Of a stretch of 64,000 nt of DNA, positions 1 through 64,000 are shown one piece after another. The stretch is from Escherichia phage ECML-117. The stretch lies in the sequence record JX128258, one strand, 5' to 3'. Below the pieces are notes generated by a model, which saw nothing but the letters and a program-made list of their open reading frames with translations, did no database searches and was not told the origin of the DNA. How positions within the stretch are numbered: the stretch's first letter is position 1; each line of letters starts with the position of its first letter. Both the position numbers and the translations under genes were made by a program.

Positions 1-94
1 TGATGTATTTATCAATTGTGCCGACGGTCTTAACCCTATGCTGACATTTGAGCGTCGCACCATCCGTGTTGCAACGTTTGGAGGGAAGTTATGA
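1..94 (+). CDS. 3' end of an upstream gene (partial; start lies outside window)
   Basis: Open frame from the window edge (frame of position 2) with no stop until TGA 92-94, overlapping the next start codon. Confidence 0.3.
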   Translation, partial: DVFINCADGLNPMLTFERRTIRVATFGGKL

Positions 95-276
95 GTACCG
101 AAGTCCACAACGCATCAGCCTTGGTTAGCTTTTACCGTAACAAAGGCGTGTCGCTCGTTAAAACGCCGCAAGGGATGTTGTTCTTTGGCACGCGATTCCT
201 GAAAGCATCGGAGCGTGAAACGCTGTCCAAGTTCGACCAGAAAACATTGCACGCAGTTTGGAGAAGACAACAATGA
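91..276 (+). CDS. hypothetical protein (61 aa)
   Basis: ORF-track ORF; GGAGGG Shine-Dalgarno just upstream of ATG 91. Confidence 0.5.
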   Translation: MSTEVHNASALVSFYRNKGVSLVKTPQGMLFFGTRFLKASERETLSKFDQKTLHAVWRRQQ

Positions 277-566
277 GACTAAGCCTAGCGCAAATTCAAA
301 CATTGTACCGGATGGAAGACGGAACGCCATACATGCTGCGCGGCGACCGCAAGAAGGCTTATGAAAAGCGGCCATCACTGTTTCACGACATCAATGCGCC
401 ATCAATCCCTGTCTTATTCCGGTTGGGCCTTGTTGATTGGGCGGCGCCAGGAGAGAAAGACCCGACGCGCTATTCATCCGTGGTGATGACAAAAGCAGGT
501 CGCGCGGCATTAAAAGAGATTAAAGAAAATATGGCTGGAGGTAAATATTATGACATCAAATCTTAA
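273..566 (+). CDS. hypothetical protein (97 aa)
   Basis: ORF-track frame 258..566; internal ATG 273 preceded by GGAGAAG chosen as start. Confidence 0.45.
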   Translation: MRLSLAQIQTLYRMEDGTPYMLRGDRKKAYEKRPSLFHDINAPSIPVLFRLGLVDWAAPGEKDPTRYSSVVMTKAGRAALKEIKENMAGGKYYDIKS

Positions 567-714
567 AGCCCGTTTATTATTCATCAAGCCGCATGTGCCA
601 TATAAGATTAGTAAGCGCACCTGGCTTAACATTTACAACCGCAGCGGCGACCGTTGTTTGTACAAGGCAAAGCGGCGCAAGAAGGTATATTCTTACACAA
701 CATCCATCAAATAA
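550..714 (+). CDS. small basic protein (54 aa), possible nucleic-acid binder
   Basis: ATG 550 preceded by GGAGG (536-540); K/R-rich; below ORF-track size cut-off. Confidence 0.3.
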   Translation: MTSNLKARLLFIKPHVPYKISKRTWLNIYNRSGDRCLYKAKRRKKVYSYTTSIK

Positions 715-732
715 GACTAGGAGAAGAATAAA

Positions 733-1245
733 ATGAAAATCGAACAACTCGAAGCAGTATTGGAAATGGCCGTAAAGGCAGGCGCAATCAAAAGCTATCG
801 TCGCGAGAAGTCAGATAGCGATAAGGTGTTTTGTCGCAACTTCTATATCGTTGGCAACCTTAACGACCACTACACCATCGAGTGGTATACTAACGTGATG
901 ACCCTTAAGTCGCGCACCATGGAGCTTTGGTGTGATGACATCTGTCTTTCGAATACTCACCCAAGCTATGATGTCGCCCTGGCATTCTATCACGGAAGCC
1001 GTCAACCTGTCGCCCACATCGGTGAGAAGCATGAGCATCTTAAGGCACGACCAGAGGAATCAATGGAAGGTTGGATTGAATGGGCTGGCGGAAAGAATCC
1101 GGTGCCTGGTAAGATGGTCGAATACAGGCTGCGCAATGAAGGGGATAAAGTGCTGTCAAGACTCTCTGACCATCTGCACTGGGCCCATATAGGAGGACTA
1201 AAAGGTAGTGACATCATTGCTTATCGGGTCGTTAAGGAGGGATGA
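733..1245 (+). CDS. hypothetical protein (170 aa)
   Basis: ORF with AGGAGAAG RBS; no motif recognised. Confidence 0.55.
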   Translation: MKIEQLEAVLEMAVKAGAIKSYRREKSDSDKVFCRNFYIVGNLNDHYTIEWYTNVMTLKSRTMELWCDDICLSNTHPSYDVALAFYHGSRQPVAHIGEKHEHLKARPEESMEGWIEWAGGKNPVPGKMVEYRLRNEGDKVLSRLSDHLHWAHIGGLKGSDIIAYRVVKEG

Positions 1246-1694
1246 TGGGTAAACGCCTTATCGCCGCTGGTTGGGCCATACCGAAGTGGGGTCATCGTGC
1301 GCATTACTTTGACGAAGGAGAAGTGCAAAGCCTTTGTGGTCGCGCAACGTATTTCGGTGATGAGCGCGTCAGCGGCGATTATATCGACTCGCTTTTAGGC
1401 AAAGGTGATTGCAAGAAGTGTCAGAATATATTAAGGGATATTCTTACGCAAAAAGGATTGCTTGAGCTTGATGAATCGGAAGAAGTAATTGAACTTAAGC
1501 TGGAAGCCAATCACCTTATTAATATGTTCAAGAACTATTACGCAACTAATATGCGCTCAAAAATGAGCGAGGAAGTAATAGAAAAGGTGTTCACCTACAA
1601 TCCGCTAAGGATGAATAAAACCAAATTGAAGAAGTTTAATATAATGTTAAGGAAAGAATTTAAAAGGCTAGGGGTGAAGAATTTTATATTTTAA
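1242..1694 (+). CDS. hypothetical protein (150 aa) with N-terminal Cys cluster
   Basis: Start overlaps previous stop (ATGATGG); Cys at C32/C57/C60 suggests a small metal-binding domain; AT-rich C-terminal half. Confidence 0.5.
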   Translation: MMGKRLIAAGWAIPKWGHRAHYFDEGEVQSLCGRATYFGDERVSGDYIDSLLGKGDCKKCQNILRDILTQKGLLELDESEEVIELKLEANHLINMFKNYYATNMRSKMSEEVIEKVFTYNPLRMNKTKLKKFNIMLRKEFKRLGVKNFIF

Positions 1695-1711
1695 TAGTGA
1701 TTAATGTTAAG

Positions 1712-1735
1712 AGGGCCGATTGGCCCTTTTTGTTT
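1712..1735 (+). terminator. rho-independent terminator
   Basis: AGGGCC-GATT-GGCCCT hairpin followed by TTTTTGTTTG, directly after the 1242..1694 stop. Confidence 0.6.
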
Positions 1736-2019
1736 GCCCGTGGGGTGTGAGTCTTTATTATCGGATAAAGCGATTGATTTGTGTAAATCTATTAGAGGAT
1801 GGTGGGGAATGAGGATTGTGACGTGATTTGTGTGTCTTGAATATGTGTGCGGATTTGGAAGAATATTGTACTGTGGTGCTGTGGGATTGGAGAGGGAATC
1901 ACTAGGTTTTGGGGCGTGTACCGTGGTGTGTGGGCCTGTAGGCTGCGCCGTCTCTGGGATTGCCGCCTGAAATTTAAAAGGAGATATAGTTAGCTGGCTA
2001 ACCTTACGTATAGAATTTA

Positions 2020-2310
2020 AGCGTATAATGACGTAAGATTTGGACCTATCCGTAGTTCACTCCACACACTTCTATGGTGCGCCGCGACTGGGTTCAGTGG
2101 TACATCTTACGGATGATACGGATGATACGCGTCGCCGCTATACTTTATACAACTTTGAAAAAAACAATTAACTCCATTTTGAATTAATTTAAATTAATTT
2201 TTTTCTACATCCTCATACTTATACTAAACTTATGTTTATACGTATTATCCGTAAGATATAAGTAAAAACAAAGACTTGCGGCAATACGGATGATACGTCA
2301 TGATACGCTT
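2020..2310 (+). promoter_or_regulatory. iteron/AT-rich regulatory element, copy A (candidate origin or operator-promoter module)
   Basis: CGTATAATGACGTA at 2022-2035; 45-nt block at 2104-2150 containing tandem GGATGATACG 9-10-mers; AT-rich core 2150-2250; further CGGATGATACG copies at 2285-2306; near-identical block at 18102-18148. Confidence 0.6.
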
Positions 2311-2535
2311 CAACCAGCCAGCAGCGGCTAAGTCATTGATTTGCATAACAAGCGGCGAAAGGGATGGATTTCTTTTATACGTATCAAACAGTACACCACG
2401 CACCACGGTCCGCTATTCATTCAGCACTATGATTTGTGTACTTTTACAGCCAATTTGAACATCAATCTGCACTTGAATATAATGTTCATTCATTGTATAA
2501 TTCACACTATTAATTTGCACTATGGGATTTGCACT

Positions 2536-3009
2536 ATGAGTCAAGATTATGTAGCAATGCCTGAAGACTTTGAAGACCCGCGATTTGCAGAGCATAATCA
2601 GGCATTATTCGATGAGTTCATTGACCTTGTTATTCAGGGCCATGACATGCGCGCAGCTTTTGCACTAGTATTTGGCATGGAGGTTGCGACCGATAACTAC
2701 ACTGGCCAGCGAATCCTCTGCACGCAACGCAATCCGTACTACAAGATGCGCTACAAAAAGCGTATGGAAGAGATGCCATTGAAGGAATTGTGGAGTGTAA
2801 AGAGTTCCATCCACAATTTAGTGAAGCTTGTGCGTGATCCAGAAGTCGCAGCATCAGCCAAGCTTAATGCCATTCGTGAACTGAATATCATCTACGGCAT
2901 CACGATGATTGATGAGAATGGCAATAGTAAAATGGGCCGTTCCATGGACGATTTCTACAAGGATTTTGGAGAGGCAGCCAAAGAGGGTGAGCAATTCTCC
3001 CGCCACTAG
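2536..3009 (+). CDS. hypothetical protein (157 aa)
   Basis: In-frame ATG 2536 inside ORF-track frame 2341..3009; the upstream part of that frame is AT-rich repeat DNA; no clear SD; start overlaps repeat copy 2. Confidence 0.45.
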   Translation: MSQDYVAMPEDFEDPRFAEHNQALFDEFIDLVIQGHDMRAAFALVFGMEVATDNYTGQRILCTQRNPYYKMRYKKRMEEMPLKELWSVKSSIHNLVKLVRDPEVAASAKLNAIRELNIIYGITMIDENGNSKMGRSMDDFYKDFGEAAKEGEQFSRH

Positions 3010-3028
3010 CCAATTTGCACTATAAAAC

Positions 3029-3062
3029 GGCCCTAGAACACATTTTCTCCACTTCTAGGGCC
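3029..3062 (+). other. perfect 10-bp stem-loop (possible terminator or RNA element)
   Basis: GGCCCTAGAA ... TTCTAGGGCC with 14-nt loop, 20 nt after the 2536..3009 stop; no T-run. Confidence 0.45.
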
Positions 3063-3407
3063 ATCGGTAATACGACGGGGAAGGTTACAACCATAAACGC
3101 TTTAGAAAGTGTATTATTATAAGTCATCTTTTAGTCACTTTACGTAACAATTTACGACCTTCCGCCGTCCAGTCGAACGACTCCACCAGCAGATTTGCAC
3201 TATAACCTAAGACGATGCGCCCTTTCTCGTTATCGACCCGCCAACAAGTCTCGAATAGCATTCGATTTGCACTATTAACTATCGCCGCAACGCGCGTTGG
3301 GTAAGCGCAATTTGCACTATGGTCGTAAAGGGATAAGGTGCGACCACTTCCGATGGACAACGTAGCGATGAGAATAAGCGTATTCATAAGCCACCAATTT
3401 GCACTAT

Positions 3408-3431
3408 GAAAAGCGACCCCGAAGGGCCGCC
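3408..3431 (-). terminator. candidate rho-independent terminator (minus strand)
   Basis: On the minus strand GCGGCCC-TTCG-GGGTCGC imperfect hairpin followed by TTTTC, just after the 3438..4064 stop. Confidence 0.4.
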
Positions 3432-3437
3432 ATTCGA

Positions 3438-4064
3438 TTAGATAATCTGGAATGTGTAGGACTTGTTGCCGAACTCAAAGGTCAAGCGTCCAGCTTCTTT
3501 AAGCTTCATGCGGAAGCGAATGTGCTTGCTATCCGGTAATCCCAGCGCGGCGAACGCTACGCGGACCGATTTGAACTCGCCTACACCTTCGACCATGACG
3601 CCGTTACGGGTGAGACGCTTTTGCGCCACTTCCTTGTTATCCCAACTTTTTGCAATACCTTCGCTATTCGAACGGCGATGGGAAGGACTGGCAATTTTAT
3701 CCGCGCCAACCGGAGCATCATTCAGGCCGCTTTTAACGAAGGCTTCATATTCTTCGTCGGTCATCGCGTCGAGTTCTTCCTGGGTCGGCTCCGCTTTTTT
3801 AACGACCGCACGCGCTTTGTGCGTTTTTACATCGCTGGACACTTCCTCGCGCGGCTTCGCGTCTGGGATGGGCGATTCGTTGGACGGCTCATCGAGCGCG
3901 TTTAAGGACTCGATTAACGCGATGACGCGAGTCTCAGCGGTGCGACGGTCCGCAAACTTCTTAATCGGTTTTGAGCCGGAGTTAGCGTTATAGAATGCAA
4001 CGAGGTCGGCGGTCTTAGTTGCGATAACGTCGCCGCTAGTAGAGAAACGATTCAAGCTAACCAT
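3438..4064 (-). CDS. hypothetical early protein (208 aa) with acidic/lysine-rich linker
   Basis: ORF with AGGAG RBS; driven by the leftward promoter at 4134-4161; CpG-rich codon usage unlike the structural genes. Confidence 0.6.
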   Translation of the reverse strand: MVSLNRFSTSGDVIATKTADLVAFYNANSGSKPIKKFADRRTAETRVIALIESLNALDEPSNESPIPDAKPREEVSSDVKTHKARAVVKKAEPTQEELDAMTDEEYEAFVKSGLNDAPVGADKIASPSHRRSNSEGIAKSWDNKEVAQKRLTRNGVMVEGVGEFKSVRVAFAALGLPDSKHIRFRMKLKEAGRLTFEFGNKSYTFQII

Positions 4065-4133
4065 AATAAACTCCTAGTTTGGGAGCGGCGTTAACGACCT
4101 ATTCGCTAACTCATCCCGTCCCGATATGAGTAC

Positions 4134-4161
4134 ATTATAATATAGTGTAGAAAAAAGTAAA
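4134..4161 (-). promoter_or_regulatory. sigma70-like promoter (leftward)
   Basis: Minus strand: TTTACT (-35) - 16 nt - TATAAT (-10); -35 embedded in CGAAAAAGTGCTTTACT, the same 17-mer that precedes the promoter at 4604. Confidence 0.5.
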
Positions 4162-4205
4162 GCACTTTTTCGATAAAAATGCGATAAATTATTTTATCTT
4201 TTTTC

Positions 4206-4233
4206 TTTACTTCTTCGTACACTCGCGTATACT
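4206..4233 (+). promoter_or_regulatory. sigma70-like promoter (rightward)
   Basis: TTTACT - 16 nt - TATACT upstream of gene 4290; shares CTTTACTTCTTCGTACACT with the promoter at 4604. Confidence 0.5.
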
Positions 4234-4289
4234 TGTTTATATCGAGACGGGCGATGGCCCTTCCTTCTACTAGCATCGGGAGCTTTATT

Positions 4290-4592
4290 ATGACTACTTT
4301 AATCTCTTCCATCCTTACTTACGACGAAGACCGTTTAACCGTTCGCTCTCTTATCGCCGCCGTTAACGCGGAACTAGAATCTAGCGCCATTAAGGTCCGC
4401 GCGGTCGCCTTCATCGGCCTTTCCTTCGACGATATGAAGTACGCCGAACGTAGCGCCATCCGCTTCGCGAAGACCGACGACGAAGCCGTTACCCTTATCG
4501 AGACGGTTACGCCGCGCGGCGAAGCGTTAATTATCGTCGAGTATATCGACGTAGAAGGCGATAAATCTTATAAACATTTTATCGCAGAATGA
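4290..4592 (+). CDS. small acidic protein (100 aa), early gene
   Basis: ATG 4290 with GGGAG RBS; net acidic; N-terminus MTTLISSI resembles the next gene's MITLAAI. Confidence 0.55.
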   Translation: MTTLISSILTYDEDRLTVRSLIAAVNAELESSAIKVRAVAFIGLSFDDMKYAERSAIRFAKTDDEAVTLIETVTPRGEALIIVEYIDVEGDKSYKHFIAE

Positions 4593-4603
4593 CGAAAAAG
4601 TGC

Positions 4604-4632
4604 TTTACTTCTTCGTACACTAAGACTATAAT
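4604..4632 (+). promoter_or_regulatory. sigma70-like promoter (rightward)
   Basis: TTTACT - 17 nt - TATAAT; preceded by CGAAAAAGTG upstream element. Confidence 0.55.
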
Positions 4633-4699
4633 GTTTTATATCGAGAGGGGATGAGGTAGCGAATAGGTCGCTACCCTCCCGACTAACTAGGAGAATATT

Positions 4700-4990
4700 A
4701 TGATTACTTTAGCCGCTATCCGTTCCGCTCGCGTCGAAACTTCCGAAAACTCTAACGTATTTGGCGAAACCTTAGAGAGCGTTTATCTCTCTAACGTAGA
4801 CGCAACTATCGAGTCTATTTATGAGCCGATCAACTTTCTCGACCTTTACAAGTATCGCGACGAGGACATCGTATCCTACCGCGTAACGATTAACGGCTTC
4901 GTTTATACGATCACCGAAATCGGCGGCGAATATATAGCTGTACCGCAACTCGGCGGCGAAGTAACTTACTTTAAAATCGTAAGCCTTTAA
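4700..4990 (+). CDS. small acidic protein (96 aa), early gene
   Basis: AGGAGAA RBS; net acidic; possible paralogue of the 4290 gene. Confidence 0.55.
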   Translation: MITLAAIRSARVETSENSNVFGETLESVYLSNVDATIESIYEPINFLDLYKYRDEDIVSYRVTINGFVYTITEIGGEYIAVPQLGGEVTYFKIVSL

Positions 4991-5001
4991 GGAGAAGAAA
5001 G

Positions 5002-5211
5002 ATGACTAATATGAATAACTCTCTTAACGCGCGCGCCCATCGCACCGCCGTAATCGATATGTTTCGCGAGCTTAAGGAATTATGCGATAATATGAACGCG
5101 ATGTTATCCATCGGCGGCTGGGGATACGAAGAAGAAGTTAAATACGCGGTTATGCGTCGCCGTCGCGATAACGTCCTTGGACAAATTAAACGCGCCGGAT
5201 TATTCCTTTAA
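5002..5211 (+). CDS. small protein (69 aa)
   Basis: AAGGAGAAG RBS; followed by a terminator. Confidence 0.5.
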   Translation: MTNMNNSLNARAHRTAVIDMFRELKELCDNMNAMLSIGGWGYEEEVKYAVMRRRRDNVLGQIKRAGLFL

Positions 5212-5237
5212 TTATAATCACCCACCGTTACTAATAG

Positions 5238-5262
5238 GCCGCGCTTAGTCGCGGCTTTTCTT
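5238..5262 (+). terminator. rho-independent terminator
   Basis: GCCGCG-CTTAGT-CGCGGC hairpin followed by TTTTCTT. Confidence 0.55.
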
Positions 5263-5381
5263 CGTCCCTATCTCAATGCGCTTCTCCGCGAAAATTCCTT
5301 TATCCTTCCCTTCGTCGTCGCATAATCTTCGTCGAGATGCTCCTTAGTTCGCATAACGGGTATTACGTTAAATGGAGAACA

Positions 5382-5457
5382 TCGCGTAAGTCCTTGTTTT
5401 ATATAGACACCTATATCGGACCGTTAAGGCGGGTCGCGTAAGTCGTTGTTTTATAAA
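5382..5457 (+). repeat. direct repeat, 2 x 24 bp (TCGCGTAAGTCNTTGTTTTATANA)
   Basis: Copies at 5382-5405 and 5434-5457 in non-coding DNA. Confidence 0.6.
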
Positions 5458-5733
5458 GGCGCAAAACTTTCCCTTCGTTCCGAACTAAAACGAGAAATAT
5501 GCGGACCCTTCGCCCGAAAATAGTACGCATGCGAAATTACCGACATCTAGAATAATCCCCGCCGATATTATCCTACACGCAATCATTAGCCTTCGAATCA
5601 TTATGCTTCATATTATTATGCATCGAATCATTCGCTTTCGAATTGTAACGCTGGAAACTGTAACGGCGATTGATTATTGCGTTCGTGTGGTTTTTATGGC
5701 ATGGGTCTTTTGGTGCGTTTTGGTACTTGATGA

Positions 5734-5845
5734 AATTTGCAGTACACTAATCAAAATACGACACATTTGGTCCACTAACTTTTCAAAGAAAAAGTCCTAG
5801 ACAGTACCGTACTATTTTGTGCCCACAGTAAATTTGCAGTACACT
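5734..5845 (+). repeat. direct repeat, 2 x 16-mer AAATTTGCAGTACACT
   Basis: Copies at 5734-5748 and 5830-5845; core ATTTGCA shared with the 11-mer array at 2513-3407. Confidence 0.6.
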
Positions 5846-5913
5846 CCTGCGCGGCAGGCAAAGAAAGGGCCGCCACAGCGACCCACGATTCACGGTTAAA
5901 TCAGCAACACCCA

Positions 5914-6324
5914 CTATTCGCTCTTATGGGCATCACCAAAGCCATCCGCAATCTGGCTGATCAATGATTCAATGGACACAGTTTTACCAATTGATCGAGC
6001 GGTAATAGCAAGCATATTATCAATCAAACCATGATTGGATGCATATGGTCCAGGTTTTGAATCATCTTCAGGACAGCCAAAAAGCTGGTCGCGCAAACTT
6101 TCGAGAGAACGCTCAATATTTTCCAGCTTCTCTTCTAAATCAGATTGGCGACGTAAAACCCATGTTAAGTCTCGGTTGCCGACTTCCAACCCATCAGAAT
6201 CGCAAGCTGGAACGTCAATTTTGATGCTGCCACCAAAGGCCATTCCGCTGCCTTTAGTATATGTGTTGTGAATAGAATCATTCTTATTTGACATATCATT
6301 ACCTTTCATGAGGGTGATTAACAA
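5914..6324 (-). CDS. hypothetical protein (about 126-136 aa)
   Basis: ORF-track ORF; start probably at internal Met (MSNKND...). Confidence 0.5.
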   Translation of the reverse strand: MLITLMKGNDMSNKNDSIHNTYTKGSGMAFGGSIKIDVPACDSDGLEVGNRDLTWVLRRQSDLEEKLENIERSLESLRDQLFGCPEDDSKPGPYASNHGLIDNMLAITARSIGKTVSIESLISQIADGFGDAHKSE

Positions 6325-6354
6325 TAACTATAATAAAGCCGCATAGCGCGGCAT

Positions 6355-6615
6355 TCAAATCGGTTTGTTAATTGTAACGATTGGATTCATCAATCGATAC
6401 CAACTGTGCTGGGTCGCCGGATACGGTCGAGCCAATGATACCCATCTGCTGAAAGAACTCTGAATAAACTTCCTTCCAGTATCTACGCGCTGCTTTCTGA
6501 GCCTGCCTTTGCGCTTGAAGCTTTTACCTTGAAAGATGAAACGGTCGCTTGCCGCTCGATACTCCACCACACCTTCCAGCCATTGTAAGAACGCTACTGA
6601 TTCATTCTGATTCAT
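6355..6615 (-). CDS. hypothetical protein, possibly frameshifted
   Basis: N-terminal part looks protein-like in the ORF-track frame; around 6520-6535 an alternative frame gives a more protein-like C-terminus (…KEVYSEFFQQMGIIGSTVSGDPAQLVSIDESNRYN). Confidence 0.35.
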   Translation of the reverse strand: MNQNESVAFLQWLEGVVEYRAASDRFIFQGKSFKRKGRLRKQRVDTGRKFIQSSFSRWVSLARPYPATQHSWYRLMNPIVTINKPI

Positions 6616-6622
6616 GTTAACC

Positions 6623-7018
6623 TCAATATTTTAATAAGAAAGCACCCAACCAACTTTCCTCAATCTCGCGGCCAGTAGCCACACGGTCGGTCTTTGCTAT
6701 GGGTCTGGATTCGCCGCAAGGTAATCCGTCTTGCAGTTGTGTACTATTGCCAATTCTCACCATGACCTTTCCATCAGGGTCGATATAAGCGCGACAACCC
6801 ATGATTTCGAGTCGTTGTAGACACTGGCGAATCGTTTTCAGCCTTTCACCGGACCGGATAGAGCGCGGTCGCGACCGCTGACCGTTCTTATTCACTGTCC
6901 GCTTAACGACCGGAATCTCATTGGTGCGTTTCGCTTTCGGTCGGTAATAGGCTTCTTCGCCAGGAGTCGCACCTGGCGTCAATTCACGCTTGAGCGCCTT
7001 TTCAATATCGATGATCAT
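6623..7018 (-). CDS. hypothetical protein (131 aa)
   Basis: ORF-track frame 6623..7078; start placed at internal ATG (MIIDIEKAL). Confidence 0.45.
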   Translation of the reverse strand: MIIDIEKALKRELTPGATPGEEAYYRPKAKRTNEIPVVKRTVNKNGQRSRPRSIRSGERLKTIRQCLQRLEIMGCRAYIDPDGKVMVRIGNSTQLQDGLPCGESRPIAKTDRVATGREIEESWLGAFLLKY

Positions 7019-7111
7019 AATTATGCCGCAGCAGCGTGGATGATTACGTAAACTATGCCAAATAGCGCGGCAATACATACCGTGCCCCAGAATGCAAAGC
7101 GTCGTGACTCT

Positions 7112-7321
7112 TTATCCATTGTCCACCGCTCCAATATCCTTCAAGAACTTGTGCAAGTCACCTTTCTTATTAAGCTTTTGCATAGTTTTGATATCATCAA
7201 GTGATATGCCTTGATCGCTTTGTTGTTTGTCAATGCAGACAATGCCGCCTTTCTTGGCCTTGATTGTCATGCCTTTGGCTTCAATACTTTTTACGAAATC
7301 GGACAATAATTTAATTTCCAT
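7112..7321 (-). CDS. hypothetical protein (69 aa)
   Basis: GAGGTG RBS before ATG (MEIKLLSD). Confidence 0.45.
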   Translation of the reverse strand: MEIKLLSDFVKSIEAKGMTIKAKKGGIVCIDKQQSDQGISLDDIKTMQKLNKKGDLHKFLKDIGAVDNG

Positions 7322-7402
7322 AATACACCTCACTTGTTAACGTATAATGAGTATAACTTAATAGCGCATAAAGTAAAGGCGCTTTTCAGCGCCTTGAGTG
7401 AA

Positions 7403-9760
7403 TTATTTTGCTGCTTTCAGCGCGGCTATTTCTGCCTTTAGTTCATCTATCTGATCCATCAATGCAAGAATTGCCTCGTGATGGAGTGCTGCTGCAACGC
7501 CAGAAGTGTTTACTGACTTTACGTCATCCAGAATTGACCCATCACGCAGGGTGACTGGTGATGATTTTGTTTCTGATACGGCTTCAGGGAAGTCTTTCTC
7601 TACGTCCTGCGCGATGAATCCGTATCCGATTGAGCCATTTGTCTCCAGGACCCATGTGACCCCTTTGATGTTTCTCATCTTGGAGAGCGGATTACTGATG
7701 CGCTCAATGTTGCTTTTAATTCTTTCGTCAGATGTGCTTCGCCATTCCTGGCATCTTGCTATGCCGTCAGCACCAAATAGATAAGAGGCACTGCTGCCAA
7801 TGCCATTCAAAATGTTAAGTTGCGCACGGTCCAATGCTGTTGTGCCACTTCTGACTCCGCCAAGCATCCAATTCCCGTCATACCAGTCGCCGCCAACGGA
7901 GTTTATATAGCCTCCTTCTGGCACATTCGCGTAGTTGATCATCCTGATGGCATTTCTTTCTGAAGCTGCCACCCCGACTGAATTCAACGGTTGTGCAACG
8001 ACATCCTTGGGCCTTACGTATGCGTCAATGTGTAATGCGCCGTCAGGCCTTAGTGTGCCAATTTGAGTCTCTGCGCTTGGGAAGTACAAAGTCCCAGCTT
8101 GGTTGAATGACCATTCTTGCACCCCATTAGATATCACCGCACCTTGTTCAGATGTTAATCCATCAATTTTTCCGTATGCCTGCAAGAATGCTTGATACGC
8201 AACGTTCGTGCCAATCTTATATTCAGATTTTACACTACCGCCTCTGACAAGCGTTCCGGCTGCAGGTTTTACTGCGTCGCCGTTAATCACACTCCAAGAA
8301 GTATTCGCGGCAACAAATCCACCCGATGCACGAATCACCCAAACGCCAACAAAGTTGCGACCCATGATTTCGTCAGTTGCCGCTCCATAAATCGGGCTTG
8401 ATCTGGATGCATCAATATTTATTGTATTGAGACGCCCCTCCACTGCCCCGCTTCCAACAGGTATGGTGTCGCCGCCGCCTTGGGGGTACAAATCGTTGTT
8501 TGTGTAAAAAGCACCTCGGACGGCTGTGCCAAAGATTTGCGCATAAGTGCCTGCCGATACACCAGCAGCTGAGCCTGTGATGTTTGGTGCAGCAGATTCA
8601 AATATTTGACCGTTCGCAGTGGAGTTGCCGCCATCACCGCGCCCGTAAAGCGCCCGTACAGAGCCTGTCTGGACACCGTTAAGGTCTGGGACACGGAATG
8701 TCGTTGTGCCGTTACCTGAAGAATATTTTGCACGTTTGAACTTATCCGCAAGCCAGTCGGCATCTGCGATGGGTGAAAGCATCTGCGCATACGCCCAAAG
8801 TTCAGGCCAGTCAGCACGGTTTAGCAATTGCCCGTCTGCAACGACTTCGTATGGCTGAATATATGATCTACTATTGCGAAGATGGAAATCGCCAACACCA
8901 TAGTTCATGACACCGTTCATACTTGGGCCAACGGTGCCTGTGTTTACTAAGTTTTCAACCCAACGCTTAGTCGCGGCATCATAATCATTTACAGGGTCGC
9001 CAGCGAGCGGCGTTGATCCTTGTGGACGGATGTTTAGCCACGCCTGAGCATTATCTGCAGAGCCTGTGCCGCCCATTGAAGTTGGAACGATGCTCTGATC
9101 AGCAACAGGGCCGAATCCGAAAGCAGTCTTCATTCCTTGAATGGTGGTCTGCCCAGTTCCGCCATTTGCAATTGGAATCGTGCTTTGCGTACTATACATT
9201 TGCACCCAATCCGACCAGGATGATGAGCCAGCATTGTATAGCCTTTGGTATATGGCGTTGATCCAATAAGGCGTATATCTTTGGACGCAGCTTTCTCCTG
9301 CGACGCCAGTATTGTAAACTTCAAGAATACCAGCTTGTGAGACTGGATAGTTCAGCGCCGATGATGCACCAGCATTTGCTGATTGATGATATTGACCAAA
9401 CCATGAACCAGTCAAGGCATTGAGATTTATTCCGTTAGGAATCTCTCCAAAGTTTCGGACAGTACCCGTCAAAGTTGCGGCAGTGGTTCGAATAGAAAGC
9501 ATGTCGCCAGCCGCCCATGCACGCGCTGCAGTCCCTTCTTGTGCACGCTGCACGGTCAGGACGTTTCCAACAACGGCTGTTACTGTGACGATTTCGAATT
9601 GGAGGCCTGTTGCAGCGTCGACGATTGTCGCCACTACACGCTCGTTTGCGCCCAAGGTCGGAAAGCCCGACCCTGAGCGAATTGTGATTGTGGTGTCTGA
9701 AGTCGTCGTTGGTTGAGCCAGCGCGACCTCAAAGTTGTTTTTGAATATTAGCCTTGGCAT
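7403..9760 (-). CDS. tail fibre/tailspike protein with C-terminal intramolecular chaperone (peptidase S74-like) domain
   Basis: 785 aa; fibre-type motifs (IPIANGGTGQTT; collar-like FRVPDLNGV); C-terminus STSDERIKSNIERIS...GVTWV matches the SDxRxK auto-cleaving chaperone signature. Confidence 0.75.
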   Translation of the reverse strand: MPRLIFKNNFEVALAQPTTTSDTTITIRSGSGFPTLGANERVVATIVDAATGLQFEIVTVTAVVGNVLTVQRAQEGTAARAWAAGDMLSIRTTAATLTGTVRNFGEIPNGINLNALTGSWFGQYHQSANAGASSALNYPVSQAGILEVYNTGVAGESCVQRYTPYWINAIYQRLYNAGSSSWSDWVQMYSTQSTIPIANGGTGQTTIQGMKTAFGFGPVADQSIVPTSMGGTGSADNAQAWLNIRPQGSTPLAGDPVNDYDAATKRWVENLVNTGTVGPSMNGVMNYGVGDFHLRNSRSYIQPYEVVADGQLLNRADWPELWAYAQMLSPIADADWLADKFKRAKYSSGNGTTTFRVPDLNGVQTGSVRALYGRGDGGNSTANGQIFESAAPNITGSAAGVSAGTYAQIFGTAVRGAFYTNNDLYPQGGGDTIPVGSGAVEGRLNTINIDASRSSPIYGAATDEIMGRNFVGVWVIRASGGFVAANTSWSVINGDAVKPAAGTLVRGGSVKSEYKIGTNVAYQAFLQAYGKIDGLTSEQGAVISNGVQEWSFNQAGTLYFPSAETQIGTLRPDGALHIDAYVRPKDVVAQPLNSVGVAASERNAIRMINYANVPEGGYINSVGGDWYDGNWMLGGVRSGTTALDRAQLNILNGIGSSASYLFGADGIARCQEWRSTSDERIKSNIERISNPLSKMRNIKGVTWVLETNGSIGYGFIAQDVEKDFPEAVSETKSSPVTLRDGSILDDVKSVNTSGVAAALHHEAILALMDQIDELKAEIAALKAAK

Positions 9761-9798
9761 TTTACGGTCCTCGTTTTGTCGACAACCGTATTATAACC

Positions 9799-10140
9799 TT
9801 AATTTCTTTTGAGAGGAATATGACGGTGGCTGCCATTATCTGGTTTAATAATGAGCATAAAAACGATTAGAAAGATGATGGCTGATATACTTAATTCAAT
9901 CAGCGCGGCCTGAGATATGGATTGATCTTCGTGATACTGCTTTTGCATTTCTGCTTTCTTCTGAGCGCAAACTTCAGGCGATATATAATCACCTTTTGAG
10001 TTGCCATAATAAATCTCGCCATTCTCAGAAATAAGTCTGCCGCAAATATCCGTATCGGCCTTTGCGCTTGACATCATAATAACAGTGCCGATGATAGCAG
10101 CAATTGTCCAGATTAGCAGTTGTGATAAAGTATTGTTCAT
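9799..10140 (-). CDS. small membrane/periplasmic protein (113 aa)
   Basis: Start at internal ATG with AGAGG RBS; N-terminal signal/TM, two Cys in the central domain, C-terminal TM. Confidence 0.5.
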   Translation of the reverse strand: MNNTLSQLLIWTIAAIIGTVIMMSSAKADTDICGRLISENGEIYYGNSKGDYISPEVCAQKKAEMQKQYHEDQSISQAALIELSISAIIFLIVFMLIIKPDNGSHRHIPLKRN

Positions 10141-10336
10141 GATAACCTCTTTAAATTCCCTTCCCATATCGGGAAGGGCGAATGTTATTTTACGCGAAAG
10201 AATAGGCGCGTGCCACACAGCGAGTCCCAACGGCCCTCACCATCCCATATCGACCCAACACCAGCGGTGATTGGGCCAGCAGAATTGGCGGCATTGGCCC
10301 AGGCGAGACGTTTCAACTTCCAACTGCACCAACGAT

Positions 10337-10570
10337 TCACAGTTCACCTCCAGATTGCAAAACAAGTCCCGCATAGAGGATTGCTAAAGCTAAAGGCGCA
10401 CCACTTCCAGCTTCTCTATTCTCTTTGATTTGAAGAGTGTCCTTAAGGAATTGCAGCTGAACGTTGAATTCATTTTCAATTCCAAGCACTCCAGCTAATT
10501 CTTTTACAGAATCTGCATATGCCTTGTCTAGCACTTCTTTTGGTACTGTTAAAGTCAATTCATTTGCCAT
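10337..10570 (-). CDS. hypothetical protein (77 aa) with C-terminal hydrophobic segment
   Basis: Internal ATG (MANELTL) preceded by GGAGTGG. Confidence 0.45.
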   Translation of the reverse strand: MANELTLTVPKEVLDKAYADSVKELAGVLGIENEFNVQLQFLKDTLQIKENREAGSGAPLALAILYAGLVLQSGGEL

Positions 10571-10781
10571 TTTCTTTCCACTCCACAAATGTGCTGCCAC
10601 TTGTTTCTCTATTTAGCAGGTATCTGCCGCGCATTCCATGAAGGCTGAATTCAACCGTCGATGGATTAGATTTTGAAAGCCACATCGCTTGACCGTCGAA
10701 TGGTCCGCCAACGCATGTGTATTTGGCTTTTGGCTCACTCCTTTTGGGCCGTTTTGCCCGCTCTTTGATTGATAGTCTCAT
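10560..10781 (-). CDS. hypothetical protein (73 aa)
   Basis: ORF-track ORF in a tightly packed leftward operon. Confidence 0.4.
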   Translation of the reverse strand: MRLSIKERAKRPKRSEPKAKYTCVGGPFDGQAMWLSKSNPSTVEFSLHGMRGRYLLNRETSGSTFVEWKENGK

Positions 10782-10996
10782 CAGTCTTCACCTTGAGATT
10801 CAAGACAAGTAAGAACAAGCCATGTCATCGGAAGAATCAAAACCAGAGAAATAAGGGACCAGATGGACCAGCACAAGATGACAGACTTGAATGTGTGAAC
10901 GTCGCCAAACGCAGCAGTGAAACAAAATCCCATCACGAAAGCAAGCGCGGTGGAGTGGTTATCAATGGCTTTGATGGCACGGTCGATGAGTTTCAT
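10781..10996 (-). CDS. small membrane protein (71 aa), holin-like candidate
   Basis: Two predicted hydrophobic helices and a charged C-terminus. Confidence 0.4.
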   Translation of the reverse strand: MKLIDRAIKAIDNHSTALAFVMGFCFTAAFGDVHTFKSVILCWSIWSLISLVLILPMTWLVLTCLESQGED

Positions 10997-11085
10997 ATTA
11001 CCTCCGGTTTTGAGTTAATATGATTATAACGCAGAGCTTCAGAAAGGCAAACTTTTTGTGAATTTATGCCGTCCATGGCAAATGA

Positions 11086-11316
11086 TTAGTGAGAAGACAC
11101 GACTAATGTGCCGCTTCCTTTCGCGAAAATCTCAACACCTGGCGGGATTGTGACCGTGCCAACCACTGCGATTCCGATCAACTTGTCATCGGCTTTTTCT
11201 TCGAAACAGATCTCTGCGCCACCGCCGCGAACTTGAATAAGTGCGCCTGATACGTTTTCAGCAACAGAAAGAACGGAAGTGTAAGATGGAGTGAGTTGAA
11301 TATTTACTAGGGCCAT
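11086..11316 (-). CDS. hypothetical protein (76 aa)
   Basis: AGGAG RBS; first gene of the leftward operon. Confidence 0.45.
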   Translation of the reverse strand: MALVNIQLTPSYTSVLSVAENVSGALIQVRGGGAEICFEEKADDKLIGIAVVGTVTIPPGVEIFAKGSGTLVVSSH

Positions 11317-11330
11317 GATTTACTCCTGAT

Positions 11331-11357
11331 AAAAAAATGGCCAGAAAGAATCTGGCC
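11331..11357 (-). terminator. intrinsic-terminator-like hairpin in the leader of the leftward operon
   Basis: Minus strand: GGCCAGA-TTCTT-TCTGGCC hairpin followed by T7, ending about 6 nt before the RBS of gene 11086..11316. Confidence 0.4.
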
Positions 11358-11404
11358 GAAAAGATCACCCTTTATCCACTACTAAGCTGGAATCATAATT
11401 TTAC

Positions 11405-11434
11405 TTGATATAGCTGTCGCAAGCAAACTATAAT
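11405..11434 (+). promoter_or_regulatory. sigma70-like promoter upstream of the terminase gene
   Basis: TTGATA - 18 nt - TATAAT; the -10 abuts ATG 11435, so the true start may be Met at 11468. Confidence 0.4.
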
Positions 11435-12895
11435 ATGAATAAAATATTAACACATAATTGGAAAGTCATGTACCAGTTGAATCCTGCTTTAAGAGAAGTC
11501 TGGAAGACGAAAGCGCGATACAAAGTAATATACGGTGGTCGTGCATCTTCCAAATCGCATGATGCCGCTGGTTTTGCTATTTATTTGGCGGCAAACTTTA
11601 AATTAAAATTCCTTTGCGTTCGACAATTCCAGAACAAGATTTCTGAATCAGTATATACGCTATTAAAAGACAAAATAGAAATTTCTGATTTCAAAGATGA
11701 GTTCAACTTATTAAAGAACTCCATTGAACACAAAAGAACAAAATCTGAATTCTTATTTTACGGTATCGCACGCAATGTTGACGAAATCAAATCAACAGAA
11801 GGCGTTGATGTTCTTTGGCTTGAAGAAGCGCACGCACTTACTGAAGAGCAGTGGGACATCATTGAGCCGACAATTCGTAAGGAAGGGTCAGAAATATGGA
11901 TCATATTTAACCCTGATGAAGAGGCTGATTTCGTCTACCAGAACTTTGTTATGCGACCGCCTAAAAATGCCATCGTTAAGAAGATTAACTGGCAGGACAA
12001 TCCATTCTTGTCGCAAACAATGCTGGACGTTATCGCTGGCATGTATGAGCGCGACCCGAAAAAGGCAGAACACGTTTATGGCGGAGTACCGAAGACAGGC
12101 GGCGACAAGTCGGTCATCAACCGTGCATTCGTCAAGGCCGCGCTAAACCTCCACAAACACCCTACGTTGGGATGGAGCTTGTCAGGGTCTAACCGTATAG
12201 GCTTTGACGTGGCAGACGACGGCGACGACTTAAACGCCACAGCATTTGTCACGGGCAACGTATTGCGCGGCATCAAGACATGGGAAGGTCTGGAAGATGA
12301 ATTGCTTAAGTCCGCAAGCGGAGTTTGGAAAGATGCATTAACATTCGGCGCATCAATTACCTATGACGCCATCGGTGTTGGTGCATTTGCTGGTTCAAAA
12401 TTTGATGAGCTTAATGAGTATGCAATCCATGAAAATCCAACATTCCCAAGAATCGAATTTAATGCGTTCAACGCGCAAGGTGCTGTTGATGATCCTGATG
12501 ACGTCTTCCTTGAGTTACCACACGTTGAAATACTCAATAAAGACCATTTCGCAAACATAAAAGCGCAAAAATGGACTGAGATTGCCGAACGATTCAGGAA
12601 GACATATGAGTATGCAACAGGGCAGGCCGTATACCCGACTGATGAGCTGATTTCCATCGACACAGACGGCATTCCAGAACTTGGGATTCCTGCTTGGTCT
12701 GCGGAAGAAATTGAGACATTTCTTTTTGAGATGTCAGCGCCGCGCAAAGACACGTCTGTGCTTGGTAAGTTTAAAGTTGAATCGAAAAAGGATATGGCAA
12801 AGCGTGGAGTCAAATCGCCTAACAAAGCGGACGCAGCAATCATGGCGTTGATGAAACCAATTGTTGCAGCATCCGGCTTCTTCTCTAACCTTTAA
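11435..12895 (+). CDS. terminase large subunit
   Basis: Walker A GGRASSKS, Walker B VDVLWLEEAH, C-terminal nuclease acidic motif FDVADDGDD; alternative start 11468. Confidence 0.9.
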   Translation: MNKILTHNWKVMYQLNPALREVWKTKARYKVIYGGRASSKSHDAAGFAIYLAANFKLKFLCVRQFQNKISESVYTLLKDKIEISDFKDEFNLLKNSIEHKRTKSEFLFYGIARNVDEIKSTEGVDVLWLEEAHALTEEQWDIIEPTIRKEGSEIWIIFNPDEEADFVYQNFVMRPPKNAIVKKINWQDNPFLSQTMLDVIAGMYERDPKKAEHVYGGVPKTGGDKSVINRAFVKAALNLHKHPTLGWSLSGSNRIGFDVADDGDDLNATAFVTGNVLRGIKTWEGLEDELLKSASGVWKDALTFGASITYDAIGVGAFAGSKFDELNEYAIHENPTFPRIEFNAFNAQGAVDDPDDVFLELPHVEILNKDHFANIKAQKWTEIAERFRKTYEYATGQAVYPTDELISIDTDGIPELGIPAWSAEEIETFLFEMSAPRKDTSVLGKFKVESKKDMAKRGVKSPNKADAAIMALMKPIVAASGFFSNL

Positions 12896-13713
12896 CAATT
12901 AAAGCATTCCGTGCTGAAGGTCGAGTTTTCTTGCGGCAAACGACCTGGCACGGAATCGCTTACCCGCCCTTACTGCCTGTCGAATCTTCTTTTGCAAACA
13001 CTTACGATCAAAATCGTTGCGGTCGACGGCTTCGAGTAAATCACGACGCAGAGCACCCAGTGTCGACTTTTCAGAGACTTCAACGCCCAGCGCCGCTGCA
13101 ACGTCTTTCAAAACATCGAGTTCGGTTAAAGTTCTCATTTGATAATCCCCTTGATGTCTGATTCTGCCATAAAGATTGGAGTTCCGCCGCCAGGAACAAT
13201 CGAGCGCGTGACTTTATCAAACATATCGTTTTCTTCAACTTGAATACGATAGAATTTATTTTTGGATGAAGATGGGCACAATCCCATAAATTTGCCGATT
13301 CCGCGAACGCATTCATCTTCAAAGTATACTGTTTCACCTTGGATGGAGTCGATGTCGTCTACTGGATAGACCTTGCGACCCAATAGCCACTCGTCCATAG
13401 TCGCCTGCAAGACGTTTCGCGCATCTAAAATCCACGGGTCAATAGTAGCACCTTCGTATCGCGCAGCAGTGGCCTTTGCCAGTTCTTCATATTCGCATAC
13501 GTTAACGACTTCGCCGTTGTGCAAGACGACAAATACAATTGTTGTGCTCATTTCAATCTCCTTTCGTTTGGTTAACTAAAATATAACTCAAAATGATGCA
13601 AAAGCAAAATATTTTATGAACTATTTATGATCACCATACATATCATTTGCTTACAAACACATGAATATTTATAATATAGATTGATTCCCTTTCACTGTCA
13701 GGTGGCGTTAACA

Positions 13714-16089
13714 ATGAAAATTCTTGGCATAAAACTCTGGGAGAAGACGCAACCAGAAGCCGAACCAGCGGAGATGCCGCCAGGCGACCCATTGGCACCG
13801 TTTGAACGCCTTGAAAGGCGCGGCAGCGGTCAACGCTGGGAAAAGACTGAAAGCAATCGACCTACCTTTAAGACGGTTGATGACTTCCCTTTGTATGAGC
13901 CTGATATTAATGGCGACGGTGTTGCTATCATAAAAGGTCGTTCAGTCGATTCCGCAACAGTATCCAAAAAAGTTATGGATAATGCCTTGAAGAACATCAG
14001 TTCAGAAGGGCAGGTCAACCCATACACAGTACCTATTCAACTTCAAAACTGGTATTTGTCACAGTCATTCATCGGCTATCAAGCTTGCGCAATCATCGCG
14101 CAGCACTGGCTGGTGAACAAAGCGTGTTCCATGGTAGGCCGCGATGCAGTCCGTAAAGGCTGGGAAGTCAAATCCAGTTCTGAGTCCGAATTATCAGTGC
14201 AGGCCAGCGAACGCCTAAAGCAAATTGATAAAGAATTTAATATCAAAGAGCACTTAGTTGAAGCCGAACGATTCAAAAATATTTTTGGTATCCGCGTCAT
14301 CATATTTGATGTGCGTAGCGATGACCCAGAATACTACAGTAAACCTTTTAACATTGATGGTGTGACAAAGGGGTCTTATAAGGGAATCATTCAGGTTGAC
14401 CCTTATTGGATGATGCCGTTTCTGACGTCTGAAAACACAGCAGACCCTGCATCACAGCACTTCTATGACCCAGAATATTGGGTAATCAGCGGACAACGTT
14501 ATCATCGCAGCCACCTCATAATCTTGCGCAACGATGAGCCAGCTGATATTCTCAAGCCGACTTATATTTACGGCGGCATTCCTCTGACTCAGCAGATTTA
14601 TGAACGCATCTATGCCGCTGAACGTACCGCCAACGAAGCGCCATTGCTGGCGATGTCCAAGCGTACAACGACGCTGCGGACCGACGTTGACAAGGCTATT
14701 GCCAATGAGCGGTCTTTTGCAGAACGTCTGATGATGTGGATCAAGTACCGCGACAACTATGCAGTCAAAGTGCTTGGCCAAAAAGAAGAGATGGACCAGT
14801 TTGACATCAACTTGTCAGACTTCGACAGCATCATCATGAACCAGTACCAGCTTGTGGCCGCAATCGCAAAAGTTCCGTCGACCAAACTGCTTGGGACTTC
14901 GCCAAAAGGCTTTAACGCCACTGGTGAATTCGAGATGGTCAGCTATCACGAAGAGTTGGAAACGTGCCAGCAGCATGACCTGACAAAAATTCTCGACCGC
15001 CATTACAAAATCCTTCTCAAATCAGAAGGGGTGGATGTCGATGTTAAGGTTGCATGGGAACCAGTTGGCTCACTTACTGCTACTCAACTTGCAGAAATCA
15101 ATGATAAGCGAGCCAACACTGGCAAAACTCTTATTGATGCTGGCGTCATTTCTCCTGATGAAGAGCGCGACCGCATCAAAGACGACAAAAACAGCGGCTA
15201 CAACCGTCTGCCGGAAGACGCAGCAGAAGAAACCCCAGGGATGTCTCCAGAGAATATGGCATTGCTTGGCAAGTCTGCTGGTGAAGTCCTGCAAGGTAAG
15301 GCCGATATTGAACAGGCGAAGGCTGATGTCGTTAAGATGGGCGGCCAGTTCTATAGCGAAACAGGTATTATGCCAGAGGGTGCCGCGCGTGGTGAGTTGG
15401 CGGAAAACCCTGACAAAGCGCCTGTCGAAATCAACATGGACGACACCGATGATGAATCAAGCCATCAGGTTGATGTCCTAACGCAGTTGAAAGAAGGGCT
15501 GGAGGGCATTGCGGATTACTACCTGAAAGAAGGTCAGGATGTGGATTTTGACCCTCAAAAAGATTCACGGTCGGTGCAACCGTCTACCCTTCCAAGCGTT
15601 AAAGGACACGTCGTCAACTTACGCCACAACGTGGGTAAAATGGACGCAGCATCATTACCTAAGATGAAGTTGCACGGAATGATTCTTGGCATTGAGAATC
15701 CGCGAAACAGCATTCGTAGAGGAAACAGCCTTGACGGTGAATGGGCCGTGAAGATGCCGCACCACTACGGATTCATCAAGGGCACCAAGGGCGCAGACGG
15801 TGATGAAGTCGACTGCTTTGTGGGTCCAAATCTGAAGTCGCCGAAAGTCTTTATCGTGAACCAAAACGATAACTACTCTGGCGAGTTTGATGAACACAAG
15901 TGTATGCTTGGATTCGATTCAGCAGAAGAAGCGAAAGAAGCTTATCAAGCATCATTTGGTAACGGTTGGAACGGATTCGACTCAATCCACGAATTAGATG
16001 TGAACTCATTCAAGGAGTGGTTGAAGGGTGATTGCTCTCAAGCATACGGAGCACTCAATAATCCTACTAATTCACCGAAGCAAGGTTGA
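13714..16089 (+). CDS. portal protein with long C-terminal extension
   Basis: 791 aa directly downstream of terminase; ATG 13714 with GGTGG RBS; C-terminal ~250 aa form an acidic linker plus an extra domain. Confidence 0.55.
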   Translation: MKILGIKLWEKTQPEAEPAEMPPGDPLAPFERLERRGSGQRWEKTESNRPTFKTVDDFPLYEPDINGDGVAIIKGRSVDSATVSKKVMDNALKNISSEGQVNPYTVPIQLQNWYLSQSFIGYQACAIIAQHWLVNKACSMVGRDAVRKGWEVKSSSESELSVQASERLKQIDKEFNIKEHLVEAERFKNIFGIRVIIFDVRSDDPEYYSKPFNIDGVTKGSYKGIIQVDPYWMMPFLTSENTADPASQHFYDPEYWVISGQRYHRSHLIILRNDEPADILKPTYIYGGIPLTQQIYERIYAAERTANEAPLLAMSKRTTTLRTDVDKAIANERSFAERLMMWIKYRDNYAVKVLGQKEEMDQFDINLSDFDSIIMNQYQLVAAIAKVPSTKLLGTSPKGFNATGEFEMVSYHEELETCQQHDLTKILDRHYKILLKSEGVDVDVKVAWEPVGSLTATQLAEINDKRANTGKTLIDAGVISPDEERDRIKDDKNSGYNRLPEDAAEETPGMSPENMALLGKSAGEVLQGKADIEQAKADVVKMGGQFYSETGIMPEGAARGELAENPDKAPVEINMDDTDDESSHQVDVLTQLKEGLEGIADYYLKEGQDVDFDPQKDSRSVQPSTLPSVKGHVVNLRHNVGKMDAASLPKMKLHGMILGIENPRNSIRRGNSLDGEWAVKMPHHYGFIKGTKGADGDEVDCFVGPNLKSPKVFIVNQNDNYSGEFDEHKCMLGFDSAEEAKEAYQASFGNGWNGFDSIHELDVNSFKEWLKGDCSQAYGALNNPTNSPKQG

Positions 16090-16090
16090 T

Positions 16091-16942
16091 ATGGCTTTTA
16101 AAGCTTCGAAAAAACGTGAACGCCGCTCACCCGATAGAATTGGGCGCGGCAGTCCGATAATCCCATCAAACGCTATTGCGATGGCCTACCGTCGTGAGAT
16201 GAAAGGTCTTTGCTATGCGATGATTGATGACTATCAGGCAGGAATTTCAGAGTGGCTTGAAAAGAAGCAGGTGCAGAAGTTCTTTGCGCAAGACTCTGCT
16301 GATTCAACATTCCAAACTCTTATGAAACGTCTGCAGCTGAAATGGGCAAAGGCGTTTGCTCGTGTTGGGTCGAAGATTGCCGCTGATTTTATCAAATCGG
16401 TTGAAAAGGGTGCTACTTCTGCTACATTCGCCAGCCTTAAGTCCGCAGGCATAGAAGCGCCAAAGGCCACATATAACAAATTCGTTGAGAACACTCTTAG
16501 AACAAGCGAGACGTTTAACACGACTCTAGTGACTAAGGTCGGCGAGGATATTCACAACAGAGTGTACGAAGCAGTCATGCTTTCGCTGACTTCGCCCGAC
16601 CCAGCCCAGCAAGGCACGTCAGGCATTCAGGCGGCGTTGCGAAACGTAAAACACTTCTCTGCAAAGAGAGTCGACTTAATCGCTAAAGACCAGACAAGCA
16701 AATTGTATTGCGTTCTAAGCGATGAAAGGATGCGCCAGAATGGAGTCGAAGAATTTGAGTGGGCGCACTCAGGAGCAGGAAAGGAGCCGCGAATCTCTCA
16801 TGAACACGTCGACGGAATGAGATTCAAACTTGATGACAAGCGCCTATGGGAAGTTGGCGGCGAATTGAAGTTCAAAAAGGGTGACATCGGTCCTCCTGGA
16901 TGGGCAATACACTGCAAGTGCAGAAAAATACCAATCATTTGA
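16091..16942 (+). CDS. head morphogenesis protein (MuF-like position)
   Basis: 283 aa, starts 2 nt after the portal stop; assignment by synteny and size only. Confidence 0.4.
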   Translation: MAFKASKKRERRSPDRIGRGSPIIPSNAIAMAYRREMKGLCYAMIDDYQAGISEWLEKKQVQKFFAQDSADSTFQTLMKRLQLKWAKAFARVGSKIAADFIKSVEKGATSATFASLKSAGIEAPKATYNKFVENTLRTSETFNTTLVTKVGEDIHNRVYEAVMLSLTSPDPAQQGTSGIQAALRNVKHFSAKRVDLIAKDQTSKLYCVLSDERMRQNGVEEFEWAHSGAGKEPRISHEHVDGMRFKLDDKRLWEVGGELKFKKGDIGPPGWAIHCKCRKIPII

Positions 16943-16949
16943 GGTCATT

Positions 16950-17870
16950 ATGACGATACCAATCAGCACGTTTCCTCTATCTGGACAAACGCCAGTATTG
17001 CCTGCTGTATATGCTAACGGCTTGGCGATTGTTTCAGAATTTACATCTGATAAAAACCTGATTGTTCCATTGAGTCCGCCATTGGCGTCTGGTTACAACT
17101 CAGTTGGTCAATTCTTTATGATCGGTAATGATGGCGATTCTACCAGCAAGCCGAATCTGACACTTTCAGTTCCCAAAATGAACATAACAGACGTGCAGAC
17201 TGGTTTAACTGCATCTACAATCACCATCGCTTTTGGAGAAGCAGTGATTATAGGTATGGAGTCTGGAGGGTCAAAGAATGCTGTCGCCGTTAAAGTGGTA
17301 AAATCAAGCGGCAACCAATACACGTTACCAGCGGCAACGGCTTCTGTTCTCGGCGGCGTCAAGATAGGAAGTGGCATAAGTGTTGCAGGCGACGGTACAA
17401 TTAGTGTTACTCAATACTCGTTACCGATTGCATCAGCATCAACCTTGGGTGGCGTAAAAGTAGGAACGACACTATCAATTGATGGTTCTGGAGTTCTCAA
17501 TGCTGCTGCAAGCAATGTGCAAAACACAAGCAATAGTGTAAGCAATCCTCCGACAACTCTGGTGAATCTGGCAACATTAAACCTGCCTGCAGGGAAATGG
17601 CTTGTGACAGCAAGTCAGTTGACTGTAGCAACAGAAGGAGTTCAAGCGAATACCGGAATTACAGTAAAATTGTCAACAAGTAATTCAGATATTACGGATG
17701 ATGCATTTACGATGTCGGCTGGCATTCGGGCTGCAGGTCGTTTCGGCGGCAATATTCCAACAAAGATAATTACTCTTGCCGCGCCTGGCAACGTGTATCT
17801 AAACTATCAATGCACAGACGCATTGACATCTACCGTTTACGGACAGATCACCGCAATTAAGTTGAACTAA
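16950..17870 (+). CDS. virion protein with fibre-type repeats (putative head fibre/decoration)
   Basis: Tandem LGGVKIGSGISVAGDGTISV / LGGVKVGTTLSIDGSGVLNA repeats typical of phage fibre proteins; GAGG RBS. Confidence 0.4.
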   Translation: MTIPISTFPLSGQTPVLPAVYANGLAIVSEFTSDKNLIVPLSPPLASGYNSVGQFFMIGNDGDSTSKPNLTLSVPKMNITDVQTGLTASTITIAFGEAVIIGMESGGSKNAVAVKVVKSSGNQYTLPAATASVLGGVKIGSGISVAGDGTISVTQYSLPIASASTLGGVKVGTTLSIDGSGVLNAAASNVQNTSNSVSNPPTTLVNLATLNLPAGKWLVTASQLTVATEGVQANTGITVKLSTSNSDITDDAFTMSAGIRAAGRFGGNIPTKIITLAAPGNVYLNYQCTDALTSTVYGQITAIKLN

Positions 17871-17880
17871 AGAGGAAGTT

Positions 17881-18018
17881 ATGCAAAAGATTATCCAGTC
17901 ACGTTACGTTAAAGTGCGAAATATTAATTGCAACTCTTTGCTTTCTTGGAAATGGGCTGTTTACGACTCGATGCTGATTGGCGTTTTAGTTGCTGGAGTG
18001 CTTTTTAATATTCACTGA
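17881..18018 (+). CDS. tiny membrane protein (45 aa)
   Basis: AGAGGA RBS 6 nt before ATG; one hydrophobic helix. Confidence 0.35.
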   Translation: MQKIIQSRYVKVRNINCNSLLSWKWAVYDSMLIGVLVAGVLFNIH

Positions 18019-18049
18019 ATCGCCTGGCAATGGATTGTCGCAGGATTTT

Positions 18050-18330
18050 ACGCGTATAATGACGTATCATCCGTATCAAGTAAGTAGTTGTTTTCAAAAG
18101 AATCTTACGGATGATACGGATGATACGCGTTGCCGCGATACTTTATAGGAATTCAAATAAATTAATTTAAAATTATATATCTAATTTAATTTTATTTTTT
18201 TATAAACTCTTATATATGAAAAGTATCCGTATCATCCGTATCATCCGTAGCACACCAGTGATAGCGCGGCTTATACACCGATACGGATAAAAAATACGCC
18301 TCATCTTATCCGTATCATCCGTATCACACT
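18050..18330 (+). promoter_or_regulatory. iteron/AT-rich regulatory element, copy B
   Basis: CGTATAATGACGTA at 18053-18066; 45-nt block at 18102-18148 (about 44/47 identity to 2104-2150); CCGTATCATCCGTATC arrays at 18063-18077, 18225-18248 and 18309-18326; AT-rich core 18146-18225. Confidence 0.6.
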
Positions 18331-18383
18331 AATTAAGGCGCGGCTATATCGGCTGTTATACATATTCAAACCATAATTATTGT

Positions 18384-18412
18384 TTGCCTAAGTTTTTTTC
18401 ATTAGATATAAT
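18384..18412 (+). promoter_or_regulatory. sigma70-like promoter for the capsid gene block
   Basis: TTGCCT - 17 nt - TATAAT, 24 nt upstream of the RBS/start of gene 18436. Confidence 0.5.
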
Positions 18413-18435
18413 ACACAATACTTATTTGAGGGTGG

Positions 18436-19854
18436 ATGCGAATGCAAACGGCACGCGAAATTGACAAAAATGGATTCTTGACGATTGTGGGTTGTCCCAT
18501 TTCGTCATTTGGCATTTTTGATTATTCTGCAGGTCAGGTTGGACTTGATGGTGATCCGAATCGCATCGTAAAAGTTTATCGCCCAGAGTCAGCGGTGAAA
18601 GACCCCGAAGCGATAGATTCATTCAAAAATATCCCTTTCATCGACAATCACGAAATGCTTTCTGGATTCGAAGGTGATGAGGATAACACAGCACCCGAAG
18701 AGTATGGCGTTGATGGCGTTCTAACTGGCAATGTTTATTATGACAAGCCATGGATGCGCGGCGACCTTAAAGTTTTTAGCCGTCGTCTGAAGAAGGCCAT
18801 CGACTCTGGAAAGGTTGACTTGTCTTTGGGCTATGACTGTGAATTCATCATACAGTCTGGAGAGTTTGACGGGCAGCCGTATGAAGTGGTACAGACAACT
18901 CTTCGCGGCAACCACATTGCTCTCGTGGACGTTGGTCGAGTACCAGGTGCACGGGTGCTGGATGGTCGTTGCTTTGACCATCTTTGTTTGACGACTGTAA
19001 CACCATCCAACGAGGATTTAGACATGCCAAAACCGTTAAAAGGTAAAGCGCGTGATAATGCTGTTGAACAGCTGAAATCACTGATCCCTGCGCTCGAACA
19101 ATTTCTGAATGAAGAGAGCACCGAAGCTGCTCATCAGGACGAAGTTGAAGTGAAAGCAGAAGAGAAGGATTCAACCGAAGAACGTGAAGAAGTGATGGTT
19201 GATCCAGAAGTCAAAGCAGAAGCTGAAGAGACTCCAGAAGGTGAAGAGAAGTTTGAATTTGAAACTGAATCTCACGCTGGCGGCGAGCTTCCGCAACTGA
19301 TCAGCCAAATCGAAGCACTTATTGCAAAACTGAAAGGTGGCGCGGTAGGTGATGAAGAAGAAGTTGAAGCCGAAGTCAAAGACGAAGAAGTTGAAGTCAA
19401 GGCTGAAGATGTATCACCTTGCGACAAAGCTGAAGATGTGGTTAGCGGCCTGCAAAACAGCAACGTAAAGGGGGCTTCGGTCGAAAAAGATGACAAACCG
19501 ACAAAAGCGGCGAAAGCGTCGCCAGGTCCAGCAAAAGGGGAACACTCAATGGCATCTGATTCAGCAGTTGCTGCTTTCTACGCTGATTCTGCTCGTAAGA
19601 ATAGCCTCTACCAGCGCCTGTCTAAAGTTGTTGGTGCCTTTGATCATGCAACTATGGACTCCAAGTCCGTAGCGAAATATGGCGCTAAAAAGTTAGGCTT
19701 GAAGTGCGTTGATGGTGCTGAGTTTGACGTGGTGGATAATTATCTGCGCGGCGTTGAACACGGTCAAAAACAGCGTGTAGTCGCAAAACAAAAGGCCGCT
19801 GCGGATTCTGCAGCAACTGACGAAGCGTTTGAAGCTTGGTTGAAAGGGGAATAA
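18436..19854 (+). CDS. prohead protease/scaffold-like protein with acidic C-terminal region
   Basis: 472 aa; Glu-rich low-complexity C-terminal half typical of scaffolds; sits before the major capsid gene. Confidence 0.45.
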   Translation: MRMQTAREIDKNGFLTIVGCPISSFGIFDYSAGQVGLDGDPNRIVKVYRPESAVKDPEAIDSFKNIPFIDNHEMLSGFEGDEDNTAPEEYGVDGVLTGNVYYDKPWMRGDLKVFSRRLKKAIDSGKVDLSLGYDCEFIIQSGEFDGQPYEVVQTTLRGNHIALVDVGRVPGARVLDGRCFDHLCLTTVTPSNEDLDMPKPLKGKARDNAVEQLKSLIPALEQFLNEESTEAAHQDEVEVKAEEKDSTEEREEVMVDPEVKAEAEETPEGEEKFEFETESHAGGELPQLISQIEALIAKLKGGAVGDEEEVEAEVKDEEVEVKAEDVSPCDKAEDVVSGLQNSNVKGASVEKDDKPTKAAKASPGPAKGEHSMASDSAVAAFYADSARKNSLYQRLSKVVGAFDHATMDSKSVAKYGAKKLGLKCVDGAEFDVVDNYLRGVEHGQKQRVVAKQKAAADSAATDEAFEAWLKGE

Positions 19855-19856
19855 AC

Positions 19857-20474
19857 ATGACTTTCCAAACTAGTGTAGGCCGTCAATATACAACTGGCTT
19901 TCCTGGCGACATCGTTCGCGACGGCCCACAGCGTGGGAAGCCAGGCCGAATTGCCAACGCTAACGAAGGCGCAAACGTAAACGCCATCAGCCGTGTGTTC
20001 GGTTTTAAGACTGACGTATCCTTAATGGGTACTGGTCAAACCAAAACTTTGGGCGCGCAGGACTTTGAAGTTGAGCTGGGCGGCACTAACTACTACGGCA
20101 TCCTCGGCAATAGCAAGCGTTACGCGCTGTATGGCAACTCTACTGGTCCTTTGGGTGCCAGCATGGTTCTGCCTCAATATAGCGAAGGCGAGTTCTATGA
20201 TATGTGCACGGGCCTCGTAGTTGAAGTATTCAACCCAAGCACCAGTCCGCAGACGCTTAACTATGGCGACCTGCTTGCTTATGTACCTAAAGGCATTTCC
20301 AGCGGTAACAACCCGAACAACTTGCCTATTGGTGCAATTATCGCCTATACTGGCTCATTGCCAACTGGCATGGTTGCCATCCCAGGCGGTATTGTGATTG
20401 ACCCGACGACTATTGCCCTTTCCGGCCCAAGCGTCCAGTCTTCCACTTATACCATTGTACAATTGACTCGTTAA
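19857..20474 (+). CDS. head protein (205 aa), possible decoration/auxiliary capsid protein
   Basis: Internal ATG 19857 with AAAGGGGA RBS; lies between scaffold and major capsid genes. Confidence 0.4.
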   Translation: MTFQTSVGRQYTTGFPGDIVRDGPQRGKPGRIANANEGANVNAISRVFGFKTDVSLMGTGQTKTLGAQDFEVELGGTNYYGILGNSKRYALYGNSTGPLGASMVLPQYSEGEFYDMCTGLVVEVFNPSTSPQTLNYGDLLAYVPKGISSGNNPNNLPIGAIIAYTGSLPTGMVAIPGGIVIDPTTIALSGPSVQSSTYTIVQLTR

Positions 20475-20488
20475 TAGGCAGGTGAATA

Positions 20489-21628
20489 ATGACTCGCATT
20501 AGCCAAACACACTCTCGCCTCCCAGCGAGCAAGGTGCGCCCTTTTGATATGCAATCCGTGACCGACGCGGCTGTTTCCCAGCTTGCGCGTATCGGTATTG
20601 TGTTTGATTCCGCGATTGTGCGTGATCAGATTGAGCACTTAAACCGTGCAGGCGCTTTCCGCGTAGGTGACGCCGCATTTACTGCGCCGCAAACCACGCC
20701 ATCAATCCCGACCCCGCTGCAGTTCCTGCAACAGTGGCTGCCTGGCTTCGTCAAAATCATGACCGCTGCCCGTAAAATTGACGAGCTGGTTGGTATTGAC
20801 ACCGTTGGTCAGTGGGAAGATGCAGAAATCGTTCAGGGCATCGTTGAACCAGCTGGCACCGCAGTTGAATATGGTGATTTCACCTCTATTCCTCTGGCAA
20901 GCTGGAACGTGAACTTTGAACGCCGTTCCATCGTTCGCGGTGAAATGGGCATGGCAGTCGGCATGCTGGAAGAAGGCCGCGCGTCTGCGATGCGTCTGAA
21001 CTCTGCAGAGACCAAGCGCCAGCAGGCTGCTGTATCTCTGGAAATCATGCGTAACGCAATCGGCTTCTATGGTTGGTATAACGGGAACAACCGCACGTTC
21101 GGCTTCCTGAATGATCCAAACCTGCCAGCGGCAATGACTTCAAACACCACTTCCGGCTGGGCTACTGCGACCTTCCAACAGGTGACTGCAGACATCCGTT
21201 TGATGGTTCGTCAAATCCGTGTCAACTCTCAGGACCAGATTGATCCAGAGAAGGTTGATATGACTCTGGCGCTGCCGACCAACTCTATTGATTGGCTGTC
21301 AAACACCACCGACTTCGGTATTTCTGTACGTGACTGGATCACCCAGACTTATCCGAAGATGAAGATCAAATCTGCACCGGAACTCAACGGCGCACTTGGC
21401 AGTGACCCGACTTTCCTGAACGTGGCATATCTGTACGCTGATCACATCGATTCCTCAATTGATGGCTCAAGCGATGATGGTTCCGTATTCAGTCAGCTGG
21501 TCCAGACTAAGTTTATGACTCTGGGCGTTGAGAAACGCGCTAAGAGCTACGTTGAAGACTACGCAAACGCAACAGCAGGCGTTCTGCTCAAGCGTCCTTT
21601 CGCAGTCGTCCGTATGACTGGTATCTAA
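20489..21628 (+). CDS. major capsid protein
   Basis: 379 aa, canonical position after protease/scaffold; followed by a strong stem-loop. Confidence 0.6.
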
Positions 21629-21653
21629 TTGCTGTGATTACACAGTAAAACAC

Positions 21654-21682
21654 ATGGGGCGTGGTCGAAAGGCTTCGCCCCA
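21654..21682 (+). other. stem-loop 3' of the major capsid gene
   Basis: ATGGGGCG ... CGCCCCAT 8-bp stem with 13-nt loop; no T-run. Confidence 0.4.
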
Positions 21683-21743
21683 TATCAATAGACCTCAAGG
21701 GCTGTAGGGGCTTATCTGAGGCTTATATAAATAGGACTACAAA

Positions 21744-22208
21744 ATGCCAAAATACATCGTTTCAACTATGTCTATGTCAGTCAACTACACTTTCTATACG
21801 GAAGTGAAAGAAAACCCGAATGCAAAAGCTGGTTCAGGCGCTCTTCCAAATATTCGCAAACAGATTCTGATCAAGGGCGGTGCTGGTCTTACTTCGGCAA
21901 CTTCCGGCTTTGGTGAAATGGCAAAAGGCGCTGATGGTGCACCTTTGTGGACTCCTGAAGGAATCGTCACCGTTGTAAGCGATGCTGATTTTGAACATTT
22001 AAAAGATCATCACGTATTCAAGCAGCACCTTGAAAAAGGTCTGGTTAAAGTGGTTAACCACGACATCGTTGGCAATCATAAAGCTGTCGCTAAAGAAGTG
22101 CGCGGCATGTCAGATGACCCGTTCGCACCTATGACGCGTGAGACGGCTGACAAGCGCATCAAGGTTAAATTGAGCGGCGAACAAGAAGATGATTTGTTCC
22201 GCGTTTAA
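21744..22208 (+). CDS. hypothetical structural protein (154 aa)
   Basis: ORF in the head-to-neck gene block. Confidence 0.45.
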   Translation: MPKYIVSTMSMSVNYTFYTEVKENPNAKAGSGALPNIRKQILIKGGAGLTSATSGFGEMAKGADGAPLWTPEGIVTVVSDADFEHLKDHHVFKQHLEKGLVKVVNHDIVGNHKAVAKEVRGMSDDPFAPMTRETADKRIKVKLSGEQEDDLFRV

Positions 22209-22213
22209 ATAAG

Positions 22214-22678
22214 GTGAATGCCATGTCATTAGATTACGAAAAGTTCAGAATAAAATTTCCACAGTTTGCTGATCAGGTAAAATTCCCTGACACAACGCTT
22301 CAAGTATTCTATGACATGGCATGTGAATTTATTGAATCACAAGACAGTCCTTGTCGTGTTTTAAATGGCAGTAAATTGGAGCTGGCATTGGAATATATGA
22401 CGGCTCATCTTTTATGCATAGCCACAGACCAACAGGTGTCTGTGTCTTCTGGTGACGGAGTTGAACAAGGCGGCTTCGTGACTGGTGCAACAATCGGTGA
22501 CATCACCGTGAATAAGGTAGCGCCGCCTGCAAGTGATGGTTGGGAATACTGGCTTTCAAGCACTCCTTATGGCATGGCGCTTTGGGCGCTTCTGCAAGCA
22601 CTGGCTGTCGGCGGCTTGTCGTTTGGCGGTCTTCCAGAGCGCGAAGGATTTCGTAAAATTGGTGGGGTATTCTGGTGA
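22214..22678 (+). CDS. head completion/connector protein (putative)
   Basis: 154 aa; synteny only. Confidence 0.35.
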   Translation: MNAMSLDYEKFRIKFPQFADQVKFPDTTLQVFYDMACEFIESQDSPCRVLNGSKLELALEYMTAHLLCIATDQQVSVSSGDGVEQGGFVTGATIGDITVNKVAPPASDGWEYWLSSTPYGMALWALLQALAVGGLSFGGLPEREGFRKIGGVFW

Positions 22679-23061
22679 GGATTCCTGGCGTAAACTTATA
22701 TCGAGTTGCGACAAAGGTCATCGGTCGCCAACCGATTCAATATTACATGTACAAGGGGCGTACTCTTGATAAAATGCGCAACTACGTTACCACTTATGAA
22801 GAGCCAATCACCCTGCTTGCTTCGGTGCAGGCTGTGCTTCGAAATCAATACGTCGAGCTTGGATTAGAGCTTCAAAAGAACTATGTCAAAATCTGGGTGG
22901 ACAAAGACATCGTTGACCTTGACCGCGACGCTTCCGGCGACTATTTTGTGTTTGGTGGGAAAACGTATAAAATGGAAGACGAAACGACATGGTTTGACCA
23001 AGATGGTTGGACGTCTTGCCTTGCCGTGGAAGTAAAACAAAGCTTTCCAGTGTCTACTTGA
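22675..23061 (+). CDS. neck/head-tail joining protein (putative)
   Basis: 128 aa; translationally coupled to the previous gene. Confidence 0.35.
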   Translation: MRIPGVNLYRVATKVIGRQPIQYYMYKGRTLDKMRNYVTTYEEPITLLASVQAVLRNQYVELGLELQKNYVKIWVDKDIVDLDRDASGDYFVFGGKTYKMEDETTWFDQDGWTSCLAVEVKQSFPVST

Positions 23062-23062
23062 G

Positions 23063-23644
23063 GTGCATATGACAGATGTCGACCTGATTGACATGCTGGC
23101 AACGCGAATTGAAGAAGGTCTGGCGGCGTATAGTCGTGCAGACCTTTCTGCTGTTCCGGTCCAGAAAAAGTATCAACCGACTCAACAGGGTATTCCGACT
23201 GGTGACCAAATTTGGTTTAACCTTTTATTCTCAGTTCCTTTTGGTTGGTCCATGAGGAAAAGTGAATTTGTCAATGATGAGTCTCAATTCGTAAACGGAA
23301 AATTCAAGGATATTGAAGATCAAATATACGCTACACGTTTTCAAATTAGCGGCTTATTTCCAGAAGTCCCTGGCAATCCAGAAAAGCCTACTGCTAATGA
23401 CGTGTTGACTTATTTGGCAAGATTCATAACTCATAAAGCTAATCTGAGAGATTGGTTCAAAAAGCACCAAGCTTCAGTATATCGAATCGACATGAATAAT
23501 AATGAAAAGTTTTATGATGACATGTCGCAATTTGAATCATTCCCTTCTTTTGATTTAGTAATACTTCACAGAAACGCAATTTCAATTGATACTCCTGCAG
23601 TTGCAAGAGCTGTTAATAATGACTTGGGTGACGTTCCGGTGTAA
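23063..23644 (+). CDS. hypothetical structural protein (193 aa)
   Basis: ORF in the neck region. Confidence 0.4.
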   Translation: MHMTDVDLIDMLATRIEEGLAAYSRADLSAVPVQKKYQPTQQGIPTGDQIWFNLLFSVPFGWSMRKSEFVNDESQFVNGKFKDIEDQIYATRFQISGLFPEVPGNPEKPTANDVLTYLARFITHKANLRDWFKKHQASVYRIDMNNNEKFYDDMSQFESFPSFDLVILHRNAISIDTPAVARAVNNDLGDVPV

Positions 23645-23645
23645 T

Positions 23646-24131
23646 ATGACAAAATCAAAAATGATAGAAAAACAGATTAAGGCACTTCAATCTATGAAGG
23701 GTCTTACTGTTGAGGCAGGATGGTTTGATTCAACAAGATACCCTTCAGAAACTGGTGGAGAAGGAATGTTGGTGTCAGAAGTCGCGCGGCTTAATGAATT
23801 TGGTCACATAGCCGTTTTGAACTTTGGGCAAGGGCCAGTCAGGGTAGAAGTTCCACCCAGACCATTCATGAGATATGCCTATGAATTATTCGTTAGTGAG
23901 CGCAGTGAAATAGAGAATAAAATTGCTAAAAAGATTTTTTCCGGTAAAATAGACGCTAGACAGGCATTAGGTCAAATTGGGCTTGCGATGGAAGCAAAGA
24001 TTGTCGAATCAATTAAAAACGGACCGTGGCAACCAAACGCCAGATATACTGTACGTGTGAAGGGATTCGACAAGCCTTTGATTCACACTAGCCTCATGTG
24101 GCAATCTGTCAGCAGCCAAGTCATTAAATAA
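23646..24131 (+). CDS. tail completion protein (putative)
   Basis: Internal ATG 23646 in ORF-track frame 23586..24131; directly upstream of the sheath gene. Confidence 0.35.
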   Translation: MTKSKMIEKQIKALQSMKGLTVEAGWFDSTRYPSETGGEGMLVSEVARLNEFGHIAVLNFGQGPVRVEVPPRPFMRYAYELFVSERSEIENKIAKKIFSGKIDARQALGQIGLAMEAKIVESIKNGPWQPNARYTVRVKGFDKPLIHTSLMWQSVSSQVIK

Positions 24132-24143
24132 GAGGACACCGAC

Positions 24144-25682
24144 GTGATCAGTCAATCTCGTTATATTAAAATTGTATCAGGGGTCGGAGCAGGCGCGGCT
24201 GTTGCAGTTCGCAAACTGTCGCTTCGCGTCATGACTTCTAATACAGTTCTGCCGCCAGGCATTGTAGCAGAATTTTCAACGGCTGATGCTGTTGGATCAT
24301 ATTTCGGTTATTCTTCCGAGGAATATAAGCGCGCAGCATTATATTTTGGATTCATCAGCAAGCAAATTAACTCGCCTGATTCAATCAGCTTCTCGCGTAT
24401 TGTTTCAACTGCGATTCCAGCAATGGTAATCGGTGATACTGAGCCTAAAGTGCTTGCTACGTTTCAAGCATTCACTGGCGCTATATTAAGCATCACTTAC
24501 GATGGCACAGACTACCTGACTGACGCAATTAACCTTTCAGCGGCGACAAGTCTGGCGAATGTTGCTGAACTTCTGGAGACGGCAATCAATACTAAATTTG
24601 CAGCAGAAGGTGGCACATCGGTGCCTGCACTTGCTGATGCAGAGGTGTATTGGAATGCTAATACTCAGCAGTTCACGCTGGAAGCAGCGCCGTCTACCGC
24701 TGGTGCAGGCAACCTGTCTATCAACGTCACAGGCCAACCGACCGACCCGTCTCAAGCGTTGGGTTGGACCACCACTGGCACCGTAACAGTTGCAGGCCAG
24801 GGCGTTTCAAGTCCGGTAGAAGCAATCGCAGCATCTGTGGAAATCTCCAACAACTTCGGCTCATTCCTTTTCGCTGGAGCAGACCGAACTCTGGAAGAGA
24901 TTACCGCTGTGGCAGCGTGGACTCATTCGCAGAATAATATGTACATGTATTTATTCTCGACTTCTTTTGCTAATATCGGGTCATACTACACCGCTCTGAA
25001 AGGGTACTCAGGCGTTGGCATGATGATTCGCGCAACTAACCTTGCAAACGATTACATCGACCAAGCACCTGCTGAAATCCTCGCGGCAACAAACTATAAT
25101 ACTGTGAATGCAACTCAAAACTACATGTATTATCAGTTTGACACTCGCAACGTGACTGTTTCAACTGACTCTCGCGCAGATACTGCTGATCAAAACCGTG
25201 CCAACTACATCGGCGCTACTCAGCAGGCAGGACAAACATTGGCGTTCTTCCAGCGCGGTGTATTGATGGGCGGGTCAACTGCAGCAGTCGATATGAACAC
25301 TTATGCCAACGAGATGTGGCTCAAGTCCGCTATTACATCTCAGCTGTTCAGCATGTTCTTGAATCTTGGTCGCGTCCCTGCTAACGAAGAAGGGAAAGCG
25401 ACTGTACAAGCCATGATTCAGGTTGCTGTGGATAACGCAAAAGTAAACGGCACCATCTCTGTTGGCAAGGCGCTGACTGAGATTCAGAAACAATACATCA
25501 CGCAAACTTCCGGTGACAACACTGCTTGGCGGCAGGTTGAAACTATCGGTTACTGGCTGACTGTAGATTTTGATACTGAAACCACTTCCGATGGGCGCAC
25601 CGAATACTATGCAACATACACGCTAATCTACTCTAAAGATGATGCTGTGCGTCGCGTTGAAGGTCGTGACGTTCTTATCTAA
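24144..25682 (+). CDS. tail sheath protein (putative)
   Basis: 512 aa, GTG start with AGAGGA RBS; directly upstream of tube-like gene; GCCGCC..GGCGGC hairpin after the stop. Confidence 0.5.
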   Translation: MISQSRYIKIVSGVGAGAAVAVRKLSLRVMTSNTVLPPGIVAEFSTADAVGSYFGYSSEEYKRAALYFGFISKQINSPDSISFSRIVSTAIPAMVIGDTEPKVLATFQAFTGAILSITYDGTDYLTDAINLSAATSLANVAELLETAINTKFAAEGGTSVPALADAEVYWNANTQQFTLEAAPSTAGAGNLSINVTGQPTDPSQALGWTTTGTVTVAGQGVSSPVEAIAASVEISNNFGSFLFAGADRTLEEITAVAAWTHSQNNMYMYLFSTSFANIGSYYTALKGYSGVGMMIRATNLANDYIDQAPAEILAATNYNTVNATQNYMYYQFDTRNVTVSTDSRADTADQNRANYIGATQQAGQTLAFFQRGVLMGGSTAAVDMNTYANEMWLKSAITSQLFSMFLNLGRVPANEEGKATVQAMIQVAVDNAKVNGTISVGKALTEIQKQYITQTSGDNTAWRQVETIGYWLTVDFDTETTSDGRTEYYATYTLIYSKDDAVRRVEGRDVLI

Positions 25683-25729
25683 ATAATTGCCGCCGTAATT
25701 GGCGGCCATCTCTCTGAGAGGAATCTGTA

Positions 25730-26197
25730 ATGATTAACGTTTCCGGTTTTGGCGCTTCGATTCGTTTAGTGGCATCAAACACTTTTCCAAATGGTGTAAC
25801 CCTTTCTGATTTCGCAGATGATGCTGATCCGATTGACGCGCCTGATCTTCAAATCTCTGAAGCGGCAATGGGATTGAACGGTGACTTGGTAGTCTGGAAC
25901 CGTGCCAACCCTCTTGAAGTAGGCGTCAACATCATCCCTACTTCTGAAAGCGATGTAAACTTAGATGTTCTGGCAGCAGCTAACCGTGTAGGCAAGCGCA
26001 AGAACTCTGCGAAAGACGTGATCACCCTTATTCTGACCTACCCTTCTGGCATGGTCATCACACTGAACAAGGGCACTTTGACGACTGGTTCAGTGATTCC
26101 TGGCATCCAGTCTCAGGGTCGTGTAAAAACACGTCAATATCGCTTTAAGTTTGAGAACGTAGTCAAAACTGGCGTGAGCAACCAAGAGATTTTATAA
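25730..26197 (+). CDS. tail tube protein (putative)
   Basis: 155 aa after the sheath gene; paralogue at 27148..27645 with shared N-terminus. Confidence 0.45.
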   Translation: MINVSGFGASIRLVASNTFPNGVTLSDFADDADPIDAPDLQISEAAMGLNGDLVVWNRANPLEVGVNIIPTSESDVNLDVLAAANRVGKRKNSAKDVITLILTYPSGMVITLNKGTLTTGSVIPGIQSQGRVKTRQYRFKFENVVKTGVSNQEIL

Positions 26198-26526
26198 TGT
26201 ATCAAATACCACTTGACAGCGTACCTAACCAGAATATCAGCTTTAACGTTGACGGTGCTTATTGGCAGCTGCACATATTCGCCGCAATTGAGCACATGTG
26301 CGCAGATGTTTACCGCAATGGCGAATTGTTGATTCAAGGGGTGCGCTGTTTTGGTGGTGTACCAATGGTGCCTTATAAATATCTCATGATTGGGTACGGC
26401 AACTTTATTTTTGACAGCGTACCCGATTATGAGAATTTTAACTCTGGCGGCTGTAATTTATATTACATGTCAGAATCTGAGTTGGCTGAATTCCAGAAAA
26501 CTGCTGAAGCGGAGTTTGCAATTTGA
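26197..26526 (+). CDS. hypothetical tail protein (109 aa)
   Basis: ORF, translationally coupled. Confidence 0.4.
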   Translation: MYQIPLDSVPNQNISFNVDGAYWQLHIFAAIEHMCADVYRNGELLIQGVRCFGGVPMVPYKYLMIGYGNFIFDSVPDYENFNSGGCNLYYMSESELAEFQKTAEAEFAI

Positions 26527-26879
26527 CAACTCTAACGATTGAAGTTAATGATAACAACGACCTGTTTCTGCCTGATGGAAGAAATTTGAATATTCTGTCA
26601 GGAGAAAAGGCTATGGTACAAGTTATCAAGGCAGCGCATCAAATGCGACTTGGTGAAGACTTGTACGATGTTGAAAACGGAGTCGATTATTTGGGCACTG
26701 TTTTCAAATCGCCCGTTGATGAAGACGGTGCGAGAAAGTCGATTGCAGATGCTATTCTGAAGAAAGCAGACGTTGCCGGAATCGACTCATTGACTGTCAC
26801 CATCCAAAACGGTATTCTTGGATTTACCGCTGAAGTGGTGACTATTTATGGCGAACGTATAAAGGTGAGTAATCAATAA
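26523..26879 (+). CDS. hypothetical tail protein (118 aa)
   Basis: ORF-track ORF with non-ATG start; true start uncertain. Confidence 0.35.
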   Translation: MTTLTIEVNDNNDLFLPDGRNLNILSGEKAMVQVIKAAHQMRLGEDLYDVENGVDYLGTVFKSPVDEDGARKSIADAILKKADVAGIDSLTVTIQNGILGFTAEVVTIYGERIKVSNQ

Positions 26880-27145
26880 TGGCACAAGTAATTCATTTTG
26901 CTAATGGCGTCATGAAATTTGGCGAAAAATTTGAAGACGCATCGGAATTATTTAACAAGACTTCAAAGCCTGTTGCGGAGAAGAAAGAACAGGTCGAAGA
27001 GAAGACATTAGAGTCGAAAGTTGATTTTGATTCAATGAGCGTCTCTGAATTGAAGGCTTATGCAAAGGAACATGAGATTGACATCAAAGGTCTTTCTTAT
27101 AAGGATGAAATTCTTGCGGCAGTTAAATCTGCATCTGCGGAGTAA
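26879..27145 (+). CDS. small protein with helix-extension-helix (Rho-N/SAP-like) motif
   Basis: 88 aa; C-terminal MSVSELKAYAKEHEIDIKGLSYKDEILAAV resembles HeH/Rho-N motifs. Confidence 0.4.
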   Translation: MAQVIHFANGVMKFGEKFEDASELFNKTSKPVAEKKEQVEEKTLESKVDFDSMSVSELKAYAKEHEIDIKGLSYKDEILAAVKSASAE

Positions 27146-27147
27146 AC

Positions 27148-27645
27148 ATGGTCAATATTAGTGGATTTGGCACAAGCATTAGAATTGTCGCTCTCCAATC
27201 TTTCCCTGTTGGGCTGAATATCAGTTCTTTGTCTGATGACCAGGATTCGCTAATTATTGAGGAAGTTGAATCAGTAGGCTATCAACTTACTTATGACGGC
27301 GGCATTTGTATTTATGATAAGGCCGCCGTCGTTCGCGTATCCATTGCGGTGATCCCAAACACTGAAGACGACATAAACCTAAAGCTTTTGCTTTCCGCTC
27401 GTAAAGGCGGATTCAAGTGGCTTCCTATACAGGATGTCACGTCAATGCTTATTACATATCCTGATGGCGGCAGAGTAGCATTTTCGAACGGGACCATAAT
27501 CAGCGGTCCGCTTGGCGACTCCATTGAGCAATCCGGTCGCCGTAAGACAAACAGATACACATTCGTGTTTGCCAGCTACGGCGGCGCACAGAGCACATCA
27601 CAAATTGCAAAAGGCGTGGTGCAGAGTATATTGGGGTCAATTTAA
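27148..27645 (+). CDS. tail tube-like paralogue
   Basis: 165 aa; N-terminus MVNISGFGTSIRIVA parallels MINVSGFGASIRLVA of 25730..26197. Confidence 0.45.
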   Translation: MVNISGFGTSIRIVALQSFPVGLNISSLSDDQDSLIIEEVESVGYQLTYDGGICIYDKAAVVRVSIAVIPNTEDDINLKLLLSARKGGFKWLPIQDVTSMLITYPDGGRVAFSNGTIISGPLGDSIEQSGRRKTNRYTFVFASYGGAQSTSQIAKGVVQSILGSI

Positions 27646-28178
27646 TGGCTATCGATTTATTGTCATATAGTCTTTCCAACAGAAGCTTCACAATAAGAAG
27701 CTTCAACCTTGGGGAAGTGTCAACGCTTGGTTGGGCGATTGTTAACGTTAAAATAAGACTCCAAGCAAAGATATTCAAGAACCAAAGGGAGGATGGGAGC
27801 TATATTGTCGATGGCAGGGTCAAAATGCCTAGAATATTGACTGTGACTGTAATAGCACAGACAAAAAGCGCGTCCGAAGCAATCGCAAAGATGCTGCAAA
27901 ATAGGTCCACTATATACACAATAAATTCTCGTGGGCTAATATTTGAACGTATGGTGCTGCAAAATAACAATTTCAGCCAAGATGCTGACAATATAACTTC
28001 ACAACCCATACAACTGGTCTTCCATGAGATATTAACACAGCAGGATGTGTCTATTCAAACAGCGCAAGCAGCCGACTCCACTGTCATTGAGCGCGGCATC
28101 GCTTATATAAAAGAGACTACTGCCAGCGTCACTGGCGTTGCAACAAAGGTGATGAATGGCATCAAGGGGATGTTCTGA
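27645..28178 (+). CDS. hypothetical tail protein (177 aa)
   Basis: ORF, coupled start. Confidence 0.4.
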   Translation: MAIDLLSYSLSNRSFTIRSFNLGEVSTLGWAIVNVKIRLQAKIFKNQREDGSYIVDGRVKMPRILTVTVIAQTKSASEAIAKMLQNRSTIYTINSRGLIFERMVLQNNNFSQDADNITSQPIQLVFHEILTQQDVSIQTAQAADSTVIERGIAYIKETTASVTGVATKVMNGIKGMF

Positions 28179-28738
28179 TGGACTTTGTTTCGATTCTGCT
28201 TTCTGGTCAATCTCTGACCATAACGAATGAGTCGACAGGGCTTCCTGTCTGGACAAGGCTTTCTCCAGTGTCTGCAGAAATAACATCACCAGCAGAAACT
28301 ACTCAATTTCCCCTTGCTGGAACGGCGATGCAGGTGGTGGAAGTATCAAGCACATCCTCAGTAAGCAATTTACAGGCGGCAAAAGTAATAATGCCAGCGC
28401 ACATGGCGCTAAACGTAATTTGCAACGACCAATCGACTATTGAAAACATAATTAATACATTCGACAATGATGAAGTCACATTTTCGATAACTTCTCGAAG
28501 CATAATTGCAAGCAAAATGTCGATGTCTGATGTCGAAATAACTCAGTCAGAAGAAAACCTGAATGGAGTCTCAATTGTAATAACATTTGAACAGACGTCA
28601 TTTAGTATTCAAGGAAGCTTTGACCCTAAACAGTCCGCAGATGAATCGTCAAATGGCGTGGCTATTAAAGAGCCAGTCAGTTTGACTACAACTGTGAGTT
28701 CGTTATATAATAAAATAAAATCAACAGTAGGAATATAA
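28178..28738 (+). CDS. hypothetical tail protein (186 aa)
   Basis: ORF, coupled start. Confidence 0.4.
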   Translation: MDFVSILLSGQSLTITNESTGLPVWTRLSPVSAEITSPAETTQFPLAGTAMQVVEVSSTSSVSNLQAAKVIMPAHMALNVICNDQSTIENIINTFDNDEVTFSITSRSIIASKMSMSDVEITQSEENLNGVSIVITFEQTSFSIQGSFDPKQSADESSNGVAIKEPVSLTTTVSSLYNKIKSTVGI

Positions 28739-28739
28739 A

Positions 28740-29156
28740 ATGAAGATCACCAATAAACAAACTGGTCGCAAAGTAGAAATTAAAATCAGCAAAATGACTG
28801 CGATGGAAGGTTGGAACATACAGCGCCGATTCATCGAATTTGCGATGTCAAAAGACCCTGCCTTTCGTTCAGAATACACAATGGAAGTATTAAGCTTTGC
28901 GAAGGTTGAACTTGATGTCGGGCAAGAAATTCCTCTGAGCACTGGCGCACTTATTGACAACCATCTTGGCGACTGGGAAAACTTGAAATTGGTTTTCGAA
29001 GCAGTATTGATGGAAAACGGAATCAACCCAGAGACTCACGCTGAACGTGAAGGATACTGGGAACAAGCTGGCGGCGAAATGGCTGCAGCATTTATTGGCG
29101 AATCGATGCGATTAATCGCGCCATTCCTCAGCGGCGAGACTCCAAACAAGGGGTAA
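28740..29156 (+). CDS. tail assembly chaperone (putative)
   Basis: 138 aa immediately upstream of the tape measure gene; synteny only. Confidence 0.35.
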   Translation: MKITNKQTGRKVEIKISKMTAMEGWNIQRRFIEFAMSKDPAFRSEYTMEVLSFAKVELDVGQEIPLSTGALIDNHLGDWENLKLVFEAVLMENGINPETHAEREGYWEQAGGEMAAAFIGESMRLIAPFLSGETPNKG

Positions 29157-29159
29157 ACT

Positions 29160-31340
29160 GTGTCTGACTCATTAGAAAAATTTGTTCTTCAATATACGGT
29201 GGACTTGAAAGAGTCCATCAATCGTCTTGAGCAATTGCAAGATAAGGTTGATCAGACAAACAAAAAGGCAAAGTCCGCTGGTAAAGACTTCACCGGAGCA
29301 TTCAAAGATGTGTTTGGTGAGTTGAAGCCTCTCACAGCTGAACTGGGGTCTATTGACGGAATCCTTGCGCGGCTTACTTACCGCTTTGCCGCGCTCGTTC
29401 CTGTTGTCGCAGGATTGGCTGTCGTCGTCAAATCCATTGTTGATGTTCGAAAAGAATACGAAGCGCAAAGGAAGCTGGGATTTGAAGCAGGACTTTCACC
29501 AATTGGCGTGGAGCAATTACAGCGACAATTGAATGAGAGTTCAGGCGGAGTTCTTGGTGCGCAAGGGTCAAGGGATTTAATCAGCAAGGCTTCTAATCTC
29601 GCATTCAACGCATACACCAACCCCGATGTGATGAACAAGGACAACTTGTTGCTGAACAAGATGGGGACCAGTCCTTTCAACAGTAACGGCGGCATAAAAG
29701 ACACGAACCAGCTGCTTGATGAAATTGGCACAAAGCTGAGAAGTGTGAATGAGCAAACCGCTCGTGCTATTGGTGCTCTGGCAGGTTTTACCGCCGATGA
29801 AGTCCGTGCGCTTCGTGAGCGAAATCAATCAGTCAAAGAAAGCACCCGTATAAGCGACGAAGAAACCGCGAAGCTGCAAAGACAGCAGGCTGCGCTTGAA
29901 ACGATACGAAACAGCATGGGGCAAATTCAAGAAGACTGGCGACGCATTGAACTGGTAATCGGTGAGAACGTGATGCCAGCATTCTCGACGCTTGTCAGTA
30001 AAACCGCCGATACAGTCGAAGGATTCCAGATGATGTTCCAAAGAATGTCTGATGGATGGTCCGAATTTGTCGACAATTTCATTGCTGACTTGAAGCACCC
30101 GTTTGATAAACAGGCGGCTGTTAACGAGCGCCACGAGCGCGCCGTTGATAGATGGATCACACAGATGGCAGACGGCGATGTGAAACGCCAGAGGAACCAG
30201 GAGCAAAACGCGGCTGAACAACGTTCTGCGCAAGCACTTTTCACTCGCGACATCAACCTGTTTTCAAGTGCCGTTTCAACCTTTGCTGGAGTCATTGATG
30301 AGCGACAAGCATGGGCTGCATGGGCTGGTGAGATAGGACGAAGCGCAGGCCAATCCGCAATGCCTGGCACGCCAGCACTAAGCACTGGTGCGACCGTAGG
30401 CAACAACTTGGGGTCAGGAAATCCGACTGCATATGACTCAATCTATGAGGAAGCCTCCAAGCGTTATGGAATCCCTGTTGCGATGATGAAGGCCGTCACA
30501 GAAGTCGAATCTGGATTCAACCCTAATGCCGTAAGCGGAGCAGGTGCGACCGGATTGATGCAAATAATGCCTTCCAACTTCAAGGGGCTTGGCATTACAG
30601 ACGGTAACGACCCAAGACAAAACATTATGGGCGGCGCTCAACTTCTCAAGGAATATTTAACTGCTGCCAATGGCGATTGGAATCTTGCGCTGACTATGTA
30701 TCACGGCGGATATGACCGCAGCGGATGGGGGAAGAACACCCGTGCATACCCTGGCAAGGTAATGGCCGCTCTCGAACGACAGGCAAATGGAGAATACGCC
30801 ACGGGAGCGCCGCAAGGTGCACCAGTGACTCCAGTCCTTAGCGGTAGCGGAGTAGAAGCGCCGAAAGGAAGCTATGCACCAGTACAAGGCCAATCCCGCC
30901 AAACGGTGCAATACAGACAGTTGCAAGAAGCCATTGCAGGATACCTAAACGTGCCAGTTGAGCAGTTGATGCAAGGGCAAGTTAACAAAGGCGATATTGA
31001 CTTTGCTCAAACTTACCTTAAACTTGGAACGCAAAGGGATTATATTAAAAACATGCAGCTGGCTTCAACTCCAGGCGTAAGACCGAACATTCAGGCCGAA
31101 GCGATGAAGAATGCTCGTCTTGCCGCATTCCAGCTTGAGGCGTTCCAGAAATACGGCGGCGACCTCTCCGCGAATAGTCGACCTGGTGGGCGTGATATTA
31201 CTATGGGTCAGAAAAACGTTGTCATCAACGTCAACGGCGCTCAAGACCCACGAAGCACGGCTATTGAGACTAAGCGCGTGCTTGAACAAGATGATATCAA
31301 CGACATAAACAACCTTACTGCTACACCTTTGAAGTGGTGA
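29160..31340 (+). CDS. tail tape measure protein with lytic transglycosylase (SLT) domain
   Basis: 726 aa, GTG start; SLT-like motifs ESGFNPNAVSGAGATGLMQIMPSNF and GGAQLL. Confidence 0.75.
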   Translation: MSDSLEKFVLQYTVDLKESINRLEQLQDKVDQTNKKAKSAGKDFTGAFKDVFGELKPLTAELGSIDGILARLTYRFAALVPVVAGLAVVVKSIVDVRKEYEAQRKLGFEAGLSPIGVEQLQRQLNESSGGVLGAQGSRDLISKASNLAFNAYTNPDVMNKDNLLLNKMGTSPFNSNGGIKDTNQLLDEIGTKLRSVNEQTARAIGALAGFTADEVRALRERNQSVKESTRISDEETAKLQRQQAALETIRNSMGQIQEDWRRIELVIGENVMPAFSTLVSKTADTVEGFQMMFQRMSDGWSEFVDNFIADLKHPFDKQAAVNERHERAVDRWITQMADGDVKRQRNQEQNAAEQRSAQALFTRDINLFSSAVSTFAGVIDERQAWAAWAGEIGRSAGQSAMPGTPALSTGATVGNNLGSGNPTAYDSIYEEASKRYGIPVAMMKAVTEVESGFNPNAVSGAGATGLMQIMPSNFKGLGITDGNDPRQNIMGGAQLLKEYLTAANGDWNLALTMYHGGYDRSGWGKNTRAYPGKVMAALERQANGEYATGAPQGAPVTPVLSGSGVEAPKGSYAPVQGQSRQTVQYRQLQEAIAGYLNVPVEQLMQGQVNKGDIDFAQTYLKLGTQRDYIKNMQLASTPGVRPNIQAEAMKNARLAAFQLEAFQKYGGDLSANSRPGGRDITMGQKNVVINVNGAQDPRSTAIETKRVLEQDDINDINNLTATPLKW

Positions 31341-31344
31341 TCAT

Positions 31345-32217
31345 TTGAAAAAGAGAATCCTTAAAGTCACCTTATCCATGCCGGATGGCACAAGCCAAGT
31401 GCTTGACGAAGGATTGATGCTTAGATGCCGAATCAAAAAGGCAGCACTTTCCGTTCAGAATAAGGCCACGATTGAAGTTGCAGGATTAACAGGGTACTTG
31501 AGAGAGTACCTGCTTTCCAACTTCACGGCATTCAACAAACGTCTGCGTGATCAAGGCCAGCTGGCGGCGAACTACGTCAACGTGACTATTGAAGCTGGAT
31601 ACAGAGAAGGGAGTGTAATCAGCAGCAACTTGGTATACAAGGGACAGGTGACGACAGTTGAGATAACAGCGCCGCCGCCGAATATTGTCATCAGAATCAC
31701 TTGCTACACCAACCAAATAAACAGAACTAAGTTCATCACTCAAGCTGCGCCATCCAACCCGACTTTCAAAGAGTTTGTGGAATGGTCTGCAAAACAAATG
31801 GACATCGATACTGTTATTTGTGATACGTCGATTAACAATCAGCGACTTGTGAATCCAGGAAGAACGACATATGTTGCTGCTGCGCTGCTGCTTGAGATCC
31901 AGAACTATCAACGCAACTCCATCGCGGCATACATTGATGACGATACGTTAATTGTCAAGGATAAAGACAAAATTCTAAATCCAGACCAGATTACGGTCAT
32001 TGAGGAATTTGTCGGAATACCGATGTGGAACGAGTGGGGTGCAGACTTCACTTGTATGTATAACGCAGATTTGAAGCTTGCACAAGGTGTTAAATTCAAA
32101 TCAGTCTTAAACCCAAGCTTGAACGACACCACATTTGTCATCATGCAACTTGAATATGATTTAGCAAGTCGTGATGATATATTTACGGTGACGGGCGGCG
32201 TTGCACCATCGGCATAA
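31345..32217 (+). CDS. tail/baseplate protein (putative)
   Basis: 290 aa downstream of tape measure; synteny only. Confidence 0.35.
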   Translation: MKKRILKVTLSMPDGTSQVLDEGLMLRCRIKKAALSVQNKATIEVAGLTGYLREYLLSNFTAFNKRLRDQGQLAANYVNVTIEAGYREGSVISSNLVYKGQVTTVEITAPPPNIVIRITCYTNQINRTKFITQAAPSNPTFKEFVEWSAKQMDIDTVICDTSINNQRLVNPGRTTYVAAALLLEIQNYQRNSIAAYIDDDTLIVKDKDKILNPDQITVIEEFVGIPMWNEWGADFTCMYNADLKLAQGVKFKSVLNPSLNDTTFVIMQLEYDLASRDDIFTVTGGVAPSA

Positions 32218-32219
32218 AT

Positions 32220-32741
32220 ATGAGAAAGAATAAAATAATCGACTTGTTTGGCGTGACTTATGAAATTCATCAATTCAGTGCAATAGATGCATTTGAAATG
32301 GTGGATGACATAAGCATATTGACTCCACTTGAATTATTAAGTGAATGTTATGTGATCAAATATGACGGAACTAAAGTCAGATTAAATTCTGAGAAGGCCA
32401 TCAGTGAAGAAGTGAAAAGTGTGCCAAATCACTTGCCGCCCAACCTTGTATTGAAAGTTCTAATGGAAGCGGTGAAGAAGCACAATTTTGGATTCCTCAG
32501 TGATTGGAAAGGCACTAAGATTCCAAATAGATTCTTGGCTGACGTACCGACCGTAGAGCCTAATTATCTTGAGCCGATGGTTGCAAGCCTAATAAACAAT
32601 GGTCTTGCTTCGTTAAAAGAATTGGAAGAATATTATTCATTGCGTGATGCATTCGCTATGTTTGATGGACTAATAGCAAAATCACTTAATGAAGCCTACT
32701 CAAACGAAGCTGCCATTAAAGAATCAAAGTCAAATCGCTAA
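32220..32741 (+). CDS. hypothetical baseplate-region protein (173 aa)
   Basis: ORF. Confidence 0.4.
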   Translation: MRKNKIIDLFGVTYEIHQFSAIDAFEMVDDISILTPLELLSECYVIKYDGTKVRLNSEKAISEEVKSVPNHLPPNLVLKVLMEAVKKHNFGFLSDWKGTKIPNRFLADVPTVEPNYLEPMVASLINNGLASLKELEEYYSLRDAFAMFDGLIAKSLNEAYSNEAAIKESKSNR

Positions 32742-32798
32742 AATATTGCTTATAGACTCCTTATAGATTATAATTTGTTGATCAGATATAAGGAGTCT

Positions 32799-33527
32799 AT
32801 GATGGCAGAAAAGTTAACCCAACTTACAAGCCCCAACCAAACTGACAAATCAAGTATGTTTGCCGCGCTGCAGGGAATGCTGGACCGTGGCAAGTATACC
32901 ACTGACGGCATGATTCCTGCACAAGTAATATCTTATGACCGCAAACAGAATTTAGCAGTCATAAAGCCTGTTATTCATTTCGTAAGTCTTGATGATAAGC
33001 CAGTGGAGCGTCAACCTTTGGTGTCAATTCCGGTACTGGCAATCGGCGGCGGCGGCTTCGTGATCAACTTCCCTTTGAAGGAAGGGGACTTGGGCTGGAT
33101 ATTCGCTGGCGACCGAGAGTTGTCGACATTCCTTGAAGAATTGAAGCCGACTGCGCCTACCAATGGCCGTGTAAAAACTTTCGCTGATGGACTGTTCATA
33201 CCGGATGTATTCCGAAAATACACCATAAGCGGAGAGGATGCAGGGTCAATGGTAATTCAATCCCTCAGCGGCGCTGTGAGAATTGCACTAAGCGATGACT
33301 CAATAAACATAACTGCGTCTGCTGGAGTAAACGTCAAGACCCCGATAACCACTATCGATCAACAATTGATAGTAAATGGAAAGGCAACATTCAATGGTGG
33401 GATAGAAGGCAAAGAAGGAACGACGGCAACGCTTCCGACTGGCACAACGGTCGGCGGCATTGATGTATCCACTCACGGGCATATCGGTAACGGGCCTGGA
33501 AACAGAACTGGGAATATGATAGAATGA
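32799..33527 (+). CDS. baseplate spike/assembly protein (V-like, putative)
   Basis: AGGAG RBS then ATG 32799; 242 aa; position before the J-like gene. Confidence 0.4.
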   Translation: MMAEKLTQLTSPNQTDKSSMFAALQGMLDRGKYTTDGMIPAQVISYDRKQNLAVIKPVIHFVSLDDKPVERQPLVSIPVLAIGGGGFVINFPLKEGDLGWIFAGDRELSTFLEELKPTAPTNGRVKTFADGLFIPDVFRKYTISGEDAGSMVIQSLSGAVRIALSDDSINITASAGVNVKTPITTIDQQLIVNGKATFNGGIEGKEGTTATLPTGTTVGGIDVSTHGHIGNGPGNRTGNMIE

Positions 33528-34795
33528 GTGCACAATATTCTTACATAGTAAGCACTGGTGTGATCACCATTGACACGGCAGATTTATTGGCTGATGTTCA
33601 AGGTGAATGGATTGAGTCTTTAGGGGTCGGGCTTGATGTTGATGCTTCGACGCCGCAAGGCACGCTAATCGCAACAGAGACATTGGCAAGAACTTCAGTG
33701 ATGAAGAACAATGCCGAATTGGGAAGCCTCATCAACCCTAACTACTCATATGGAGTATACCTTGATGCAATCGCGGCGCTTCTTGGCATCGAGCGCACAA
33801 AGAATGTAAGCACAATGTTGAAAGGTGTGACTGCAGAGGGAACGCCTCTGCTGGAAATTCCTGCTGGAAGTCTTCTTACTGATTCAAATGGTACATACTG
33901 GTATGTGCTGGAAGACGTTCAAATCACTTCGACTGGCAAGACAAGTAATATGACTCTTGCGTCAAAAGATTATGGATCATTCACTGTTGCGCCTGATGAA
34001 GAGTTTACAGTGGTGCAAGGTTATGACGTCATCGGATGGTCAAGAACTTATTCAACGTCGGCAACAACGACCGTGCCAGGAACACAATACATGAGCGACG
34101 GAGCATTAAAGGCCGCTCGCGTTAAGCGTCTTTACCAGCAGGGCATTGCATCACTTGGTGCCATTCGCGCTCGCGCCATGTCGGTCGACGGTGTAGAATC
34201 TGTGATGGTCGTGGAGAACGACACAGGAGCGCCTGGAACGGTGCGCGGCATCACCTTCTCAACGCCTAACGGTGTTTGGGTGTGCGCAAGCGGAACATTT
34301 GACAAGCAAGTTTTTGCGGAGACGATATTCAAGGCGAAGATGGGCGGTCAACCTTGGGACTTTGGCGCTGCTAATCAAGGTGATCCGGTAAACTCTCCTG
34401 ATGGAATCGAAGTGGTCGATGCAGAATCACAGCTGTCTTATTTCGTCAAATTCAACAATGCAGTGATATATGATTTGTATGTTGATATAACCGTTTCAAG
34501 AGGAACGGCTACCGCTGATGCTGAGTCTATCATTGCCGCTGTGCTGAATTACGGCAATGGCAATTTTAACGGTGAGCAGGGATATACAGTAGGTCAATCT
34601 CAATCTTCTTTTGAAATCGCTTCAGCAGTATCCTGTGAATATCCAGGACTTTATATCAAAGATTGCAAAATTGCAGCAGTCAAAAGCGGACAGGCAGCGC
34701 CAACTTATCCTTCCGATTATGGCAGCGAGTGGATTGCCAATCCATGGGATAAGGCCAATACTATGCGCGGCTTCATCAACGTTAAATTTGTGTGA
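33524..34795 (+). CDS. baseplate J-like protein (putative)
   Basis: 423 aa; synteny and size. Confidence 0.4.
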   Translation: MSAQYSYIVSTGVITIDTADLLADVQGEWIESLGVGLDVDASTPQGTLIATETLARTSVMKNNAELGSLINPNYSYGVYLDAIAALLGIERTKNVSTMLKGVTAEGTPLLEIPAGSLLTDSNGTYWYVLEDVQITSTGKTSNMTLASKDYGSFTVAPDEEFTVVQGYDVIGWSRTYSTSATTTVPGTQYMSDGALKAARVKRLYQQGIASLGAIRARAMSVDGVESVMVVENDTGAPGTVRGITFSTPNGVWVCASGTFDKQVFAETIFKAKMGGQPWDFGAANQGDPVNSPDGIEVVDAESQLSYFVKFNNAVIYDLYVDITVSRGTATADAESIIAAVLNYGNGNFNGEQGYTVGQSQSSFEIASAVSCEYPGLYIKDCKIAAVKSGQAAPTYPSDYGSEWIANPWDKANTMRGFINVKFV

Positions 34796-34801
34796 GGAAC
34801 T

Positions 34802-37540
34802 ATGCAAAAGTTTGACACAAACCTGTTGCAAAACCTTAAGTGGATGCAGAACAACGCGCCAAACATCACATCTTTGGTTCAGAAGAAGAGTGACTGGTAT
34901 GAGCGATATCAAGATCAGTTTTGGATTGACTGGTACAAGAACATATTCAACATTGATACTTGTGATGCAATGGGCATCTATATTTGGTGTGACATACTAT
35001 GCATACCAAGGGATTTTGTTGACTTAAGCAACTATGAGCACAACTGGGCATTTGGACCCACACGCGACAACTTCGAAGGGCCGGACAATATCGGCGGCAA
35101 CTTCTTTGGTGCTGGCGGAAAGGTTGTGAAAAACATCGAAGAAGCCCGCATCCTTCTGAAGCTTCGTTATCTGACGCTTACAAGTGATGGCCGCATAGAA
35201 AGCATCAACCGTATGCTTAAGTGGATTTTCAACCGTGGAGAAGATTGGGATTACTCTTCATCGCGCTACGCATATGTGACAGATAATACTCAAGGCGCGG
35301 TGTCTTCTTCTGAAGCAACAAACGGCTCATTCCTTCTGTACGACTGGCAGGGGTCAACTGAGATTCAGCACGATTATAAACAAGTTCTTTTGAGCCACGG
35401 CAACAACGCAGGACTTACCATAAGTGGGGTGGCAGGGACCGTTTCGCGAATGGCACACCCAGACTGGTATTCATGGGGTAATGGTTCCGGCGCTGGTATT
35501 GTCGGCGGTGATACACGACAATATGGCGGCCCTGACTATTACGGCCAACTGTGCGGTGACTACCCAGGAGAGGCCATAGAGAATTTCGCCAACGCAGTAC
35601 GGGTCATCAAGACCGCTTCCAGCGGCGAGCCTGTGTATTCTTTGGCCAATAATCCAAGCGCCAAATCTATTGCTCTTCCTTCTCAGGCTGGTGTAAACGT
35701 TTGCTATAGCTTCTACATAAAAGTGCTTTCTGAAAACGTGGCTTCTGTTTCCGTAACAGAGAACAGTGATGCATCGAGTAATGGAAAACTTTTCGACCCA
35801 GTGACTGGGCAGTTCAACCTTGACTCTTCTTTGAGTTATTTCATCACAGGCAAGTTCGACGGTGTGAGAAGGGAATCAAACCGTGGTGGCATCAAGGCAA
35901 TCGGCGGCGATTGGTACAGAATCTGGATTGTAGAGCAAACTGCAAACGCGACGGCTGGGGTGAAAACAAGCTTTTCAATTGAGTTGAAAGCAACTGCCGC
36001 TGGATCAACCCAGACTCGCGAATTGCCTGAAGGGTCTGATGCGCTTCTTTTTGGATACTCCATTTGTGTTTGCGACCCTGTTCAAAATCCTAATGGACCT
36101 GAGCCTTATTTCTATGGGACTCAAAATCCTCCTGCAGATGGAACGGCAATCCTGTCTGTTACGGCAGGAACGCTCAACAACATATCTTGCGCAAACGGTC
36201 CGTTGACAACAAGGGATGGCGTGGTAGGTGAATCATTCATGCAGCCTGGTTCATCGCTTGCATACTCTGGTTCAATCGACGGCTACCCGTACCCAGGAAA
36301 CGCAACATTGATTGCAGAGACTGACGGCATCAGACGCTCATGGAACGTTAGCCGATTGGACGGCGTACCGCCGCCGCCGACCGCTGACTATTACATGGAA
36401 TATGTCATCGGGCCTTATTTCGCCAACAACTTATCCGACAACTTTAAGACGCTAGTTGGCGACAGGAATGAAGGATTCTTGCCAGCAAATGCCGGAATAC
36501 GTTGGCAGCTTTACCAAGAAGTCGCAGACTTATCTGATATTGATTTGACTGTCAGCAACATAACAGACACGCGAGTAGGATTCGAAACGGAAGGTGTCGC
36601 ATGGATTAACACTGACGGCATCATCAGAGTTGGCGGCATAAACGAGTGGCCGTTGAACAACTTCAAAGGTGTTATACGACAGCTTGAATCTTTGAAAGGT
36701 GTGAACCAAGTTATCGACGGCGCACTTGTCAACGACTATTCAATCTCAAAAGCATCAAGAGATGACTTTGGTCGTGAAATCCCACGTGCCGCGATCACAA
36801 ACTACTGGCGATACACACAACCCAATGACGGCACATCTTTTGGCAATATCGTCAAGGACGGAGATAACACGGTAACGGCGACGCCAATCAGCGGTGTGCC
36901 CAACCAGTTCCCATCATTCAAGCTTTCCGCTACAATAGGGACTGTGCCAGCATCCGGCTATGCACGTGCTGTACTTGCTACTAAATACACTGGCAACCTG
37001 ACTGGTCCTTTGTCATTTATCGCAATAGTTAAAAACAACACGGTAAACGGTCAAAAACTTTTCGTAACCGTACCGGATGGTATGGGCGGCTATATCCCTA
37101 AATTCTACAGCATAGGCGCAGGTGATTTGCAACGTATCGAAATTGACCTTGCCGCTGAGATTGTTGCAGGAACGACTTGGGATGGTTCGACAGGTGGAAT
37201 CAGCATTGGTTTGATATCAGGGAAAGACTTGCCGACCGAAGTTGGTACGACTCTTGAACTTGATATTTTAAGCTTGATGCTTGTTTCTGGTAATACGATG
37301 AATGCGCTTGCGATTTCAACAAGCGAAGACTTTGCAAAGAAAACTGCAACTTCTATATACATCAAAAACCCAGGGTCACTGGCGACTGGAGTTCAATTGA
37401 TAGCTTCGAATGGGGATGTTGTAGCGACAGTAAACTTTCCAAGAAGTGCTGCTGGCGGTTATGTTTCAAGCATGAATATAACTGACTTAACTGGTGATTG
37501 GGCATCAACCCTTTTATCAAAAATTAAATACATCGTGTAG
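34802..37540 (+). CDS. large baseplate wedge/tail fibre protein
   Basis: 912 aa, Gly/Ser/Thr/Asn-rich beta-type composition; precedes the distal fibre gene. Confidence 0.5.
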   Translation: MQKFDTNLLQNLKWMQNNAPNITSLVQKKSDWYERYQDQFWIDWYKNIFNIDTCDAMGIYIWCDILCIPRDFVDLSNYEHNWAFGPTRDNFEGPDNIGGNFFGAGGKVVKNIEEARILLKLRYLTLTSDGRIESINRMLKWIFNRGEDWDYSSSRYAYVTDNTQGAVSSSEATNGSFLLYDWQGSTEIQHDYKQVLLSHGNNAGLTISGVAGTVSRMAHPDWYSWGNGSGAGIVGGDTRQYGGPDYYGQLCGDYPGEAIENFANAVRVIKTASSGEPVYSLANNPSAKSIALPSQAGVNVCYSFYIKVLSENVASVSVTENSDASSNGKLFDPVTGQFNLDSSLSYFITGKFDGVRRESNRGGIKAIGGDWYRIWIVEQTANATAGVKTSFSIELKATAAGSTQTRELPEGSDALLFGYSICVCDPVQNPNGPEPYFYGTQNPPADGTAILSVTAGTLNNISCANGPLTTRDGVVGESFMQPGSSLAYSGSIDGYPYPGNATLIAETDGIRRSWNVSRLDGVPPPPTADYYMEYVIGPYFANNLSDNFKTLVGDRNEGFLPANAGIRWQLYQEVADLSDIDLTVSNITDTRVGFETEGVAWINTDGIIRVGGINEWPLNNFKGVIRQLESLKGVNQVIDGALVNDYSISKASRDDFGREIPRAAITNYWRYTQPNDGTSFGNIVKDGDNTVTATPISGVPNQFPSFKLSATIGTVPASGYARAVLATKYTGNLTGPLSFIAIVKNNTVNGQKLFVTVPDGMGGYIPKFYSIGAGDLQRIEIDLAAEIVAGTTWDGSTGGISIGLISGKDLPTEVGTTLELDILSLMLVSGNTMNALAISTSEDFAKKTATSIYIKNPGSLATGVQLIASNGDVVATVNFPRSAAGGYVSSMNITDLTGDWASTLLSKIKYIV

Positions 37541-37550
37541 AGGAACGGCA

Positions 37551-39335
37551 ATGCCAACACTTATTAACAGACCTTTCGCGCAAAGCGGTGATGTATCCGT
37601 GGTGCCGGATGCAAGCCCAAGCGGTTATGTGAACTTCCAGCGCGGCTACACTCCTGACTATGCGCTTGCGCTGGAGGCCGGAAACGTCGCCGCGAAAGCT
37701 GTTGAGCGCGAATCGATGAACTGGTTGCTGAATTTGATTACAGACAACCTTATGTTTATTCAAGATCATGGCGCTCAACAATATTTCTCTTCTGACTTGA
37801 AGCCGGATGGATACCCGAAAAACGCCATTGTTGTCAGCAACTCTGGAACGCCTTCAGCACCTGAGTGGCGCATCTTTCAAAGCGTGGTCGACGGCAACAC
37901 AAGCGCCGTACCAGCTAACGGAGAAACGGAATCTTGGCAGGAATTAACACTGCCCAGCGAAGCGCGAAAATACATTCCTATGCCTGCTGGCGGCGATGCG
38001 CAAAACCCGTACTTCGTTCGCGGATTGATTTCAAGCTTTGTTGACTTCGATAATATTACGACTTCCACAACTATCGTCATTCAATCCGATGCCGTCGCCG
38101 CTCTTTGCTCTAACATCCCGAATGCGGTTGGCGCAACGAAGGTTGCAGGTCGACTGCAGGTCTGCGCTTGGCAGGTCAATGCGCAGACCTTTGCTTTGCA
38201 GCAATATACATCAATGAATGGCTATTTGTTTACTCGCTCTTATACTTCTGGTGCTTGGAGTGCTTGGATTCAAAATGCCACTGTTCAAGACGTGCAAATC
38301 GGAACTCCAAACCTTGCATCTGGTAAAGGCGCGCAAGATATAATCCTCACCGTTCCAGCAGGGTATTCATGGCCGCCTTCTGCGGGTAGTCGTTTGACCA
38401 TCGTCAATGACGTGACTACTACCGGACCTGTCACCGTGACCATTGGTGTAAACAAAGTTGCCGTTCTTGGATTCGACGGCGGCGAGTTACCAGCTGGCGC
38501 TATCGTAGGCTTGTTGCCATTCACCATCATTTATGACGGCGCTGTTTGGCGTCTCCTTCAGGCATTTGGCGCGGCGCAAATCGGCGTTGATGCTACTGAG
38601 CCGCAACAGTTTGTTACAAAGCGCCAACTCGATGCTTTGGCTGCGAAGTTGATCACTATGGGTGACGTATTCGAAGTCGGTGAGACTCGATTCCTTACCA
38701 ACGGAACCAACCCAAATACTAAACTGGGCGCTTACGGTCAGGTATGGACACGACTGCCTGATAACATGGTCATTAGAACATCTGGAACGTCGCGGAACGG
38801 TCTTGCCACTGGCGGCGCGGACTCTGTCACCCTTACCGCTGCCATGCTCCCTCTTCACAACCACAGCGTAAACATAACTACGCGTCAGAGCGGCCCATGG
38901 TCCAATACTACTGGAGATGCTGGAAATCACAACCACACAGGCGATACCAGTCAGAACGGCGCTCACTCTCATGGTATGGATGCAGCAGGAAATCATTACC
39001 ATGACAGCGGTTGGGGAGAGGCGTATGCGGACCAAGCGCGTTACGGAGTTTATGACGGTACTCACAACAACCTTGGGAGTGCAAGGTCTGATTATGATAA
39101 CTACAAATACAACACTTCAACTAATGGCAACCACGTCCATAATATTCAATCTTCTGGATCACACACTCATGGTTTGAATATAAATTACGCTGGCAATCAC
39201 AGCCATGGCTATACCCTTCCCGCTCACACTCACGATGTGGTCGGTAATACTGGCGATGCAGGGCAGTCGGTGCCAACGGCTGTTGCGACTTTGCCGCGAT
39301 ACGTTGTTTTGAATGGCTGGTACAGAAGCGCATAA
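37551..39335 (+). CDS. tail fibre protein with C-terminal HxH metal-binding repeats
   Basis: 594 aa from ATG 37551 (GAGGAA RBS); C-terminal GNHNHTGD, AHSHG, GNHYHD, GNHVHN, SHTHG, GNHSHG, AHTHD motifs as in receptor-binding fibre tips. Confidence 0.6.
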   Translation: MPTLINRPFAQSGDVSVVPDASPSGYVNFQRGYTPDYALALEAGNVAAKAVERESMNWLLNLITDNLMFIQDHGAQQYFSSDLKPDGYPKNAIVVSNSGTPSAPEWRIFQSVVDGNTSAVPANGETESWQELTLPSEARKYIPMPAGGDAQNPYFVRGLISSFVDFDNITTSTTIVIQSDAVAALCSNIPNAVGATKVAGRLQVCAWQVNAQTFALQQYTSMNGYLFTRSYTSGAWSAWIQNATVQDVQIGTPNLASGKGAQDIILTVPAGYSWPPSAGSRLTIVNDVTTTGPVTVTIGVNKVAVLGFDGGELPAGAIVGLLPFTIIYDGAVWRLLQAFGAAQIGVDATEPQQFVTKRQLDALAAKLITMGDVFEVGETRFLTNGTNPNTKLGAYGQVWTRLPDNMVIRTSGTSRNGLATGGADSVTLTAAMLPLHNHSVNITTRQSGPWSNTTGDAGNHNHTGDTSQNGAHSHGMDAAGNHYHDSGWGEAYADQARYGVYDGTHNNLGSARSDYDNYKYNTSTNGNHVHNIQSSGSHTHGLNINYAGNHSHGYTLPAHTHDVVGNTGDAGQSVPTAVATLPRYVVLNGWYRSA

Positions 39336-39343
39336 GGTGATTT

Positions 39344-39988
39344 ATGATTAATGCAAACGTAATATCTAAAGGGACCGGATGCAGCATGGATGTTGCAGAG
39401 AAATGGGTGGACCCTTTCAAGCAGGCTTGTGAGCACTACGGAATCAAAAGCAAGAATGCCATCGCGGCATTCCTTGCAAATGTAGGAGTAGAGACAGGCA
39501 GCTTGAAGACATTTGTGGAAAATCTCAATTACTCCGCTCAAGGTCTTGCCAATACATGGCCTAGTCGTTACAGCGTCAACGGTCGCTCTGGAAGCGCCCC
39601 GAACTCATTGGCCCTGTCTATTGCCCGTAAACCTGTGGAAATCGCCAATAATACATATGCAAACCGCATGGGCAACGGTTCAGTAGCATCTGGCGACGGT
39701 TGGAAGTACCGTGGCCGTGGTGCCATTCAGCTGACTGGTAAGGCGAACTATGCGGAATATACGCGCCAATCAGGTTATGATGCATTGAACAATCCTGATA
39801 TTCTGACTGAACCAAAATACATCGCTGACAGCGCGGCATGGTTCTTTAAGAATAGCGGCTGTATTCCTCTTGCGGATGCAGGAAATTTTGATTCAACCGT
39901 TAAGCGGATTAACGGGGCCGCGCCGAACGCAGCAAACCACGGTGAGTTGCGAAGAAAGCGTTACAAAGATGCACTAGCAGTTATGTAA
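39344..39988 (+). CDS. endolysin, glycoside hydrolase family 19-like
   Basis: AAFLANVGVETGSL and YRGRGAIQLTGKANY match GH19 lysozyme/chitinase catalytic-region signatures. Confidence 0.75.
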   Translation: MINANVISKGTGCSMDVAEKWVDPFKQACEHYGIKSKNAIAAFLANVGVETGSLKTFVENLNYSAQGLANTWPSRYSVNGRSGSAPNSLALSIARKPVEIANNTYANRMGNGSVASGDGWKYRGRGAIQLTGKANYAEYTRQSGYDALNNPDILTEPKYIADSAAWFFKNSGCIPLADAGNFDSTVKRINGAAPNAANHGELRRKRYKDALAVM

Positions 39989-40020
39989 GAAAAAGGCCCA
40001 TATGGGCCTTTGTTTATTTT
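39988..40020. terminator. bidirectional rho-independent terminator
   Basis: AGGCCCATATGGGCCT palindrome flanked by A-run upstream and TTTGTTTATTTT downstream, between convergent genes. Confidence 0.65.
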
Positions 40021-40244
40021 ACGGCTTCAACTTGGACGGGCGGAGCGGAACTTGTATCAATGTCTGGTAAGTCGAAATAATACCCCGCCATACCAATTGC
40101 ACCCACAATCGCGGCCCGTGCCACCTTGTTGCTAATTGACTCCCCAATAAGCTTTACCAACAGGGACAAGATTTGAGACGTCAAAGCCTTTTTCAGCCTT
40201 TTGTTTTCTTCCAAATCTTTCTGCATAACTACCACCCATGTCAA
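40014..40244 (-). CDS. small membrane protein (76 aa)
   Basis: One hydrophobic segment (AAIVGAIGMAGYYF); low-GC codon usage. Confidence 0.4.
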   Translation of the reverse strand: MTWVVVMQKDLEENKRLKKALTSQILSLLVKLIGESISNKVARAAIVGAIGMAGYYFDLPDIDTSSAPPVQVEAVK

Positions 40245-40783
40245 CGCACTTCCTGTGTCTTAACATTACCTGAAGCATCTCTCAAGGGCAGTGGATAGTA
40301 GGCCATTTGGTAGTCTGATACGCCTTCAATGTGATAAAACACGATTACGTCTTTGCTGTTGATGAGCATGTTAACGACATCTGATTTATCTTCTGGAGTG
40401 AGTATTAGTGCGCCGCCTGTCCTGCTGTCTACTGCAACAGGGTATGTCTTGTCGACAAGGCCGCTGTCCAATGTATTATACCTGACAACGATTTCAGGGG
40501 CATCAACTTTTGCCATTGACATTCCGAACACAAACGACACGACTTGTCGACCGCGATCATTCATTACGCACATCTTTTCTTTGTCAAATCTTTCTTTTAT
40601 TACGTCGTATTTGTTCCAGCAGAACTCAAAGGATTGCCCATTGTTGAAATATCTCGTCAAAACTTTCGCAATTCCATTCGGCGGAGTAAACATATTTTCA
40701 GCCGATGCAGTCTTGGTGAAGAATATAACTGTCAGCATGGCCATGATGATGATCAAAACAATCTTTAATTTGTTAGCTTTCAT
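40241..40783 (-). CDS. secreted/periplasmic protein (180 aa)
   Basis: N-terminal signal peptide (KLKIVLIIIMAMLTVIFFTKTASA); AT-rich codon usage distinct from neighbours. Confidence 0.5.
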   Translation of the reverse strand: MKANKLKIVLIIIMAMLTVIFFTKTASAENMFTPPNGIAKVLTRYFNNGQSFEFCWNKYDVIKERFDKEKMCVMNDRGRQVVSFVFGMSMAKVDAPEIVVRYNTLDSGLVDKTYPVAVDSRTGGALILTPEDKSDVVNMLINSKDVIVFYHIEGVSDYQMAYYPLPLRDASGNVKTQEVR

Positions 40784-40844
40784 TATAATTCACCTTTTGA
40801 TTATGAATATTAATAGTATAGGCTTAAGGTTTTGAAAGTAAATA

Positions 40845-40884
40845 CGCCGAAAGTAAATAAAAGAAAAGCCGGAAATTTCCGGCT
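40845..40884 (-). terminator. rho-independent terminator (minus strand)
   Basis: AGCCGGAAATTTCCGGCT hairpin followed on the minus strand by TTTTCTTTTATTT; ends the leftward replication-gene transcript. Confidence 0.55.
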
Positions 40885-40957
40885 TATGTATACACTGTAT
40901 ATTAAATTCTATAAAACGGCGCGATAGATTATACGCAACAATTATTTATCCAGTGTG

Positions 40958-41932
40958 TTAAAAATACTCCATATCGGTAATATCACGGAAGCACTTATAC
41001 AAGGCAGAGCGCGGCACGTCAACGATGCCAAAGTTAAAGAATTTATATGTCAGATATTTGTTGCGATAGTTCTCGCGATTCTCCCAAAGCATTTTTCTCT
41101 CTGCCATAGGCATTGAACCAGCGGAGACGCGGAAAGGAATCATTTCGCCTTTCTCATCAACATATTTTGGATTGACAACCACAAATGATCCAAGGTATCC
41201 TTTCGCAACTAAGCCTTCAGCCTCTTTCGAACGCTTAGTGCGACCCAACTCATCAATGAATGCCTCGTTGTTGTTCTCCATCATCTCAACGAAGTCTATG
41301 ATCAATCCTTCTTCATCGGTCCACGGCTTGTCCTTCCACACATCACGTGACTTTGGCGTCGCGCGGCCATGCTTGTATTTGCCCGTCCAAGACTTGCCAT
41401 ACAAGCCTTCATAGCCAAGCTGGTCTGCTTCGATTTGCATTGCCGCGTACTGTTCCATATTTTCGATGTTTCGATATTCGAGAGCGCGAAGGAATGGGCG
41501 TCGACCATGGTTGATGAGGTGCTGATTGACTTCAGCAACTCTAGCGCGATAGTTTGCATAACGCTTTTCAAAAGGCAAATCAGGGTCGCTGAAGTCATCA
41601 AACACCCACCATGTAAAGTTAGTGATTGCATCAGTATTCATGCAGGCTGTATAGGCTTGCTGCATGACGTTCTTGTCGTTCGGATTGCCGTCAATAAGCT
41701 CTCCATCAAGGCCATGAATCAATTCACCCAAAAAGAGGAACTCTTTTTTGATTTGAATGTTGCGCAGAGCCATGCCGGACGTGCCCATTGGCAAGTTGTC
41801 ATACGCCATCGCGCGTATGCCATCGACCTTGAAGGACAACCCGCAAGGCAGCGGCACATCTTCGCCGCGCTCGATAATTTGCTTACGCTGGCAACCCTTC
41901 ATTGGTTTTAATGCTTTGATTTCCCCTGCCAT
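40958..41932 (-). CDS. ATP-dependent nucleic-acid ligase
   Basis: 324 aa with nucleotidyltransferase motif I KVDGIR (KxDG). Confidence 0.55.
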   Translation of the reverse strand: MAGEIKALKPMKGCQRKQIIERGEDVPLPCGLSFKVDGIRAMAYDNLPMGTSGMALRNIQIKKEFLFLGELIHGLDGELIDGNPNDKNVMQQAYTACMNTDAITNFTWWVFDDFSDPDLPFEKRYANYRARVAEVNQHLINHGRRPFLRALEYRNIENMEQYAAMQIEADQLGYEGLYGKSWTGKYKHGRATPKSRDVWKDKPWTDEEGLIIDFVEMMENNNEAFIDELGRTKRSKEAEGLVAKGYLGSFVVVNPKYVDEKGEMIPFRVSAGSMPMAERKMLWENRENYRNKYLTYKFFNFGIVDVPRSALYKCFRDITDMEYF

Positions 41933-42525
41933 TATTCGCGACCCTCATTCATTACTTGTTCCATTGCGTAGGCATAAGCCTGATCAGTCGATTTGATGAA
42001 CGTGCCGTTGTACATCACCCCTTTACGGTCCTTGATGTCTTCATAGGCGGCTTGAGCGCAATCAGAAAGTCGAAGTCCATAATCATGCGCTACGCCGGAA
42101 AGATAATCCACAGCGGCCATGATGGTGACATCAATATCCATGCTCTGATTTTTAGCAATGGCGTCGCCAAGTCGTCCGAGCGTCTTTGCCAAGCGAAGGA
42201 TAAAGGAATGAGGGTGAGCGCCTTTGTCAGCGCAACCGCCGCCGTTAATGTCTTCGATTTTTGCGCCATTTTGCGCGGCAAGAATAGTTAACACAACAAG
42301 GCAATCGCCGATGTCGTCCTTGATGGCGGCTTGTAAATCACAGATGGCCTGCTCTGTATATCCGATTTCAGGGTCAAAGAACACAAGGTCATGTAATTGA
42401 TCAACGTGGTCGGTCAACTCCCCAAACTCGCTAATAAGCTTCGGGTATTGGTCTTTAAGGCCGCAACCTTTGATGATGTTACGGTCAGAAGCCCACTGGC
42501 GAATGTTTGCATAAATCTGGTTCAT
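41932..42525 (-). CDS. MazG-like nucleotide pyrophosphohydrolase
   Basis: 197 aa all-alpha with EFGELTDH and acidic metal-binding motifs. Confidence 0.5.
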   Translation of the reverse strand: MNQIYANIRQWASDRNIIKGCGLKDQYPKLISEFGELTDHVDQLHDLVFFDPEIGYTEQAICDLQAAIKDDIGDCLVVLTILAAQNGAKIEDINGGGCADKGAHPHSFILRLAKTLGRLGDAIAKNQSMDIDVTIMAAVDYLSGVAHDYGLRLSDCAQAAYEDIKDRKGVMYNGTFIKSTDQAYAYAMEQVMNEGRE

Positions 42526-43040
42526 TTATTTTCCTTTGATGCGTTGAATTGGTCGATTTTAATTTTAGCCTGATTATAAGTATCAATCAAGCTATTAACT
42601 TTCTCTTTTAATCGGTTCGTTTCTGCGGCGAACTGAACAAGAAATCGGACATCCTCTTCTGATAGTCCACAGTTTCCTTCTGGGATAGAGAGGCGTCCAG
42701 TGGTCGCAGAGTCGGGCACACTCCTGAGTAATTCACGGGAGCAGCTGAGTTGCTCGCGCAGCTTGATATTCCCAGACTTGTAACGAGCAATAGTGTCATC
42801 AGCAACCAGTTGCGCTTCCTGGCGACCCTTCTCATATGCCGATGCCGATTCAACCTGTAAAGATGCAATTTGCTCTTCGAGTGCATTTATCTTGTCCTTA
42901 CGCTCATTAAGCGATGTCAGATATTGATTATCCTTGGCCAGTGATGCGTTGGTTTGCTGAAGGTCTTCAACGTATGATCCAGCGGCGAACGCGCCAACAA
43001 GGGCCAGAATTTTCAGAAGCGGCACAATTCTTTCTATCAT
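42522..43040 (-). CDS. Rz-like inner-membrane spanin
   Basis: 172 aa; N-terminal TM (IVPLLKILALVGAFAAGSY) followed by coiled-coil-like periplasmic domain; embedded lipoprotein ORF in another frame. Confidence 0.55.
   Translation of the reverse strand: MIERIVPLLKILALVGAFAAGSYVEDLQQTNASLAKDNQYLTSLNERKDKINALEEQIASLQVESASAYEKGRQEAQLVADDTIARYKSGNIKLREQLSCSRELLRSVPDSATTGRLSIPEGNCGLSEEDVRFLVQFAAETNRLKEKVNSLIDTYNQAKIKIDQFNASKENK
42608..42835 (-). CDS. Rz1-like outer-membrane lipoprotein spanin (embedded)
   Basis: Entirely inside 42522..43040 in a different frame; signal MRRVARKRNWLLMTLLLVTSLGISS-C with lipobox, Pro-containing mature part with a second Cys. Confidence 0.5.
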   Translation of the reverse strand: MRRVARKRNWLLMTLLLVTSLGISSCASNSAAPVNYSGVCPTLRPLDASLSQKETVDYQKRMSDFLFSSPQKRTD

Positions 43041-43097
43041 GATGCACCAGATAAATAAAAGGCCGCCAATCGGCAGCCTTGTTGATTTGATTGTCGA

Positions 43098-43958
43098 TTA
43101 AAACTCTTCTGCGTCAGTCGGAGTTTCGTTGACAGGACCAGCGGCACCGCTTGCTTCTTCCTGCTTGCTGCGGTCAATGTTAACGTTGCCGCCAACTACG
43201 TCGTTGTGGAATGCTTTGGCGACTTCATACAGACCTTTGTCCTGCACCAGACCTTCCAGCTCAAACTTCAGAACTGACCAGGTGTTGCCGTCTTTGGACT
43301 GAGACGCAGTACCCATGCGAACGATGTTCATAAAGGTCGGCGGAGTTTTCAGGCCCTGCGGAGTCTGAACTTTCTTCTGCTGCAGAGCGGTCATCAGCAT
43401 GCGAGACGGCTTGATCATGGAAGAAGTCAGAGACAGCATTGCGCTACCAAATTCACCAGTTTCTTCGTTTAACAGGATCACAAAGTGGTTACGTGTATCT
43501 GCGTAGTAAGGTGATTTCTTCTCGTGCACTTTGCCGTTTTCATCCGGCACAAACACCTTACCGTTGATCTCAACAGCGCGGCCTGCCGCGACTTCTGCAT
43601 CAACGTGCTCTTTGGTGAATTCACCTTTAAAGCCTTTATCGTCTGACTCGCGACCGCCCCAAAGGATGAAGGTGCGTTTGAATGCGCAAGGGATGATCTG
43701 CACGCCTTTCTTGCCGTCATACAACTCACCAGTAACTGTGTTGTACAGCATACCAGCTTTTGCGCCAGGCACGTGTTTTGGATCATCTTCGTCGACCATC
43801 GGAGACATCTTTTGCAGTACAACGATAAAAGGAATGGCATAAGCGTCGGCATCGGCACCTTCAAAACCAGCGCCAAAATCGGTCATATCGACAAAATCAG
43901 CCATAGCGGACATCTGGGTGTTTTTCACTGCAACTTCGGTAGTTTCTTTCTTAGACAT
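43098..43958 (-). CDS. hypothetical replication/recombination-module protein (286 aa)
   Basis: ORF in the replication module; acidic C-terminal tail; no motif recognised. Confidence 0.4.
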   Translation of the reverse strand: MSKKETTEVAVKNTQMSAMADFVDMTDFGAGFEGADADAYAIPFIVVLQKMSPMVDEDDPKHVPGAKAGMLYNTVTGELYDGKKGVQIIPCAFKRTFILWGGRESDDKGFKGEFTKEHVDAEVAAGRAVEINGKVFVPDENGKVHEKKSPYYADTRNHFVILLNEETGEFGSAMLSLTSSMIKPSRMLMTALQQKKVQTPQGLKTPPTFMNIVRMGTASQSKDGNTWSVLKFELEGLVQDKGLYEVAKAFHNDVVGGNVNIDRSKQEEASGAAGPVNETPTDAEEF

Positions 43959-44017
43959 TTGATGTTTTCCTATAGTATCAAGTTTCGTGGCAACCTGATT
44001 TCAAGATAAAGGTTAAA

Positions 44018-44575
44018 TTACTTTTTGCTTTTAGGCAAGGTTATTTTAGCTTCTTTATACTCAAAAACGCTAATATCTTCACTAACTGGATTACCCGCTT
44101 CCAGCTGTTCTTTTACAAATGACTTCAGTGTAGCAGAATGAACGCCTTGTTTCAACGTGGCTTCAACACCGTCTTCACGCAGCGCGGCAACAATCTCTTG
44201 CGCTTGCTCGATTTCTTCGCGACCGAACTCAGCCGTGACGCTGGACTTGATCAAGCCGCCGTAACCGTTGTTGACAAGCCAATCGAATACTTTCAATTCA
44301 TTTTCTTTCTTGATTGAAGCATTGACTTTTGACTCTACCTTGATTTTGGTTTTGTCTTCAAGCTTGATTTCGGACACGCCAAGCTCATCCATAACGCCAG
44401 GAAGCAGAACAGTTTTGATTTCACTGATGCGCTGCTTTTGCATATCAGCTTCATCTTCAAGCTCTGTCAAAGCTTCTTGGCGTTCTGCCAATTCCGATAC
44501 TAAGCGCGCAAGGCGCTCTTGAATGCTCTCAGGAGCGACCTGCGGCAAATCATCTTCCCAATTAATATTGCTCAT
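44018..44575 (-). CDS. hypothetical replication/recombination-module protein (185 aa)
   Basis: Coiled-coil-like acidic N-terminus; position next to SNF2 helicase. Confidence 0.4.
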   Translation of the reverse strand: MSNINWEDDLPQVAPESIQERLARLVSELAERQEALTELEDEADMQKQRISEIKTVLLPGVMDELGVSEIKLEDKTKIKVESKVNASIKKENELKVFDWLVNNGYGGLIKSSVTAEFGREEIEQAQEIVAALREDGVEATLKQGVHSATLKSFVKEQLEAGNPVSEDISVFEYKEAKITLPKSKK

Positions 44576-44835
44576 ATTTTACCTTCTTGCATTAGCCCTT
44601 CAACACGGGTCATTTGATAACGTTCAGGTTTCCAAGCCGCCAAAGCCTTCTCAGCGCCTTTTAAAGTTTTATATGCCTTGATGCCAGGCATAATAACGGT
44701 ATTCACCCCAGCACCGTTGCCATAATCAAACTCTTTTACAACGCGGAATATGCCGTCAATTTCTTTGACCAAAAGACGTTTGAACGCGATTGCGCCAGTA
44801 GCTTCATTTTTGTAACGTTCAAGGATGCGTACCAT
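44572..44835 (-). CDS. hypothetical protein (87 aa)
   Basis: ORF coupled to the downstream gene. Confidence 0.4.
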   Translation of the reverse strand: MVRILERYKNEATGAIAFKRLLVKEIDGIFRVVKEFDYGNGAGVNTVIMPGIKAYKTLKGAEKALAAWKPERYQMTRVEGLMQEGKI

Positions 44836-44909
44836 TTTGTATTCCTCTGTTTCGTTTCGATGAAGTAATTATGACTCATCTTCCCTGACAAGTCAAATTA
44901 TTTTTGATA

Positions 44910-46433
44910 TTAATTCATCTTTTTGCCGTCGAGGATGTGATCAGCAAGCATAGACTTCATACTTAGTGAACGCTGAATTTCTTCGTCGATGGTATCAACA
45001 CCAATAAAATCAACATACAATACGCTTGATTTTGTTCCGATGCGGTGATTTCGGTCTTCGGATTGCTTGCGCAACTCGTTGTCATAGTTGCAAGAATAGT
45101 AGATTGCCAAGTCAGCGGCGGTAAGCGTGATGCCGATGCCTGCCGCTGCAGCGTGGCAAACCAATACCTGTGTTCCGCCATTCGCCACTGTGTTCTTCTG
45201 GAAGTCATCAATTAAGAACTCGCGTTGCTCTTTTGACGTTTCACCGTTGTATACACCAGTGACCACGCCTTCAGACTCAAGCCAATCCTTAATCTGGTTC
45301 ATCTCTTCCTTAAAGATGGCCCAAACAATGAATTTGCGCTCTGGGTCATCTTCCAACACCCCTTCCACATAGTCCTTAAATGCCGTGAATCGTGGGTTGT
45401 CTTCCATGTAGACCATCTCATCATACACCTTAACAAAGCCGGATGTCACCTGCTTCATCTTAGTGCGCGACGCGATCATCTCAAACTTGACGTTTTCTTC
45501 TTCGCCTTTGTACTCCATCAGATAGTTGTACTCATTCTTGAGTTCATCGTAAACATCGCGTTGTTTAGGCGACAACTCGAAGTCAATAAACTTGTACACC
45601 TTCTCTGGAAGGTCCGGCAAGTATTCCGCTTTTGTCGCACGAAAATAGTGCGGTTCCATCAGCCGGATAAGCTTGTCAAGGTTTTTGTACATCGGTCGGC
45701 CAAACTGGTCTTTGCGCGGCACTTGCGGAATCCCATGGCCATTGCCGCCGATTTTCTTGAGGATGGCTTGCATCTCTGGGTCGTGCGCTTCAAGTAGCAC
45801 CGTGAATTCAGAGTTGAATGCACGGAATGATTTGGTGCCGAGCAAGCCTGCTTCAAGGAAGTGGTATTGCATGTAAATATCCGCAGGCGAGCGCGGCAAC
45901 GGCGTGCCAGAAAGGATTCGACGGGCCTTTGCCAGCCGTCCCAATTCCACAACCTTGATGGAGCGTTTTGCTGTGTTATTCTTGATTCGCGTTGATTCGT
46001 CGATAATCATCAGGCAGCGGTATTTCTTCAAGACCGACTCGATGTGTTGATAACCGACTGGTGTGTTGACTGTGTCGATGTTGAATGAGAAAATGCGCGC
46101 AGGCACTTCGCCTTCAGGGTAGTGATCAGCAAACATCTTCTCCCAAAGCGCCTTGCCCTTTTTAGTCTTCATCTTGTCATTGCCGCGCCAGTAGTGCCCA
46201 ATCCACTTGATGGAAAGGTGTTCTGGTGCTTCACGACGAATCCAGTTTGAGTGGACACCGTTTGGAGCGATGACGACCATGGCATCGAACGCGCCAGCGA
46301 CGAAGTGCTTTTCAAACTCTGCCAAAGCGGTCCAAGTTTTACCAAGACCCTGTTCCATGAAATAGGCAAAGTATTTTCTGCGGCCTGCTTTATCAAGCGC
46401 CAGAAGCTGGTGGCGCATCCCTTGTGTTTTCAT
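44910..46433 (-). CDS. SNF2-family helicase/ATPase
   Basis: Walker A GLGKTW, DEST box (DESTRIKN), C-terminal helicase motifs. Confidence 0.75.
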   Translation of the reverse strand: MKTQGMRHQLLALDKAGRRKYFAYFMEQGLGKTWTALAEFEKHFVAGAFDAMVVIAPNGVHSNWIRREAPEHLSIKWIGHYWRGNDKMKTKKGKALWEKMFADHYPEGEVPARIFSFNIDTVNTPVGYQHIESVLKKYRCLMIIDESTRIKNNTAKRSIKVVELGRLAKARRILSGTPLPRSPADIYMQYHFLEAGLLGTKSFRAFNSEFTVLLEAHDPEMQAILKKIGGNGHGIPQVPRKDQFGRPMYKNLDKLIRLMEPHYFRATKAEYLPDLPEKVYKFIDFELSPKQRDVYDELKNEYNYLMEYKGEEENVKFEMIASRTKMKQVTSGFVKVYDEMVYMEDNPRFTAFKDYVEGVLEDDPERKFIVWAIFKEEMNQIKDWLESEGVVTGVYNGETSKEQREFLIDDFQKNTVANGGTQVLVCHAAAAGIGITLTAADLAIYYSCNYDNELRKQSEDRNHRIGTKSSVLYVDFIGVDTIDEEIQRSLSMKSMLADHILDGKKMN

Positions 46434-46852
46434 GACAATTCCTCTAAATACTTGATGATGTGGTGAATAGTTCCCTTCACGATTATCTCACGTTGAACGT
46501 CTGCAATATTATAACGCTTTAATTCAATCGAAGGGTGGACTAAATAAAACATCTTCTCAGAATCGACTTTAAGCAAAACAAATGATGGGTATTTCCAATC
46601 ATTCCACGAAGAAAGAAAGCTGCACTGACCTTTCTCAAATGCATTTCTGAAAGGTGCAGTGGTGGCCCTTGCAGGCCACGATTCAAAGAACTTCATTTCA
46701 AGCCAAAAGCCGCGCCCTTTCCGGTTGGTGCCGATTACGTCCGGCACGCCATCACCCGTCATCGATTCGATTCGTTGAAGCTTCAATATTGATTCTGAAT
46801 GTTTCTTCAAAGGAACGAAAATGTATTTTTGTTCACGGTTATTTGTTGCCAT
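46430..46852 (-). CDS. VRR-NUC-like nuclease
   Basis: 140 aa with PD-(D/E)xK-like GVPDVIG...WLEMK; overlaps the SNF2 start, a common pairing. Confidence 0.5.
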   Translation of the reverse strand: MATNNREQKYIFVPLKKHSESILKLQRIESMTGDGVPDVIGTNRKGRGFWLEMKFFESWPARATTAPFRNAFEKGQCSFLSSWNDWKYPSFVLLKVDSEKMFYLVHPSIELKRYNIADVQREIIVKGTIHHIIKYLEELS

Positions 46853-49736
46853 CTGGATACACCTGTTTGATCACGTCGACGATAAACATGTCAATGCCTT
46901 CAAGCTTGCGGCCTTTCATCAGGAAGAATGCACCGTTCCCAACGTTCTCTGCGATGTATTTCCCGTACTTCTGGAACTTCTCTGGGCGAATCCTGAAGCG
47001 CATTGGCGAGTCTGTCGAATCATCCTTGCACATAAGGTCGATGAACTGGGTCTCAATCTTGTTTCCAAACTTATCCTTATCCGCATAGCGGCCATCAGCT
47101 TGAAGACCCTTTTTAAGTTTGCCGTGCTTTGTATAAATGCCGCGCTCAAGACGTTTACGGATGCGTGTTGCTTCGTTTTCATCTGCCAGCACTTTCTTGG
47201 TCAACTTGCCGATTACTATTGCACGCTCGTCATCGCCGACTTCCTTCATCTGGCGTATTGAAGCACCGGAAGTAACGCCAATCAGATATGGGTCATTATA
47301 CGCCCAACCGAACTTGGTGTGCATCTCTGTAAGGTCGCCGTATTTGACTTCAGCATTTGCCAATGCGTCCTTTTGTTTTTGCGTTAAGGTTCCGGCTTCA
47401 CGTGCTTCGATGTACTTCATCGCCTTCACCATTCCGTACCCTTTAGCGTTCATTATGCCGCCAATTAGCTTTCCGTTAGCGATGGTCCAGTTCATTGAAG
47501 AGTGATCAGGGTCGATTGGCACATAATCCACGCCTTCCTTCGCAAGTTCACGTAATATCGCAATCGTCTGGTCTTCGTCCTTAGCAGCGCGTAAGCAAGC
47601 AGCAGCAAATTCCAACGGGTAGTGTCGTTTAAGCCACAAGGTCCAGTAGGTCACGACCGCGTATGACACGGAGTGTGACTTGTTAAAGCCCCATGACCCG
47701 AACGTCGCCATCGCCTGCCAAAGCTTTCTTGCATCCGCTTCCGGTACGCCGTTATTTATTGCGCCTGCAACGAAGTCTTCGCCAAGCTTGTTAAAGTATT
47801 CCTCACCCTTACGACCTGACATCGCCTTACGTACAGCGGATGTTTTCGCCCAGTCAAATGAACCAATCTCTTTAACCACGGCCATGATTTGCTCTTGGTA
47901 AAGAAACACGCCGTAAGTCTCTTTTAAGTACGGCTCAAGTTGCGGTACGTCGTACTCAATCGGCGCACGTCCTGCCGCGCGTTCAATGTATTTCTGGGCC
48001 ATACCGGACGACAACGGGCCAGGTCGGCCAAGTGCTGTCAGGTTATCGATTTTGTTAAAGTTATCAACGTGCACAAAGTTGGTCACTGAGCGTACAGCGT
48101 CGCCTTCAAACTGGAAGATGCCTGACATCTTGTTTTCGTTAAGGATGTCAAGGACGCTTTGGTCATCAAGCTTGATTCCGTACAGCGTTTCAGCATCTAT
48201 CACACCAGTATCAGAAATGATTCCGAGGGTACGAAGACCCAATGCATCAAGCTTCAAAAGGTTAAGGTATTCGCTGTCAGGCTTATCAATTTGCGCAATC
48301 CCTTCCGCCGTCACTGTACAGTAATCAGAGATTGGGTCATTACACACGATGATTCCCGCTGCGTGAACGCCAGTGTGGGAAGGGTGAATCTCAAGGTCAC
48401 CCATGCATCGCGCGGCATCGGGATATTTAGCCACAAACTCTTGGCCCGTGGTCGTTGTTGCAAAGGTATCCTCCAGGCCGTGACCATAACGGGCGTCACC
48501 AGATGAGTATTCAAGCAATGCGTTTTTAATGTTGGCCGTTTCGTGATATCCAATGTTGAATTTCTTACCAACTTGAGCCATTACTGAGTTGGCCTTAAGC
48601 GTGTTGATGTTGCCAAGCTTTGCAACGTTCATTTCGCCGTATTTTTCTTTAAGGTAATCAAACACCATATAGCGTTTGGTATCCTCAAAGTCAATATCAA
48701 TATCAGGAAGGTCGGCGCGGCTTACGTCGATGAATCGGGCGAACAGCAGCTTATACGGGATTGGGTCAACTTCCGTGATGCCGAGGCAATAACAAACCAG
48801 TGAACCAGCCGATGAGCCGCGAGCGGGTCCGACGAGCATTTTTGTTTTTGCAAATCGTACAAGGTCCGCTACCACCAGAAAGTATGAGTCGAAATCTTTC
48901 AGCTGAATCTGGTGAATCTCTTCGTTGAATCGGTCCTCATATTCCTGAGTCCATTCTTTGATGTGACCTGCCTTAAGGCGGTACTCCATACCCTCACGAG
49001 CAAGCTTTACCATGTCACCAGCAAGGTGGATAATCGGTGCCTTGCGCAGCTTCAGGTCAAGTCCCACGATTCCGTTTGCAATATCAACCGCATTGGCAGT
49101 TGCTTGATTCAACTCATCTTCGGTCAGGATTCCTTTAAGCTGTTTGCGCAAGTCTTCCGCGTCAACAATGCAGTGCGGCTTGACCGTGTCGCGAACTTCC
49201 CAAGCATAAGCAAAGTCAACGTGCTCAGGTGAAGGCATGTGGTTGTATCCGGTTAAAACCAGCGGCCTTCCGTTGCTGCGGTGAGCCAATACCTGGCGCT
49301 TGGCCAAAAGGAACGATGATGGGTTGACGTCTATATAATCGTAGTCCTCTGGCCGCAGCAACTCCACGGCACCGCCACAGAATTTAACGACTCCATCGAG
49401 CGCCCCGAACTCTGCACGGGTCAGTCCGCCGCGTTGTGTTGCAAGCGTGGTCGCGTTGTAAAAGGACTTCAGGTCAAGCGCCAATATCCAAGCCTTCGGT
49501 TTGAATCCATTTTTCGGGTCCGCATCAGGGTCGATGATTGGAATTTCCATGCCGAACATAGGCTTGATATCATTCTTCTGACATTCCTTTTCCCAGCGAA
49601 CGTGACCCCATGTATTATTATCAACTAATGCCGCGACTTCGCAGCCCAACTCTTTGAGCCGTGCTATAATTTCAGGATGCCGTCCATATACTTCTTTGAA
49701 CGTGTAACCGCTGCGAACTCTCAATTGTGGAAACAT
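46839..49736 (-). CDS. dnaE: DNA polymerase III alpha subunit homologue (DnaE-type, with PHP domain)
   Basis: 965 aa; N-terminal PHP-type region; LLKLDALGLRTL palm motif and overall C-family polymerase organisation. Confidence 0.8.
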   Translation of the reverse strand: MFPQLRVRSGYTFKEVYGRHPEIIARLKELGCEVAALVDNNTWGHVRWEKECQKNDIKPMFGMEIPIIDPDADPKNGFKPKAWILALDLKSFYNATTLATQRGGLTRAEFGALDGVVKFCGGAVELLRPEDYDYIDVNPSSFLLAKRQVLAHRSNGRPLVLTGYNHMPSPEHVDFAYAWEVRDTVKPHCIVDAEDLRKQLKGILTEDELNQATANAVDIANGIVGLDLKLRKAPIIHLAGDMVKLAREGMEYRLKAGHIKEWTQEYEDRFNEEIHQIQLKDFDSYFLVVADLVRFAKTKMLVGPARGSSAGSLVCYCLGITEVDPIPYKLLFARFIDVSRADLPDIDIDFEDTKRYMVFDYLKEKYGEMNVAKLGNINTLKANSVMAQVGKKFNIGYHETANIKNALLEYSSGDARYGHGLEDTFATTTTGQEFVAKYPDAARCMGDLEIHPSHTGVHAAGIIVCNDPISDYCTVTAEGIAQIDKPDSEYLNLLKLDALGLRTLGIISDTGVIDAETLYGIKLDDQSVLDILNENKMSGIFQFEGDAVRSVTNFVHVDNFNKIDNLTALGRPGPLSSGMAQKYIERAAGRAPIEYDVPQLEPYLKETYGVFLYQEQIMAVVKEIGSFDWAKTSAVRKAMSGRKGEEYFNKLGEDFVAGAINNGVPEADARKLWQAMATFGSWGFNKSHSVSYAVVTYWTLWLKRHYPLEFAAACLRAAKDEDQTIAILRELAKEGVDYVPIDPDHSSMNWTIANGKLIGGIMNAKGYGMVKAMKYIEAREAGTLTQKQKDALANAEVKYGDLTEMHTKFGWAYNDPYLIGVTSGASIRQMKEVGDDERAIVIGKLTKKVLADENEATRIRKRLERGIYTKHGKLKKGLQADGRYADKDKFGNKIETQFIDLMCKDDSTDSPMRFRIRPEKFQKYGKYIAENVGNGAFFLMKGRKLEGIDMFIVDVIKQVYPDGNK

Positions 49737-50278
49737 TATTTACTCCATATGTCATATACGCCAATTTGTTGGCAGACTTTGTGCAGTAATATTACGTCGT
49801 CTAATGCACGGTGCTTCTGTTCATATTTTCCGAAATATAATTCATACAGCTCTTGAAGCTTAACTCTTCGGCCAAAAATAGGCAAGGTTTGCTCGACTGT
49901 ACAAATGTTTATTTCTGGAAAATTAACATCACCAAGTGTAAGACCTTCGCGCTGTAATGCATAGTCAAGAATGTTTTTATCAAACGCATGGTTGTGCGCG
50001 ATAGTTGCATCCGTCTTCTTGAAGATTTCTTTTAGTTGCGGAACGAAATGGATGAAGGGTGGATTACACTCAAGGTCTTCGTTGGTTAATCCGGTAATCT
50101 TTGTGATGATTTCTTCAATCACAATTTCAGGATTAATTATGAACTCGAACGTTTCAAGAATCTCTTTGCCGTCCGTCAGCAGTCCTGCAAATTCAATAGG
50201 GCGCGGCTGCATTCCAAGCGGCGCTTTCGGGTGCACGGTTAATCCGGTTGTTTCGAAGTCATAAGGGAGAAATAACAC
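49736..50278 (-). CDS. DnaQ-like 3'-5' exonuclease
   Basis: Exo motifs DFETTG, HNHAFD, HRALDD; AGGAGG RBS; coupled to the polymerase gene. Confidence 0.75.
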   Translation of the reverse strand: MLFLPYDFETTGLTVHPKAPLGMQPRPIEFAGLLTDGKEILETFEFIINPEIVIEEIITKITGLTNEDLECNPPFIHFVPQLKEIFKKTDATIAHNHAFDKNILDYALQREGLTLGDVNFPEINICTVEQTLPIFGRRVKLQELYELYFGKYEQKHRALDDVILLHKVCQQIGVYDIWSK

Positions 50279-50332
50279 ATTGGCCTCCTACAAAAAGGCC
50301 GCCCATTAGGACGGCCACAGATTCACGATTCG

Positions 50333-50884
50333 TTATGCAGTGTACGGAGTACCGTCTTGATTCAAGCGCACGATAAACTTCAAATCAACGCCGATGATTT
50401 CACGCGTATCAAAGATCACATAGTTGTAACGACGCTGACCAGCAATATTTGGGTTGGTGTGAGAGTCGGTCACAACTTCCTGCGCAACCTGAATGCCTTC
50501 TTCTTTAAAGAACTTGCGCCATTCAGCAAGTTCAGCGGCAGTCACGTGCATACCAAGATGGCTAACCTGATTGTCGTGCGCATCGATGTATTCGATGTTT
50601 TCGTGAATCCAGTTGCAACCTTTTGTATAGTCAAGAATTTCAAGCTCAAGAGGCTTACCAGCGCCGCCATCGGTGCCGTTGCCAGCCTGATAGTTGAAGC
50701 GCAAGTCAGCTTCGTTGGTGCAATCGCCGCGCTGACCCTTAAAGACATCAGCTTCAAATACGCGACCAGTAGCAACAACGTGATCATGGAACCATTCTGT
50801 CAGGCCGATTTTAGCCAGGAAATTCTGTGCGCGCTGAGCACCTGGAATTGACAGGGCGATTTGTTCAATTTTAAAGTGTGGCAT
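50333..50884 (-). CDS. VOC/glyoxalase-fold-like protein (tentative)
   Basis: 183 aa with two beta-alpha-beta-beta-beta-like modules (FKIEQIAL...; SHLGMHV...); weak. Confidence 0.3.
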   Translation of the reverse strand: MPHFKIEQIALSIPGAQRAQNFLAKIGLTEWFHDHVVATGRVFEADVFKGQRGDCTNEADLRFNYQAGNGTDGGAGKPLELEILDYTKGCNWIHENIEYIDAHDNQVSHLGMHVTAAELAEWRKFFKEEGIQVAQEVVTDSHTNPNIAGQRRYNYVIFDTREIIGVDLKFIVRLNQDGTPYTA

Positions 50885-50980
50885 TTTGTTTCCTTAATTA
50901 AATATTATTGATTAATTACTGTGTTATCTTCGTCCTGTTTCTTTTCAGGAGCGGGTGTGACAACTTCAAATGTTCGTGAT

Positions 50981-51664
50981 TTATTTCCCAAATGGAATAT
51001 CAGTACCAGACATAAAACGCCATGCGCCCGTAATTAAGATATGGCGAATGAAGTCAGCAATTACTTGCGGCTCAGTCTCCAATCCATTCATCAACGCCTT
51101 TTTCTGGTATTCAGCAGCATACTCAGGAGTCCAGCCGCGAGTCGCGCAAACAGCATCTTCAATCTGTTTGGACATACCAGTGCCGCGCAACTTGTTAGGA
51201 CTAATAGAAAATACCGTGATCCCGTATTTAGGCGTAAGCTCGTGAGCCATCTGCTTGCTAATCATGAGCGCAGCAGCCTTGGAAGCATTATAACACAAGC
51301 TGGACGTCATAGGAATATGCGCAGCGTTGGAAACGATATTGATCACAAAACCTTTGTTGTCGATAAGACTTTTCAGCGCGGCTTGAGTCGTGTTGACGAA
51401 AGAGAAGGCGTTGGTGTGCATAACGCGATTGAACTCTTCGTAGTTAACATCTTCAAACCAGTTGTTGGAGTTGACGCCAGCACAGTTGATCAAGCCTTCT
51501 ACATCATATGGGCTTAAAATTTCTTTCATCTGTTTCGCGTCGCGGACGTCATATCCGTATGCTGAATCGATTCCAAGCACGTTATGACCGTAAGCGCCAA
51601 GGGTGTCAAAAATAGATTTACCAAGACCGGAATTGGAACCTGTTACAACAATTACTTTTTTCAT
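50981..51664 (-). CDS. short-chain dehydrogenase/reductase (classical SDR)
   Basis: N-terminal VTGSNSGLGKS cofactor motif and catalytic YNASK (YxxxK). Confidence 0.7.
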   Translation of the reverse strand: MKKVIVVTGSNSGLGKSIFDTLGAYGHNVLGIDSAYGYDVRDAKQMKEILSPYDVEGLINCAGVNSNNWFEDVNYEEFNRVMHTNAFSFVNTTQAALKSLIDNKGFVINIVSNAAHIPMTSSLCYNASKAAALMISKQMAHELTPKYGITVFSISPNKLRGTGMSKQIEDAVCATRGWTPEYAAEYQKKALMNGLETEPQVIADFIRHILITGAWRFMSGTDIPFGK

Positions 51665-51729
51665 TTATTTATCCTTTTTGGACTTCGTTTCGATGAGATA
51701 AATATAACTCATCGAAACGCACAAGTAAA

Positions 51730-52602
51730 CTATTTATTGAAATTAATATTGTGGGTGTTGACGAGACGTTCACACATGGCGCTGTAAACACCATCGTCGT
51801 GTATAGAGTCTTCGTGCTTCAGGCCGCTGATTGCAAAGCGTGTAAGCTTGACAATCTTAAGCTCGAACAGATGCCACATGTGGTAGTCTTCCGGCGTTTT
51901 CAACGTTACGCCATTAGGGAAAAGCACCTGCATAACCTGGCCAACCATCACGGCATTATCGCCATAGACAGCGTTGCGCTCACGGAAGGTTGCTGCCATT
52001 GCATCAAGAATATCGGCGGCAGTTGCCGGAGATTGTTCAACTTCCACAGTCTTAGTCTCTTCTTGTCCTGTTGCGCTTGGATCAATTGCTAATTGTTGCA
52101 CCACTTCACCTGCCTTGCAAAGATTAAATGTAAAAGCGATTTTATTTTGAGCAACGGAATTATAATACAATGCTTCATCTTGCATCCGCGCGAGCACGTC
52201 TTGTCGGTCGTCGAATACATTGATGATTCGATAATCGCCGTGCCGCAATGCGTGCGATAGCCATGCAGATTTCATAATAGTTGATGGACGTTTGTCGCCA
52301 TAGTCTCTCATCTTGATTGTAAATTCATCAAAAGGAAAAACATTGTCCAGACGTTCAAAAGTCACTTGTCTGTATTTTTCTGGCCTTGCAGTCCAATATT
52401 CAACCGCCTCACCGCGAAGAGATGCCGACTCTACTGCTGATGCAATGCGAGGATAGAACTGATCATAACCAATACCGCTGTGATAGTCATCATAGTCTGA
52501 CAACGGACCTGCCACCTTTATGCGGTCCAAGCGCCAACGGTCATCAAACAGCGTTCCGTCAAGGTCGAATACGTTTAATATTTGGTTATTTTTAATACTC
52601 AT
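51730..52602 (-). CDS. HAD-superfamily phosphatase/nucleotidase with extra C-terminal domain
   Basis: Motif I FDLDGTLFD near the N-terminus; additional ~110-aa C-terminal domain of unknown type. Confidence 0.55.
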   Translation of the reverse strand: MSIKNNQILNVFDLDGTLFDDRWRLDRIKVAGPLSDYDDYHSGIGYDQFYPRIASAVESASLRGEAVEYWTARPEKYRQVTFERLDNVFPFDEFTIKMRDYGDKRPSTIMKSAWLSHALRHGDYRIINVFDDRQDVLARMQDEALYYNSVAQNKIAFTFNLCKAGEVVQQLAIDPSATGQEETKTVEVEQSPATAADILDAMAATFRERNAVYGDNAVMVGQVMQVLFPNGVTLKTPEDYHMWHLFELKIVKLTRFAISGLKHEDSIHDDGVYSAMCERLVNTHNINFNK

Positions 52603-53402
52603 CCCTTTGACACTCCATCTTTAGCAACTGGATTGTTGGTGATTGGCGCGGCATCCCAAAACTGGATGCGCAACTCTTCTTGCTGTGCCGTGGTATCCAT
52701 CCAATCACGATACCAAGGGCAATGGGCTTTGCCATGACGAGGAAACGCGCATTTACCCATACCGATGCATTGCGGCTGTAGTAAAGGATTAGCCCACGGG
52801 TGCACCTTGAGGACTTCCGCAACCATTGCGCGAAATACTTCTTGATACTCGCCTTGGGTGCGCGTGCACAAGCGGTTGGAAGCCATCTGTTGCAGCGTGC
52901 GCAAGTTGAACTTTGCCATGATATGCGTTTGCATATTAGAAGGCAACACGGCACGTGCATCTTGAATCTCTGCGCCAGCCGCGCGAAGTTCTTGGTATAG
53001 GGCGTCAATGGTCGCCATTGCATCATCCCAGGTGTTAGCCAACTTCAAACGCTGCTCGTCGATTCTCTCGCCGATAACCCTGTCAGGGTCGTCATACTCA
53101 AACGCTTTCGGACGAATCGCATCAAACGCAGAAGACTCCTGAGCGCGGCTGGTGCGTTCTTGATATGCGCCTGTGCGTGTGCGTACCATCTGATGGGTCA
53201 TGTTCTTTGATACATCTGTGATATCAAAAATATAGTCCACAAAGTCAAAAGGTGACTTGATTGTATCGAGCATGTAGCGCCAATGCTCTTGCTTCTCTGA
53301 TTCCGTCATCTCAGAGACAGGCTTACCAGTCATGCGCGTGTTCTTTGTTTCCAGCAAAAGGTCAAGTGCATCTTGGGTGTATCGAATTAATTCAACTTTC
53401 AT
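52599..53402 (-). CDS. ThyX-like (flavin-dependent thymidylate synthase family) protein, divergent
   Basis: VRTRTGAYQERTSR aligns to the ThyX RHRxxSxxxxSxRY motif with His replaced by Thr; NLRTLQQM...EYQE resembles the ThyX NARSLxNL...E motif; extra Cys-rich C-terminus. Confidence 0.45.
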   Translation of the reverse strand: MKVELIRYTQDALDLLLETKNTRMTGKPVSEMTESEKQEHWRYMLDTIKSPFDFVDYIFDITDVSKNMTHQMVRTRTGAYQERTSRAQESSAFDAIRPKAFEYDDPDRVIGERIDEQRLKLANTWDDAMATIDALYQELRAAGAEIQDARAVLPSNMQTHIMAKFNLRTLQQMASNRLCTRTQGEYQEVFRAMVAEVLKVHPWANPLLQPQCIGMGKCAFPRHGKAHCPWYRDWMDTTAQQEELRIQFWDAAPITNNPVAKDGVSKG

Positions 53403-53415
53403 TTTAATTATCCTA

Positions 53416-53862
53416 TTAACGGTAATTCACTAGTTGCTGATCACCAGAGAAGGTGCAATGATAAACGAATTGTGCGTTATAAAGCAACTGAAAACTTTTC
53501 TTTGGTTCACTATTAGCACTCATCGATGTGAATACTTCTGCACCGGAACGGTTTTCACCGATTAAGTTGACAAAGCCGCCAGTTGTGCGAGGTTGAACGA
53601 AAGTGAAGCGTTGCATCCACGGAGTCCGGTTGGCACCTTTACCTGTGAATCCTTGAATCTGAATATTCAGACCTTCTTGCTCGTTCACACCGATGTAAGT
53701 GGTAATCTTTGCACCAGTCGTTGCTGCGGTCTTCCCGTCCATCGCTTCGCAATCGTAAACAGCGATTGAATCGGAAGTGCGGATGGCAGCTTCAGTCGCT
53801 TCCATATACATGGTGCCGAGAATAGCAGTTGCGGCAAGCGCGATTCCAGTGATTCGTTTCAT
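53416..53862 (-). CDS. secreted protein (148 aa)
   Basis: N-terminal signal peptide (ITGIALAATAILGTMYMEATEAA). Confidence 0.45.
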   Translation of the reverse strand: MKRITGIALAATAILGTMYMEATEAAIRTSDSIAVYDCEAMDGKTAATTGAKITTYIGVNEQEGLNIQIQGFTGKGANRTPWMQRFTFVQPRTTGGFVNLIGENRSGAEVFTSMSANSEPKKSFQLLYNAQFVYHCTFSGDQQLVNYR

Positions 53863-53927
53863 TTTCGTTTCCTCTATGAGTTCTGCTTCAATGATTAAAG
53901 TATACGCCCATTGAAGCAGAAAGCAAA

Positions 53928-54923
53928 TTATTTATTAGCAATATAAGCAAATTTTTGATAGTTATTTGCTTTGATGAGTTTTTCGACTTCAACAAGGTCA
54001 TGAGCGACGTCATCAAGCAAAATGTTTCGCCAGGTAGCGAATCTACCGACACTAAAAACGTTCAAATCCATAGTCAGCTGCAGGAGTAGGGCGTGTCGCA
54101 AGTCTTTCGGAATGTCGACAATCTTGCCATATTTCTGGTCGACCTTTTCAACTTCTTCAAGAGCGATATCACTCCATGAAAGGCCAAATGCCGTCAACAC
54201 TTCGTCGACTTCTGCGCGAAGCTTCATGTCACGGTAACGAGTGATGCCTCCAGCGGCTTCAACTGCAGCTTCACTTACGCTGACTAAAGGAATTGTTTCA
54301 ATGATAAGCGTGTCACCAGTAATTGATGCGCGGTAAGTTCTGACGGAGTAGTCAGGGAAGTAAATTGTCTGATACAAATCACACTTACGTTTAATCTTAA
54401 AGCGGTAAACGCGAATGTTTGCTTTATCAAATGAAAAATCAAGCTTTTGATCAATTCCAGCAAGCTTCATCATGACTGGCAGCGGCGACGTGTTGATGAT
54501 TGGCGTCTCGCTATAGCCGCAAAGAGTATCAACAGGAGTATTAAAGAATATGCGGTCACCCAGTTTGTCGACAAGCTGATCATAAAAGTCATCAGGCGCA
54601 ATATAACGCGTTGCAGTCTTAAGCTTCATGATTGAACGGCTGCCAAACTGATTGGTGACCTTCATGGAATACATATTGGCAAGGTTAATTGGGCAATGGT
54701 CATGGTAGTAGTTGCCGCGAAAATACACAGCCTTGTCAACTGTCACGGCCTTAAAGGGGATTCCGGTAATACGGCTTACTTCTTCGCCACGGAAGCGTAG
54801 CAATGCCTTGTGCTGTTGCGCTCGTTCCCCTGCTTCGTACACAACAGAGTTCGGGAAGTGACACGCTGTGATAAGTCCTGCCAGTCCGCCGCCGATAATC
54901 ATTACAGGTTGTTTCATGTTCAT
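53928..54923 (-). CDS. FAD/NAD(P)-binding flavoprotein oxidoreductase
   Basis: N-terminal dinucleotide-binding motif VMIIGGGLAGL; C-terminal GRFATWRN resembles the GR(L/F)A motif of UDP-galactopyranose-mutase-like enzymes (tentative). Confidence 0.5.
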   Translation of the reverse strand: MNMKQPVMIIGGGLAGLITACHFPNSVVYEAGERAQQHKALLRFRGEEVSRITGIPFKAVTVDKAVYFRGNYYHDHCPINLANMYSMKVTNQFGSRSIMKLKTATRYIAPDDFYDQLVDKLGDRIFFNTPVDTLCGYSETPIINTSPLPVMMKLAGIDQKLDFSFDKANIRVYRFKIKRKCDLYQTIYFPDYSVRTYRASITGDTLIIETIPLVSVSEAAVEAAGGITRYRDMKLRAEVDEVLTAFGLSWSDIALEEVEKVDQKYGKIVDIPKDLRHALLLQLTMDLNVFSVGRFATWRNILLDDVAHDLVEVEKLIKANNYQKFAYIANK

Positions 54924-55055
54924 TTGTCCTTTGTGGGTGATATGAGAAGTATAATAGCTAAATTATTTTACAGCAACAAGTCATTTTATTTAGTACAGAT
55001 GAAAAAAGACCCACAACAAGTGTGGGTCAATTACCGCTGCATAACCGTCCTAAGG

Positions 55056-55901
55056 TTATTCCGCTTGATCACCGTCTTCGGCATCGTCGTTGGATTCAAC
55101 ATCGACAAACTCGATGTGACCCATCTCTTCCAGCTTGCTCAGGTAGGAGCGAACGGAAGCGCCAAACAGTTGATCTTTAACTTTTTCGCCCAGCTCATCG
55201 ATAGACTGCGCCACGCCAACTTCGCCTTCTTTGATCGCCGCCAGAACGCGTCCACGGGTGGAGTGCTCTTGCGGCTGGCTCAGGCCATTGCCAGTGTAGA
55301 TGAAGTGAGTAGCTTTTGCACGACGCTGACCGTTTGCCTTTTTAGCGGCCTTACGTTCTGCGATGGCTTTGCGACGTTCTTCAGCTTCTTTCTTACGCTG
55401 TTCTTTCTGCTGTTCTGCAGCTTCTTTCGCCGCAATCTTAGCAGCTTCACGCTCTGCCTTGCGTTTCGCTTTAGCTTCTTCTTTAGCCTTCTCTTTTTCG
55501 GCCTTCGCTGCAGCACGGGCTTGATCACGCTCTGCTTTCTTAGCAGCAGCTTGCTCAGCTTTCAGACGCTTGGCTTCTTCTTTAGCCTTCGCCTTTTCGA
55601 TTTCTTTTGCTGCTTTAGCGGCTTCACGCTCTGCCTTCTTAGCAGCAGCCTTTTCTGCACGCTCTTTGGCTTTCTTCGCTGCTTCTTCAGCACGTTTCTG
55701 AGCCTTCTCATCAGCAGCCTGCTTACGTTTCAGTGCAGCTTCTTCACGCTTGGCTTGTTTTTCCTGCTCACGCTTTTGGCGTTTTTCTTCGGCTTCTTTC
55801 TTTTTAGCCAGGCGTTTTTCTTCAGCCACGCGACGACGTTCTGCTGCAGCTGCTTGTTTTTCTTCTTTAGATAATACTTTGATTGCTTCGGCCATGTTCA
55901 C
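55056..55901 (-). CDS. Lys/Ala/Glu-rich coiled-coil protein with C-terminal globular domain
   Basis: About 190 aa of AEEKR/AKKA low-complexity repeats, then a ~80-aa non-repetitive acidic C-terminus; DNA shows internal tandem repeats. Confidence 0.55.
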   Translation of the reverse strand: MNMAEAIKVLSKEEKQAAAAERRRVAEEKRLAKKKEAEEKRQKREQEKQAKREEAALKRKQAADEKAQKRAEEAAKKAKERAEKAAAKKAEREAAKAAKEIEKAKAKEEAKRLKAEQAAAKKAERDQARAAAKAEKEKAKEEAKAKRKAEREAAKIAAKEAAEQQKEQRKKEAEERRKAIAERKAAKKANGQRRAKATHFIYTGNGLSQPQEHSTRGRVLAAIKEGEVGVAQSIDELGEKVKDQLFGASVRSYLSKLEEMGHIEFVDVESNDDAEDGDQAE

Positions 55902-56054
55902 AGTCCTTAAATAAATTAGTTTATTTTATATTCCCCGTTTGGGATAACTTAATTATGCCTTCAGTCGCCGCCAGTAGCAACTAAAAACTCTGGCGGCAAT
56001 GCCACTTTAATTAAACTGATTTTCAGTTTTATTTTTCGTAAATTTACGTCAACA

Positions 56055-57239
56055 TTAACGCGCTTTCAAATCACGGTACACAGTCAGATTCTTCTTAGCG
56101 CGGGTAATAGCCGTATACATCATCTTGGCATACGGAACGCCGCGCAAGATTTCTTCCAGCACGCACACATTGTCCCACTCGCTGCCTTGCGATTTGTGCA
56201 CCGTTATGACATAGCCATAGTCCATTCCTCCAACAGCGCGTTGGGCCTCTTTGCGCACTTCCTGATCAGTAGAGAAGGAAAGAGGATTTATCTTCACCTT
56301 TATATCTTTGCCATCGGTAAGCGAGCGCAAATTGACATACATTATTTCATTAGACTCATCTTCATCCCTTTCAAAGTCCGGCACTGGCTCATAACTAATA
56401 ACAATTCCTTGTTCGCCATTACAGAATCCTGGCCCGTGTTGGTTGAATGTGCAAATAACTTTCTCGCCGATTCCTGGCATTGGCGTTATACGTCCGCTCA
56501 CTTGTCGCAATAATGAATTCCATTTATCTTTGGTGCTATTATAAGAGCAAATAATTTGATCATCTTCGCCCATAAATTTCTTCAGAGCGGTAACGCGCGG
56601 CGATTCAGCCAACACCTTTACATCATCATATTCACGCGGAGGAAGTCGGTTGCCCTGTCGCACGAAGAAGGAAGCGCGGATTATGTTGGACTCTTTCCCC
56701 TGCCGCATGATTTCGGTCAACAGTACGTCAACTGCATCTTCAGTAAAGTAGGCAGCGGCTTTTACCGGAGGGACTTGTCCAATGTCGCCTAATGCCAGCA
56801 CAGGGATGCGGTGATCAAGAAGGCGTTCTGTGTCCCACTCACCGACCATTGAAGCTTCATCAAGGACGACAAGATGCGGCCTTTCATCAAGAGTTGACTT
56901 TCTTGCGAATATTGGTTCATTGTCATCGTTAACGCCGCGCACGTTATAGATGAACTGGTGAAGGGTCTTAGCGCCACGACACCCTTTCTGCTTCAATCGG
57001 CTGGCTGCCTTTCCGGTCGGCGCAATATAAATGGCACCGTACTCACCGACACAACGGCGCACAATCTCACGCGCAATAGAGGTTTTACCTGTTCCTGCAT
57101 AGCCAGCGATGAAAAATACGCGCTTCGTTGTTTTACCGTCCTGCAATCGCTTGTACCATGCAACGGCCTTTTCGATGGCATCAATTTGTTGCGCGTTGAA
57201 CTGAATCACCGGCTCATCATTAAATTCTGGAATGTTCAT
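56055..57239 (-). CDS. Dda/RecD-like superfamily 1 DNA helicase
   Basis: Walker A GYAGTGKTS, Walker B VVLDEASMV, C-terminal VITVHKSQGSEW motif. Confidence 0.8.
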   Translation of the reverse strand: MNIPEFNDEPVIQFNAQQIDAIEKAVAWYKRLQDGKTTKRVFFIAGYAGTGKTSIAREIVRRCVGEYGAIYIAPTGKAASRLKQKGCRGAKTLHQFIYNVRGVNDDNEPIFARKSTLDERPHLVVLDEASMVGEWDTERLLDHRIPVLALGDIGQVPPVKAAAYFTEDAVDVLLTEIMRQGKESNIIRASFFVRQGNRLPPREYDDVKVLAESPRVTALKKFMGEDDQIICSYNSTKDKWNSLLRQVSGRITPMPGIGEKVICTFNQHGPGFCNGEQGIVISYEPVPDFERDEDESNEIMYVNLRSLTDGKDIKVKINPLSFSTDQEVRKEAQRAVGGMDYGYVITVHKSQGSEWDNVCVLEEILRGVPYAKMMYTAITRAKKNLTVYRDLKAR

Positions 57240-57565
57240 TATAACTCCACTACGCTTTCAAGGTCCAGATATACTGGAATAAAATGGCAATCTTCTTTTC
57301 GTTCAAACATCTCACCGTCAACTCGGCTGAAGAAAACAGTCGTGTTTGGTATCTTCCACCCTTGCTCGTCGCGCACCAGGTACGCCATGGATTCAACAGG
57401 GATGTAAAGTGATACCGGATTTGCGGCAAAGATGAATTTGATTCTGTCTGGTTGACCCAGGAATCGCATAATTGTAAGACTTGAATTCAGTCTTGTATTA
57501 AGGAAGGACTCAACGATGCCGACGTGTGTTGCACGTTCGCGTTGCTTCGTATCTTTTTCGTTCAT
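57239..57565 (-). CDS. hypothetical protein (108 aa)
   Basis: ORF coupled to the helicase gene. Confidence 0.4.
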   Translation of the reverse strand: MNEKDTKQRERATHVGIVESFLNTRLNSSLTIMRFLGQPDRIKFIFAANPVSLYIPVESMAYLVRDEQGWKIPNTTVFFSRVDGEMFERKEDCHFIPVYLDLESVVEL

Positions 57566-57668
57566 TTCAGGCGACCTTTGTTAGTGCGGAAATATTTTCT
57601 GATAGTATAATTGCAGATATAGTATAAAGCAAAGTAAATCGAAATTGTGAAATAAATGGTAAATATTG

Positions 57669-57696
57669 TTGACTTTGTATCACTCAATATTATACT
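57669..57696 (+). promoter_or_regulatory. sigma70-like promoter for the primase operon
   Basis: TTGACT - 16 nt - TATACT, 30 nt upstream of ATG 57726 (RBS GGAAAG). Confidence 0.55.
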
Positions 57697-57725
57697 GCAG
57701 GTATTGATCACCGAAGGAAAGAAAG

Positions 57726-58808
57726 ATGGCTAGTTTAAGAGAAGAAGCAAAAATAATTGAAGAGTTTTTGACGGAACTCCAAAGAGGCATTCCAGAAGAT
57801 GAACGCGTCATGACCGTGTTTGCGCCTGAAGCAACGGTGCAGACCGACGAGCGCGGCAAAAAGATTAACAGCAGCTTCTGGCCTAAGCCTTGGAAGCTTG
57901 GCAAGCCGCTGATGCAACATCAGAACGGTTACGCCTGCATAAGTTCAATGCGTAAGTCTCCCAACCCCAAGACAGGCGAGATGCGATACTGGCGCACGGA
58001 ATCGGCTTTCGGTCATGGCATGGCGATGATGGTCGACGACATTGGTCACGGTAAAGGGTCCAAAGGCGATTTAGATTTGGAATTCTTTTTCGAGCGCCTG
58101 AAGCCAACCGTCATTGTCGAGACTTCACCGAACAACCACCAGCTGTGGTATTTCTTTAAAGACCCGATTGACCATCTTATCCAGTTCAAAGCATTCCTTG
58201 GGTCTTTCGTAAACATGGTACTCAAGAAGGGCGGCGACAACACGATTAAAGATGTAACGCGCGTGGGCCGTGTTCCTGGGTGCATCAACAACAAGCGTGT
58301 GACTCACGACGGCCCCTATAAATATGTCGATGAGAACGGCGACCCGTTCCGCTGCCGACTTGTTCATGCAGACTATTCTTTGCGCTACACAATCGAAGAG
58401 ATTTGCCAAGCCTTCGGTTTCCACGTCGTTATGCCGCAAAAGCGTGAAATTCAAATCGACGTTGACGAATACAAATATGACGCTGTTTGGTATAAGATAG
58501 CCCAGCAAATCCTTGCGCGCAATAAGATGGGCGAAGGGTCCGATGGCGATGTGGTTGAAAATATGTCAGGTAAATGTCGCATCATCTGTCCTTGGGGTGA
58601 AGAGCACACCAACGGCGACCCATACGGCGCTTATTTTCGCGGCCCAATCCCTGGCGCTGAACATGAATTCGTTTTCGGTTGCGCTCACGACTGTCACCGG
58701 AAAGGGGAAGGCAAGAAAGGATGGACCGCTTTTGTTGAAGCAGTAGTCATGCCTTATATTGAGAATCAACTTGATATGATAAATCGTCGCGCAGGTGGCA
58801 TAAAATAG
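57726..58808 (+). CDS. DNA primase (primase-polymerase fold) with C-terminal zinc-binding region
   Basis: AEP-like motifs (MVDDIG; NNHQLWYFF; RVGRVPGCINNK) and a Cys/His cluster (CRIICPWGEEH...CAHDCH). Confidence 0.5.
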   Translation: MASLREEAKIIEEFLTELQRGIPEDERVMTVFAPEATVQTDERGKKINSSFWPKPWKLGKPLMQHQNGYACISSMRKSPNPKTGEMRYWRTESAFGHGMAMMVDDIGHGKGSKGDLDLEFFFERLKPTVIVETSPNNHQLWYFFKDPIDHLIQFKAFLGSFVNMVLKKGGDNTIKDVTRVGRVPGCINNKRVTHDGPYKYVDENGDPFRCRLVHADYSLRYTIEEICQAFGFHVVMPQKREIQIDVDEYKYDAVWYKIAQQILARNKMGEGSDGDVVENMSGKCRIICPWGEEHTNGDPYGAYFRGPIPGAEHEFVFGCAHDCHRKGEGKKGWTAFVEAVVMPYIENQLDMINRRAGGIK

Positions 58809-58809
58809 T

Positions 58810-58837
58810 TTGCTTTTATTTTTCTAGCAACTATAAT
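58810..58837 (+). promoter_or_regulatory. sigma70-like promoter
   Basis: TTGCTT - 16 nt - TATAAT directly after the primase stop. Confidence 0.45.
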
Positions 58838-58866
58838 CATTTTATGAACTGAAGCAGAGGTGATCT

Positions 58867-59013
58867 ATGCAAAGCGAAGAATTGAACATCGAGCTTGAAG
58901 GTCTGTTAAATTCGTTAGAACCTAAGCACGTAGAGCTTCCCACCCTTGAAGGTGTCATGGCTCACAACCAATCGGCTGCGGCCAAACACTACTTTGAATT
59001 TGTTAAGGAATAA
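58867..59013 (+). CDS. small protein (48 aa)
   Basis: AGAGGTG RBS before ATG 58867; below ORF-track cut-off. Confidence 0.35.
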   Translation: MQSEELNIELEGLLNSLEPKHVELPTLEGVMAHNQSAAAKHYFEFVKE

Positions 59014-59015
59014 AA

Positions 59016-59306
59016 ATGAACGAACCAAAAATGATGACTCCTGAAGAAGCGCAAAAACTTCGCGTGGAGAACGAGCTTAAGCTTGTCAATGAAATTCTTC
59101 CTCTGTTTAAAGGCTATGCGGTTGAAGAAGTCGTTGGCGCAATCCTTAATGTGTCGACGCACGTAGCGATGAATCTGAATGCAGAGCGTTTCAATACTTT
59201 GCTGACGATCAACAAATTTACTGTCAGTGCAACATTCACCGTTGAGCCAGTAAATTTTGAAGAAGCTGCAGCCGCAATTCAACAACAGCGAGATCAAGAG
59301 GTGTAG
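59016..59306 (+). CDS. hypothetical protein (96 aa)
   Basis: AAGGAA RBS; ORF-track ORF. Confidence 0.45.
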   Translation: MNEPKMMTPEEAQKLRVENELKLVNEILPLFKGYAVEEVVGAILNVSTHVAMNLNAERFNTLLTINKFTVSATFTVEPVNFEEAAAAIQQQRDQEV

Positions 59307-59307
59307 C

Positions 59308-59571
59308 ATGGGCGCTTTCCGCAACGAGTTTATTTGGAACGTCACAAGCAGTCTTTCGACTTGTCCTAACTGTGCGAGCGATGTGATCAAGGTGCGGCAG
59401 CATCGCAGTGCAGAGGAAGGTGCCTGGGAGGACGGCGACCTTGTAGAGTGCCAGTGCTGCTCTCACGAAGGCGTGGTGGAGCTTTACGCAGGAGAAGGTT
59501 GTCCACCAGCAGAACGTTCAGCACGCGTTGAATGGGATGCGACAGACTCCATCGGTGATCCTCAACAGTAA
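59308..59571 (+). CDS. Cys-rich small protein (zinc-ribbon-like, 87 aa)
   Basis: CPNC ... CQCC Cys pairs; GAGGTG RBS before internal ATG 59308. Confidence 0.45.
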   Translation: MGAFRNEFIWNVTSSLSTCPNCASDVIKVRQHRSAEEGAWEDGDLVECQCCSHEGVVELYAGEGCPPAERSARVEWDATDSIGDPQQ

Positions 59572-59589
59572 ATTTAGGTATAGATACAT

Positions 59590-59694
59590 ATGAAAGCCGT
59601 AAAGAAATACACATTAATCATTTCCCTTGTTATCATCCTGGGGCTATTATATGTATTGGATATGGCATATTATTTGGCAGGGGTGAGTAAATGA
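59590..59694 (+). CDS. tiny membrane peptide (34 aa)
   Basis: Single hydrophobic helix; stop overlaps next start (ATGA). Confidence 0.25.
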   Translation: MKAVKKYTLIISLVIILGLLYVLDMAYYLAGVSK

Positions 59695-59981
59695 ATATTG
59701 TAATTCTTTATGGTGAGAATATCAGCGATGACGACATCGAAGTTGCCGTTGATGTTTACGGTATCGATGAGGTGAAACGTGTTGAAGAAATTAATGGCTC
59801 AAATCTTAATGAGATTGCCAAAGAAGCTGGTTGCCCTTCGGAAGAGATTTTGGTGGTTACTAACGATGACCTGTCTTCTATGGATTGTTTGCGCCGCATC
59901 TTCACCGATTGCCAATACCTTCATTCTGTTCAGTCAGTAAACAAATTGAGAAAGGCATACGCTGACCAATTTCCTTGCTGA
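59691..59981 (+). CDS. hypothetical acidic protein (96 aa)
   Basis: ORF-track ORF with GGGGTGAG upstream. Confidence 0.45.
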   Translation: MNIVILYGENISDDDIEVAVDVYGIDEVKRVEEINGSNLNEIAKEAGCPSEEILVVTNDDLSSMDCLRRIFTDCQYLHSVQSVNKLRKAYADQFPC

Positions 59982-60033
59982 TAGTTCACCAGTTATATTG
60001 CTTTAAACTGAGTTTTACTATATTAATATACAA

Positions 60034-60060
60034 CGCCAGATTTCTGGCGTTTATTTACCG
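60034..60060 (+). terminator. candidate terminator
   Basis: AACGCCAGA-TTTC-TGGCGTT hairpin followed by TATTTACC. Confidence 0.4.
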
Positions 60061-60117
60061 CACCCTGAAAGGATATATCCATGCAACAATATAACAAAGC
60101 CGTATCAGGAGGATTAA

Positions 60118-61788
60118 ATGTCAATTGAACATGACAATCTTCCAGAGGATACAGGTGATGAATTTGGTGCAATCTTTGACGAAATTCAAGACGCTGGTGT
60201 TTCAGAAGAGATGCAAGCGGCAGAGCAGCAAGGCACCAGAGCTAAAATCAGCCTCCAGCATAAGGCTGTTGAGAAAGATGCAGAGCGCATGGAATGCTAC
60301 GGTGAAGAAGACTTGGTTGAAAGAGCACGCTTGCTCGCCTCACTTCAGGTAATCAAGTTCCCTCATTATAAACCGACGAAAGATGATTTTGTTCTTCAGG
60401 CGGACCGGACGAGTGACATGAACCGTTATGCGGTTTTCGACGCGTTGTTTGATAAGGGAAGCGGCATTGTCCCATTCCCTCACAAAGATACTTTTCGTGG
60501 ACGCTTAGTCGACCATCGCGGAGAAACATTCACCGACCGGACGTTGGAAGTCACAGAGATAGTTGCCGCTGTCGACGCAGCAGGCCTGTCCAACCCAAAC
60601 TCACGTCAGGTCGCTCAATCCTATAAGGAATGGGCCATGCGTTATCAGCGCGACGACCTGATGGACTTCTTCTACAAGAAGCTGCCTGAATGGGACGGTA
60701 CTGCGCGCATTGAAAAATACCTTATCGAGCTATTCCGACCGTTCGATACAGAGTTAAACCGACAAATCGGTGTGTATTTTTGGCTATCGCTCTATAACCG
60801 CCTGACCAATCCTGGCTGTCAAGCGCCAATCTCCATTGCGCTAATCGGCGGCCAGAACGCAGGGAAGAGTTATTTTAGTAAGCTACTTTGCGAAGCTATT
60901 ATGAACGACCGCCACGCAACACCGATTCCGTTGAACTTGGCCGCGCAAAACTTCAACCCGTTCTTGCGAGCTATTACGGGTCGCTCAATTATCGCGAACG
61001 TTGGCGAGATGACAGGCTTTAAAAAGGCTGACATCGAAAACATGAAAGCATTCCTGACTAAGACGGAAGATGACCTGGACTTCAAATTTGAAGACACGCA
61101 GGTTAAACCACGCCAGTGGATTGCTATCATGGACGGCAACGAATACGCAGGCATGCAGCGTGACGATACGGGCAACCGTCGTGTTTACCCTATCTTTGTT
61201 GGCCAACTTGCTGACAAGGACGGGCAACCGAACTGGTCTAAAGACTTCCAAGCTGACCTTTCCACTTTGAAAGAAGATGTTTGGCAGCTTATGGCTGAGT
61301 GCGCTGCGTGGATGGAGAAGCACGGCGAAGCAGGTTACAACGCCTTTGTTGGTGAAACGTCTCGTATGCTTACTGAGTTCAGCAAGAATGAAATGGAACG
61401 CGCTCGCGGCGTTATCCGTGATGAGATGGTCGACAACGACCTTGTTGAAGTCGTCATTACCGCGCCTTATGACCGACATCACAGCGGACGCTGGCACATC
61501 ACCAGTGGTGCAATCGCTATGGGATTCAGAGCTAAGTGCGGCAAGTCGCCTTTCTCACGCACCCTTGCGCCGCACATGTCGAAGCTTGGATTTGAGCCTG
61601 CCACCTATCGCAACCAGCGCGGCTACTTCACGCCACTGATTAAGAATGAAGCAGGGGAATACATTTCTGACTTGATGACTATCTTGGCGTATCTTATCCG
61701 CGACGAGTCTGACCCTGAAGATATTGAATTCTTGAAGAAGGTTATTGAGCGCAAACGTTCTTTAGGAAGAGATAAGGATGAATTCTGA
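60118..61788 (+). CDS. SF3-type (P4/D5-like) replicative helicase
   Basis: 556 aa; P-loop IALIGGQNAGKSYF in the C-terminal half; strong AGGAGG RBS. Confidence 0.55.
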   Translation: MSIEHDNLPEDTGDEFGAIFDEIQDAGVSEEMQAAEQQGTRAKISLQHKAVEKDAERMECYGEEDLVERARLLASLQVIKFPHYKPTKDDFVLQADRTSDMNRYAVFDALFDKGSGIVPFPHKDTFRGRLVDHRGETFTDRTLEVTEIVAAVDAAGLSNPNSRQVAQSYKEWAMRYQRDDLMDFFYKKLPEWDGTARIEKYLIELFRPFDTELNRQIGVYFWLSLYNRLTNPGCQAPISIALIGGQNAGKSYFSKLLCEAIMNDRHATPIPLNLAAQNFNPFLRAITGRSIIANVGEMTGFKKADIENMKAFLTKTEDDLDFKFEDTQVKPRQWIAIMDGNEYAGMQRDDTGNRRVYPIFVGQLADKDGQPNWSKDFQADLSTLKEDVWQLMAECAAWMEKHGEAGYNAFVGETSRMLTEFSKNEMERARGVIRDEMVDNDLVEVVITAPYDRHHSGRWHITSGAIAMGFRAKCGKSPFSRTLAPHMSKLGFEPATYRNQRGYFTPLIKNEAGEYISDLMTILAYLIRDESDPEDIEFLKKVIERKRSLGRDKDEF

Positions 61789-62435
61789 TGAATAAAGCAA
61801 TCAACATCGCTAAATTCTTTCAAAATCTCGGTGAACTGAACAAAGATAGTGACGTTCACGGAGAAGAAATGAACCGGATGATTTCAACCGTGTTGCGTGG
61901 TTTTGGGTACGATAAGGACTCCATCACCTGTAAACGCACGAAGCTTGTCGATGAGACATACCTTTACTACGTTGAATTGCGCGTAGGCAAAGATTTGATG
62001 ATCATCGACCCTAAATTGGAAGGGGCACATTGTTTTGGCGCTCACCCTCGTGCAAGTGAATTCAAGGGGCGCGGTCGCAACCGACTCCAGAAGCTTGATG
62101 ATGCAGGCGACCTGAACATCTCAATGTTCCTCAAAGAGTTCCTTGCGCTGCCGAAGGTCGCATCTTCAACGGGTCGTGATGACCTGTGCAAGATTGGATT
62201 CAGAACTAAAGATTTGCGCAATGCGCTACGCAAGAAGGGATTTGTACCTTCTTATGATAACGTCGCCGCGCTGATGGCTTCCATGGAGGAAGCTGAAGCA
62301 ATGGACAAGGTGCGCGGCTATTTCCTGAATACAGGCTACACAATGTATGAGTGGCACACCAAAGGATTGACTGTCGCCGACTTCATCTATTCATTAGAGC
62401 AGAAGTATGTACGCAATATGCAGGCCACAGGATAA
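61788..62435 (+). CDS. hypothetical protein (215 aa)
   Basis: ORF coupled to the helicase stop. Confidence 0.45.
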   Translation: MNKAINIAKFFQNLGELNKDSDVHGEEMNRMISTVLRGFGYDKDSITCKRTKLVDETYLYYVELRVGKDLMIIDPKLEGAHCFGAHPRASEFKGRGRNRLQKLDDAGDLNISMFLKEFLALPKVASSTGRDDLCKIGFRTKDLRNALRKKGFVPSYDNVAALMASMEEAEAMDKVRGYFLNTGYTMYEWHTKGLTVADFIYSLEQKYVRNMQATG

Positions 62436-62474
62436 TTATCATCAAAATATTTGCTTTTCTGACGAGGTGATATT

Positions 62475-62699
62475 ATGATTAATTTAGACAGGATTGAGTT
62501 AGCACTTAGTACCTTAATCAAATATTACCAGTTTGCTTTTAAGGCTAGTTTGTTTGGCTTGTTCAATCCTCATCAAGCAACAAAGGCGCGAAGCAATGCC
62601 AACCGCCTGCGCTGCACTGGTATAGTCATCCACGACCGGATATTGACAGAGGGTAGATTCAGCCATGAATACACAAGGGAGAATAACAAAGCAACGTAG
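62475..62699 (+). CDS. hypothetical protein (74 aa)
   Basis: GAGGTG RBS. Confidence 0.4.
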   Translation: MINLDRIELALSTLIKYYQFAFKASLFGLFNPHQATKARSNANRLRCTGIVIHDRILTEGRFSHEYTRENNKAT

Positions 62700-62874
62700 G
62701 GCTTTACAAGTCCTCATCTACTACCTGACACGCCTTTATCCAACGGCGCACGAGCAGAATCCATCAACGGGTCACCTGTTTAAGCGCCGTAACCTTTCGT
62801 TGAAAACATTCGCTTTAATCCAATACGACCGCTACCTGGACGGGCGCTACTGCGGCCCGAAGGACTCACTATGA
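62665..62874 (+). CDS. hypothetical basic protein (69 aa)
   Basis: ORF-track ORF overlapping previous gene end. Confidence 0.3.
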   Translation: MNTQGRITKQRRALQVLIYYLTRLYPTAHEQNPSTGHLFKRRNLSLKTFALIQYDRYLDGRYCGPKDSL

Positions 62875-63149
62875 TTACTACATACAAAGTATTCTTTGTC
62901 AAATGCACATCATCAATTGATGACCAGTTTACTGCTGGAAAGAATTATCCCGTGATTTCTGAGTCAAGGTTAGATATAATCTTGAACGATCATGAAATAT
63001 ATGAGCCGATGCCAGCAACTGCGTTTGATGTTATCGGTCACGTTCGGATTAAGACGAATGTTGAAACGATGCATGACCCGTTGTTCAAGAAGCAAATTAA
63101 GAATGCCATGCAAGACTTTTGCGCGGCAATGTTTAAATACTATAAGTGA
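62871..63149 (+). CDS. hypothetical protein (92 aa)
   Basis: AAGGA RBS; coupled start. Confidence 0.4.
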   Translation: MITTYKVFFVKCTSSIDDQFTAGKNYPVISESRLDIILNDHEIYEPMPATAFDVIGHVRIKTNVETMHDPLFKKQIKNAMQDFCAAMFKYYK

Positions 63150-63156
63150 GTTGAAG

Positions 63157-63378
63157 ATGAGCAAGAAAACTCTTAAGGTTGGCGACCGTATCCGTTGGGT
63201 GTCAGGACAAAATATGCGCGCAGGCACCATCCTTGAGCTTGATCAGTACCTTACCGATTCGCGCGGTCGCAATCATTACCGTGTTCGAATCGATACGGTA
63301 AAAGAAGATGACAAGTCACTTGTTGGTGAAGTGGTCATCGTTACTCCACGTCAAATTAAGGCGGCTTGTGAAGTATGA
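63157..63378 (+). CDS. hypothetical protein (73 aa)
   Basis: Internal ATG 63157 in ORF-track frame 62992..63378. Confidence 0.4.
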   Translation: MSKKTLKVGDRIRWVSGQNMRAGTILELDQYLTDSRGRNHYRVRIDTVKEDDKSLVGEVVIVTPRQIKAACEV

Positions 63379-63530
63379 ATAAATTTCAGTTCAACGATAA
63401 CAAGATTAGTAAAGCGGACGCAATCAAGCAGCTTCGTCGCGTACTTGAAGCCAGCGGCCATACGAAAGAGCGTGCACGCGTCTTAGCCAAAGAACATTAT
63501 AAACGTTTTGTGTCAAAAACCAGAGGTTAA
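63375..63530 (+). CDS. small basic protein (51 aa)
   Basis: ATG overlapping previous stop; below ORF-track cut-off. Confidence 0.3.
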   Translation: MNKFQFNDNKISKADAIKQLRRVLEASGHTKERARVLAKEHYKRFVSKTRG

Positions 63531-63532
63531 TT

Positions 63533-64000
63533 ATGATCATCCATCGCCCTTTAATGTTAAGTAAATCAGAAGCCGCAATTATTTTAGCGGCAGCAAGTCA
63601 ATGTAACGTCCCAATTTCATTAAGGATGAAAATAAATAAATTTATCGACAACGAGTTTGCAAATGTTGAGTCATTCGATATTGTACCGCCAACCAAAAGG
63701 CATGTTGAAAGACTTGTACACCATCAATCACGTTGCGTAAGAGTTCCTATTCAAACTTATGCTGATAAAAAGCCGCGCCTTAAGCCAATTGACATATTTG
63801 ACATAAAGAACGGCGATTCAATCATAAGCAAGGACGCGGAAGATGGCGCAATTCCTGTCAATGGACGAGTTATTTACGTGTCGCATGACGCTGACCAGAC
63901 TTTAATTCAATGGGTAAGTTTTGATAAAACTAGCGGCGGAAAGTATCGCTACTATGGCGACGAGCGATTCACCACTAAATTTTATAAGGTACTCGACCAT
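63533..64000 (+). CDS. hypothetical protein, 5' portion (continues beyond window)
   Basis: ATG 63533 preceded by AGAGG; open to the window end (over 155 codons). Confidence 0.4.
   Translation, partial: MIIHRPLMLSKSEAAIILAAASQCNVPISLRMKINKFIDNEFANVESFDIVPPTKRHVERLVHHQSRCVRVPIQTYADKKPRLKPIDIFDIKNGDSIISKDAEDGAIPVNGRVIYVSHDADQTLIQWVSFDKTSGGKYRYYGDERFTTKFYKVLDH

Follow-up and report, generated by a model that had tools for sequence, protein, structure and literature searches.

What are two homologous, AT-rich non-coding elements for when they stand some 16 kb apart in one phage genome, each upstream of a rightward gene? We analysed 64,000 nucleotides of Escherichia phage ECML-117 (JX128258; hereafter the window), in which copy A (about 2020-2310) precedes the gene that starts at 2536 and copy B (about 18050-18330) the gene that starts at 18436. 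An earlier note on this DNA, which had correctly placed both copies upstream of these genes, saw in the pair the architecture of an iteron-type replication origin or, alternatively, a shared operator-promoter module; it missed that the left end of the genome lies in the core of copy A and that the gene at 2536 encodes the small terminase. Given the genome end in the A core and terS at 2536, copy A is best read as a packaging site (pac or terminal-repeat boundary), and not primarily as an origin.

The window phage is a Wifcevirus, as positions 1700-2700 share 97.9% identity with Escherichia phage vB_EcoM_WFH; they match 27 records, every one of which is a Wifcevirus or an unclassified near relative. 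The genus comprises myoviruses of about 68 kb that infect E. coli and Shigella and are distant kin of the Pseudomonas PB1-like phages (Pbunavirus). The earlier note had expected its 9-mer array to be conserved in related genomes. This holds within Wifcevirus, where both copies are found in 27 of the 27 records of the phage collection, but the other four genera with such a pair carry a word of their own instead. In diverged Wifcevirus lineages the homology of copy A begins precisely at 2104, and in Bas101, where copy B lies near locus position 6640, the tandem pair matching window 18109-18127 is short by exactly one 9-nt word, a case of word copy-number variation inside the genus. Scanning IMG/VR for the tandem word returned Wifcevirus genomes only, apart from one coding match that we rejected as chance (the sequence encodes DDTDDT), and six loci came from scanning metagenomes for ATCTTACGGATGATACGGAT, one of them a chance coding match and none informative on DNA ends. 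A metagenome-assembled Wifcevirus contig of 68.5 kb in IMG/VR (UViG_3300045988_152943) stops exactly where copy B has its 47-nt block (locus coordinates 13625-13650); short-read assemblies probably break at the A/B repeat, so that such contig ends should not be taken for genome termini.

The likeness of the two loci, and most of what had been said about it, is borne out. The block described as 45 nt with about three mismatches is 47 nt long and does recur with 3 mismatches (2104-2150 in A, 18102-18148 in B); extended without gaps it reaches 66 nt at 85% identity, and a gapped alignment, which detects no third copy of the element in the window, covers 154 nt at 75% identity (E 2e-20). The shared 14-mer CGTATAATGACGTA occurs twice in the whole window, at the left edges of A and B (2022-2035 and 18053-18066), and the right edge of copy A carries its inverted copy, TACGTCATGATACG (2294-2307). 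The repeated word, reported as several 9-10-mers in both orientations, is GGATGATACG, whose nine exact occurrences in the window lie on both strands and all inside the two copies; with up to one mismatch there are 12 matches, against 2.97 ± 1.75 in shuffled sequences (none of 100 shuffles reached 12). Its core, TACGGAT, has 14 of its 21 occurrences inside A and B, about 1% of the window, with nine in B and five in A. The words form a dyad around the AT core of both copies: direct words stand to the left (2108 and 2117 in A; 18106 and 18115 in B), inverted words to the right (2247 in A; 18225, 18234 and 18243 in B), and words of opposite orientation lie further outward on either side. The cores are indeed very AT-rich, with a G+C content of 20% in A (2140-2250) and 13% in B (18140-18230). 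A cruciform or hairpin was rejected as a defining feature of the core, as the signal was inconsistent (z -1.7 in A, +0.8 in B and -4.0 in the related phage Kyle).

Table 1. Features of the two elements and their surroundings (window coordinates).
Feature	Position	Strand	Details
GT-rich top-strand tract	1740..1990	+	directly left of copy A, after the terminator of a long rightward operon; GC skew to +0.78
Copy A, outer left arm	2022..2054		CGTATAATGACGTA at 2022-2035 and inverted TACGGAT at 2048-2054 (-)
Copy A, 47-nt block common with B	2104..2150	+	tandem GGATGATACG at 2111-2120 and 2120-2129
Copy A, AT-rich core	2150..2245		phased A/T tracts; 18-nt palindrome AATTAATTTAAATTAATT at 2182-2199
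Physical left end of virion DNA, left boundary of direct terminal repeat	2175..2176		AATTAACTCC/ATTTTG
Copy A, right arm	2241..2307		inverted word 2241-2250 (-, 1 mismatch); word 2288-2297 (+); TACGTCATGATACG at 2294-2307
Exact GGATGATACG in copy A	2111, 2120, 2288	+	
Direct terminal repeat	2176..5710	+	3,535 bp in the window phage; published lengths 3.5-3.7 kb
terS promoter, sigma-70-like	2473..2501	+	TTGAAT, 17 nt, TATAAT; outside A/B common block
terS, small terminase gene (157 aa)	2536..3009	+	phmmer E 9e-33 to PDB 7UXE
Copy B, outer left arm	18053..18072		CGTATAATGACGTA, then inverted word 18063-18072 (-)
Copy B, 47-nt block common with A	18102..18148	+	tandem words 18109-18118 and 18118-18127
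Copy B, AT-rich core	18148..18222		13% G+C; without the AACTCC/ATTTT motif of the copy A cut site
Copy B, right arm	18225..18326		inverted cores 18225, 18234, 18243 (-); direct 18282 (+); inverted 18308, 18317 (-)
Exact GGATGATACG in copy B	18109, 18118 (+); 18063, 18228, 18237, 18311 (-)		
Head-protease operon promoter, sigma-70-like	18384..18412	+	TTGCCT, 17 nt, TATAAT; outside A/B common block
Head maturation protease gene (DUF2213)	18436..19854	+	Pfam PF09979 E 5e-35; phrog_3778; Bas101 annotation

The flanks of the elements have features of their own. A compositional tract like the GT-rich one to the left of copy A is also present to the left of the equivalent element in the phages MTx, LMA2, JG024 and BcepF1. 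We dropped an RNA reading of this tract because Rfam returned no match above threshold in 1500-2700 (only a sub-threshold mcrA, E 0.18). Directly upstream of copy B, an ORF (17881-18018) encodes about 45 aa, hydrophobic at the C-terminus, and small ORFs of 45-70 aa occupy the equivalent position in Kyle, MTx, LMA2 and BcepF1.

In four records, which come from three laboratories, the left genome end falls at window 2176. Those of WFH, WFC and Ro157lw have this position as their first base, begin ATTTT(G/A)A and include both copies of the terminal repeat, while the last base of the Mansfield record is window 2175; PhageTerm was used for the termini of Ro157lw and Mansfield. The repeat measures 3,533 bp in Ro157lw and about 3.7 kb in WFC and WFH (Korf et al.), and positions 1-3701 of the WFH record are present again at 67583-71283. 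Since the right ends of WFH and Ro157lw fall at one homologous base, window 5710 (the WFC record extends 82 nt beyond it), the repeat corresponds to 2176-5710. The same sequence stands at both virion ends, and these ends are sharp and reproducible, as befits the boundary of a terminal repeat. The cut at 2175/2176 sits in the AT core of copy A, 6 nt to the left of its palindrome, and AATTAACTCC/ATTTT does not vary among diverged A copies, whereas the surrounding core and flanks do. Copy A thus shows two marks of a pac site, a physical DNA end inside the element and an adjacent small terminase gene; at copy B no end has been reported, and the small terminase gene is not its neighbour.

The other end of the repeat looks different. 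Around 5710 we find AATCATT words (5581, 5596 and 5626), TGGTGCG directly after the end, and CAGTACACTAATCA at 5740-5753, and the right boundary of the repeat in Kyle (locus coordinates 3460-3650) has AATCATT/AATGATT words and CAGTACACTAATCA too, though Kyle belongs to another genus. The right end is thus sequence-specific and bears no relation to the copy A words. We discarded as chance an 11-nt match to the right-end motif that falls within coding sequence at 22567. Two short words, ATTTGCACTAT and AAATTTGCAGTACACT, occur at 2514-2537 and 3192-3217 as well as at 5733-5750 and 5830-5846, that is, around the start of terS and just past the right end of the repeat, and may be operator-like sites. 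Inside the repeat there are two adjacent inverted-repeat pairs at 4092-4172 / 4593-4673, with arms of 36 nt and 30 nt that are 89-90% complementary (about 80 nt per side, with about 420 nt enclosed); they could mark an invertible segment or divergent paralogous 5' regions.

Strand composition is mirrored about the cut in copy A, the top strand being GT-rich to the left (skew to +0.78) and C/A-rich to the right (2300-3200); the observation takes in locus coordinates 21080-21190 (-) of BcepF1. Chi-like octamers with up to one mismatch lie on the + strand to the left of copy A (534, 1084, 1266 and 1798) and on the - strand to the right (2311, 2318 and 3003, with an exact Chi at 3183); exact CCACCAGC is also found just right of the cut in Kyle, MTx and LMA2. 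Both ends produced by a cut at A would thus carry GT-rich, Chi-like strands ending 3', which might protect against RecBCD or promote recombination, though the numbers are small; across the window exact Chi is not significantly enriched (4 against 1.4 expected).

The identity of the neighbouring genes adds the second argument. The product of the gene at 2536 matches the small terminase of Pseudomonas phage E217 (7UXE) over residues 3-147, and a protein identical to it is annotated as terminase small subunit in the Mansfield record. terS is the first gene within the terminal repeat and starts 360 bp to the right of the cut. The classic pac arrangement has just this form, with repeated words around a cut site and terS directly after it. 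Copy B stands before the gene that opens the protease, scaffold and major capsid operon. The remaining neighbouring genes received no function from Pfam or PHROGs. We note that terS is labelled 'hypothetical protein' in most Pbunavirus and Wifcevirus records, and that in BcepF1 (EF153632) its homologue is unannotated at locus coordinates 20082-20486 (-), with three small opposite-strand ORFs, BcepF1.058-.060, called across it. Elsewhere in the window, a repeat family of 58-64 nt has three copies (13563-13620, 44851-44914 and 51684-51747), and it may represent a module for regulation or termination that the phage uses repeatedly; its two best-matching copies, at 44851 and 51684, combine an inverted repeat (TTCGTTTCGATGAG...CTCATCGAAACG) with a tail rich in AT. 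Repeats with a period of about 99-102 nt at 55423-55658 probably reflect a repetitive coding segment on the - strand.

The A/B pair is present in five genera, Wifcevirus, Kylevirus, Myosmarvirus, Pbunavirus and Bcepfunavirus, with terS always downstream of A and the DUF2213 protease gene downstream of B. In Pantoea phage Kyle, Serratia phage MTx, Pseudomonas phage LMA2 and Burkholderia phage BcepF1, the large non-coding region before the protease gene is homologous to the genome's own A. Local alignment scores for A against B within a genome range from 64 to 84, where block-shuffle controls give 12-15 ± 2 (z 20-34), while comparisons of the elements between genera score 10-20, the level of the shuffles. 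Each genus has its own word (GGATGATAC in Wifcevirus, GGTTATT in Kyle, CGAAAAG in MTx, GGTAATT in Pbunavirus and TTAGTTA in BcepF1), and proteins of the five genera share about 40-57% identity. As judged from these alignments, the pair is ancient and the words of A and B turn over together within each lineage. FoX7 (Carpasinavirus) has terS and the protease gene, with no recognisable A/B element.

Genome ends that have been mapped in relatives also fall at copy A. In Kyle and MTx, which have mapped terminal repeats, the left end is again in the centre of A, and terS is found beside the A-equivalent in Kyle, MTx, LMA2, JG024 and BcepF1. For JG024, 36 of 161 long reads start at 59,376 ± 5, a matching pac fragment was seen on gels and a pac site was proposed (Ipoutcha et al.); this position falls inside the A-equivalent, between the left words and the AT palindrome. 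Base 1 of Ab27, which was set at 'a single fixed termination' of reads (Essoh et al.), aligns exactly with JG024 59,376, and for SCUT-S1 PhageTerm gave a pac site 'in an AT-rich region' (Guo et al.). Packaging thus starts at this element in the headful Pbunavirus phages as well as in those enterobacterial genera that have terminal repeats.

On balance we think it probable that copy A is a pac-type packaging-initiation site and at the same time the left boundary of the repeat, and that copy B, its paralogue, is occupied by the same factor and left uncut. The arrays of 9-bp words with their TACGGAT core point from both sides to an AT-rich, intrinsically deformable centre, and would be the docking sites of one phage-specific DNA-binding factor. 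The likeliest candidate is the product of the next gene downstream, the ring-shaped small terminase. TerS, also the most economical candidate, is a decameric ring with peripheral helix-turn-helix motifs (PMC9611059), and successive words 9 bp apart would suit such a ring. Against this, E217 TerS showed no appreciable DNA binding in vitro (PMC9611059), though pac DNA was probably not in the assay. The bound complex would place the large terminase for a cut at AACTCC/ATTTT, after which the DNA to the right of the cut would be packaged.

Copy B keeps the binding arms and the AT core, with a diverged cut-site segment. In the window phage, MTx and LMA2, A and B are least similar in the central segment that holds the cut of A. 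Since B retains the arms and not the cut sequence in Wifcevirus, Myosmarvirus and Pbunavirus, and no second end has been reported, we infer that B is bound and not cut; in Kyle the centre of copy B matches A almost as well as the arms do, so that cutting at B would be possible there. As copy B always lies shortly before the promoter that serves the protease, scaffold and capsid operon (about 60 bp from last word to promoter in the window phage), it could couple or buffer the packaging factor with capsid-gene expression, or serve as an accessory docking site. More broadly, B may act in terminase docking or regulation, as an origin or as an enhancer-like partner. Excess TerS inhibits packaging and lowers the burst size of E217 (PMC9611059), and from this one might conjecture a titrating or coupling site. 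We also consider, though as an unlikely extension, that A and B form a functional pair, with TerS or another word-binder bridging both, or with B as a copy-number-dependent sink or operator, such that packaging at A would be licensed by, or coupled to, procapsid-gene expression.

Several observations count against the packaging reading. Copy B is richer in words than copy A, which is odd for a mere accessory site; an AT core with flanking repeats is also classic origin anatomy; a primase-helicase gene lies to the left of A in MTx, LMA2, JG024 and BcepF1; and FoX7 has the two genes and does without the element.

Replication is accordingly the alternative to be weighed first, and we regard it as improbable: both copies would be origins, or one an origin and the other a cis-acting enhancer as in the ori/crr system of P4, with the words as iterons for a D5/P4-alpha-type primase-helicase, the AT core as the unwinding element and the terminase cut merely co-located. 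The architecture that the earlier note had recognised is strongly supported in so far as it means arrays of protein-binding words around an AT-rich centre, common to two functional loci, and the pair has been kept in five genera; its assignment to iteron-type origins is not directly supported, as the words are 9 bp long and DnaA boxes are absent, though an origin role is conceivable, above all for copy B. Repeats in both orientations around a core of 13-20% G+C, which would be the unwinding element, fit the anatomy of an origin, and the primase-helicase gene is immediately to the left of the A-equivalent in the four relatives just named (in LMA2 and JG024 the element lies between that gene and terS). 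P4 ori/crr is a precedent for two distant copies bound by one protein. The AT-rich pac region of SCUT-S1, it has been speculated, 'could be a replication origin' (Guo et al.). Against this, neither element contains a DnaA box at up to one mismatch or an IHF consensus (one match at 2329, on the reverse strand, lies at the right edge of the scan of A, past the last word), the words are not 17-22 bp long and come in tandems of two or three as well as inverted, and the primase genes of the window phage are about 8 kb away from copy A. GC skew across the window follows gene orientation only and hence says nothing about origins, and the experimental data on A all concern DNA ends and packaging.

An operator function would fit the position of both copies upstream of rightward genes with sigma-70-like promoters: the words could be operators through which a phage transcription factor controls two late units together, terS and the head-protease, scaffold and capsid operon; the common sequence would be a regulatory module upstream of both and the terminus at A incidental. 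The B core of Pbunavirus is itself predicted as a sigma-70 promoter, some promoters of phage 14-1 are not of the sigma-70 type and depend on unknown phage factors, and AT-rich intergenic motifs in Pbunavirus have been left unexplained (Garbe et al.). The shared operator-promoter module that had been suggested for the window phage is weakened, however, because both promoters lie beyond the common block at unequal distances: the last words end at 2307 in A and 18326 in B, and the promoters follow 60-170 bp further on. No promoter-like site passed the scan in the core of copy A, and the one in the core of copy B (18216-18244) is weak, with 9 of 12 matches, and overlaps inverted words. Moreover, other late units (large terminase, portal and tail genes) have no words, and this reading would not account for genome ends that lie centrally in A in four genera. 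We therefore hold this explanation to be more doubtful still. That copy B merely duplicates the pac region, has no function and is kept A-like only by gene conversion, is very improbable: the long near-identical blocks (of 47 nt in the window phage, and of 41 and 30 nt in MTx), which suggest recent conversion, and the B-like segment TATAGAATTCGAAAAATTAATT in the WFC-type copy A indicate that conversion clearly occurs, yet it cannot explain why a complete B, with arms and core, a conserved word layout of its own and more words than A, has been kept at the same position in five genera with protein identities of only about 40-57%, nor would conversion alone guard B from deletion in compact genomes.

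Parts of the packaging reading are already in the literature or in sequence records, namely the terminal repeat with its coordinates, the assignment of TerS, and 'pac in an AT-rich region'. Our literature search found no report of the word arrays that flank the cut, of the second copy before the capsid operon or of the concerted evolution of the two across five genera, and a conserved second copy before the capsid operon belongs to no described pac system. How small terminases recognize viral DNA is still unsettled (PMC9611059). In the PB1-like group, the structure of E217 TerS has been solved while its DNA target was not previously known, and the word arrays around the mapped end are a candidate for that target. 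Five genera with five words form a natural panel for specificity, and with such lineage-specific words, binding and word-swap experiments are straightforward. Copy B could show that packaging is tied to capsid expression, or it could turn out to be an origin. If A and B do work as a functional pair, PB1-like phages, including the Pbunavirus phages used in therapy, would share a two-site element that controls packaging. There are practical consequences as well: breaks at the 47-nt A/B repeat have to be reckoned with in assembly, and both elements are better left intact when Pbunavirus or Wifcevirus genomes are rebooted or engineered.

Among known systems, the pac sites of SPP1 (pacL-pacC-pacR) and P1 come closest in layout, as there, too, short repeated words flank a central cleavage region, the small terminase gene lies alongside, and packaging in one direction starts from one cut; in P1 pac, arrays of hexamers stand on both sides of the cut. 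They have no sequence relationship to the elements described here, which also differ in that the site is the exact boundary of a terminal repeat in Wifcevirus, Kylevirus and Myosmarvirus, and in that a second full paralogous copy lies 16-20 kb away. The concatemer junction of T7 combines an exact end at the repeat boundary with short repeat arrays, near promoter or AT-rich, origin-like elements. The exact genome end flanked by short repeat arrays is shared with copy A, but the T7 repeat is 160 bp and not 3.5 kb, the large terminase here is headful-like (according to the BcepF1 annotation) with no phage RNA polymerase involved, and another set of motifs, with AATCATT words, marks the right end at 5710.

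Other systems resemble the pair more than the end. The ori and crr elements of P4 are likewise two separated cis elements with one short word, presumably bound by one phage protein, and a P4-alpha/D5-type primase-helicase is encoded nearby in several of the relatives; they are nevertheless replication elements and not genome ends, whereas the functional data here concern DNA ends and packaging. Iteron origins such as lambda ori and plasmid oriV share the repeated binding words beside an AT-rich, easily melted region, and differ from the present elements, whose 9-bp words are arranged in dyad, with no DnaA boxes and, in the window phage, no adjacent initiator gene. Finally, homology between pac sequences in genes 16 and 19 of T4 gave rise to the 'twin-ring pac synapsis' model, in which two homologous sites are bridged by stacked TerS rings, and the C-terminal helix of E217 TerS has been hypothesised to promote ring-ring oligomers (PMC9611059). 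T4 thus offers the parallel of two homologous sites in one genome, but its sites are 24-bp coding sequences with no unique packaging end, while those described here are non-coding elements of about 300 bp, one of which is a defined end of the genome.

Follow-up and report, generated by a model that had tools for sequence, protein, structure and literature searches.

A short DNA word repeated on one strand beside the small terminase gene of a Wifcevirus coliphage, a candidate signal for packaging or DNA-end handling

In pac and cos phages, the site recognized by the small terminase subunit (TerS) usually lies in or beside terS. Short repeated words occur at this gene in lambda (the cosB R-sites), in SPP1 (the pacL and pacR boxes) and in P22 and Sf6 (pac within terS). 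Other enzymes that move along DNA also use short oriented words: Chi (5'-GCTGGTGG-3') is read by translocating RecBCD, and KOPS and SRS direct the DNA motors FtsK and SpoIIIE. Phages with direct terminal repeats (DTRs) offer a further comparison in Repeat Region 3, the DRD repeats and the paired DnaA boxes of T5-like phages, and in the SRL and SRR heptamer arrays that flank the T7 terminal repeat, which we take to be comparable to the array described here. How small terminases find viral DNA is a long-open problem, in vitro binding being weak or non-specific in most systems (PMC9611059, where P22, SPP1 and PaP3 are reviewed). The TerS of phage E217, whose solved structure is a decamer, showed no appreciable DNA binding in vitro, and its overexpression lowers E217 infectivity (PMC9611059). 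For phages with long direct terminal repeats, hardly any cis signals have been mapped.

The window analysed here, 64,000 nucleotides of record JX128258, is from a Wifcevirus, a PB1-like E. coli myovirus. By number of repeats, its top-ranking 11-mer is ATTTGCACTAT, which occurs seven times on the plus strand and nowhere else in the 64-kb window, against 0.02 copies expected from shuffles; the initial annotation's count of seven same-strand copies is borne out. These copies, a core-only copy and two variant copies are listed below.

2513..2523, plus strand: motif copy 1, ATTTGCACTAT, in the terS leader at about +5 from the P2 start; opens a 14-bp tandem pair and is kept in 12 of 12 Wifcevirus genomes
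2527..2537, plus strand: motif copy 2, its final bases overlapping the terS ATG (2536)
2659..2667, plus strand: core-only copy TTTGCACTA within terS, at a position homologous to TCTGCACTA in the terS of the divergent relative L090
3013..3023, plus strand: motif copy 3, 3 nt past the terS stop, adjoining the T-run of the minus-strand terminator at 3029-3062
3193..3203, plus strand: motif copy 4, antisense in ORF87, read as YSAN
3265..3275, plus strand: motif copy 5, in ORF87, read as NSAN
3310..3320, plus strand: motif copy 6, in ORF87, read as HSAN
3397..3407, plus strand: motif copy 7, preceded by CCACCA, with the ORF87 start on one side and the gp208 terminator (3411-3432, minus strand) on the other
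5733..5748, plus strand: variant copy AAATTTGCAGTACACT, 24 bp past the right end of the terminal repeat
5830..5845, plus strand: second variant copy AAATTTGCAGTACACT, 121 bp past the right end of the terminal repeat

The 9-nt core, TTTGCA(C/G)TA or TTTGCASTA, most commonly RATTTGCACTAT, is found 11 times on the plus strand of the 64-kb window and never on the minus strand (1.46 expected). In a weight matrix built from 32 distinct sites, information ends about 2 nt either side of this core; all 32 sites lie on one strand, with 8-12 copies against 0.03-0.1 expected. Copies are found in two genes and in spacers, four of the seven exact copies being non-coding. Spacings of the exact copies are irregular (14, 486, 180, 72, 45 and 87 bp), and 14-bp tandem pairs have arisen three times independently. 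The multiples of three among these distances (486, 180, 72, 45, 87) largely reflect a TAG stop in one antisense frame, together with chance. The 45-bp spacing of copies 5 and 6 recurs in the relative L146. At copy 2, half of the Wifcevirus genus has a T insertion (ATTTTGCACTAT), and at copy 4 one subclade has ATTCGCACTAT, a synonymous change. A longer consensus proposed earlier, with CCA(C)CAGC ahead of the word, fits only three of the seven copies (Chi-like CCACTAGC at 3003-3010 before copy 3, exact CCACCAGC at 3183-3190 before copy 4, and CCACCA at 3389 before copy 7); it is the complement of Chi, and the weight matrix has no such flank. Both copies of the related 16-mer stand, the first starting at 5733 instead of 5734. 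Seen on the minus strand, the copy at 5830 lies just downstream of a terminator at 5867-5884.

The features that surround the array are as follows.

1990..2320, no strand: cut-site module with an AT-rich core, an 18-bp palindrome AATTAATTTAAATTAATT (2182-2199) and flanking TACGGATGATACG repeats
2176..5710, no strand: direct terminal repeat of about 3.5 kb, present once in the window, left end 2176 and right end 5710
2455..2501, plus strand: a pair of consensus-like sigma-70 promoters that overlap, TTGAAC-17-TATAAT and TTGAAT-17-TATAAT, both directed into terS and motif copies 1 and 2
2536..3009, plus strand: terS, small terminase subunit, by profile match, phrog_4783 and the Mansfield annotation
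3029..3062, minus strand: intrinsic terminator hairpin for leftward transcription (z = -4.97; WFH annotation), followed by GUUUUAUAG on the minus strand
3124..3387, minus strand: ORF87, conserved small protein with a hydrophobic N-terminus, three motif copies inside
3411..3432, minus strand: intrinsic terminator of gp208, leftward (z = -3.53; WFH annotation)
3438..4064, minus strand: gp208, phrog_4730, a family of unknown function

The left genome end is placed where the Mansfield and Ro157lw records begin (window 2176), with WFC and SP13 in register, and the right end where the end of the WFH record coincides with the end of the DTR feature that the Mansfield record carries from PhageTerm, at the junction of ...gggtcttt and tggtgcg (supporting papers PMC6753283, PMC6563267). 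This left end falls within the cut-site module, of which a paralogous near-copy at 18030-18350 has neither a reported terminus nor an adjacent array. The array spans 337-1231 bp inside the left end, or to about 1545 bp in most relatives, its nearest copy lying 337 bp from the cut. Motif copies are found only to the right of both cut sites, with none on the minus strand and no mirror image. A strong early promoter is present three times in the Wifcevirus terminal repeat, together with small early genes.

The array brackets terS, with copies on both sides of 2536-3009. A profile of four homologs matches PDB 7UXE, 'Small terminase' (10 chains), at E=1.4e-71, and the protein is 39% identical to Pbunavirus proteins, the E217 record among them. 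Comparison of gp208 with PDB and Pfam gave no informative match; a 36-nt patch of this gene (window 3688-3725) carries two extra copies 14 bp apart, at about 3694/3708, in most other Wifcevirus. Five copies had been placed in a 430-bp gap between convergent genes. The argument drawn from such a gap fails because a conserved gene, ORF87, occupies most of it and holds three of the five copies (3193, 3265, 3310). It is a real gene: among 12 Wifcevirus genomes, 22 of its 30 variable sites are at codon position 3, and homologs are present in divergent relatives.

Compared with cosB and pac, the locus has the same setting, with copies at and beside terS and the left end (2176) near; it shares the closeness to a genome-end cut, the position on what would be the packaged side and the use of several, presumably weak, sites that would act together. 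It differs in its 8-14 copies, irregular over 0.7-1.2 kb, mostly antisense in coding DNA and in one orientation; in the distance of more than 300 bp from the cut to the nearest candidate site; in its 3.5-kb direct terminal repeat, where the others have cos or headful ends; and in having a homolog, E217 TerS, that did not bind DNA in vitro. With Chi, the motif shares a short, asymmetric and strand-specific form, indifference to coding context, over-representation and co-orientation relative to a DNA end, and genuine Chi complements are interleaved in the same orientation. Unlike Chi, it has a different sequence and no known reader, is restricted to a single zone of kilobase scale and has no mirror image beyond the cut. 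The T5-like and T7 elements are likewise conserved arrays of short direct repeats, with a putative function, inside a DTR or across its boundary, in a repeat that also carries the first-expressed genes. Both kinds of array lie in untranslated DNA and are compact or tandem, whereas the motif is dispersed, lies in genes and is conserved at the expense of codon choice; against the T5 DnaA boxes, it fails the consensus at position 9. KOPS and SRS are also short oriented words in coding DNA, but they form chromosome-wide skews, while the motif is a local cluster in a 68-kb phage without a linked motor.

Evidence that the array matters as DNA comes from ORF87. Across homologs from four lineages, the motif codons are identical in four of four cases, as compared to none of ten other four-way conserved degenerate codons; in copy 5, all four codons (AAT AGT GCA AAT) are the same in all four lineages. 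At one ORF87 site the motif is even held in another reading frame, encoding YSAN in the window and VVQN in L090. Retention at synonymous sites together with this change of frame implies that selection acts on the DNA. Three ORF87 copies encode xSAN and one copy in gp208 of relatives encodes DSAN; SAN is preceded by differing residues (H, N, Y, D) whose codon is always NAT, and the amino-acid sequence does not explain the conservation of the motif. Within the Wifcevirus genus, motif columns show no significant excess of conservation over the flanking columns (4/55 versus 46/373, p=0.37), a test that is uninformative because divergence there is too low; with the divergent relatives it becomes decisive. 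The motif is a real, strand-polar, cis-acting DNA signal under nucleotide-level selection. It marks the terS-proximal part of the direct terminal repeat, and its role is most likely in genome packaging or DNA-end handling.

Wifcevirus coliphages and their relatives have 8-14 copies of the motif, all on one strand. Among three divergent metagenomic relatives (L090, L146 and L151), copy numbers are 12 (in L146), 8 and 5, with none on the opposite strand, where shuffles would give about 0.1 or less. Similar density throughout related genomes, which would have spoken against a dedicated array, was not what we found: in 12 Wifcevirus genomes and the three divergent relatives, the motif is confined to the same zone. 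Individual copies turn over among close relatives. Scans of IMG/VR and metagenomes for two copies within 20-60 nt gave relevant matches in Wifcevirus, L090, L146 and L151 only, most other matches being unrelated 9-nt tandem repeats in giant-virus contigs, plus the tail of an SSB gene. Two Myosmarvirus relatives, MTx (with a DTR predicted by PhageTerm) and the MyoSmar-like L047, have three co-oriented copies of a different 22-mer in the same place after terS. No comparable array was seen around terS of PB1, tabernarius, FoX7, BcepF1, PCSE1, L045 or L048; of these, PB1 is the Pbunavirus locus examined, and Pbunavirus genomes are reported to be circularly permuted (PMC12345254). In the literature searched we found no earlier description of the array: the 11-mer and its complement returned only primers, and the repeats go unmentioned in the papers on Wifcevirus, vB_Eco4M-7 and Mansfield.

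The initial annotation had suggested a protein-binding array (packaging, partition or initiator sites) or promoters for a non-coding transcript. A recognition array at the DNA level is upheld by the nucleotide-level conservation, the strict polarity, the neighbouring terS and the nearby physical genome end, and packaging is still its likeliest use; the partition, initiator and promoter options were not sustained. The repeats are candidate directional, multi-copy recognition sites for the packaging machinery, either the TerS ring alone or the TerS-TerL holoenzyme. Tentative as it is, this is the single most likely reading, and from it we infer the terminase as reader, the direction of packaging and a licensing role. 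The terminase would cut concatemers in the AT-rich module at 2175/2176, and an array found only on the side to be packaged could tell the enzyme which new end to keep. Its one-sidedness could also set the direction of translocation, like cosB in lambda or pacL/pacR in SPP1, with many weak co-oriented sites standing in for one strong site. The 14-bp tandem pairs could engage adjacent subunits of a decameric ring, and the two variant copies just to the right of 5710/5711 would position a second, end-forming cleavage.

Packaging recognition is favoured because a directional signal needs one-sidedness, and the motif is one-sided while Chi-type words are mirrored. A licensing element also fits since the module copy at 18030-18350 has neither reported terminus nor adjacent array. 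Further support comes from the 22-mer array after terS in Myosmarvirus and the DTR of MTx, and from PB1, which lacks an array in a genus with circularly permuted genomes. Several observations may count against it. The homologous TerS of E217 did not appreciably bind DNA in vitro (PMC9611059). The motif stays constant while TerS seems to vary: the proteins of the three motif-sharing lineages appear only about half identical, judged by eye from translations, and the aligned segment assumed to be the DNA-binding helix reads RAAFALVFG, HSALRLTFG and YQAMRLVFG. The repeats that flank the cut site, unlike the motif, change completely between lineages, as a site co-evolving with TerS would be predicted to do. 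The 337-bp distance from the left cut and the irregular spacings (14-486 bp) also weigh against packaging, and the association with Chi complements points to RecBCD biology instead. One such complement is a fixed feature of the array.

3183..3190, plus strand: Chi complement CCACCAGC, with Chi itself on the minus strand; conserved in 12 of 12 genomes

By the established polarity of Chi, this site would act on RecBCD that enters from the left end of the genome. Exact Chi complements are enriched on the motif strand relative to the other strand in L146 (9 versus 1) and L090 (4 versus 0), where shuffles would give fewer than 0.1, and the motif copies are interleaved with these co-oriented words. 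Composite elements, CCACCAGC followed after 1-2 nt by the motif, recur at window 3183, at L090 165, and at L090 1117 / L151 426, with the reverse order (motif, then Chi complement) at L090 681. Such a pattern suggests a companion of Chi, a second polar word for a helicase-nuclease that enters the left end, although we consider this improbable. The reader may be RecBCD itself, a phage-modified RecBCD or a polar roadblock bound to the motif, and the role may be to limit degradation of the linear genome, whether incoming or replicating, and to steer the terminal repeat to RecA-dependent circularisation or concatemers. In keeping with this, the motif is short, asymmetric, one-stranded and dense across coding and non-coding DNA, its copies turn over, and exact Chi complements share its strand and zone in the orientation active from the left end. 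The motif does not match Chi in sequence (TTTGCA(C/G)TA against GCTGGTGG), however, and the real Chi complements are separate neighbours; what the two have in common is behaviour, namely strand polarity, over-representation and indifference to coding context. To our knowledge, no E. coli enzyme reads the motif. Chi-type sequences are mirrored around the left cut and the motif is not, and Myosmarvirus retains a Chi cluster (4 complements in the first 1.3 kb of MTx and 4 in 350 bp of L047, <0.1 expected) without the motif. The Chi-motif adjacencies are also not all independent, because some occupy homologous positions at which Chi overlaps the ribosome-binding site of ORF87. A further reading seems equally improbable: a new Chi-like or KOPS-like polar word, read on one strand by a DNA-tracking enzyme from the left end, which may be the packaging motor or a RecBCD re-programmed or blocked by a phage factor. 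If true, the polar word and the flanking Chi cluster would together label the terminal repeat as 'self' and give end processing its direction, and a phage-specified polar signal system would override codon choice in the genes it crosses.

Slightly less probable still is a role as operators or roadblocks for a sequence-specific DNA-binding regulator, whether of the clade or of the host. The pair of copies at +5 to +29 would turn off both strong terS promoters or time their activity, and the downstream copies would be auxiliary sites or polar roadblocks where rightward terS transcription meets leftward early transcription head-on. Two copies do lie directly downstream of the overlapping consensus-like promoters, one of them over the terS start codon, and in L090 a copy lies across part of the -10 element from which terS is transcribed. 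Three copies (3013, 3397 and 5830) fall immediately past minus-strand terminators, the first two directly after the T-runs of intrinsic ones, and the 14-bp tandem pairs suggest cooperative binding. The loss of E217 infectivity on TerS overexpression makes tight control plausible (PMC9611059). Regulators rarely need 8-14 sites in strict single orientation over 0.7-1.2 kb of coding DNA, and no copies occur in the second late-gene regulatory module (18.0-18.4 kb). No candidate reader was found; gp69, the sole annotated 'regulator' of the repeat, is accessory and occurs in only seven Wifcevirus records.

Control of DNA entry, akin to the injection stop proposed for T5, appears quite unlikely. The array, close to the inner edge of the terminal repeat on the side that enters, would halt or pace genome transfer once the early genes of the repeat are inside. 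Terminal repeats of T5 hold conserved dense repeat regions near or over their inner boundary, with nine DRD direct repeats and paired DnaA boxes (bioRxiv 10.1101/866236). The Wifcevirus repeat, with its three early-promoter copies and small early genes, would place the array just beyond the early genes if the right end enters first; the polarity of Chi argues that the exposed end is the left. We know of no two-step DNA transfer in this phage family, and the T5 model is itself unproven. The motif reaches 7/9 of the DnaA-box consensus (TT(A/T)TNCACA) in its best register and 8/9 in TTTTGCACT variants, but position 9 is T and not A in all 32 sites, 7 of the 32 have G at position 8, and DnaA does not account for the invariant TA tail. 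Nor do origin iterons or partition sites fit: spacings are irregular, copies lie within genes, no initiator gene is adjacent, and the annotation of the relative Bas99 gives no hint of an initiator or partition protein.

It is very improbable that the copies are promoters from which host RNA polymerase, modified by a phage factor, makes antisense or non-coding transcripts. The 'TAT' tail of the motif often runs into a -10-like hexamer (TATAAA at 3021, TATAAC at 3201, TACACT in both variant copies), and a class of promoter motifs other than sigma-70 is described for a relative, Pbunavirus 14-1 (PMC10914365). Against this, none of the 17 sites called by a sigma-70 scan of 1650-6000 coincides with a copy, the 32-site matrix has no conserved positions and no fixed-distance element downstream of the core, and the last core base is variable (T/C/G). 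The motif is missing upstream of every middle or late gene in the 64 kb, and copies lie as near as 14 bp, with 12 within 700 bp in L146. No structured RNA was found in the region: Rfam gave just two sub-threshold matches, both away from the array, and the fold is not unusually stable (z-score -1.81). By eye, sigma-54, extended -10 and MotA-type promoters fitted no better: GG is missing at -24 (matrix positions -9/-8), the TG is out of register, and no -10 follows downstream. Informal comparison with host-factor consensuses gave no convincing match to IHF, PurR, CytR, MarA, TrpR, a LexA half-site, Tus-Ter or the lambda Int arm site CAGTCACTAT.

Strand-specific nick sites, as in T5 or the LUZ24/tf-type Pseudomonas phages, merit equally little weight. 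Such nicks are characterized by a consensus word on one strand, and the reverse complement TA(C/G)TGCAAA may loosely resemble TACT/RTGMC; the sequence match is poor, known nick sites span whole genomes instead of one-kilobase clusters, and we are aware of no nicks reported for this family. Least credible of all is a by-product of a repeated SAN peptide or of chance local duplication without DNA-level function, to which the xSAN of ORF87, the DSAN of gp208 in relatives and an unrelated metagenomic SSB gene with two copies (NSAN/DSAN) lend some colour, and which is contradicted by motif codons that stay invariant (NAT included) where other conserved residues vary synonymously, by the VVQN frame in L090, by the four non-coding copies and by a shared frame that owes much to the TAG stop in one of three frames.

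The motif offers a sharply defined, evolution-validated candidate signal in a family with a solved TerS structure, that of the E217 homolog. A genome-rebooting system has been published for vB_Eco4M-7 (PMC11074155), and the structure and this system together make the question directly testable. The co-oriented Chi cluster suggests how phages without an annotated RecBCD inhibitor might survive RecBCD and circularise via their repeat. As Wifcevirus and their Pbunavirus relatives are potential agents of therapy and biocontrol, it matters for phage engineering which cis elements must be spared from recoding.

The 11-mer ATTTGCACTAT occurs seven times in the window, on the + strand only (0.02 copies expected from shuffles), and is its most repeated 11-mer. 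The initial annotation placed all seven correctly (copies 1-7, at 2513, 2527, 3013, 3193, 3265, 3310 and 3397); of its two positions for a related 16-mer, AAATTTGCAGTACACT, 5830 was right and 5734 should read 5733. The core TTTGCASTA is found 11 times on the + strand and never on the - strand, against 1.46 expected, and 10 of the 11 sites fall in 2514-5841. The lone match outside the terminal-repeat zone, TTTGCAGTA at 43811-43819 (+), fits the ~1.5 chance matches expected. A matrix from 32 distinct sites reads c-R-(A/T)-TTTGCA-(C/G)-TA-(T/C/G), the flanks beyond carrying no information, and tandem pairs of the motif spaced by 14 bp have three independent occurrences.

Window 1700-5900 is 94-97% identical to ~27 genomes of Wifcevirus, PB1-like E. 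coli myoviruses such as Mansfield, WFH, WFC, Ro157lw and the BASEL phages Bas98-101. A direct terminal repeat (DTR) of 3,673 bp was predicted by PhageTerm in Mansfield (PMC6753283), and repeats of ~3.7 kb were described in WFC and WFH (PMC6563267). The Mansfield and Ro157lw records, which open at the physical end of the genome, have window 2176 as their first base, and WFC and SP13 are in register; the common junction ...gggtcttt/tggtgcg (window 5710/5711) is both the Mansfield DTR end and the WFH record end. Given this record start and shared end junction, a single DTR copy spans 2176-5710, and the array sits in its left third. The motif occurs only to the right of both cuts, 337-1231 bp from 2176 (to ~1545 bp in relatives), with variant copies 24 and 121 bp right of 5710. 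It is confined to the part of the DTR near the small-terminase gene (terS) and to the far side of the right DTR boundary.

Features around the array
1740-1970, + strand: GT-rich, Chi-like sequence just outside the left end (also the last 400 bp of locus L173)
2455-2501, + strand: two overlapping consensus-like sigma-70 promoters ahead of terS, reading inward ~280-325 bp from the left end
2536-3009, + strand: terS (four-homolog profile against PDB 7UXE, 'Small terminase', E=1.4e-71)
3124-3387, - strand: ORF87
4134-4161 (-), 4206-4233 (+), 4604-4632 (+): three copies, in the terminal repeat, of a strong early promoter, TTTACT-16/17-TATAAT (AAAAGTGCTTTACTTCTTCGTACACT...TATAAT)

PDB 7UXE was deposited with ten chains, and the solved TerS of the Pbunavirus E217 is a decamer (PMC9611059). 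The terS product has homologs in Pbunavirus (39% identity), in Myosmarvirus and elsewhere. The 430-bp gap between convergent genes in which much of the array had been thought to lie is not empty: it holds ORF87, which houses copies 4-6. In 12 genomes, codon position 3 of ORF87 holds 22 of 30 variable sites, and homologs are present in divergent relatives. The small, conserved product has a hydrophobic N-terminus and a C-x-Y...CWR pattern that is also conserved; it matches no Pfam or PHROG family.

Comparison with divergent relatives showed that selection acts on the motif at the nucleotide level, as a strand-polar DNA word conserved in one clade. A metagenome scan followed by BLAST yielded three contigs (L146, L090 and L151) that keep the gene order terS-ORF87-gp208, with widely diverged terS translations. 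By the relaxed core T[TC]TGCA[CG]TA, the motif occurs 12 times in L146 (in 700 bp), eight times in L090 and five times in L151, where ~0.1 or fewer are expected, and never on the opposite strand. In a codon alignment of ORF87 homologs, all four codons of AAT AGT GCA AAT are the same across four lineages; the codon was kept at 4/4 motif residues vs 0/10 other four-way conserved degenerate residues. At a second ORF87 site the motif is retained, displaced by two codons, and at a third the frame differs (GTA GTG CAA AAT, VVQN, in L090 vs TAT AGT GCA AAT, YSAN, in the window). The residue preceding 'SAN' is H, N, Y or D, its codon always NAT. Because codons are fixed, the frame shifts and NAT is constant while the residue varies, it is the nucleotide word that is conserved and not the peptide; the three SAN tripeptides of ORF87 appear to be dictated by the opposite-strand DNA motif. 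The array holds up as a real feature and as functional DNA.

Within Wifcevirus, an alignment of 12 genomes showed that copies are mostly retained and each individually dispensable. Half of the genus has a T insertion in copy 2, copy 4 reads ATTCGCACTAT in one subclade, and copies 5 and 6 are mutated in Mansfield and F13, respectively. Variable columns numbered 4/55 vs 46/373 (p=0.37), a divergence too low for a conservation test. In most genomes a 36-nt patch of the gp208 gene (window 3688-3725) holds two extra copies of the motif at a spacing of 14 bp (CATTTTGCACTACGCAATTTGCACTAT); the window and vB_Eco4M-7 have another patch of equal length there (amino acids NDSANCVVQNGT vs NDAPVGADKIAS). 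About 14 positions in this patch separate these two from all other Wifcevirus genomes, between nearly identical flanks, and the common version alters 11 amino acids in a lineage-specific linker; the patch looks like a recombinational swap.

As to function, we tentatively favour recognition by the packaging machinery, with the multiple copies serving as a directional signal. The array would license the cut-site module close by and direct the terminase to the side that is to be packaged. This reading is favoured because the array is one-sided and lies beside terS and the genome end, because a paralogous cut-site module (18030-18350) is unlicensed, and because an analogous array is found in the DTR-type Serratia phage MTx and is absent in PB1. 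The left cut falls inside an AT-rich module of ~300 bp (1990-2320), with an 18-bp palindrome, AATTAATTTAAATTAATT, in its AT-rich core six bp inside the genome end, a TATAAT element and flanking TACGGATGATACG repeats, tandem and inverted; the close paralog lies upstream of head genes (head-protease gene). Relatives retain the AT-rich core and swap the flanking repeats (GGTTAT/ATAACC in L146; ATATCGGC/TATAACGG in PCSE1). The module could act as a shared control region for late genes, as a terminase cut site or as an origin.

In the same place after terS, Myosmarvirus (MTx, L005 951-1093; the MyoSmar-like locus L047, 3509-3639) repeats a different 22-mer, AAAAAAATAAGCATGCTTTGTA, three times in a single orientation, and this 22-mer includes the palindrome AAGCATGCTT. 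The trio corresponds in position to the Wifcevirus array, and the DTR of MTx is PhageTerm-predicted. Around terS in PB1, tabernarius, FoX7, BcepF1, PCSE1 and two IMG/VR relatives there is no comparable array, and Pbunavirus genomes are reported to be circularly permuted (PMC12345254). Against a packaging signal, the TerS homolog of E217 showed no appreciable DNA binding in vitro (PMC9611059), the motif stays constant while TerS diverges, including the aligned segment assumed to be its DNA-binding region, and >300 bp separate the cut from the nearest copy. The initial proposal of a protein-binding array, possibly for packaging, was thus a fair one, though its intergenic and promoter arguments fail. 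The array is well suited to experiment, since the structure of a TerS homolog has been solved and a method for genome rebooting is available.

We ranked the rivals by likelihood: a Chi-companion signal, operator or roadblock sites, an entry-stop signal, promoters and nick sites, and a by-product. The first, in which the motif would serve end protection or recombination, is the less probable beside packaging. The CCACCAGC flank described in the initial annotation is the Chi complement, several copies abutting the motif (window 3183; L090 165, 681 and 1117). Exact Chi complements (CCACCAGC) are strongly enriched on the same strand and in the same zone as the motif (L146, 9 vs 1; L090, 4 vs 0), with four in the first 1.3 kb of MTx and four in 350 bp of L047; <0.1 are expected in each of these loci.

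Chi complements, + strand
Window: 3183-3190 (and 3003-3010, Chi-like)
L146 (reverse complement): 1821-3652
L090: 165-1117
L005 (MTx): 179-1276
L047: 3653-3993

By the known polarity of Chi, copies oriented as in the array zone are active on RecBCD that enters from the left end of the genome. Left of the cut, Wifcevirus and MTx carry the GT-rich, Chi-like sequence on the + strand, so Chi-type sequence is mirrored about the cut and the motif is not.

Operator or roadblock sites controlling terS and convergent early transcription are rather unlikely. With the promoters at 2455-2501 upstream of terS, copies 1 and 2 fall in the first ~30 nt of its transcript, the latter overlapping the start codon. 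Copies 3 and 7 each come directly after the T-run of an intrinsic terminator on the minus strand, the variant at 5830 also follows a minus-strand terminator, and the early promoter at 4134-4161 (-) is the source of leftward early transcription. Copy 1 provides the ATG of a five-codon mini-ORF, MGFAL (2521-2539), and the stop codon of this ORF shares bases with the terS ATG (ATGA). Where the extra T is present, it puts the copy 1 ATG into the terS frame, adding MGFCT; the annotated terS start differs among records. The early-promoter spacer element GTACACT also ends the variant copies at 5733 and 5830. Also in the terminal repeat, a 69-aa 'transcriptional regulator' (phrog_10377; 5002-5211, +) looks like a horizontally acquired accessory gene, being present in only seven Wifcevirus records and otherwise in ~300 Klebsiella Webervirus genomes (40-46% identity).

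An entry-stop signal, by analogy with T5, would be improbable. Promoters are very unlikely: no copy qualifies as a sigma-70-type promoter, no conserved downstream element follows, and the word is absent from all other gene-upstream regions in 64 kb, so it is not a general middle or late promoter. Nick sites are just as doubtful. Every copy mismatches the DnaA-box consensus at position 9, the spacing is too irregular for iterons, and at the RNA level the array showed no Rfam family or unusual fold. Other public pairs of close 11-mers (L016 4737-4780; L011, L013, L026; L018-L025) are unrelated, one group being an SSB C-terminal tail encoding NSAN...DSAN and the rest being (TTGCACTAT)n, a 9-nt unit repeated in tandem in giant-virus-like contigs. 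The literature searched yielded no report of the word, and the Wifcevirus papers do not mention it. That it is a by-product of peptide or chance is scarcely credible.

In several enterobacterial relatives the exact Chi complements cluster immediately inside the left genome end, and GT-rich, Chi-like sequence lies immediately outside it, so the polarity of Chi appears to reverse where the terminase cuts. Such a reversal could shield the two new ends from RecBCD and promote the joining of terminal repeats by RecA.

Follow-up and report, generated by a model that had tools for sequence, protein, structure and literature searches.

A CA/TG-purged block in the direct terminal repeat of Wifcevirus ECML-117 as a candidate pre-early module

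The closest described counterpart of the locus reported here is the pre-early region of phages T5 and BF23, in which a long direct terminal repeat at the genome end houses two gene units of opposite orientation. The units are driven by strong promoters of host type and adjoined by repeat arrays, and most of the encoded proteins are small, with presumed roles in taking over the host and countering its defences. The class I region of T7 (A1-A3, RNase III hairpins and gene 0.3, Ocr) also has strong host-polymerase promoters near the leading end, a small acidic protein as first product and hairpins preceding the cistrons; the T7 terminal repeat is 160 bp long and non-coding. The Bacillus phage SPO1 carries a host-takeover module of small early genes with strong early promoters and ribosome-binding sites in its terminal repeat, in which we know of no reported dinucleotide purge. 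Early promoters of T4 share the -35 consensus GTTTAC. The T4-type “uber” early promoters combine TGn and an exact TATAAT with a TTTAC-type -35 that is preceded by an A-rich upstream element (PMC2988021). T5 resists restriction-modification (R-M) without DNA modification, and only sites in its first-entering terminal repeat render it sensitive (PMC10644984). The Wifceviruses, virulent phages of E. coli and Shigella with very short reported latent periods, likewise resist five of six tested R-M systems by no known protection mechanism, while being sensitive to EcoP1 (PMC11990801).

Here we describe a block in the terminal repeat of the Wifcevirus ECML-117 that resembles the T5 region in all of the above points of gene content and layout, the strength of its promoters being judged from sequence. 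Its repeat measures 3.6 kb, compared with about 10 kb in T5, and the module occupies just ~2 kb of it. T5 transfers its DNA in two steps, and a similar transfer here would be an analogy from genes and location; Pfam and PHROG scans detected no homologs of T5 A1, A2 or dmp among the block proteins. Strong promoters near what would be the leading end, a small acidic protein as the probable first product and hairpins before the cistrons recur here as in T7, although within a coding repeat, and the block proteins have no sequence or profile similarity to Ocr. Transcription of the block is unlikely to draw the genome into the cell, given how short its units are and that they end in terminators. The SPO1 module belongs to an unrelated host and phage lineage and has no homology to the block.

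The stretch that we analysed (the window) comprises 64,000 nucleotides of sequence record JX128258 and is 94–97% identical to the Wifceviruses Ro157lw, Mansfield, WFC and Bas98-101. The direct terminal repeat (DTR) of the phage genome extends over ~3.6 kb from a left edge at ~2176 to a right boundary at ~5710 according to the coordinates of Mansfield, whose record carries a PhageTerm DTR annotation at 1–3673, or at ~5790 according to those of WFC, in which bases 1–3784, corresponding to window 2176 to ~5790, are present as 100% identical copies at both record ends. Assembly of the 68-kb Wifcevirus genome in vitro has been achieved (PMC11074155); the paper on synthetic vB_Eco4M-7 phage contains no data on genome ends. 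Within the DTR, the purged block and its genes lie toward one physical genome end, flanked by repeat arrays (ATTTGCACTAT seven times, together with repeats of GAATCATT and AAATTTGCAGTACACT), and the other half contains a TerS-like gene of normal composition.

The leftward unit contains in the window a first and only gene, gL (3438–4064, minus strand), which encodes a basic protein of 208 aa (pI 9.0) and matches PHROG 4730 (phrog_4730) over its full length (E 1.9e-91, residues 4–208). This family is widespread in phages, with 845 clusters at 50% identity and conserved N- and C-terminal modules, and gL has a dN/dS of 0.05–0.10. On the plus strand, gR1 (4290–4592; 100 aa, pI 4.65, net charge -7) is an ORFan confined to Wifcevirus whose protein evolves relatively fast (dN/dS 0.18–0.61), and gR2 (4700–4990; 96 aa, pI 4.23, net charge -8; dN/dS 0.04–0.18) is an ORFan paralogous to Mansfield_005, a leftward gene missing from the window (hhalign 92.8%, E 4e-7). 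The third gene of the rightward operon, gR3 (5002–5211, plus strand), encodes a basic protein of 69 aa (pI 9.5) that matches PHROG 10377 (phrog_10377) at full length (E 1.6e-37, residues 1–69); “transcriptional regulator” is the annotation label of that family, and neither Pfam nor PDB supports the name. This gene is accessory, being present in Ro157lw, SP13 and F13 and not in Mansfield, WFC or Bas99. With dN/dS values of 0.04–0.6, the open reading frames of the block are real genes under purifying selection.

An initial annotation of this DNA had described two rightward genes for acidic proteins of about 100 aa, and had regarded these as duplicates with similar N-termini. Their acidity is borne out, with a modest net charge and an Asp+Glu content of 15–18%, but the gene list had overlooked gR3, and of the three proteins proposed for isoelectric-point prediction the leftward one is basic. 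Paralogy of gR1 and gR2 was rejected: BLASTP produced no alignment and hhalign gave a probability of 0.1%. The N-termini do share M-x-T-L, which is the tail of a repeated promoter, leader and start cassette and not the trace of a protein duplication. In searches of Pfam and PHROG with all block proteins the only matches were phrog_4730 and phrog_10377; gR1 had no Pfam family at E<=1, gR2 just a sub-threshold match to an unrelated one, and neither protein had an NCBIfam match or a sequence relative in the PDB. AlphaFold models of both are mixed alpha/beta and of low confidence (pLDDT 46 and 54), and Foldseek found no fold matches for them in the PDB or BFVD.

The three promoters of the initial annotation, of sigma-70 type, were recovered by a consensus scan, the leftward one as TTTACT-16-TATAAT (4134–4161, minus strand) and the two rightward ones as TTTACT-16-TATACT (4206–4233, plus strand) and TTTACT-17-TATAAT (4604–4632, plus strand); TTTACT-N16/17-TATAMT occurs five times in the window against 0.01 expected. 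A 17-mer, CGAAAAAGTGCTTTACT, which had been noted at two of these promoters, is indeed present in opposite orientations as upstream element and -35 region of the leftward promoter (4156–4172, minus strand) and upstream of the second rightward one (4593–4609, plus strand). The full threefold repeat takes in promoter, hairpin leader, ribosome-binding site and first codons, and reads as an A-rich upstream element, CTTTACT, 16–17 nt, TATAAT, a ATATCGAGRGGG start region, a leader hairpin and a strong ribosome-binding site. In the leftward transcript the leader hairpin predicted from folding and the alignment (4081–4122, minus strand; -17.6 kcal/mol) has the stem GUUAGCGA/UCGUUAAC and the loop AUAGG and is followed by the ribosome-binding site AGGAG. 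That of the gR2 transcript (4644–4684, plus strand; -21.3 kcal/mol, z -2.9) has the core GGUAGCGA-AUAGG-UCGCUACC at 4655–4675, followed by AGGAG and ATG, and the first rightward promoter is followed by a shorter leader (4239–4289). No Rfam covariance model matched at or near its gathering score between 2000 and 6200. Unlike the T4 “uber” promoters, all three copies lack the TGn extended -10, which agrees with the avoidance of TG described below, and the ATATCGAGRGGG start region and leader hairpin are specific to this clade. The rightward operon ends in an intrinsic terminator where one had been placed (5236–5257, plus strand, with a T-run after it to 5262), and a second, read from the sequence as GGCGGCCCTTCGGGGTCGC then TTTT, follows gL (3413–3430, minus strand); the orthologous site in WFC is annotated as a terminator at 1238–1255.

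The composition of this DNA is unique within the window and sharply bounded. The initial annotation had described a CpG-rich block between 3438 and 5262, and an anomaly of this kind is present and extreme, but its main signal is a loss of CA and TG, and it does not stop at the rightward terminator. The maximum-scoring segment runs from 3724 to 5575 and belongs to neither strand; the purge is strongest at 4065–5500, with a weaker gradient back to ~3000, and reaches about 5575–5620 through a non-coding tail (5263–5620) that runs up to the DTR edge and contains the direct repeat TCGCGTAAGTCNTTGTTTTATA at 5382 and 5434. Observed/expected ratios in 4065–5500 are 2.15 for CG, 1.28 for TA, 0.32 for CA and 0.36 for TG, compared with 1.09, 0.66, 1.19 and 1.18, respectively, in the remaining window, and gL is intermediate (CA/TG 0.65 and 0.77). 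In 4065–5620 we counted 71 CA+TG where 228 are expected (binomial P about 7e-38), the next-lowest count in any other stretch of equal size being 186, and CAG/CTG is 17-fold down in the block. CA/TG depletion is the primary signal, and the excess of CpG and TpA looks like its by-product. The depletion is symmetric on both strands irrespective of gene orientation, extends to promoter regions, to ~350 bp beyond the terminator and across codon boundaries, and is greater in coding than in non-coding parts, most markedly inside the transcription units. Hardly any CA/TG codon is left in frame, and the block proteins contain almost no His, Gln, Cys or Trp. The most abundant codon of E. coli, CTG, is among those avoided.

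Restriction-site avoidance and CpG or UpA biases are known in viruses as sequence-level evasion that shapes oligonucleotide content. The purge resembles them in kind, but removes a whole dinucleotide pair from a 2-kb island and not specific palindromes genome-wide, and it raises CpG and TpA while lowering CpA and TpG, opposite to the bias commonly seen in viruses and cells. The T5 terminal repeat has normal CA/TG (0.7–1.2) and mildly raised CpG, and thus offers no counterpart. The literature that we searched contained no relevant account of phages with a CA/TG or CpG island in their terminal repeats, and the dinucleotide purge of a terminal island is apparently an undescribed signature.

Equivalent purged blocks are present in Mansfield, WFC, Bas99, Ro157lw, F13 and SP13, and a purged block of ~2 kb also occupies one extreme end of the DTR in the Serratia phages MTx (about 1500–3520 of DTR 1–3566) and MyoSmar (record bases 1–2000 of PhageTerm DTR 1–3559, hence terminal) and in the Pantoea phage Kyle (about 1700–3500 of DTR 1–3603). 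The block DNA of the three genera does not align, and the signature is nonetheless kept. A CTTTACT-N17-TATAAT-GT.TATATCG cassette occurs in MTx and Kyle as well, and the CGAAUAGGUCG hairpin recurs with different stem bases in a leader of MTx, whose operon has a hairpin before every gene. Composition tracks location and not gene family: of two gL paralogs, the one inside the block (MTx_006) shows CA 0.28 and TG 0.22 and the one outside the DTR (MTx_016) CA 0.91 and TG 1.11, and the TerS-like gene is normal. The accessory genes gR3 and Mansfield_005, present or absent by strain, all carry the signature. Iterated HMM searches with all DTR open reading frames revealed no cross-genus homology among the small acidic proteins, whose positional counterparts elsewhere are more acidic (MTx_004 -18, MyoSmar_003 -21, Kyle_6 -18). 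Scans of IMG/VR for the promoter cassette and for gL relatives detected purged blocks in no genus other than Wifcevirus, Myosmarvirus and Kylevirus; Pbunavirus-like relatives show just a mild dip at the gL gene. That phages of three host genera share the purge speaks for a single, conserved agent.

The restriction phenotypes published for Wifceviruses can be compared with this sequence. We reproduced the published R-M site counts, and from these counts the EcoCFT_II motif was narrowed to five candidates. The block contains no site for EcoKI, EcoAI, EcoRI or EcoRV, four systems that Wifceviruses resist. It retains AGACC sites in both orientations, with AGACC at 4011, 4328, 4471 and 5704, and Wifceviruses are sensitive to EcoP1, to which T5 is resistant. 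By analogy, the site content of the block would match the T5 rule, although zero sites for the four systems is expected by chance, the sum over all four being just ~1. These phenotypes fit an early anti-restriction function, and the purge is possibly tied to the resistance. General avoidance of restriction sites was considered as its cause and rejected, since 4-bp palindromes are not generally avoided in the block, TCGA is over-represented, and only GATC is low among palindromes, as it is genome-wide. In the known type I motifs that we considered, CA/TG is also no more frequent than by chance, and taken together generic restriction-site avoidance explains the purge poorly.

Anti-restriction or host takeover had been proposed at the protein level, with the small acidic products seen as typical of DNA-mimic factors. 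It is unlikely, in our assessment, that gR1 and gR2 are duplicated Ocr/ArdA-type mimics in a segment made odd by foreign origin or codon usage. Both are small and acidic and their counterparts in the other genera more so, their genes come first after strong promoters at a genome end, and the genus has a restriction resistance that awaits explanation; however, they are not detectably related, their charge is modest, their models are poor and without fold matches, and Pfam, NCBIfam and PDB, with the Ocr and ArdA families included, yielded nothing. The resistance furthermore covers the type II enzymes EcoRI and EcoRV, and Ocr-type mimics are not, to our knowledge, known to block enzymes such as EcoRI. 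The anomaly also covers the non-coding flanks and a basic protein. Foreign origin could be taken further, to a recent horizontal import from a donor with another genome signature that has not yet drifted to the composition of the phage, and the sharp boundaries and ORFan content of the block would suit this. Such an import is nevertheless very improbable, as the signature recurs at one and the same DTR position in the non-aligning blocks of three genera, is carried by the accessory genes as well, and differs between the MTx paralogs by location; nor is any genome known to us whose CA/TG observed/expected ratio approaches 0.3. A neutral import would also have lost its signature by now, because CA/TG arises among new variants as often as chance predicts.

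A local bias of mutation or repair that turns CA/TG into CG/TA without selection, for example through copying of the terminal repeat or single-strandedness, would account for an anomaly limited to part of the DTR and for the symmetrical enrichment of CG and TA, both transition products. We nonetheless hold it to be improbable: the half of the DTR with the TerS-like gene has an ordinary composition, coding DNA is depleted more strongly than non-coding DNA, with amino-acid content reshaped as well, and polymorphisms show no excess of CA/TG destruction. Among segregating variants, 50 create and 17 destroy CA/TG, which is near the neutral expectation, while counts per genome stay low, a spectrum that points to selection and not mutation bias. 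Because CA/TG-creating variants segregate freely, selection per site must be weak. Selection could act on RNA or translation, if early mRNAs avoid CA/UG targets of ribonucleases or the codons of unavailable or attacked tRNAs, as the near loss of in-frame CA/TG codons and of four amino acids and the peak of depletion within transcription units would suggest. This too we think has little chance of being correct, given that depletion is symmetric between strands, continues through promoters and past the terminator, spans codon boundaries and includes the abundant codon CTG, and that the window has no phage tRNA genes that might cause such codon usage.

Based on these comparisons, we suggest, tentatively and as something just short of an even chance, that the block is a T5-like immediate-early (“pre-early”) module for host takeover and anti-defence on first-entering DNA, its purge kept by selection. 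Anatomy, location, composition, conservation across the three genera and purifying selection on the genes are observations; when the module acts, whether it enters first, what it does against defences and why it is purged we infer, and both “early” and “first-entering” are words borrowed by analogy. The designation “early cassette” in the initial annotation is backed in this qualified sense by context, namely the promoters, the location at a DTR end and ORFans under purifying selection; that annotation is thus partly confirmed as an observation and partly supported as an interpretation. A pre-early module would fill the terminal ~2 kb on one side of the packaged genome, within the DTR, as two short, inversely oriented units that host RNA polymerase would transcribe from three copies of one cassette, and would supply a basic gL-family protein together with two or three acidic ORFans of small size; some strains would add a small protein resembling a regulator. 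By analogy with the T5 pre-early genes in the terminal repeat, its DNA would enter first, and its products would seize control of the host and disarm nuclease-based defences while the remaining genome is not yet exposed. The near-absence of CA/TG would then be a DNA-level constraint held by selection, with CpG and TpA as transition replacements and the near loss of His, Gln, Cys and Trp as a consequence. It may keep the exposed segment free of targets for some sequence-reading activity in that period, for which host defence or repair nucleases, or a phage-induced attack on ordinary DNA, are candidates.

The last of these candidates could be given a stricter form that we consider quite unlikely, in which CA/TG-free composition serves as a self-marker. 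A pre-early activity, encoded in the block or triggered by it, would attack or silence ordinary CA/TG-containing DNA or RNA, that is, the nucleic acid of the host and, until switch-off, the remaining genome of the phage itself, and the block, as the sole phage DNA then present, would escape by its very sequence, from which the minimal recognition element is missing. If true, this would be a modification-free discrimination of self from non-self by dinucleotide content, and would answer, for this clade, the question posed by T5 of how first-entering DNA survives the phage-induced destruction of host DNA.

For the pre-early reading that we favour, the block is a concrete 2-kb candidate locus for the restriction resistance of Wifceviruses, with the prediction that sites put into it should sensitise the phage and that removal of AGACC should relieve restriction by EcoP1. 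The purge is strong enough to nearly strip four amino acids from the encoded proteins and has been conserved across phages that infect E. coli, Serratia and Pantoea, which implies a strong sequence-reading pressure on what would be the leading end of the infecting genome. Identifying the purging agent could reveal a new mechanism of defence or takeover, and could provide a design rule for engineered phage or plasmid DNA that is “invisible” on entry.

The most striking feature of the block is its purge of the dinucleotides CA and TG. The initial annotation had called the block CpG-rich, and CpG does occur at twice its expectation, but this description is partial and the anomaly is more cleanly stated as the removal of CA and TG. 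Between positions 4065 and 5500 the observed/expected ratios are 0.32 for CA, 0.36 for TG, 2.15 for CG and 1.28 for TA, compared with 1.19, 1.18, 1.09 and 0.66, respectively, in the rest of the window. Over 4065-5620 there are 71 CA plus TG against 228 expected (P ~7e-38), the minimum in any other window of equal size being 186, and the best-scoring purged segment spans 3724-5575. All trinucleotides containing CA or TG are depleted with the sole exception of ATG/CAT, the reduction reaching 17-fold for CAG/CTG (3 vs ~53), 5.6-fold for CAA/TTG and 4-fold for CCA/TGG. Leftover TG within genes lies mostly in Met codons and leftover CA mostly across codon boundaries, while His, Gln, Cys, Trp and partly Met, the residues with no codon free of CA or TG, are nearly missing from the proteins of the first two rightward genes, gR1 and gR2. 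CA and TG are also about two-fold depleted in the non-coding tail (5263-5620). A transition in CA or TG gives CG or TA and is mostly synonymous at third codon positions, so the simplest account of the CpG and TpA excess is as a by-product of avoiding CA/TG.

The block encodes a leftward gene, gL (3438-4064, minus strand; 208 aa, pI 9.0), and three genes on the plus strand, gR1 (4290-4592; 100 aa, pI 4.65, net charge -7), gR2 (4700-4990; 96 aa, pI 4.23, net charge -8) and gR3 (5002-5211; 69 aa, pI 9.5), the last of which had been overlooked. These genes are genuine and under purifying selection, with dN/dS of 0.05-0.10 for gL, 0.18-0.61 for gR1 and 0.04-0.18 for gR2. The proposal of duplicated small acidic proteins of about 100 aa holds for charge and size but not for duplication: gR1 and gR2 are not detectably paralogous (BLASTP negative, profile-profile probability 0.1%), and their first residues are similar because they are part of a repeated cassette. 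The paralog of gR2 is instead Mansfield_005 (hhalign 92.8%, E 4e-7; hmmsearch 2.5e-5), a leftward gene of phage Mansfield that is not present in the window. Homologues of gR1 and gR2 were found only on Wifcevirus-sized contigs. For both proteins AlphaFold gave unreliable models (pLDDT 46 and 54), with the WFH ortholog as the sole match in fold searches. The reading of the pair as duplicated DNA mimics is unsupported. gL is a member of the large phrog_4730 family of unknown function, with 845 clusters at 50% identity and no relatives found in Pfam or PDB, and gR3, an accessory gene carried by some strains only, matches phrog_10377, annotated as "transcriptional regulator". Downstream of the gL terminator lies an 87-aa basic ORF (3124-3387, minus strand) of intermediate composition (CG 1.72, CA 0.65), which is annotated in relatives (Mansfield_003) and matched no family.

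A consensus scan returned exactly the three promoters initially annotated, one leftward (4161..4134, minus strand; TTTACT/16/TATAAT) and two rightward (4206..4233, TTTACT/16/TATACT; 4604..4632, TTTACT/17/TATAAT), and located the rightward terminator at 5236-5257 followed by a T-run; the shared 17-mer, CGAAAAAGTGCTTTACT, is likewise present in both orientations. The 64 kb contain five matches to TTTACT-N16/17-TATAMT, where 0.01 would be expected, and three of them lie in the block. The other two, TTTACT-N16-TATACT promoters at 7350-7377 and 40815-40842 (both minus strand), each lie behind a terminator and in front of genes whose composition is ordinary; a TTTACT -35 thus represents the general promoter flavour of this phage and not solely a result of TG avoidance. 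The repeated unit exceeds the earlier description, occurring in three copies (alignment A1; inverted repeats I1, I2 and I6) and comprising the promoter, an ATATCGAGRGGG start region, a leader hairpin, an AGGAG ribosome-binding site and the first codons. Both leader hairpins (predicted folding -21.3 and -17.6 kcal/mol) have the CGAAUAGGUCG core in common with differing stem bases, and neither matched an Rfam family. In phage F13 a ~300-bp tandem duplication (3055-3870) spans the gR1/promoter-cassette region, such that window positions 4398-4700 match F13 twice; the cassette therefore recombines.

A nucleotide search aligned 27 phage records to window positions 3000-5700 at 94-97% identity, all of them Wifcevirus myoviruses infecting E. 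coli or Shigella, among them Ro157lw, F13, SP13, Mansfield, WFC/WFH and the BASEL phages Bas98-101; gL and gR2 match their ECML-117 counterparts at 100% protein identity. The direct terminal repeat (DTR) of Mansfield was predicted by PhageTerm at 1-3673, and bases 1-3784 of WFC were found identical at both record ends. Mapped onto the window, these coordinates place the DTR from ~2176 to ~5710-5790, so that 3438-5262 lies wholly inside it, in the half adjoining one boundary. By searching IMG/VR for relatives of gL and profiling every locus for composition, we observed the same purge in Serratia phage MTx (~1500-3520 within a PhageTerm DTR of 1-3566) and Pantoea phage Kyle (~1700-3500 within a DTR of 1-3603); in Serratia phage MyoSmar, whose record has the opposite orientation, it covers bases 1-2000 of DTR 1-3559. 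The purged ~2 kb thus sits, in each of the three genera, at the very tip of one end of the packaged molecule, and the other DTR half has a TerS-like gene whose composition is ordinary. MTx and Kyle also have the CTTTACT-N16/17-TATAAT-GT.TATATCG cassette and the leader hairpin, and these two phages and MyoSmar encode small acidic proteins (net charge -18 for MTx_004, -8 for MTx_005, -21 for MyoSmar_003, -18 for Kyle_6 and -10 for Kyle_7), with no sequence similarity to gR1 or gR2 detected. A promoter-cassette scan of IMG/VR found purged blocks in the Wifcevirus, MTx/MyoSmar and Kyle lineages only, and Pbunavirus-like relatives had none.

Several repeat arrays were observed in and around the DTR. 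At the right boundary (5580-5850), GAATCATT occurs three times (5584-5640) and AAATTTGCAGTACACT twice (5733, 5830), and the Kyle boundary (~3440-3640 of its record) has AATGATTA/AATCATT repeats and AATTTCACAGTACACT; the right-boundary repeats are likely a terminase cutting or recognition region. Seven copies of ATTTGCACTAT, often with CCACCAGC 5' of them, lie on the plus strand in 2513-3407 and nowhere else in the 64 kb, on either side of the TerS-like gene (2536-3009) and within the DTR half that is not purged. Kyle has an analogous array of TTGCACTAC and TTCGCACTA (eight copies, plus five of CCACCAGC) and MTx one of CCACCAGCA (three copies), and such arrays may be packaging-recognition or injection-stop sites. 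The 9-bp iteron-like tandem repeats TTACGGATGATACGGATGATACGCG, some inverted, flank very AT-rich spacers at 2101-2300, coinciding with the left DTR boundary (~2176), and at 18090-18330; they could be an origin, operators or a boundary mark.

Recent horizontal import or a local mutation bias might explain such a composition, but three lines of evidence speak against both. Across seven to nine Wifcevirus genomes, CA or TG is created by 39 of 105 segregating transitions and 11 of 77 segregating transversions (chance expectation ~42% and ~24%) and destroyed by only 17 variants. Mutation therefore drives towards CA/TG, yet the count per genome is low and stable, and selection must maintain it, albeit weakly per site. 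The signature also persists across genera in which the block sequences do not align with one another, which supports selection. Finally, MTx carries two gL-family paralogs, of which MTx_006 (2714-3220), within the purged block, has CA 0.28 and TG 0.22, whereas MTx_016 (6483-7517), a longer 344-aa form beyond the DTR, has an ordinary composition (CA 0.91, TG 1.11); composition thus tracks position rather than gene ancestry. A purely translational cause is argued against by the strand symmetry of the depletion, its extension into the flanks and a window without tRNA genes. A purge shared by phages that infect E. coli, Serratia and Pantoea points to a conserved selecting agent, which would be either a core function of the host or an activity encoded by the phage, and not a single variable restriction system. 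Avoidance of short palindromes in general was rejected as the cause, as only GATC is clearly low (4 vs 22 expected in the block) and TCGA is over-represented under a dinucleotide model. GATC is also low genome-wide (111 vs 250 expected from equal base use), and CAGCAG, the EcoP15I site, is frequent in the window (69 sites).

The anatomy of the block closely resembles the pre-early region of T5/BF23, whose terminal repeat houses the pre-early genes as two inversely oriented units with strong host-type promoters and adjoining repeat arrays; the terminal repeat is the first DNA to enter, and the products of its genes disable host defences (PMC10644984). Consequently, restriction-modification, CRISPR and Ssp are effective against T5 only with sites in the first-entering DNA; how this DNA survives phage-induced destruction of host DNA was described as "not clear" (PMC10644984). 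Wifcevirus restriction behaviour is similar: Bas98-101 are very sensitive to EcoP1 and resist EcoKI, EcoCFT_I, EcoRI, EcoRV and EcoCFT_II despite having 4-5, 2-4, 36-38, 6-10 and ~90 sites, respectively (PMC11990801), and on Bas99 we reproduced the published counts for AGACC, EcoRI and EcoRV. No EcoKI, EcoAI, EcoRI or EcoRV site falls in the block, whose AGACC (4328, 4471) and GGTCT (4011, 5704) sites form head-to-head pairs. The pattern is compatible with the T5 rule but is weak evidence for it, since chance predicts only ~1 site in total for the four missing motifs. Unlike the Wifcevirus block, the T5 terminal repeat has normal CA/TG; within T5 1-14000 its CpG observed/expected is 1.3-1.5 vs 0.5-0.9 just outside, making the pre-early region a mild compositional island by CpG only.

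The initial annotation was thus largely right in what it observed, but under-described the locus. By analogy with T5, the block is best read as a module for pre-early takeover or anti-defence at the leading genome end, for which we infer when it is expressed, which end enters first and what its proteins do; an early anti-defence role is our best guess, and the CA/TG purge would act as sequence-level stealth of the exposed leading DNA. The interest of the locus lies in a CA/TG-purged island at the genome terminus, shared by three genera of phages and kept by selection, which appears to be undescribed in the literature searched.
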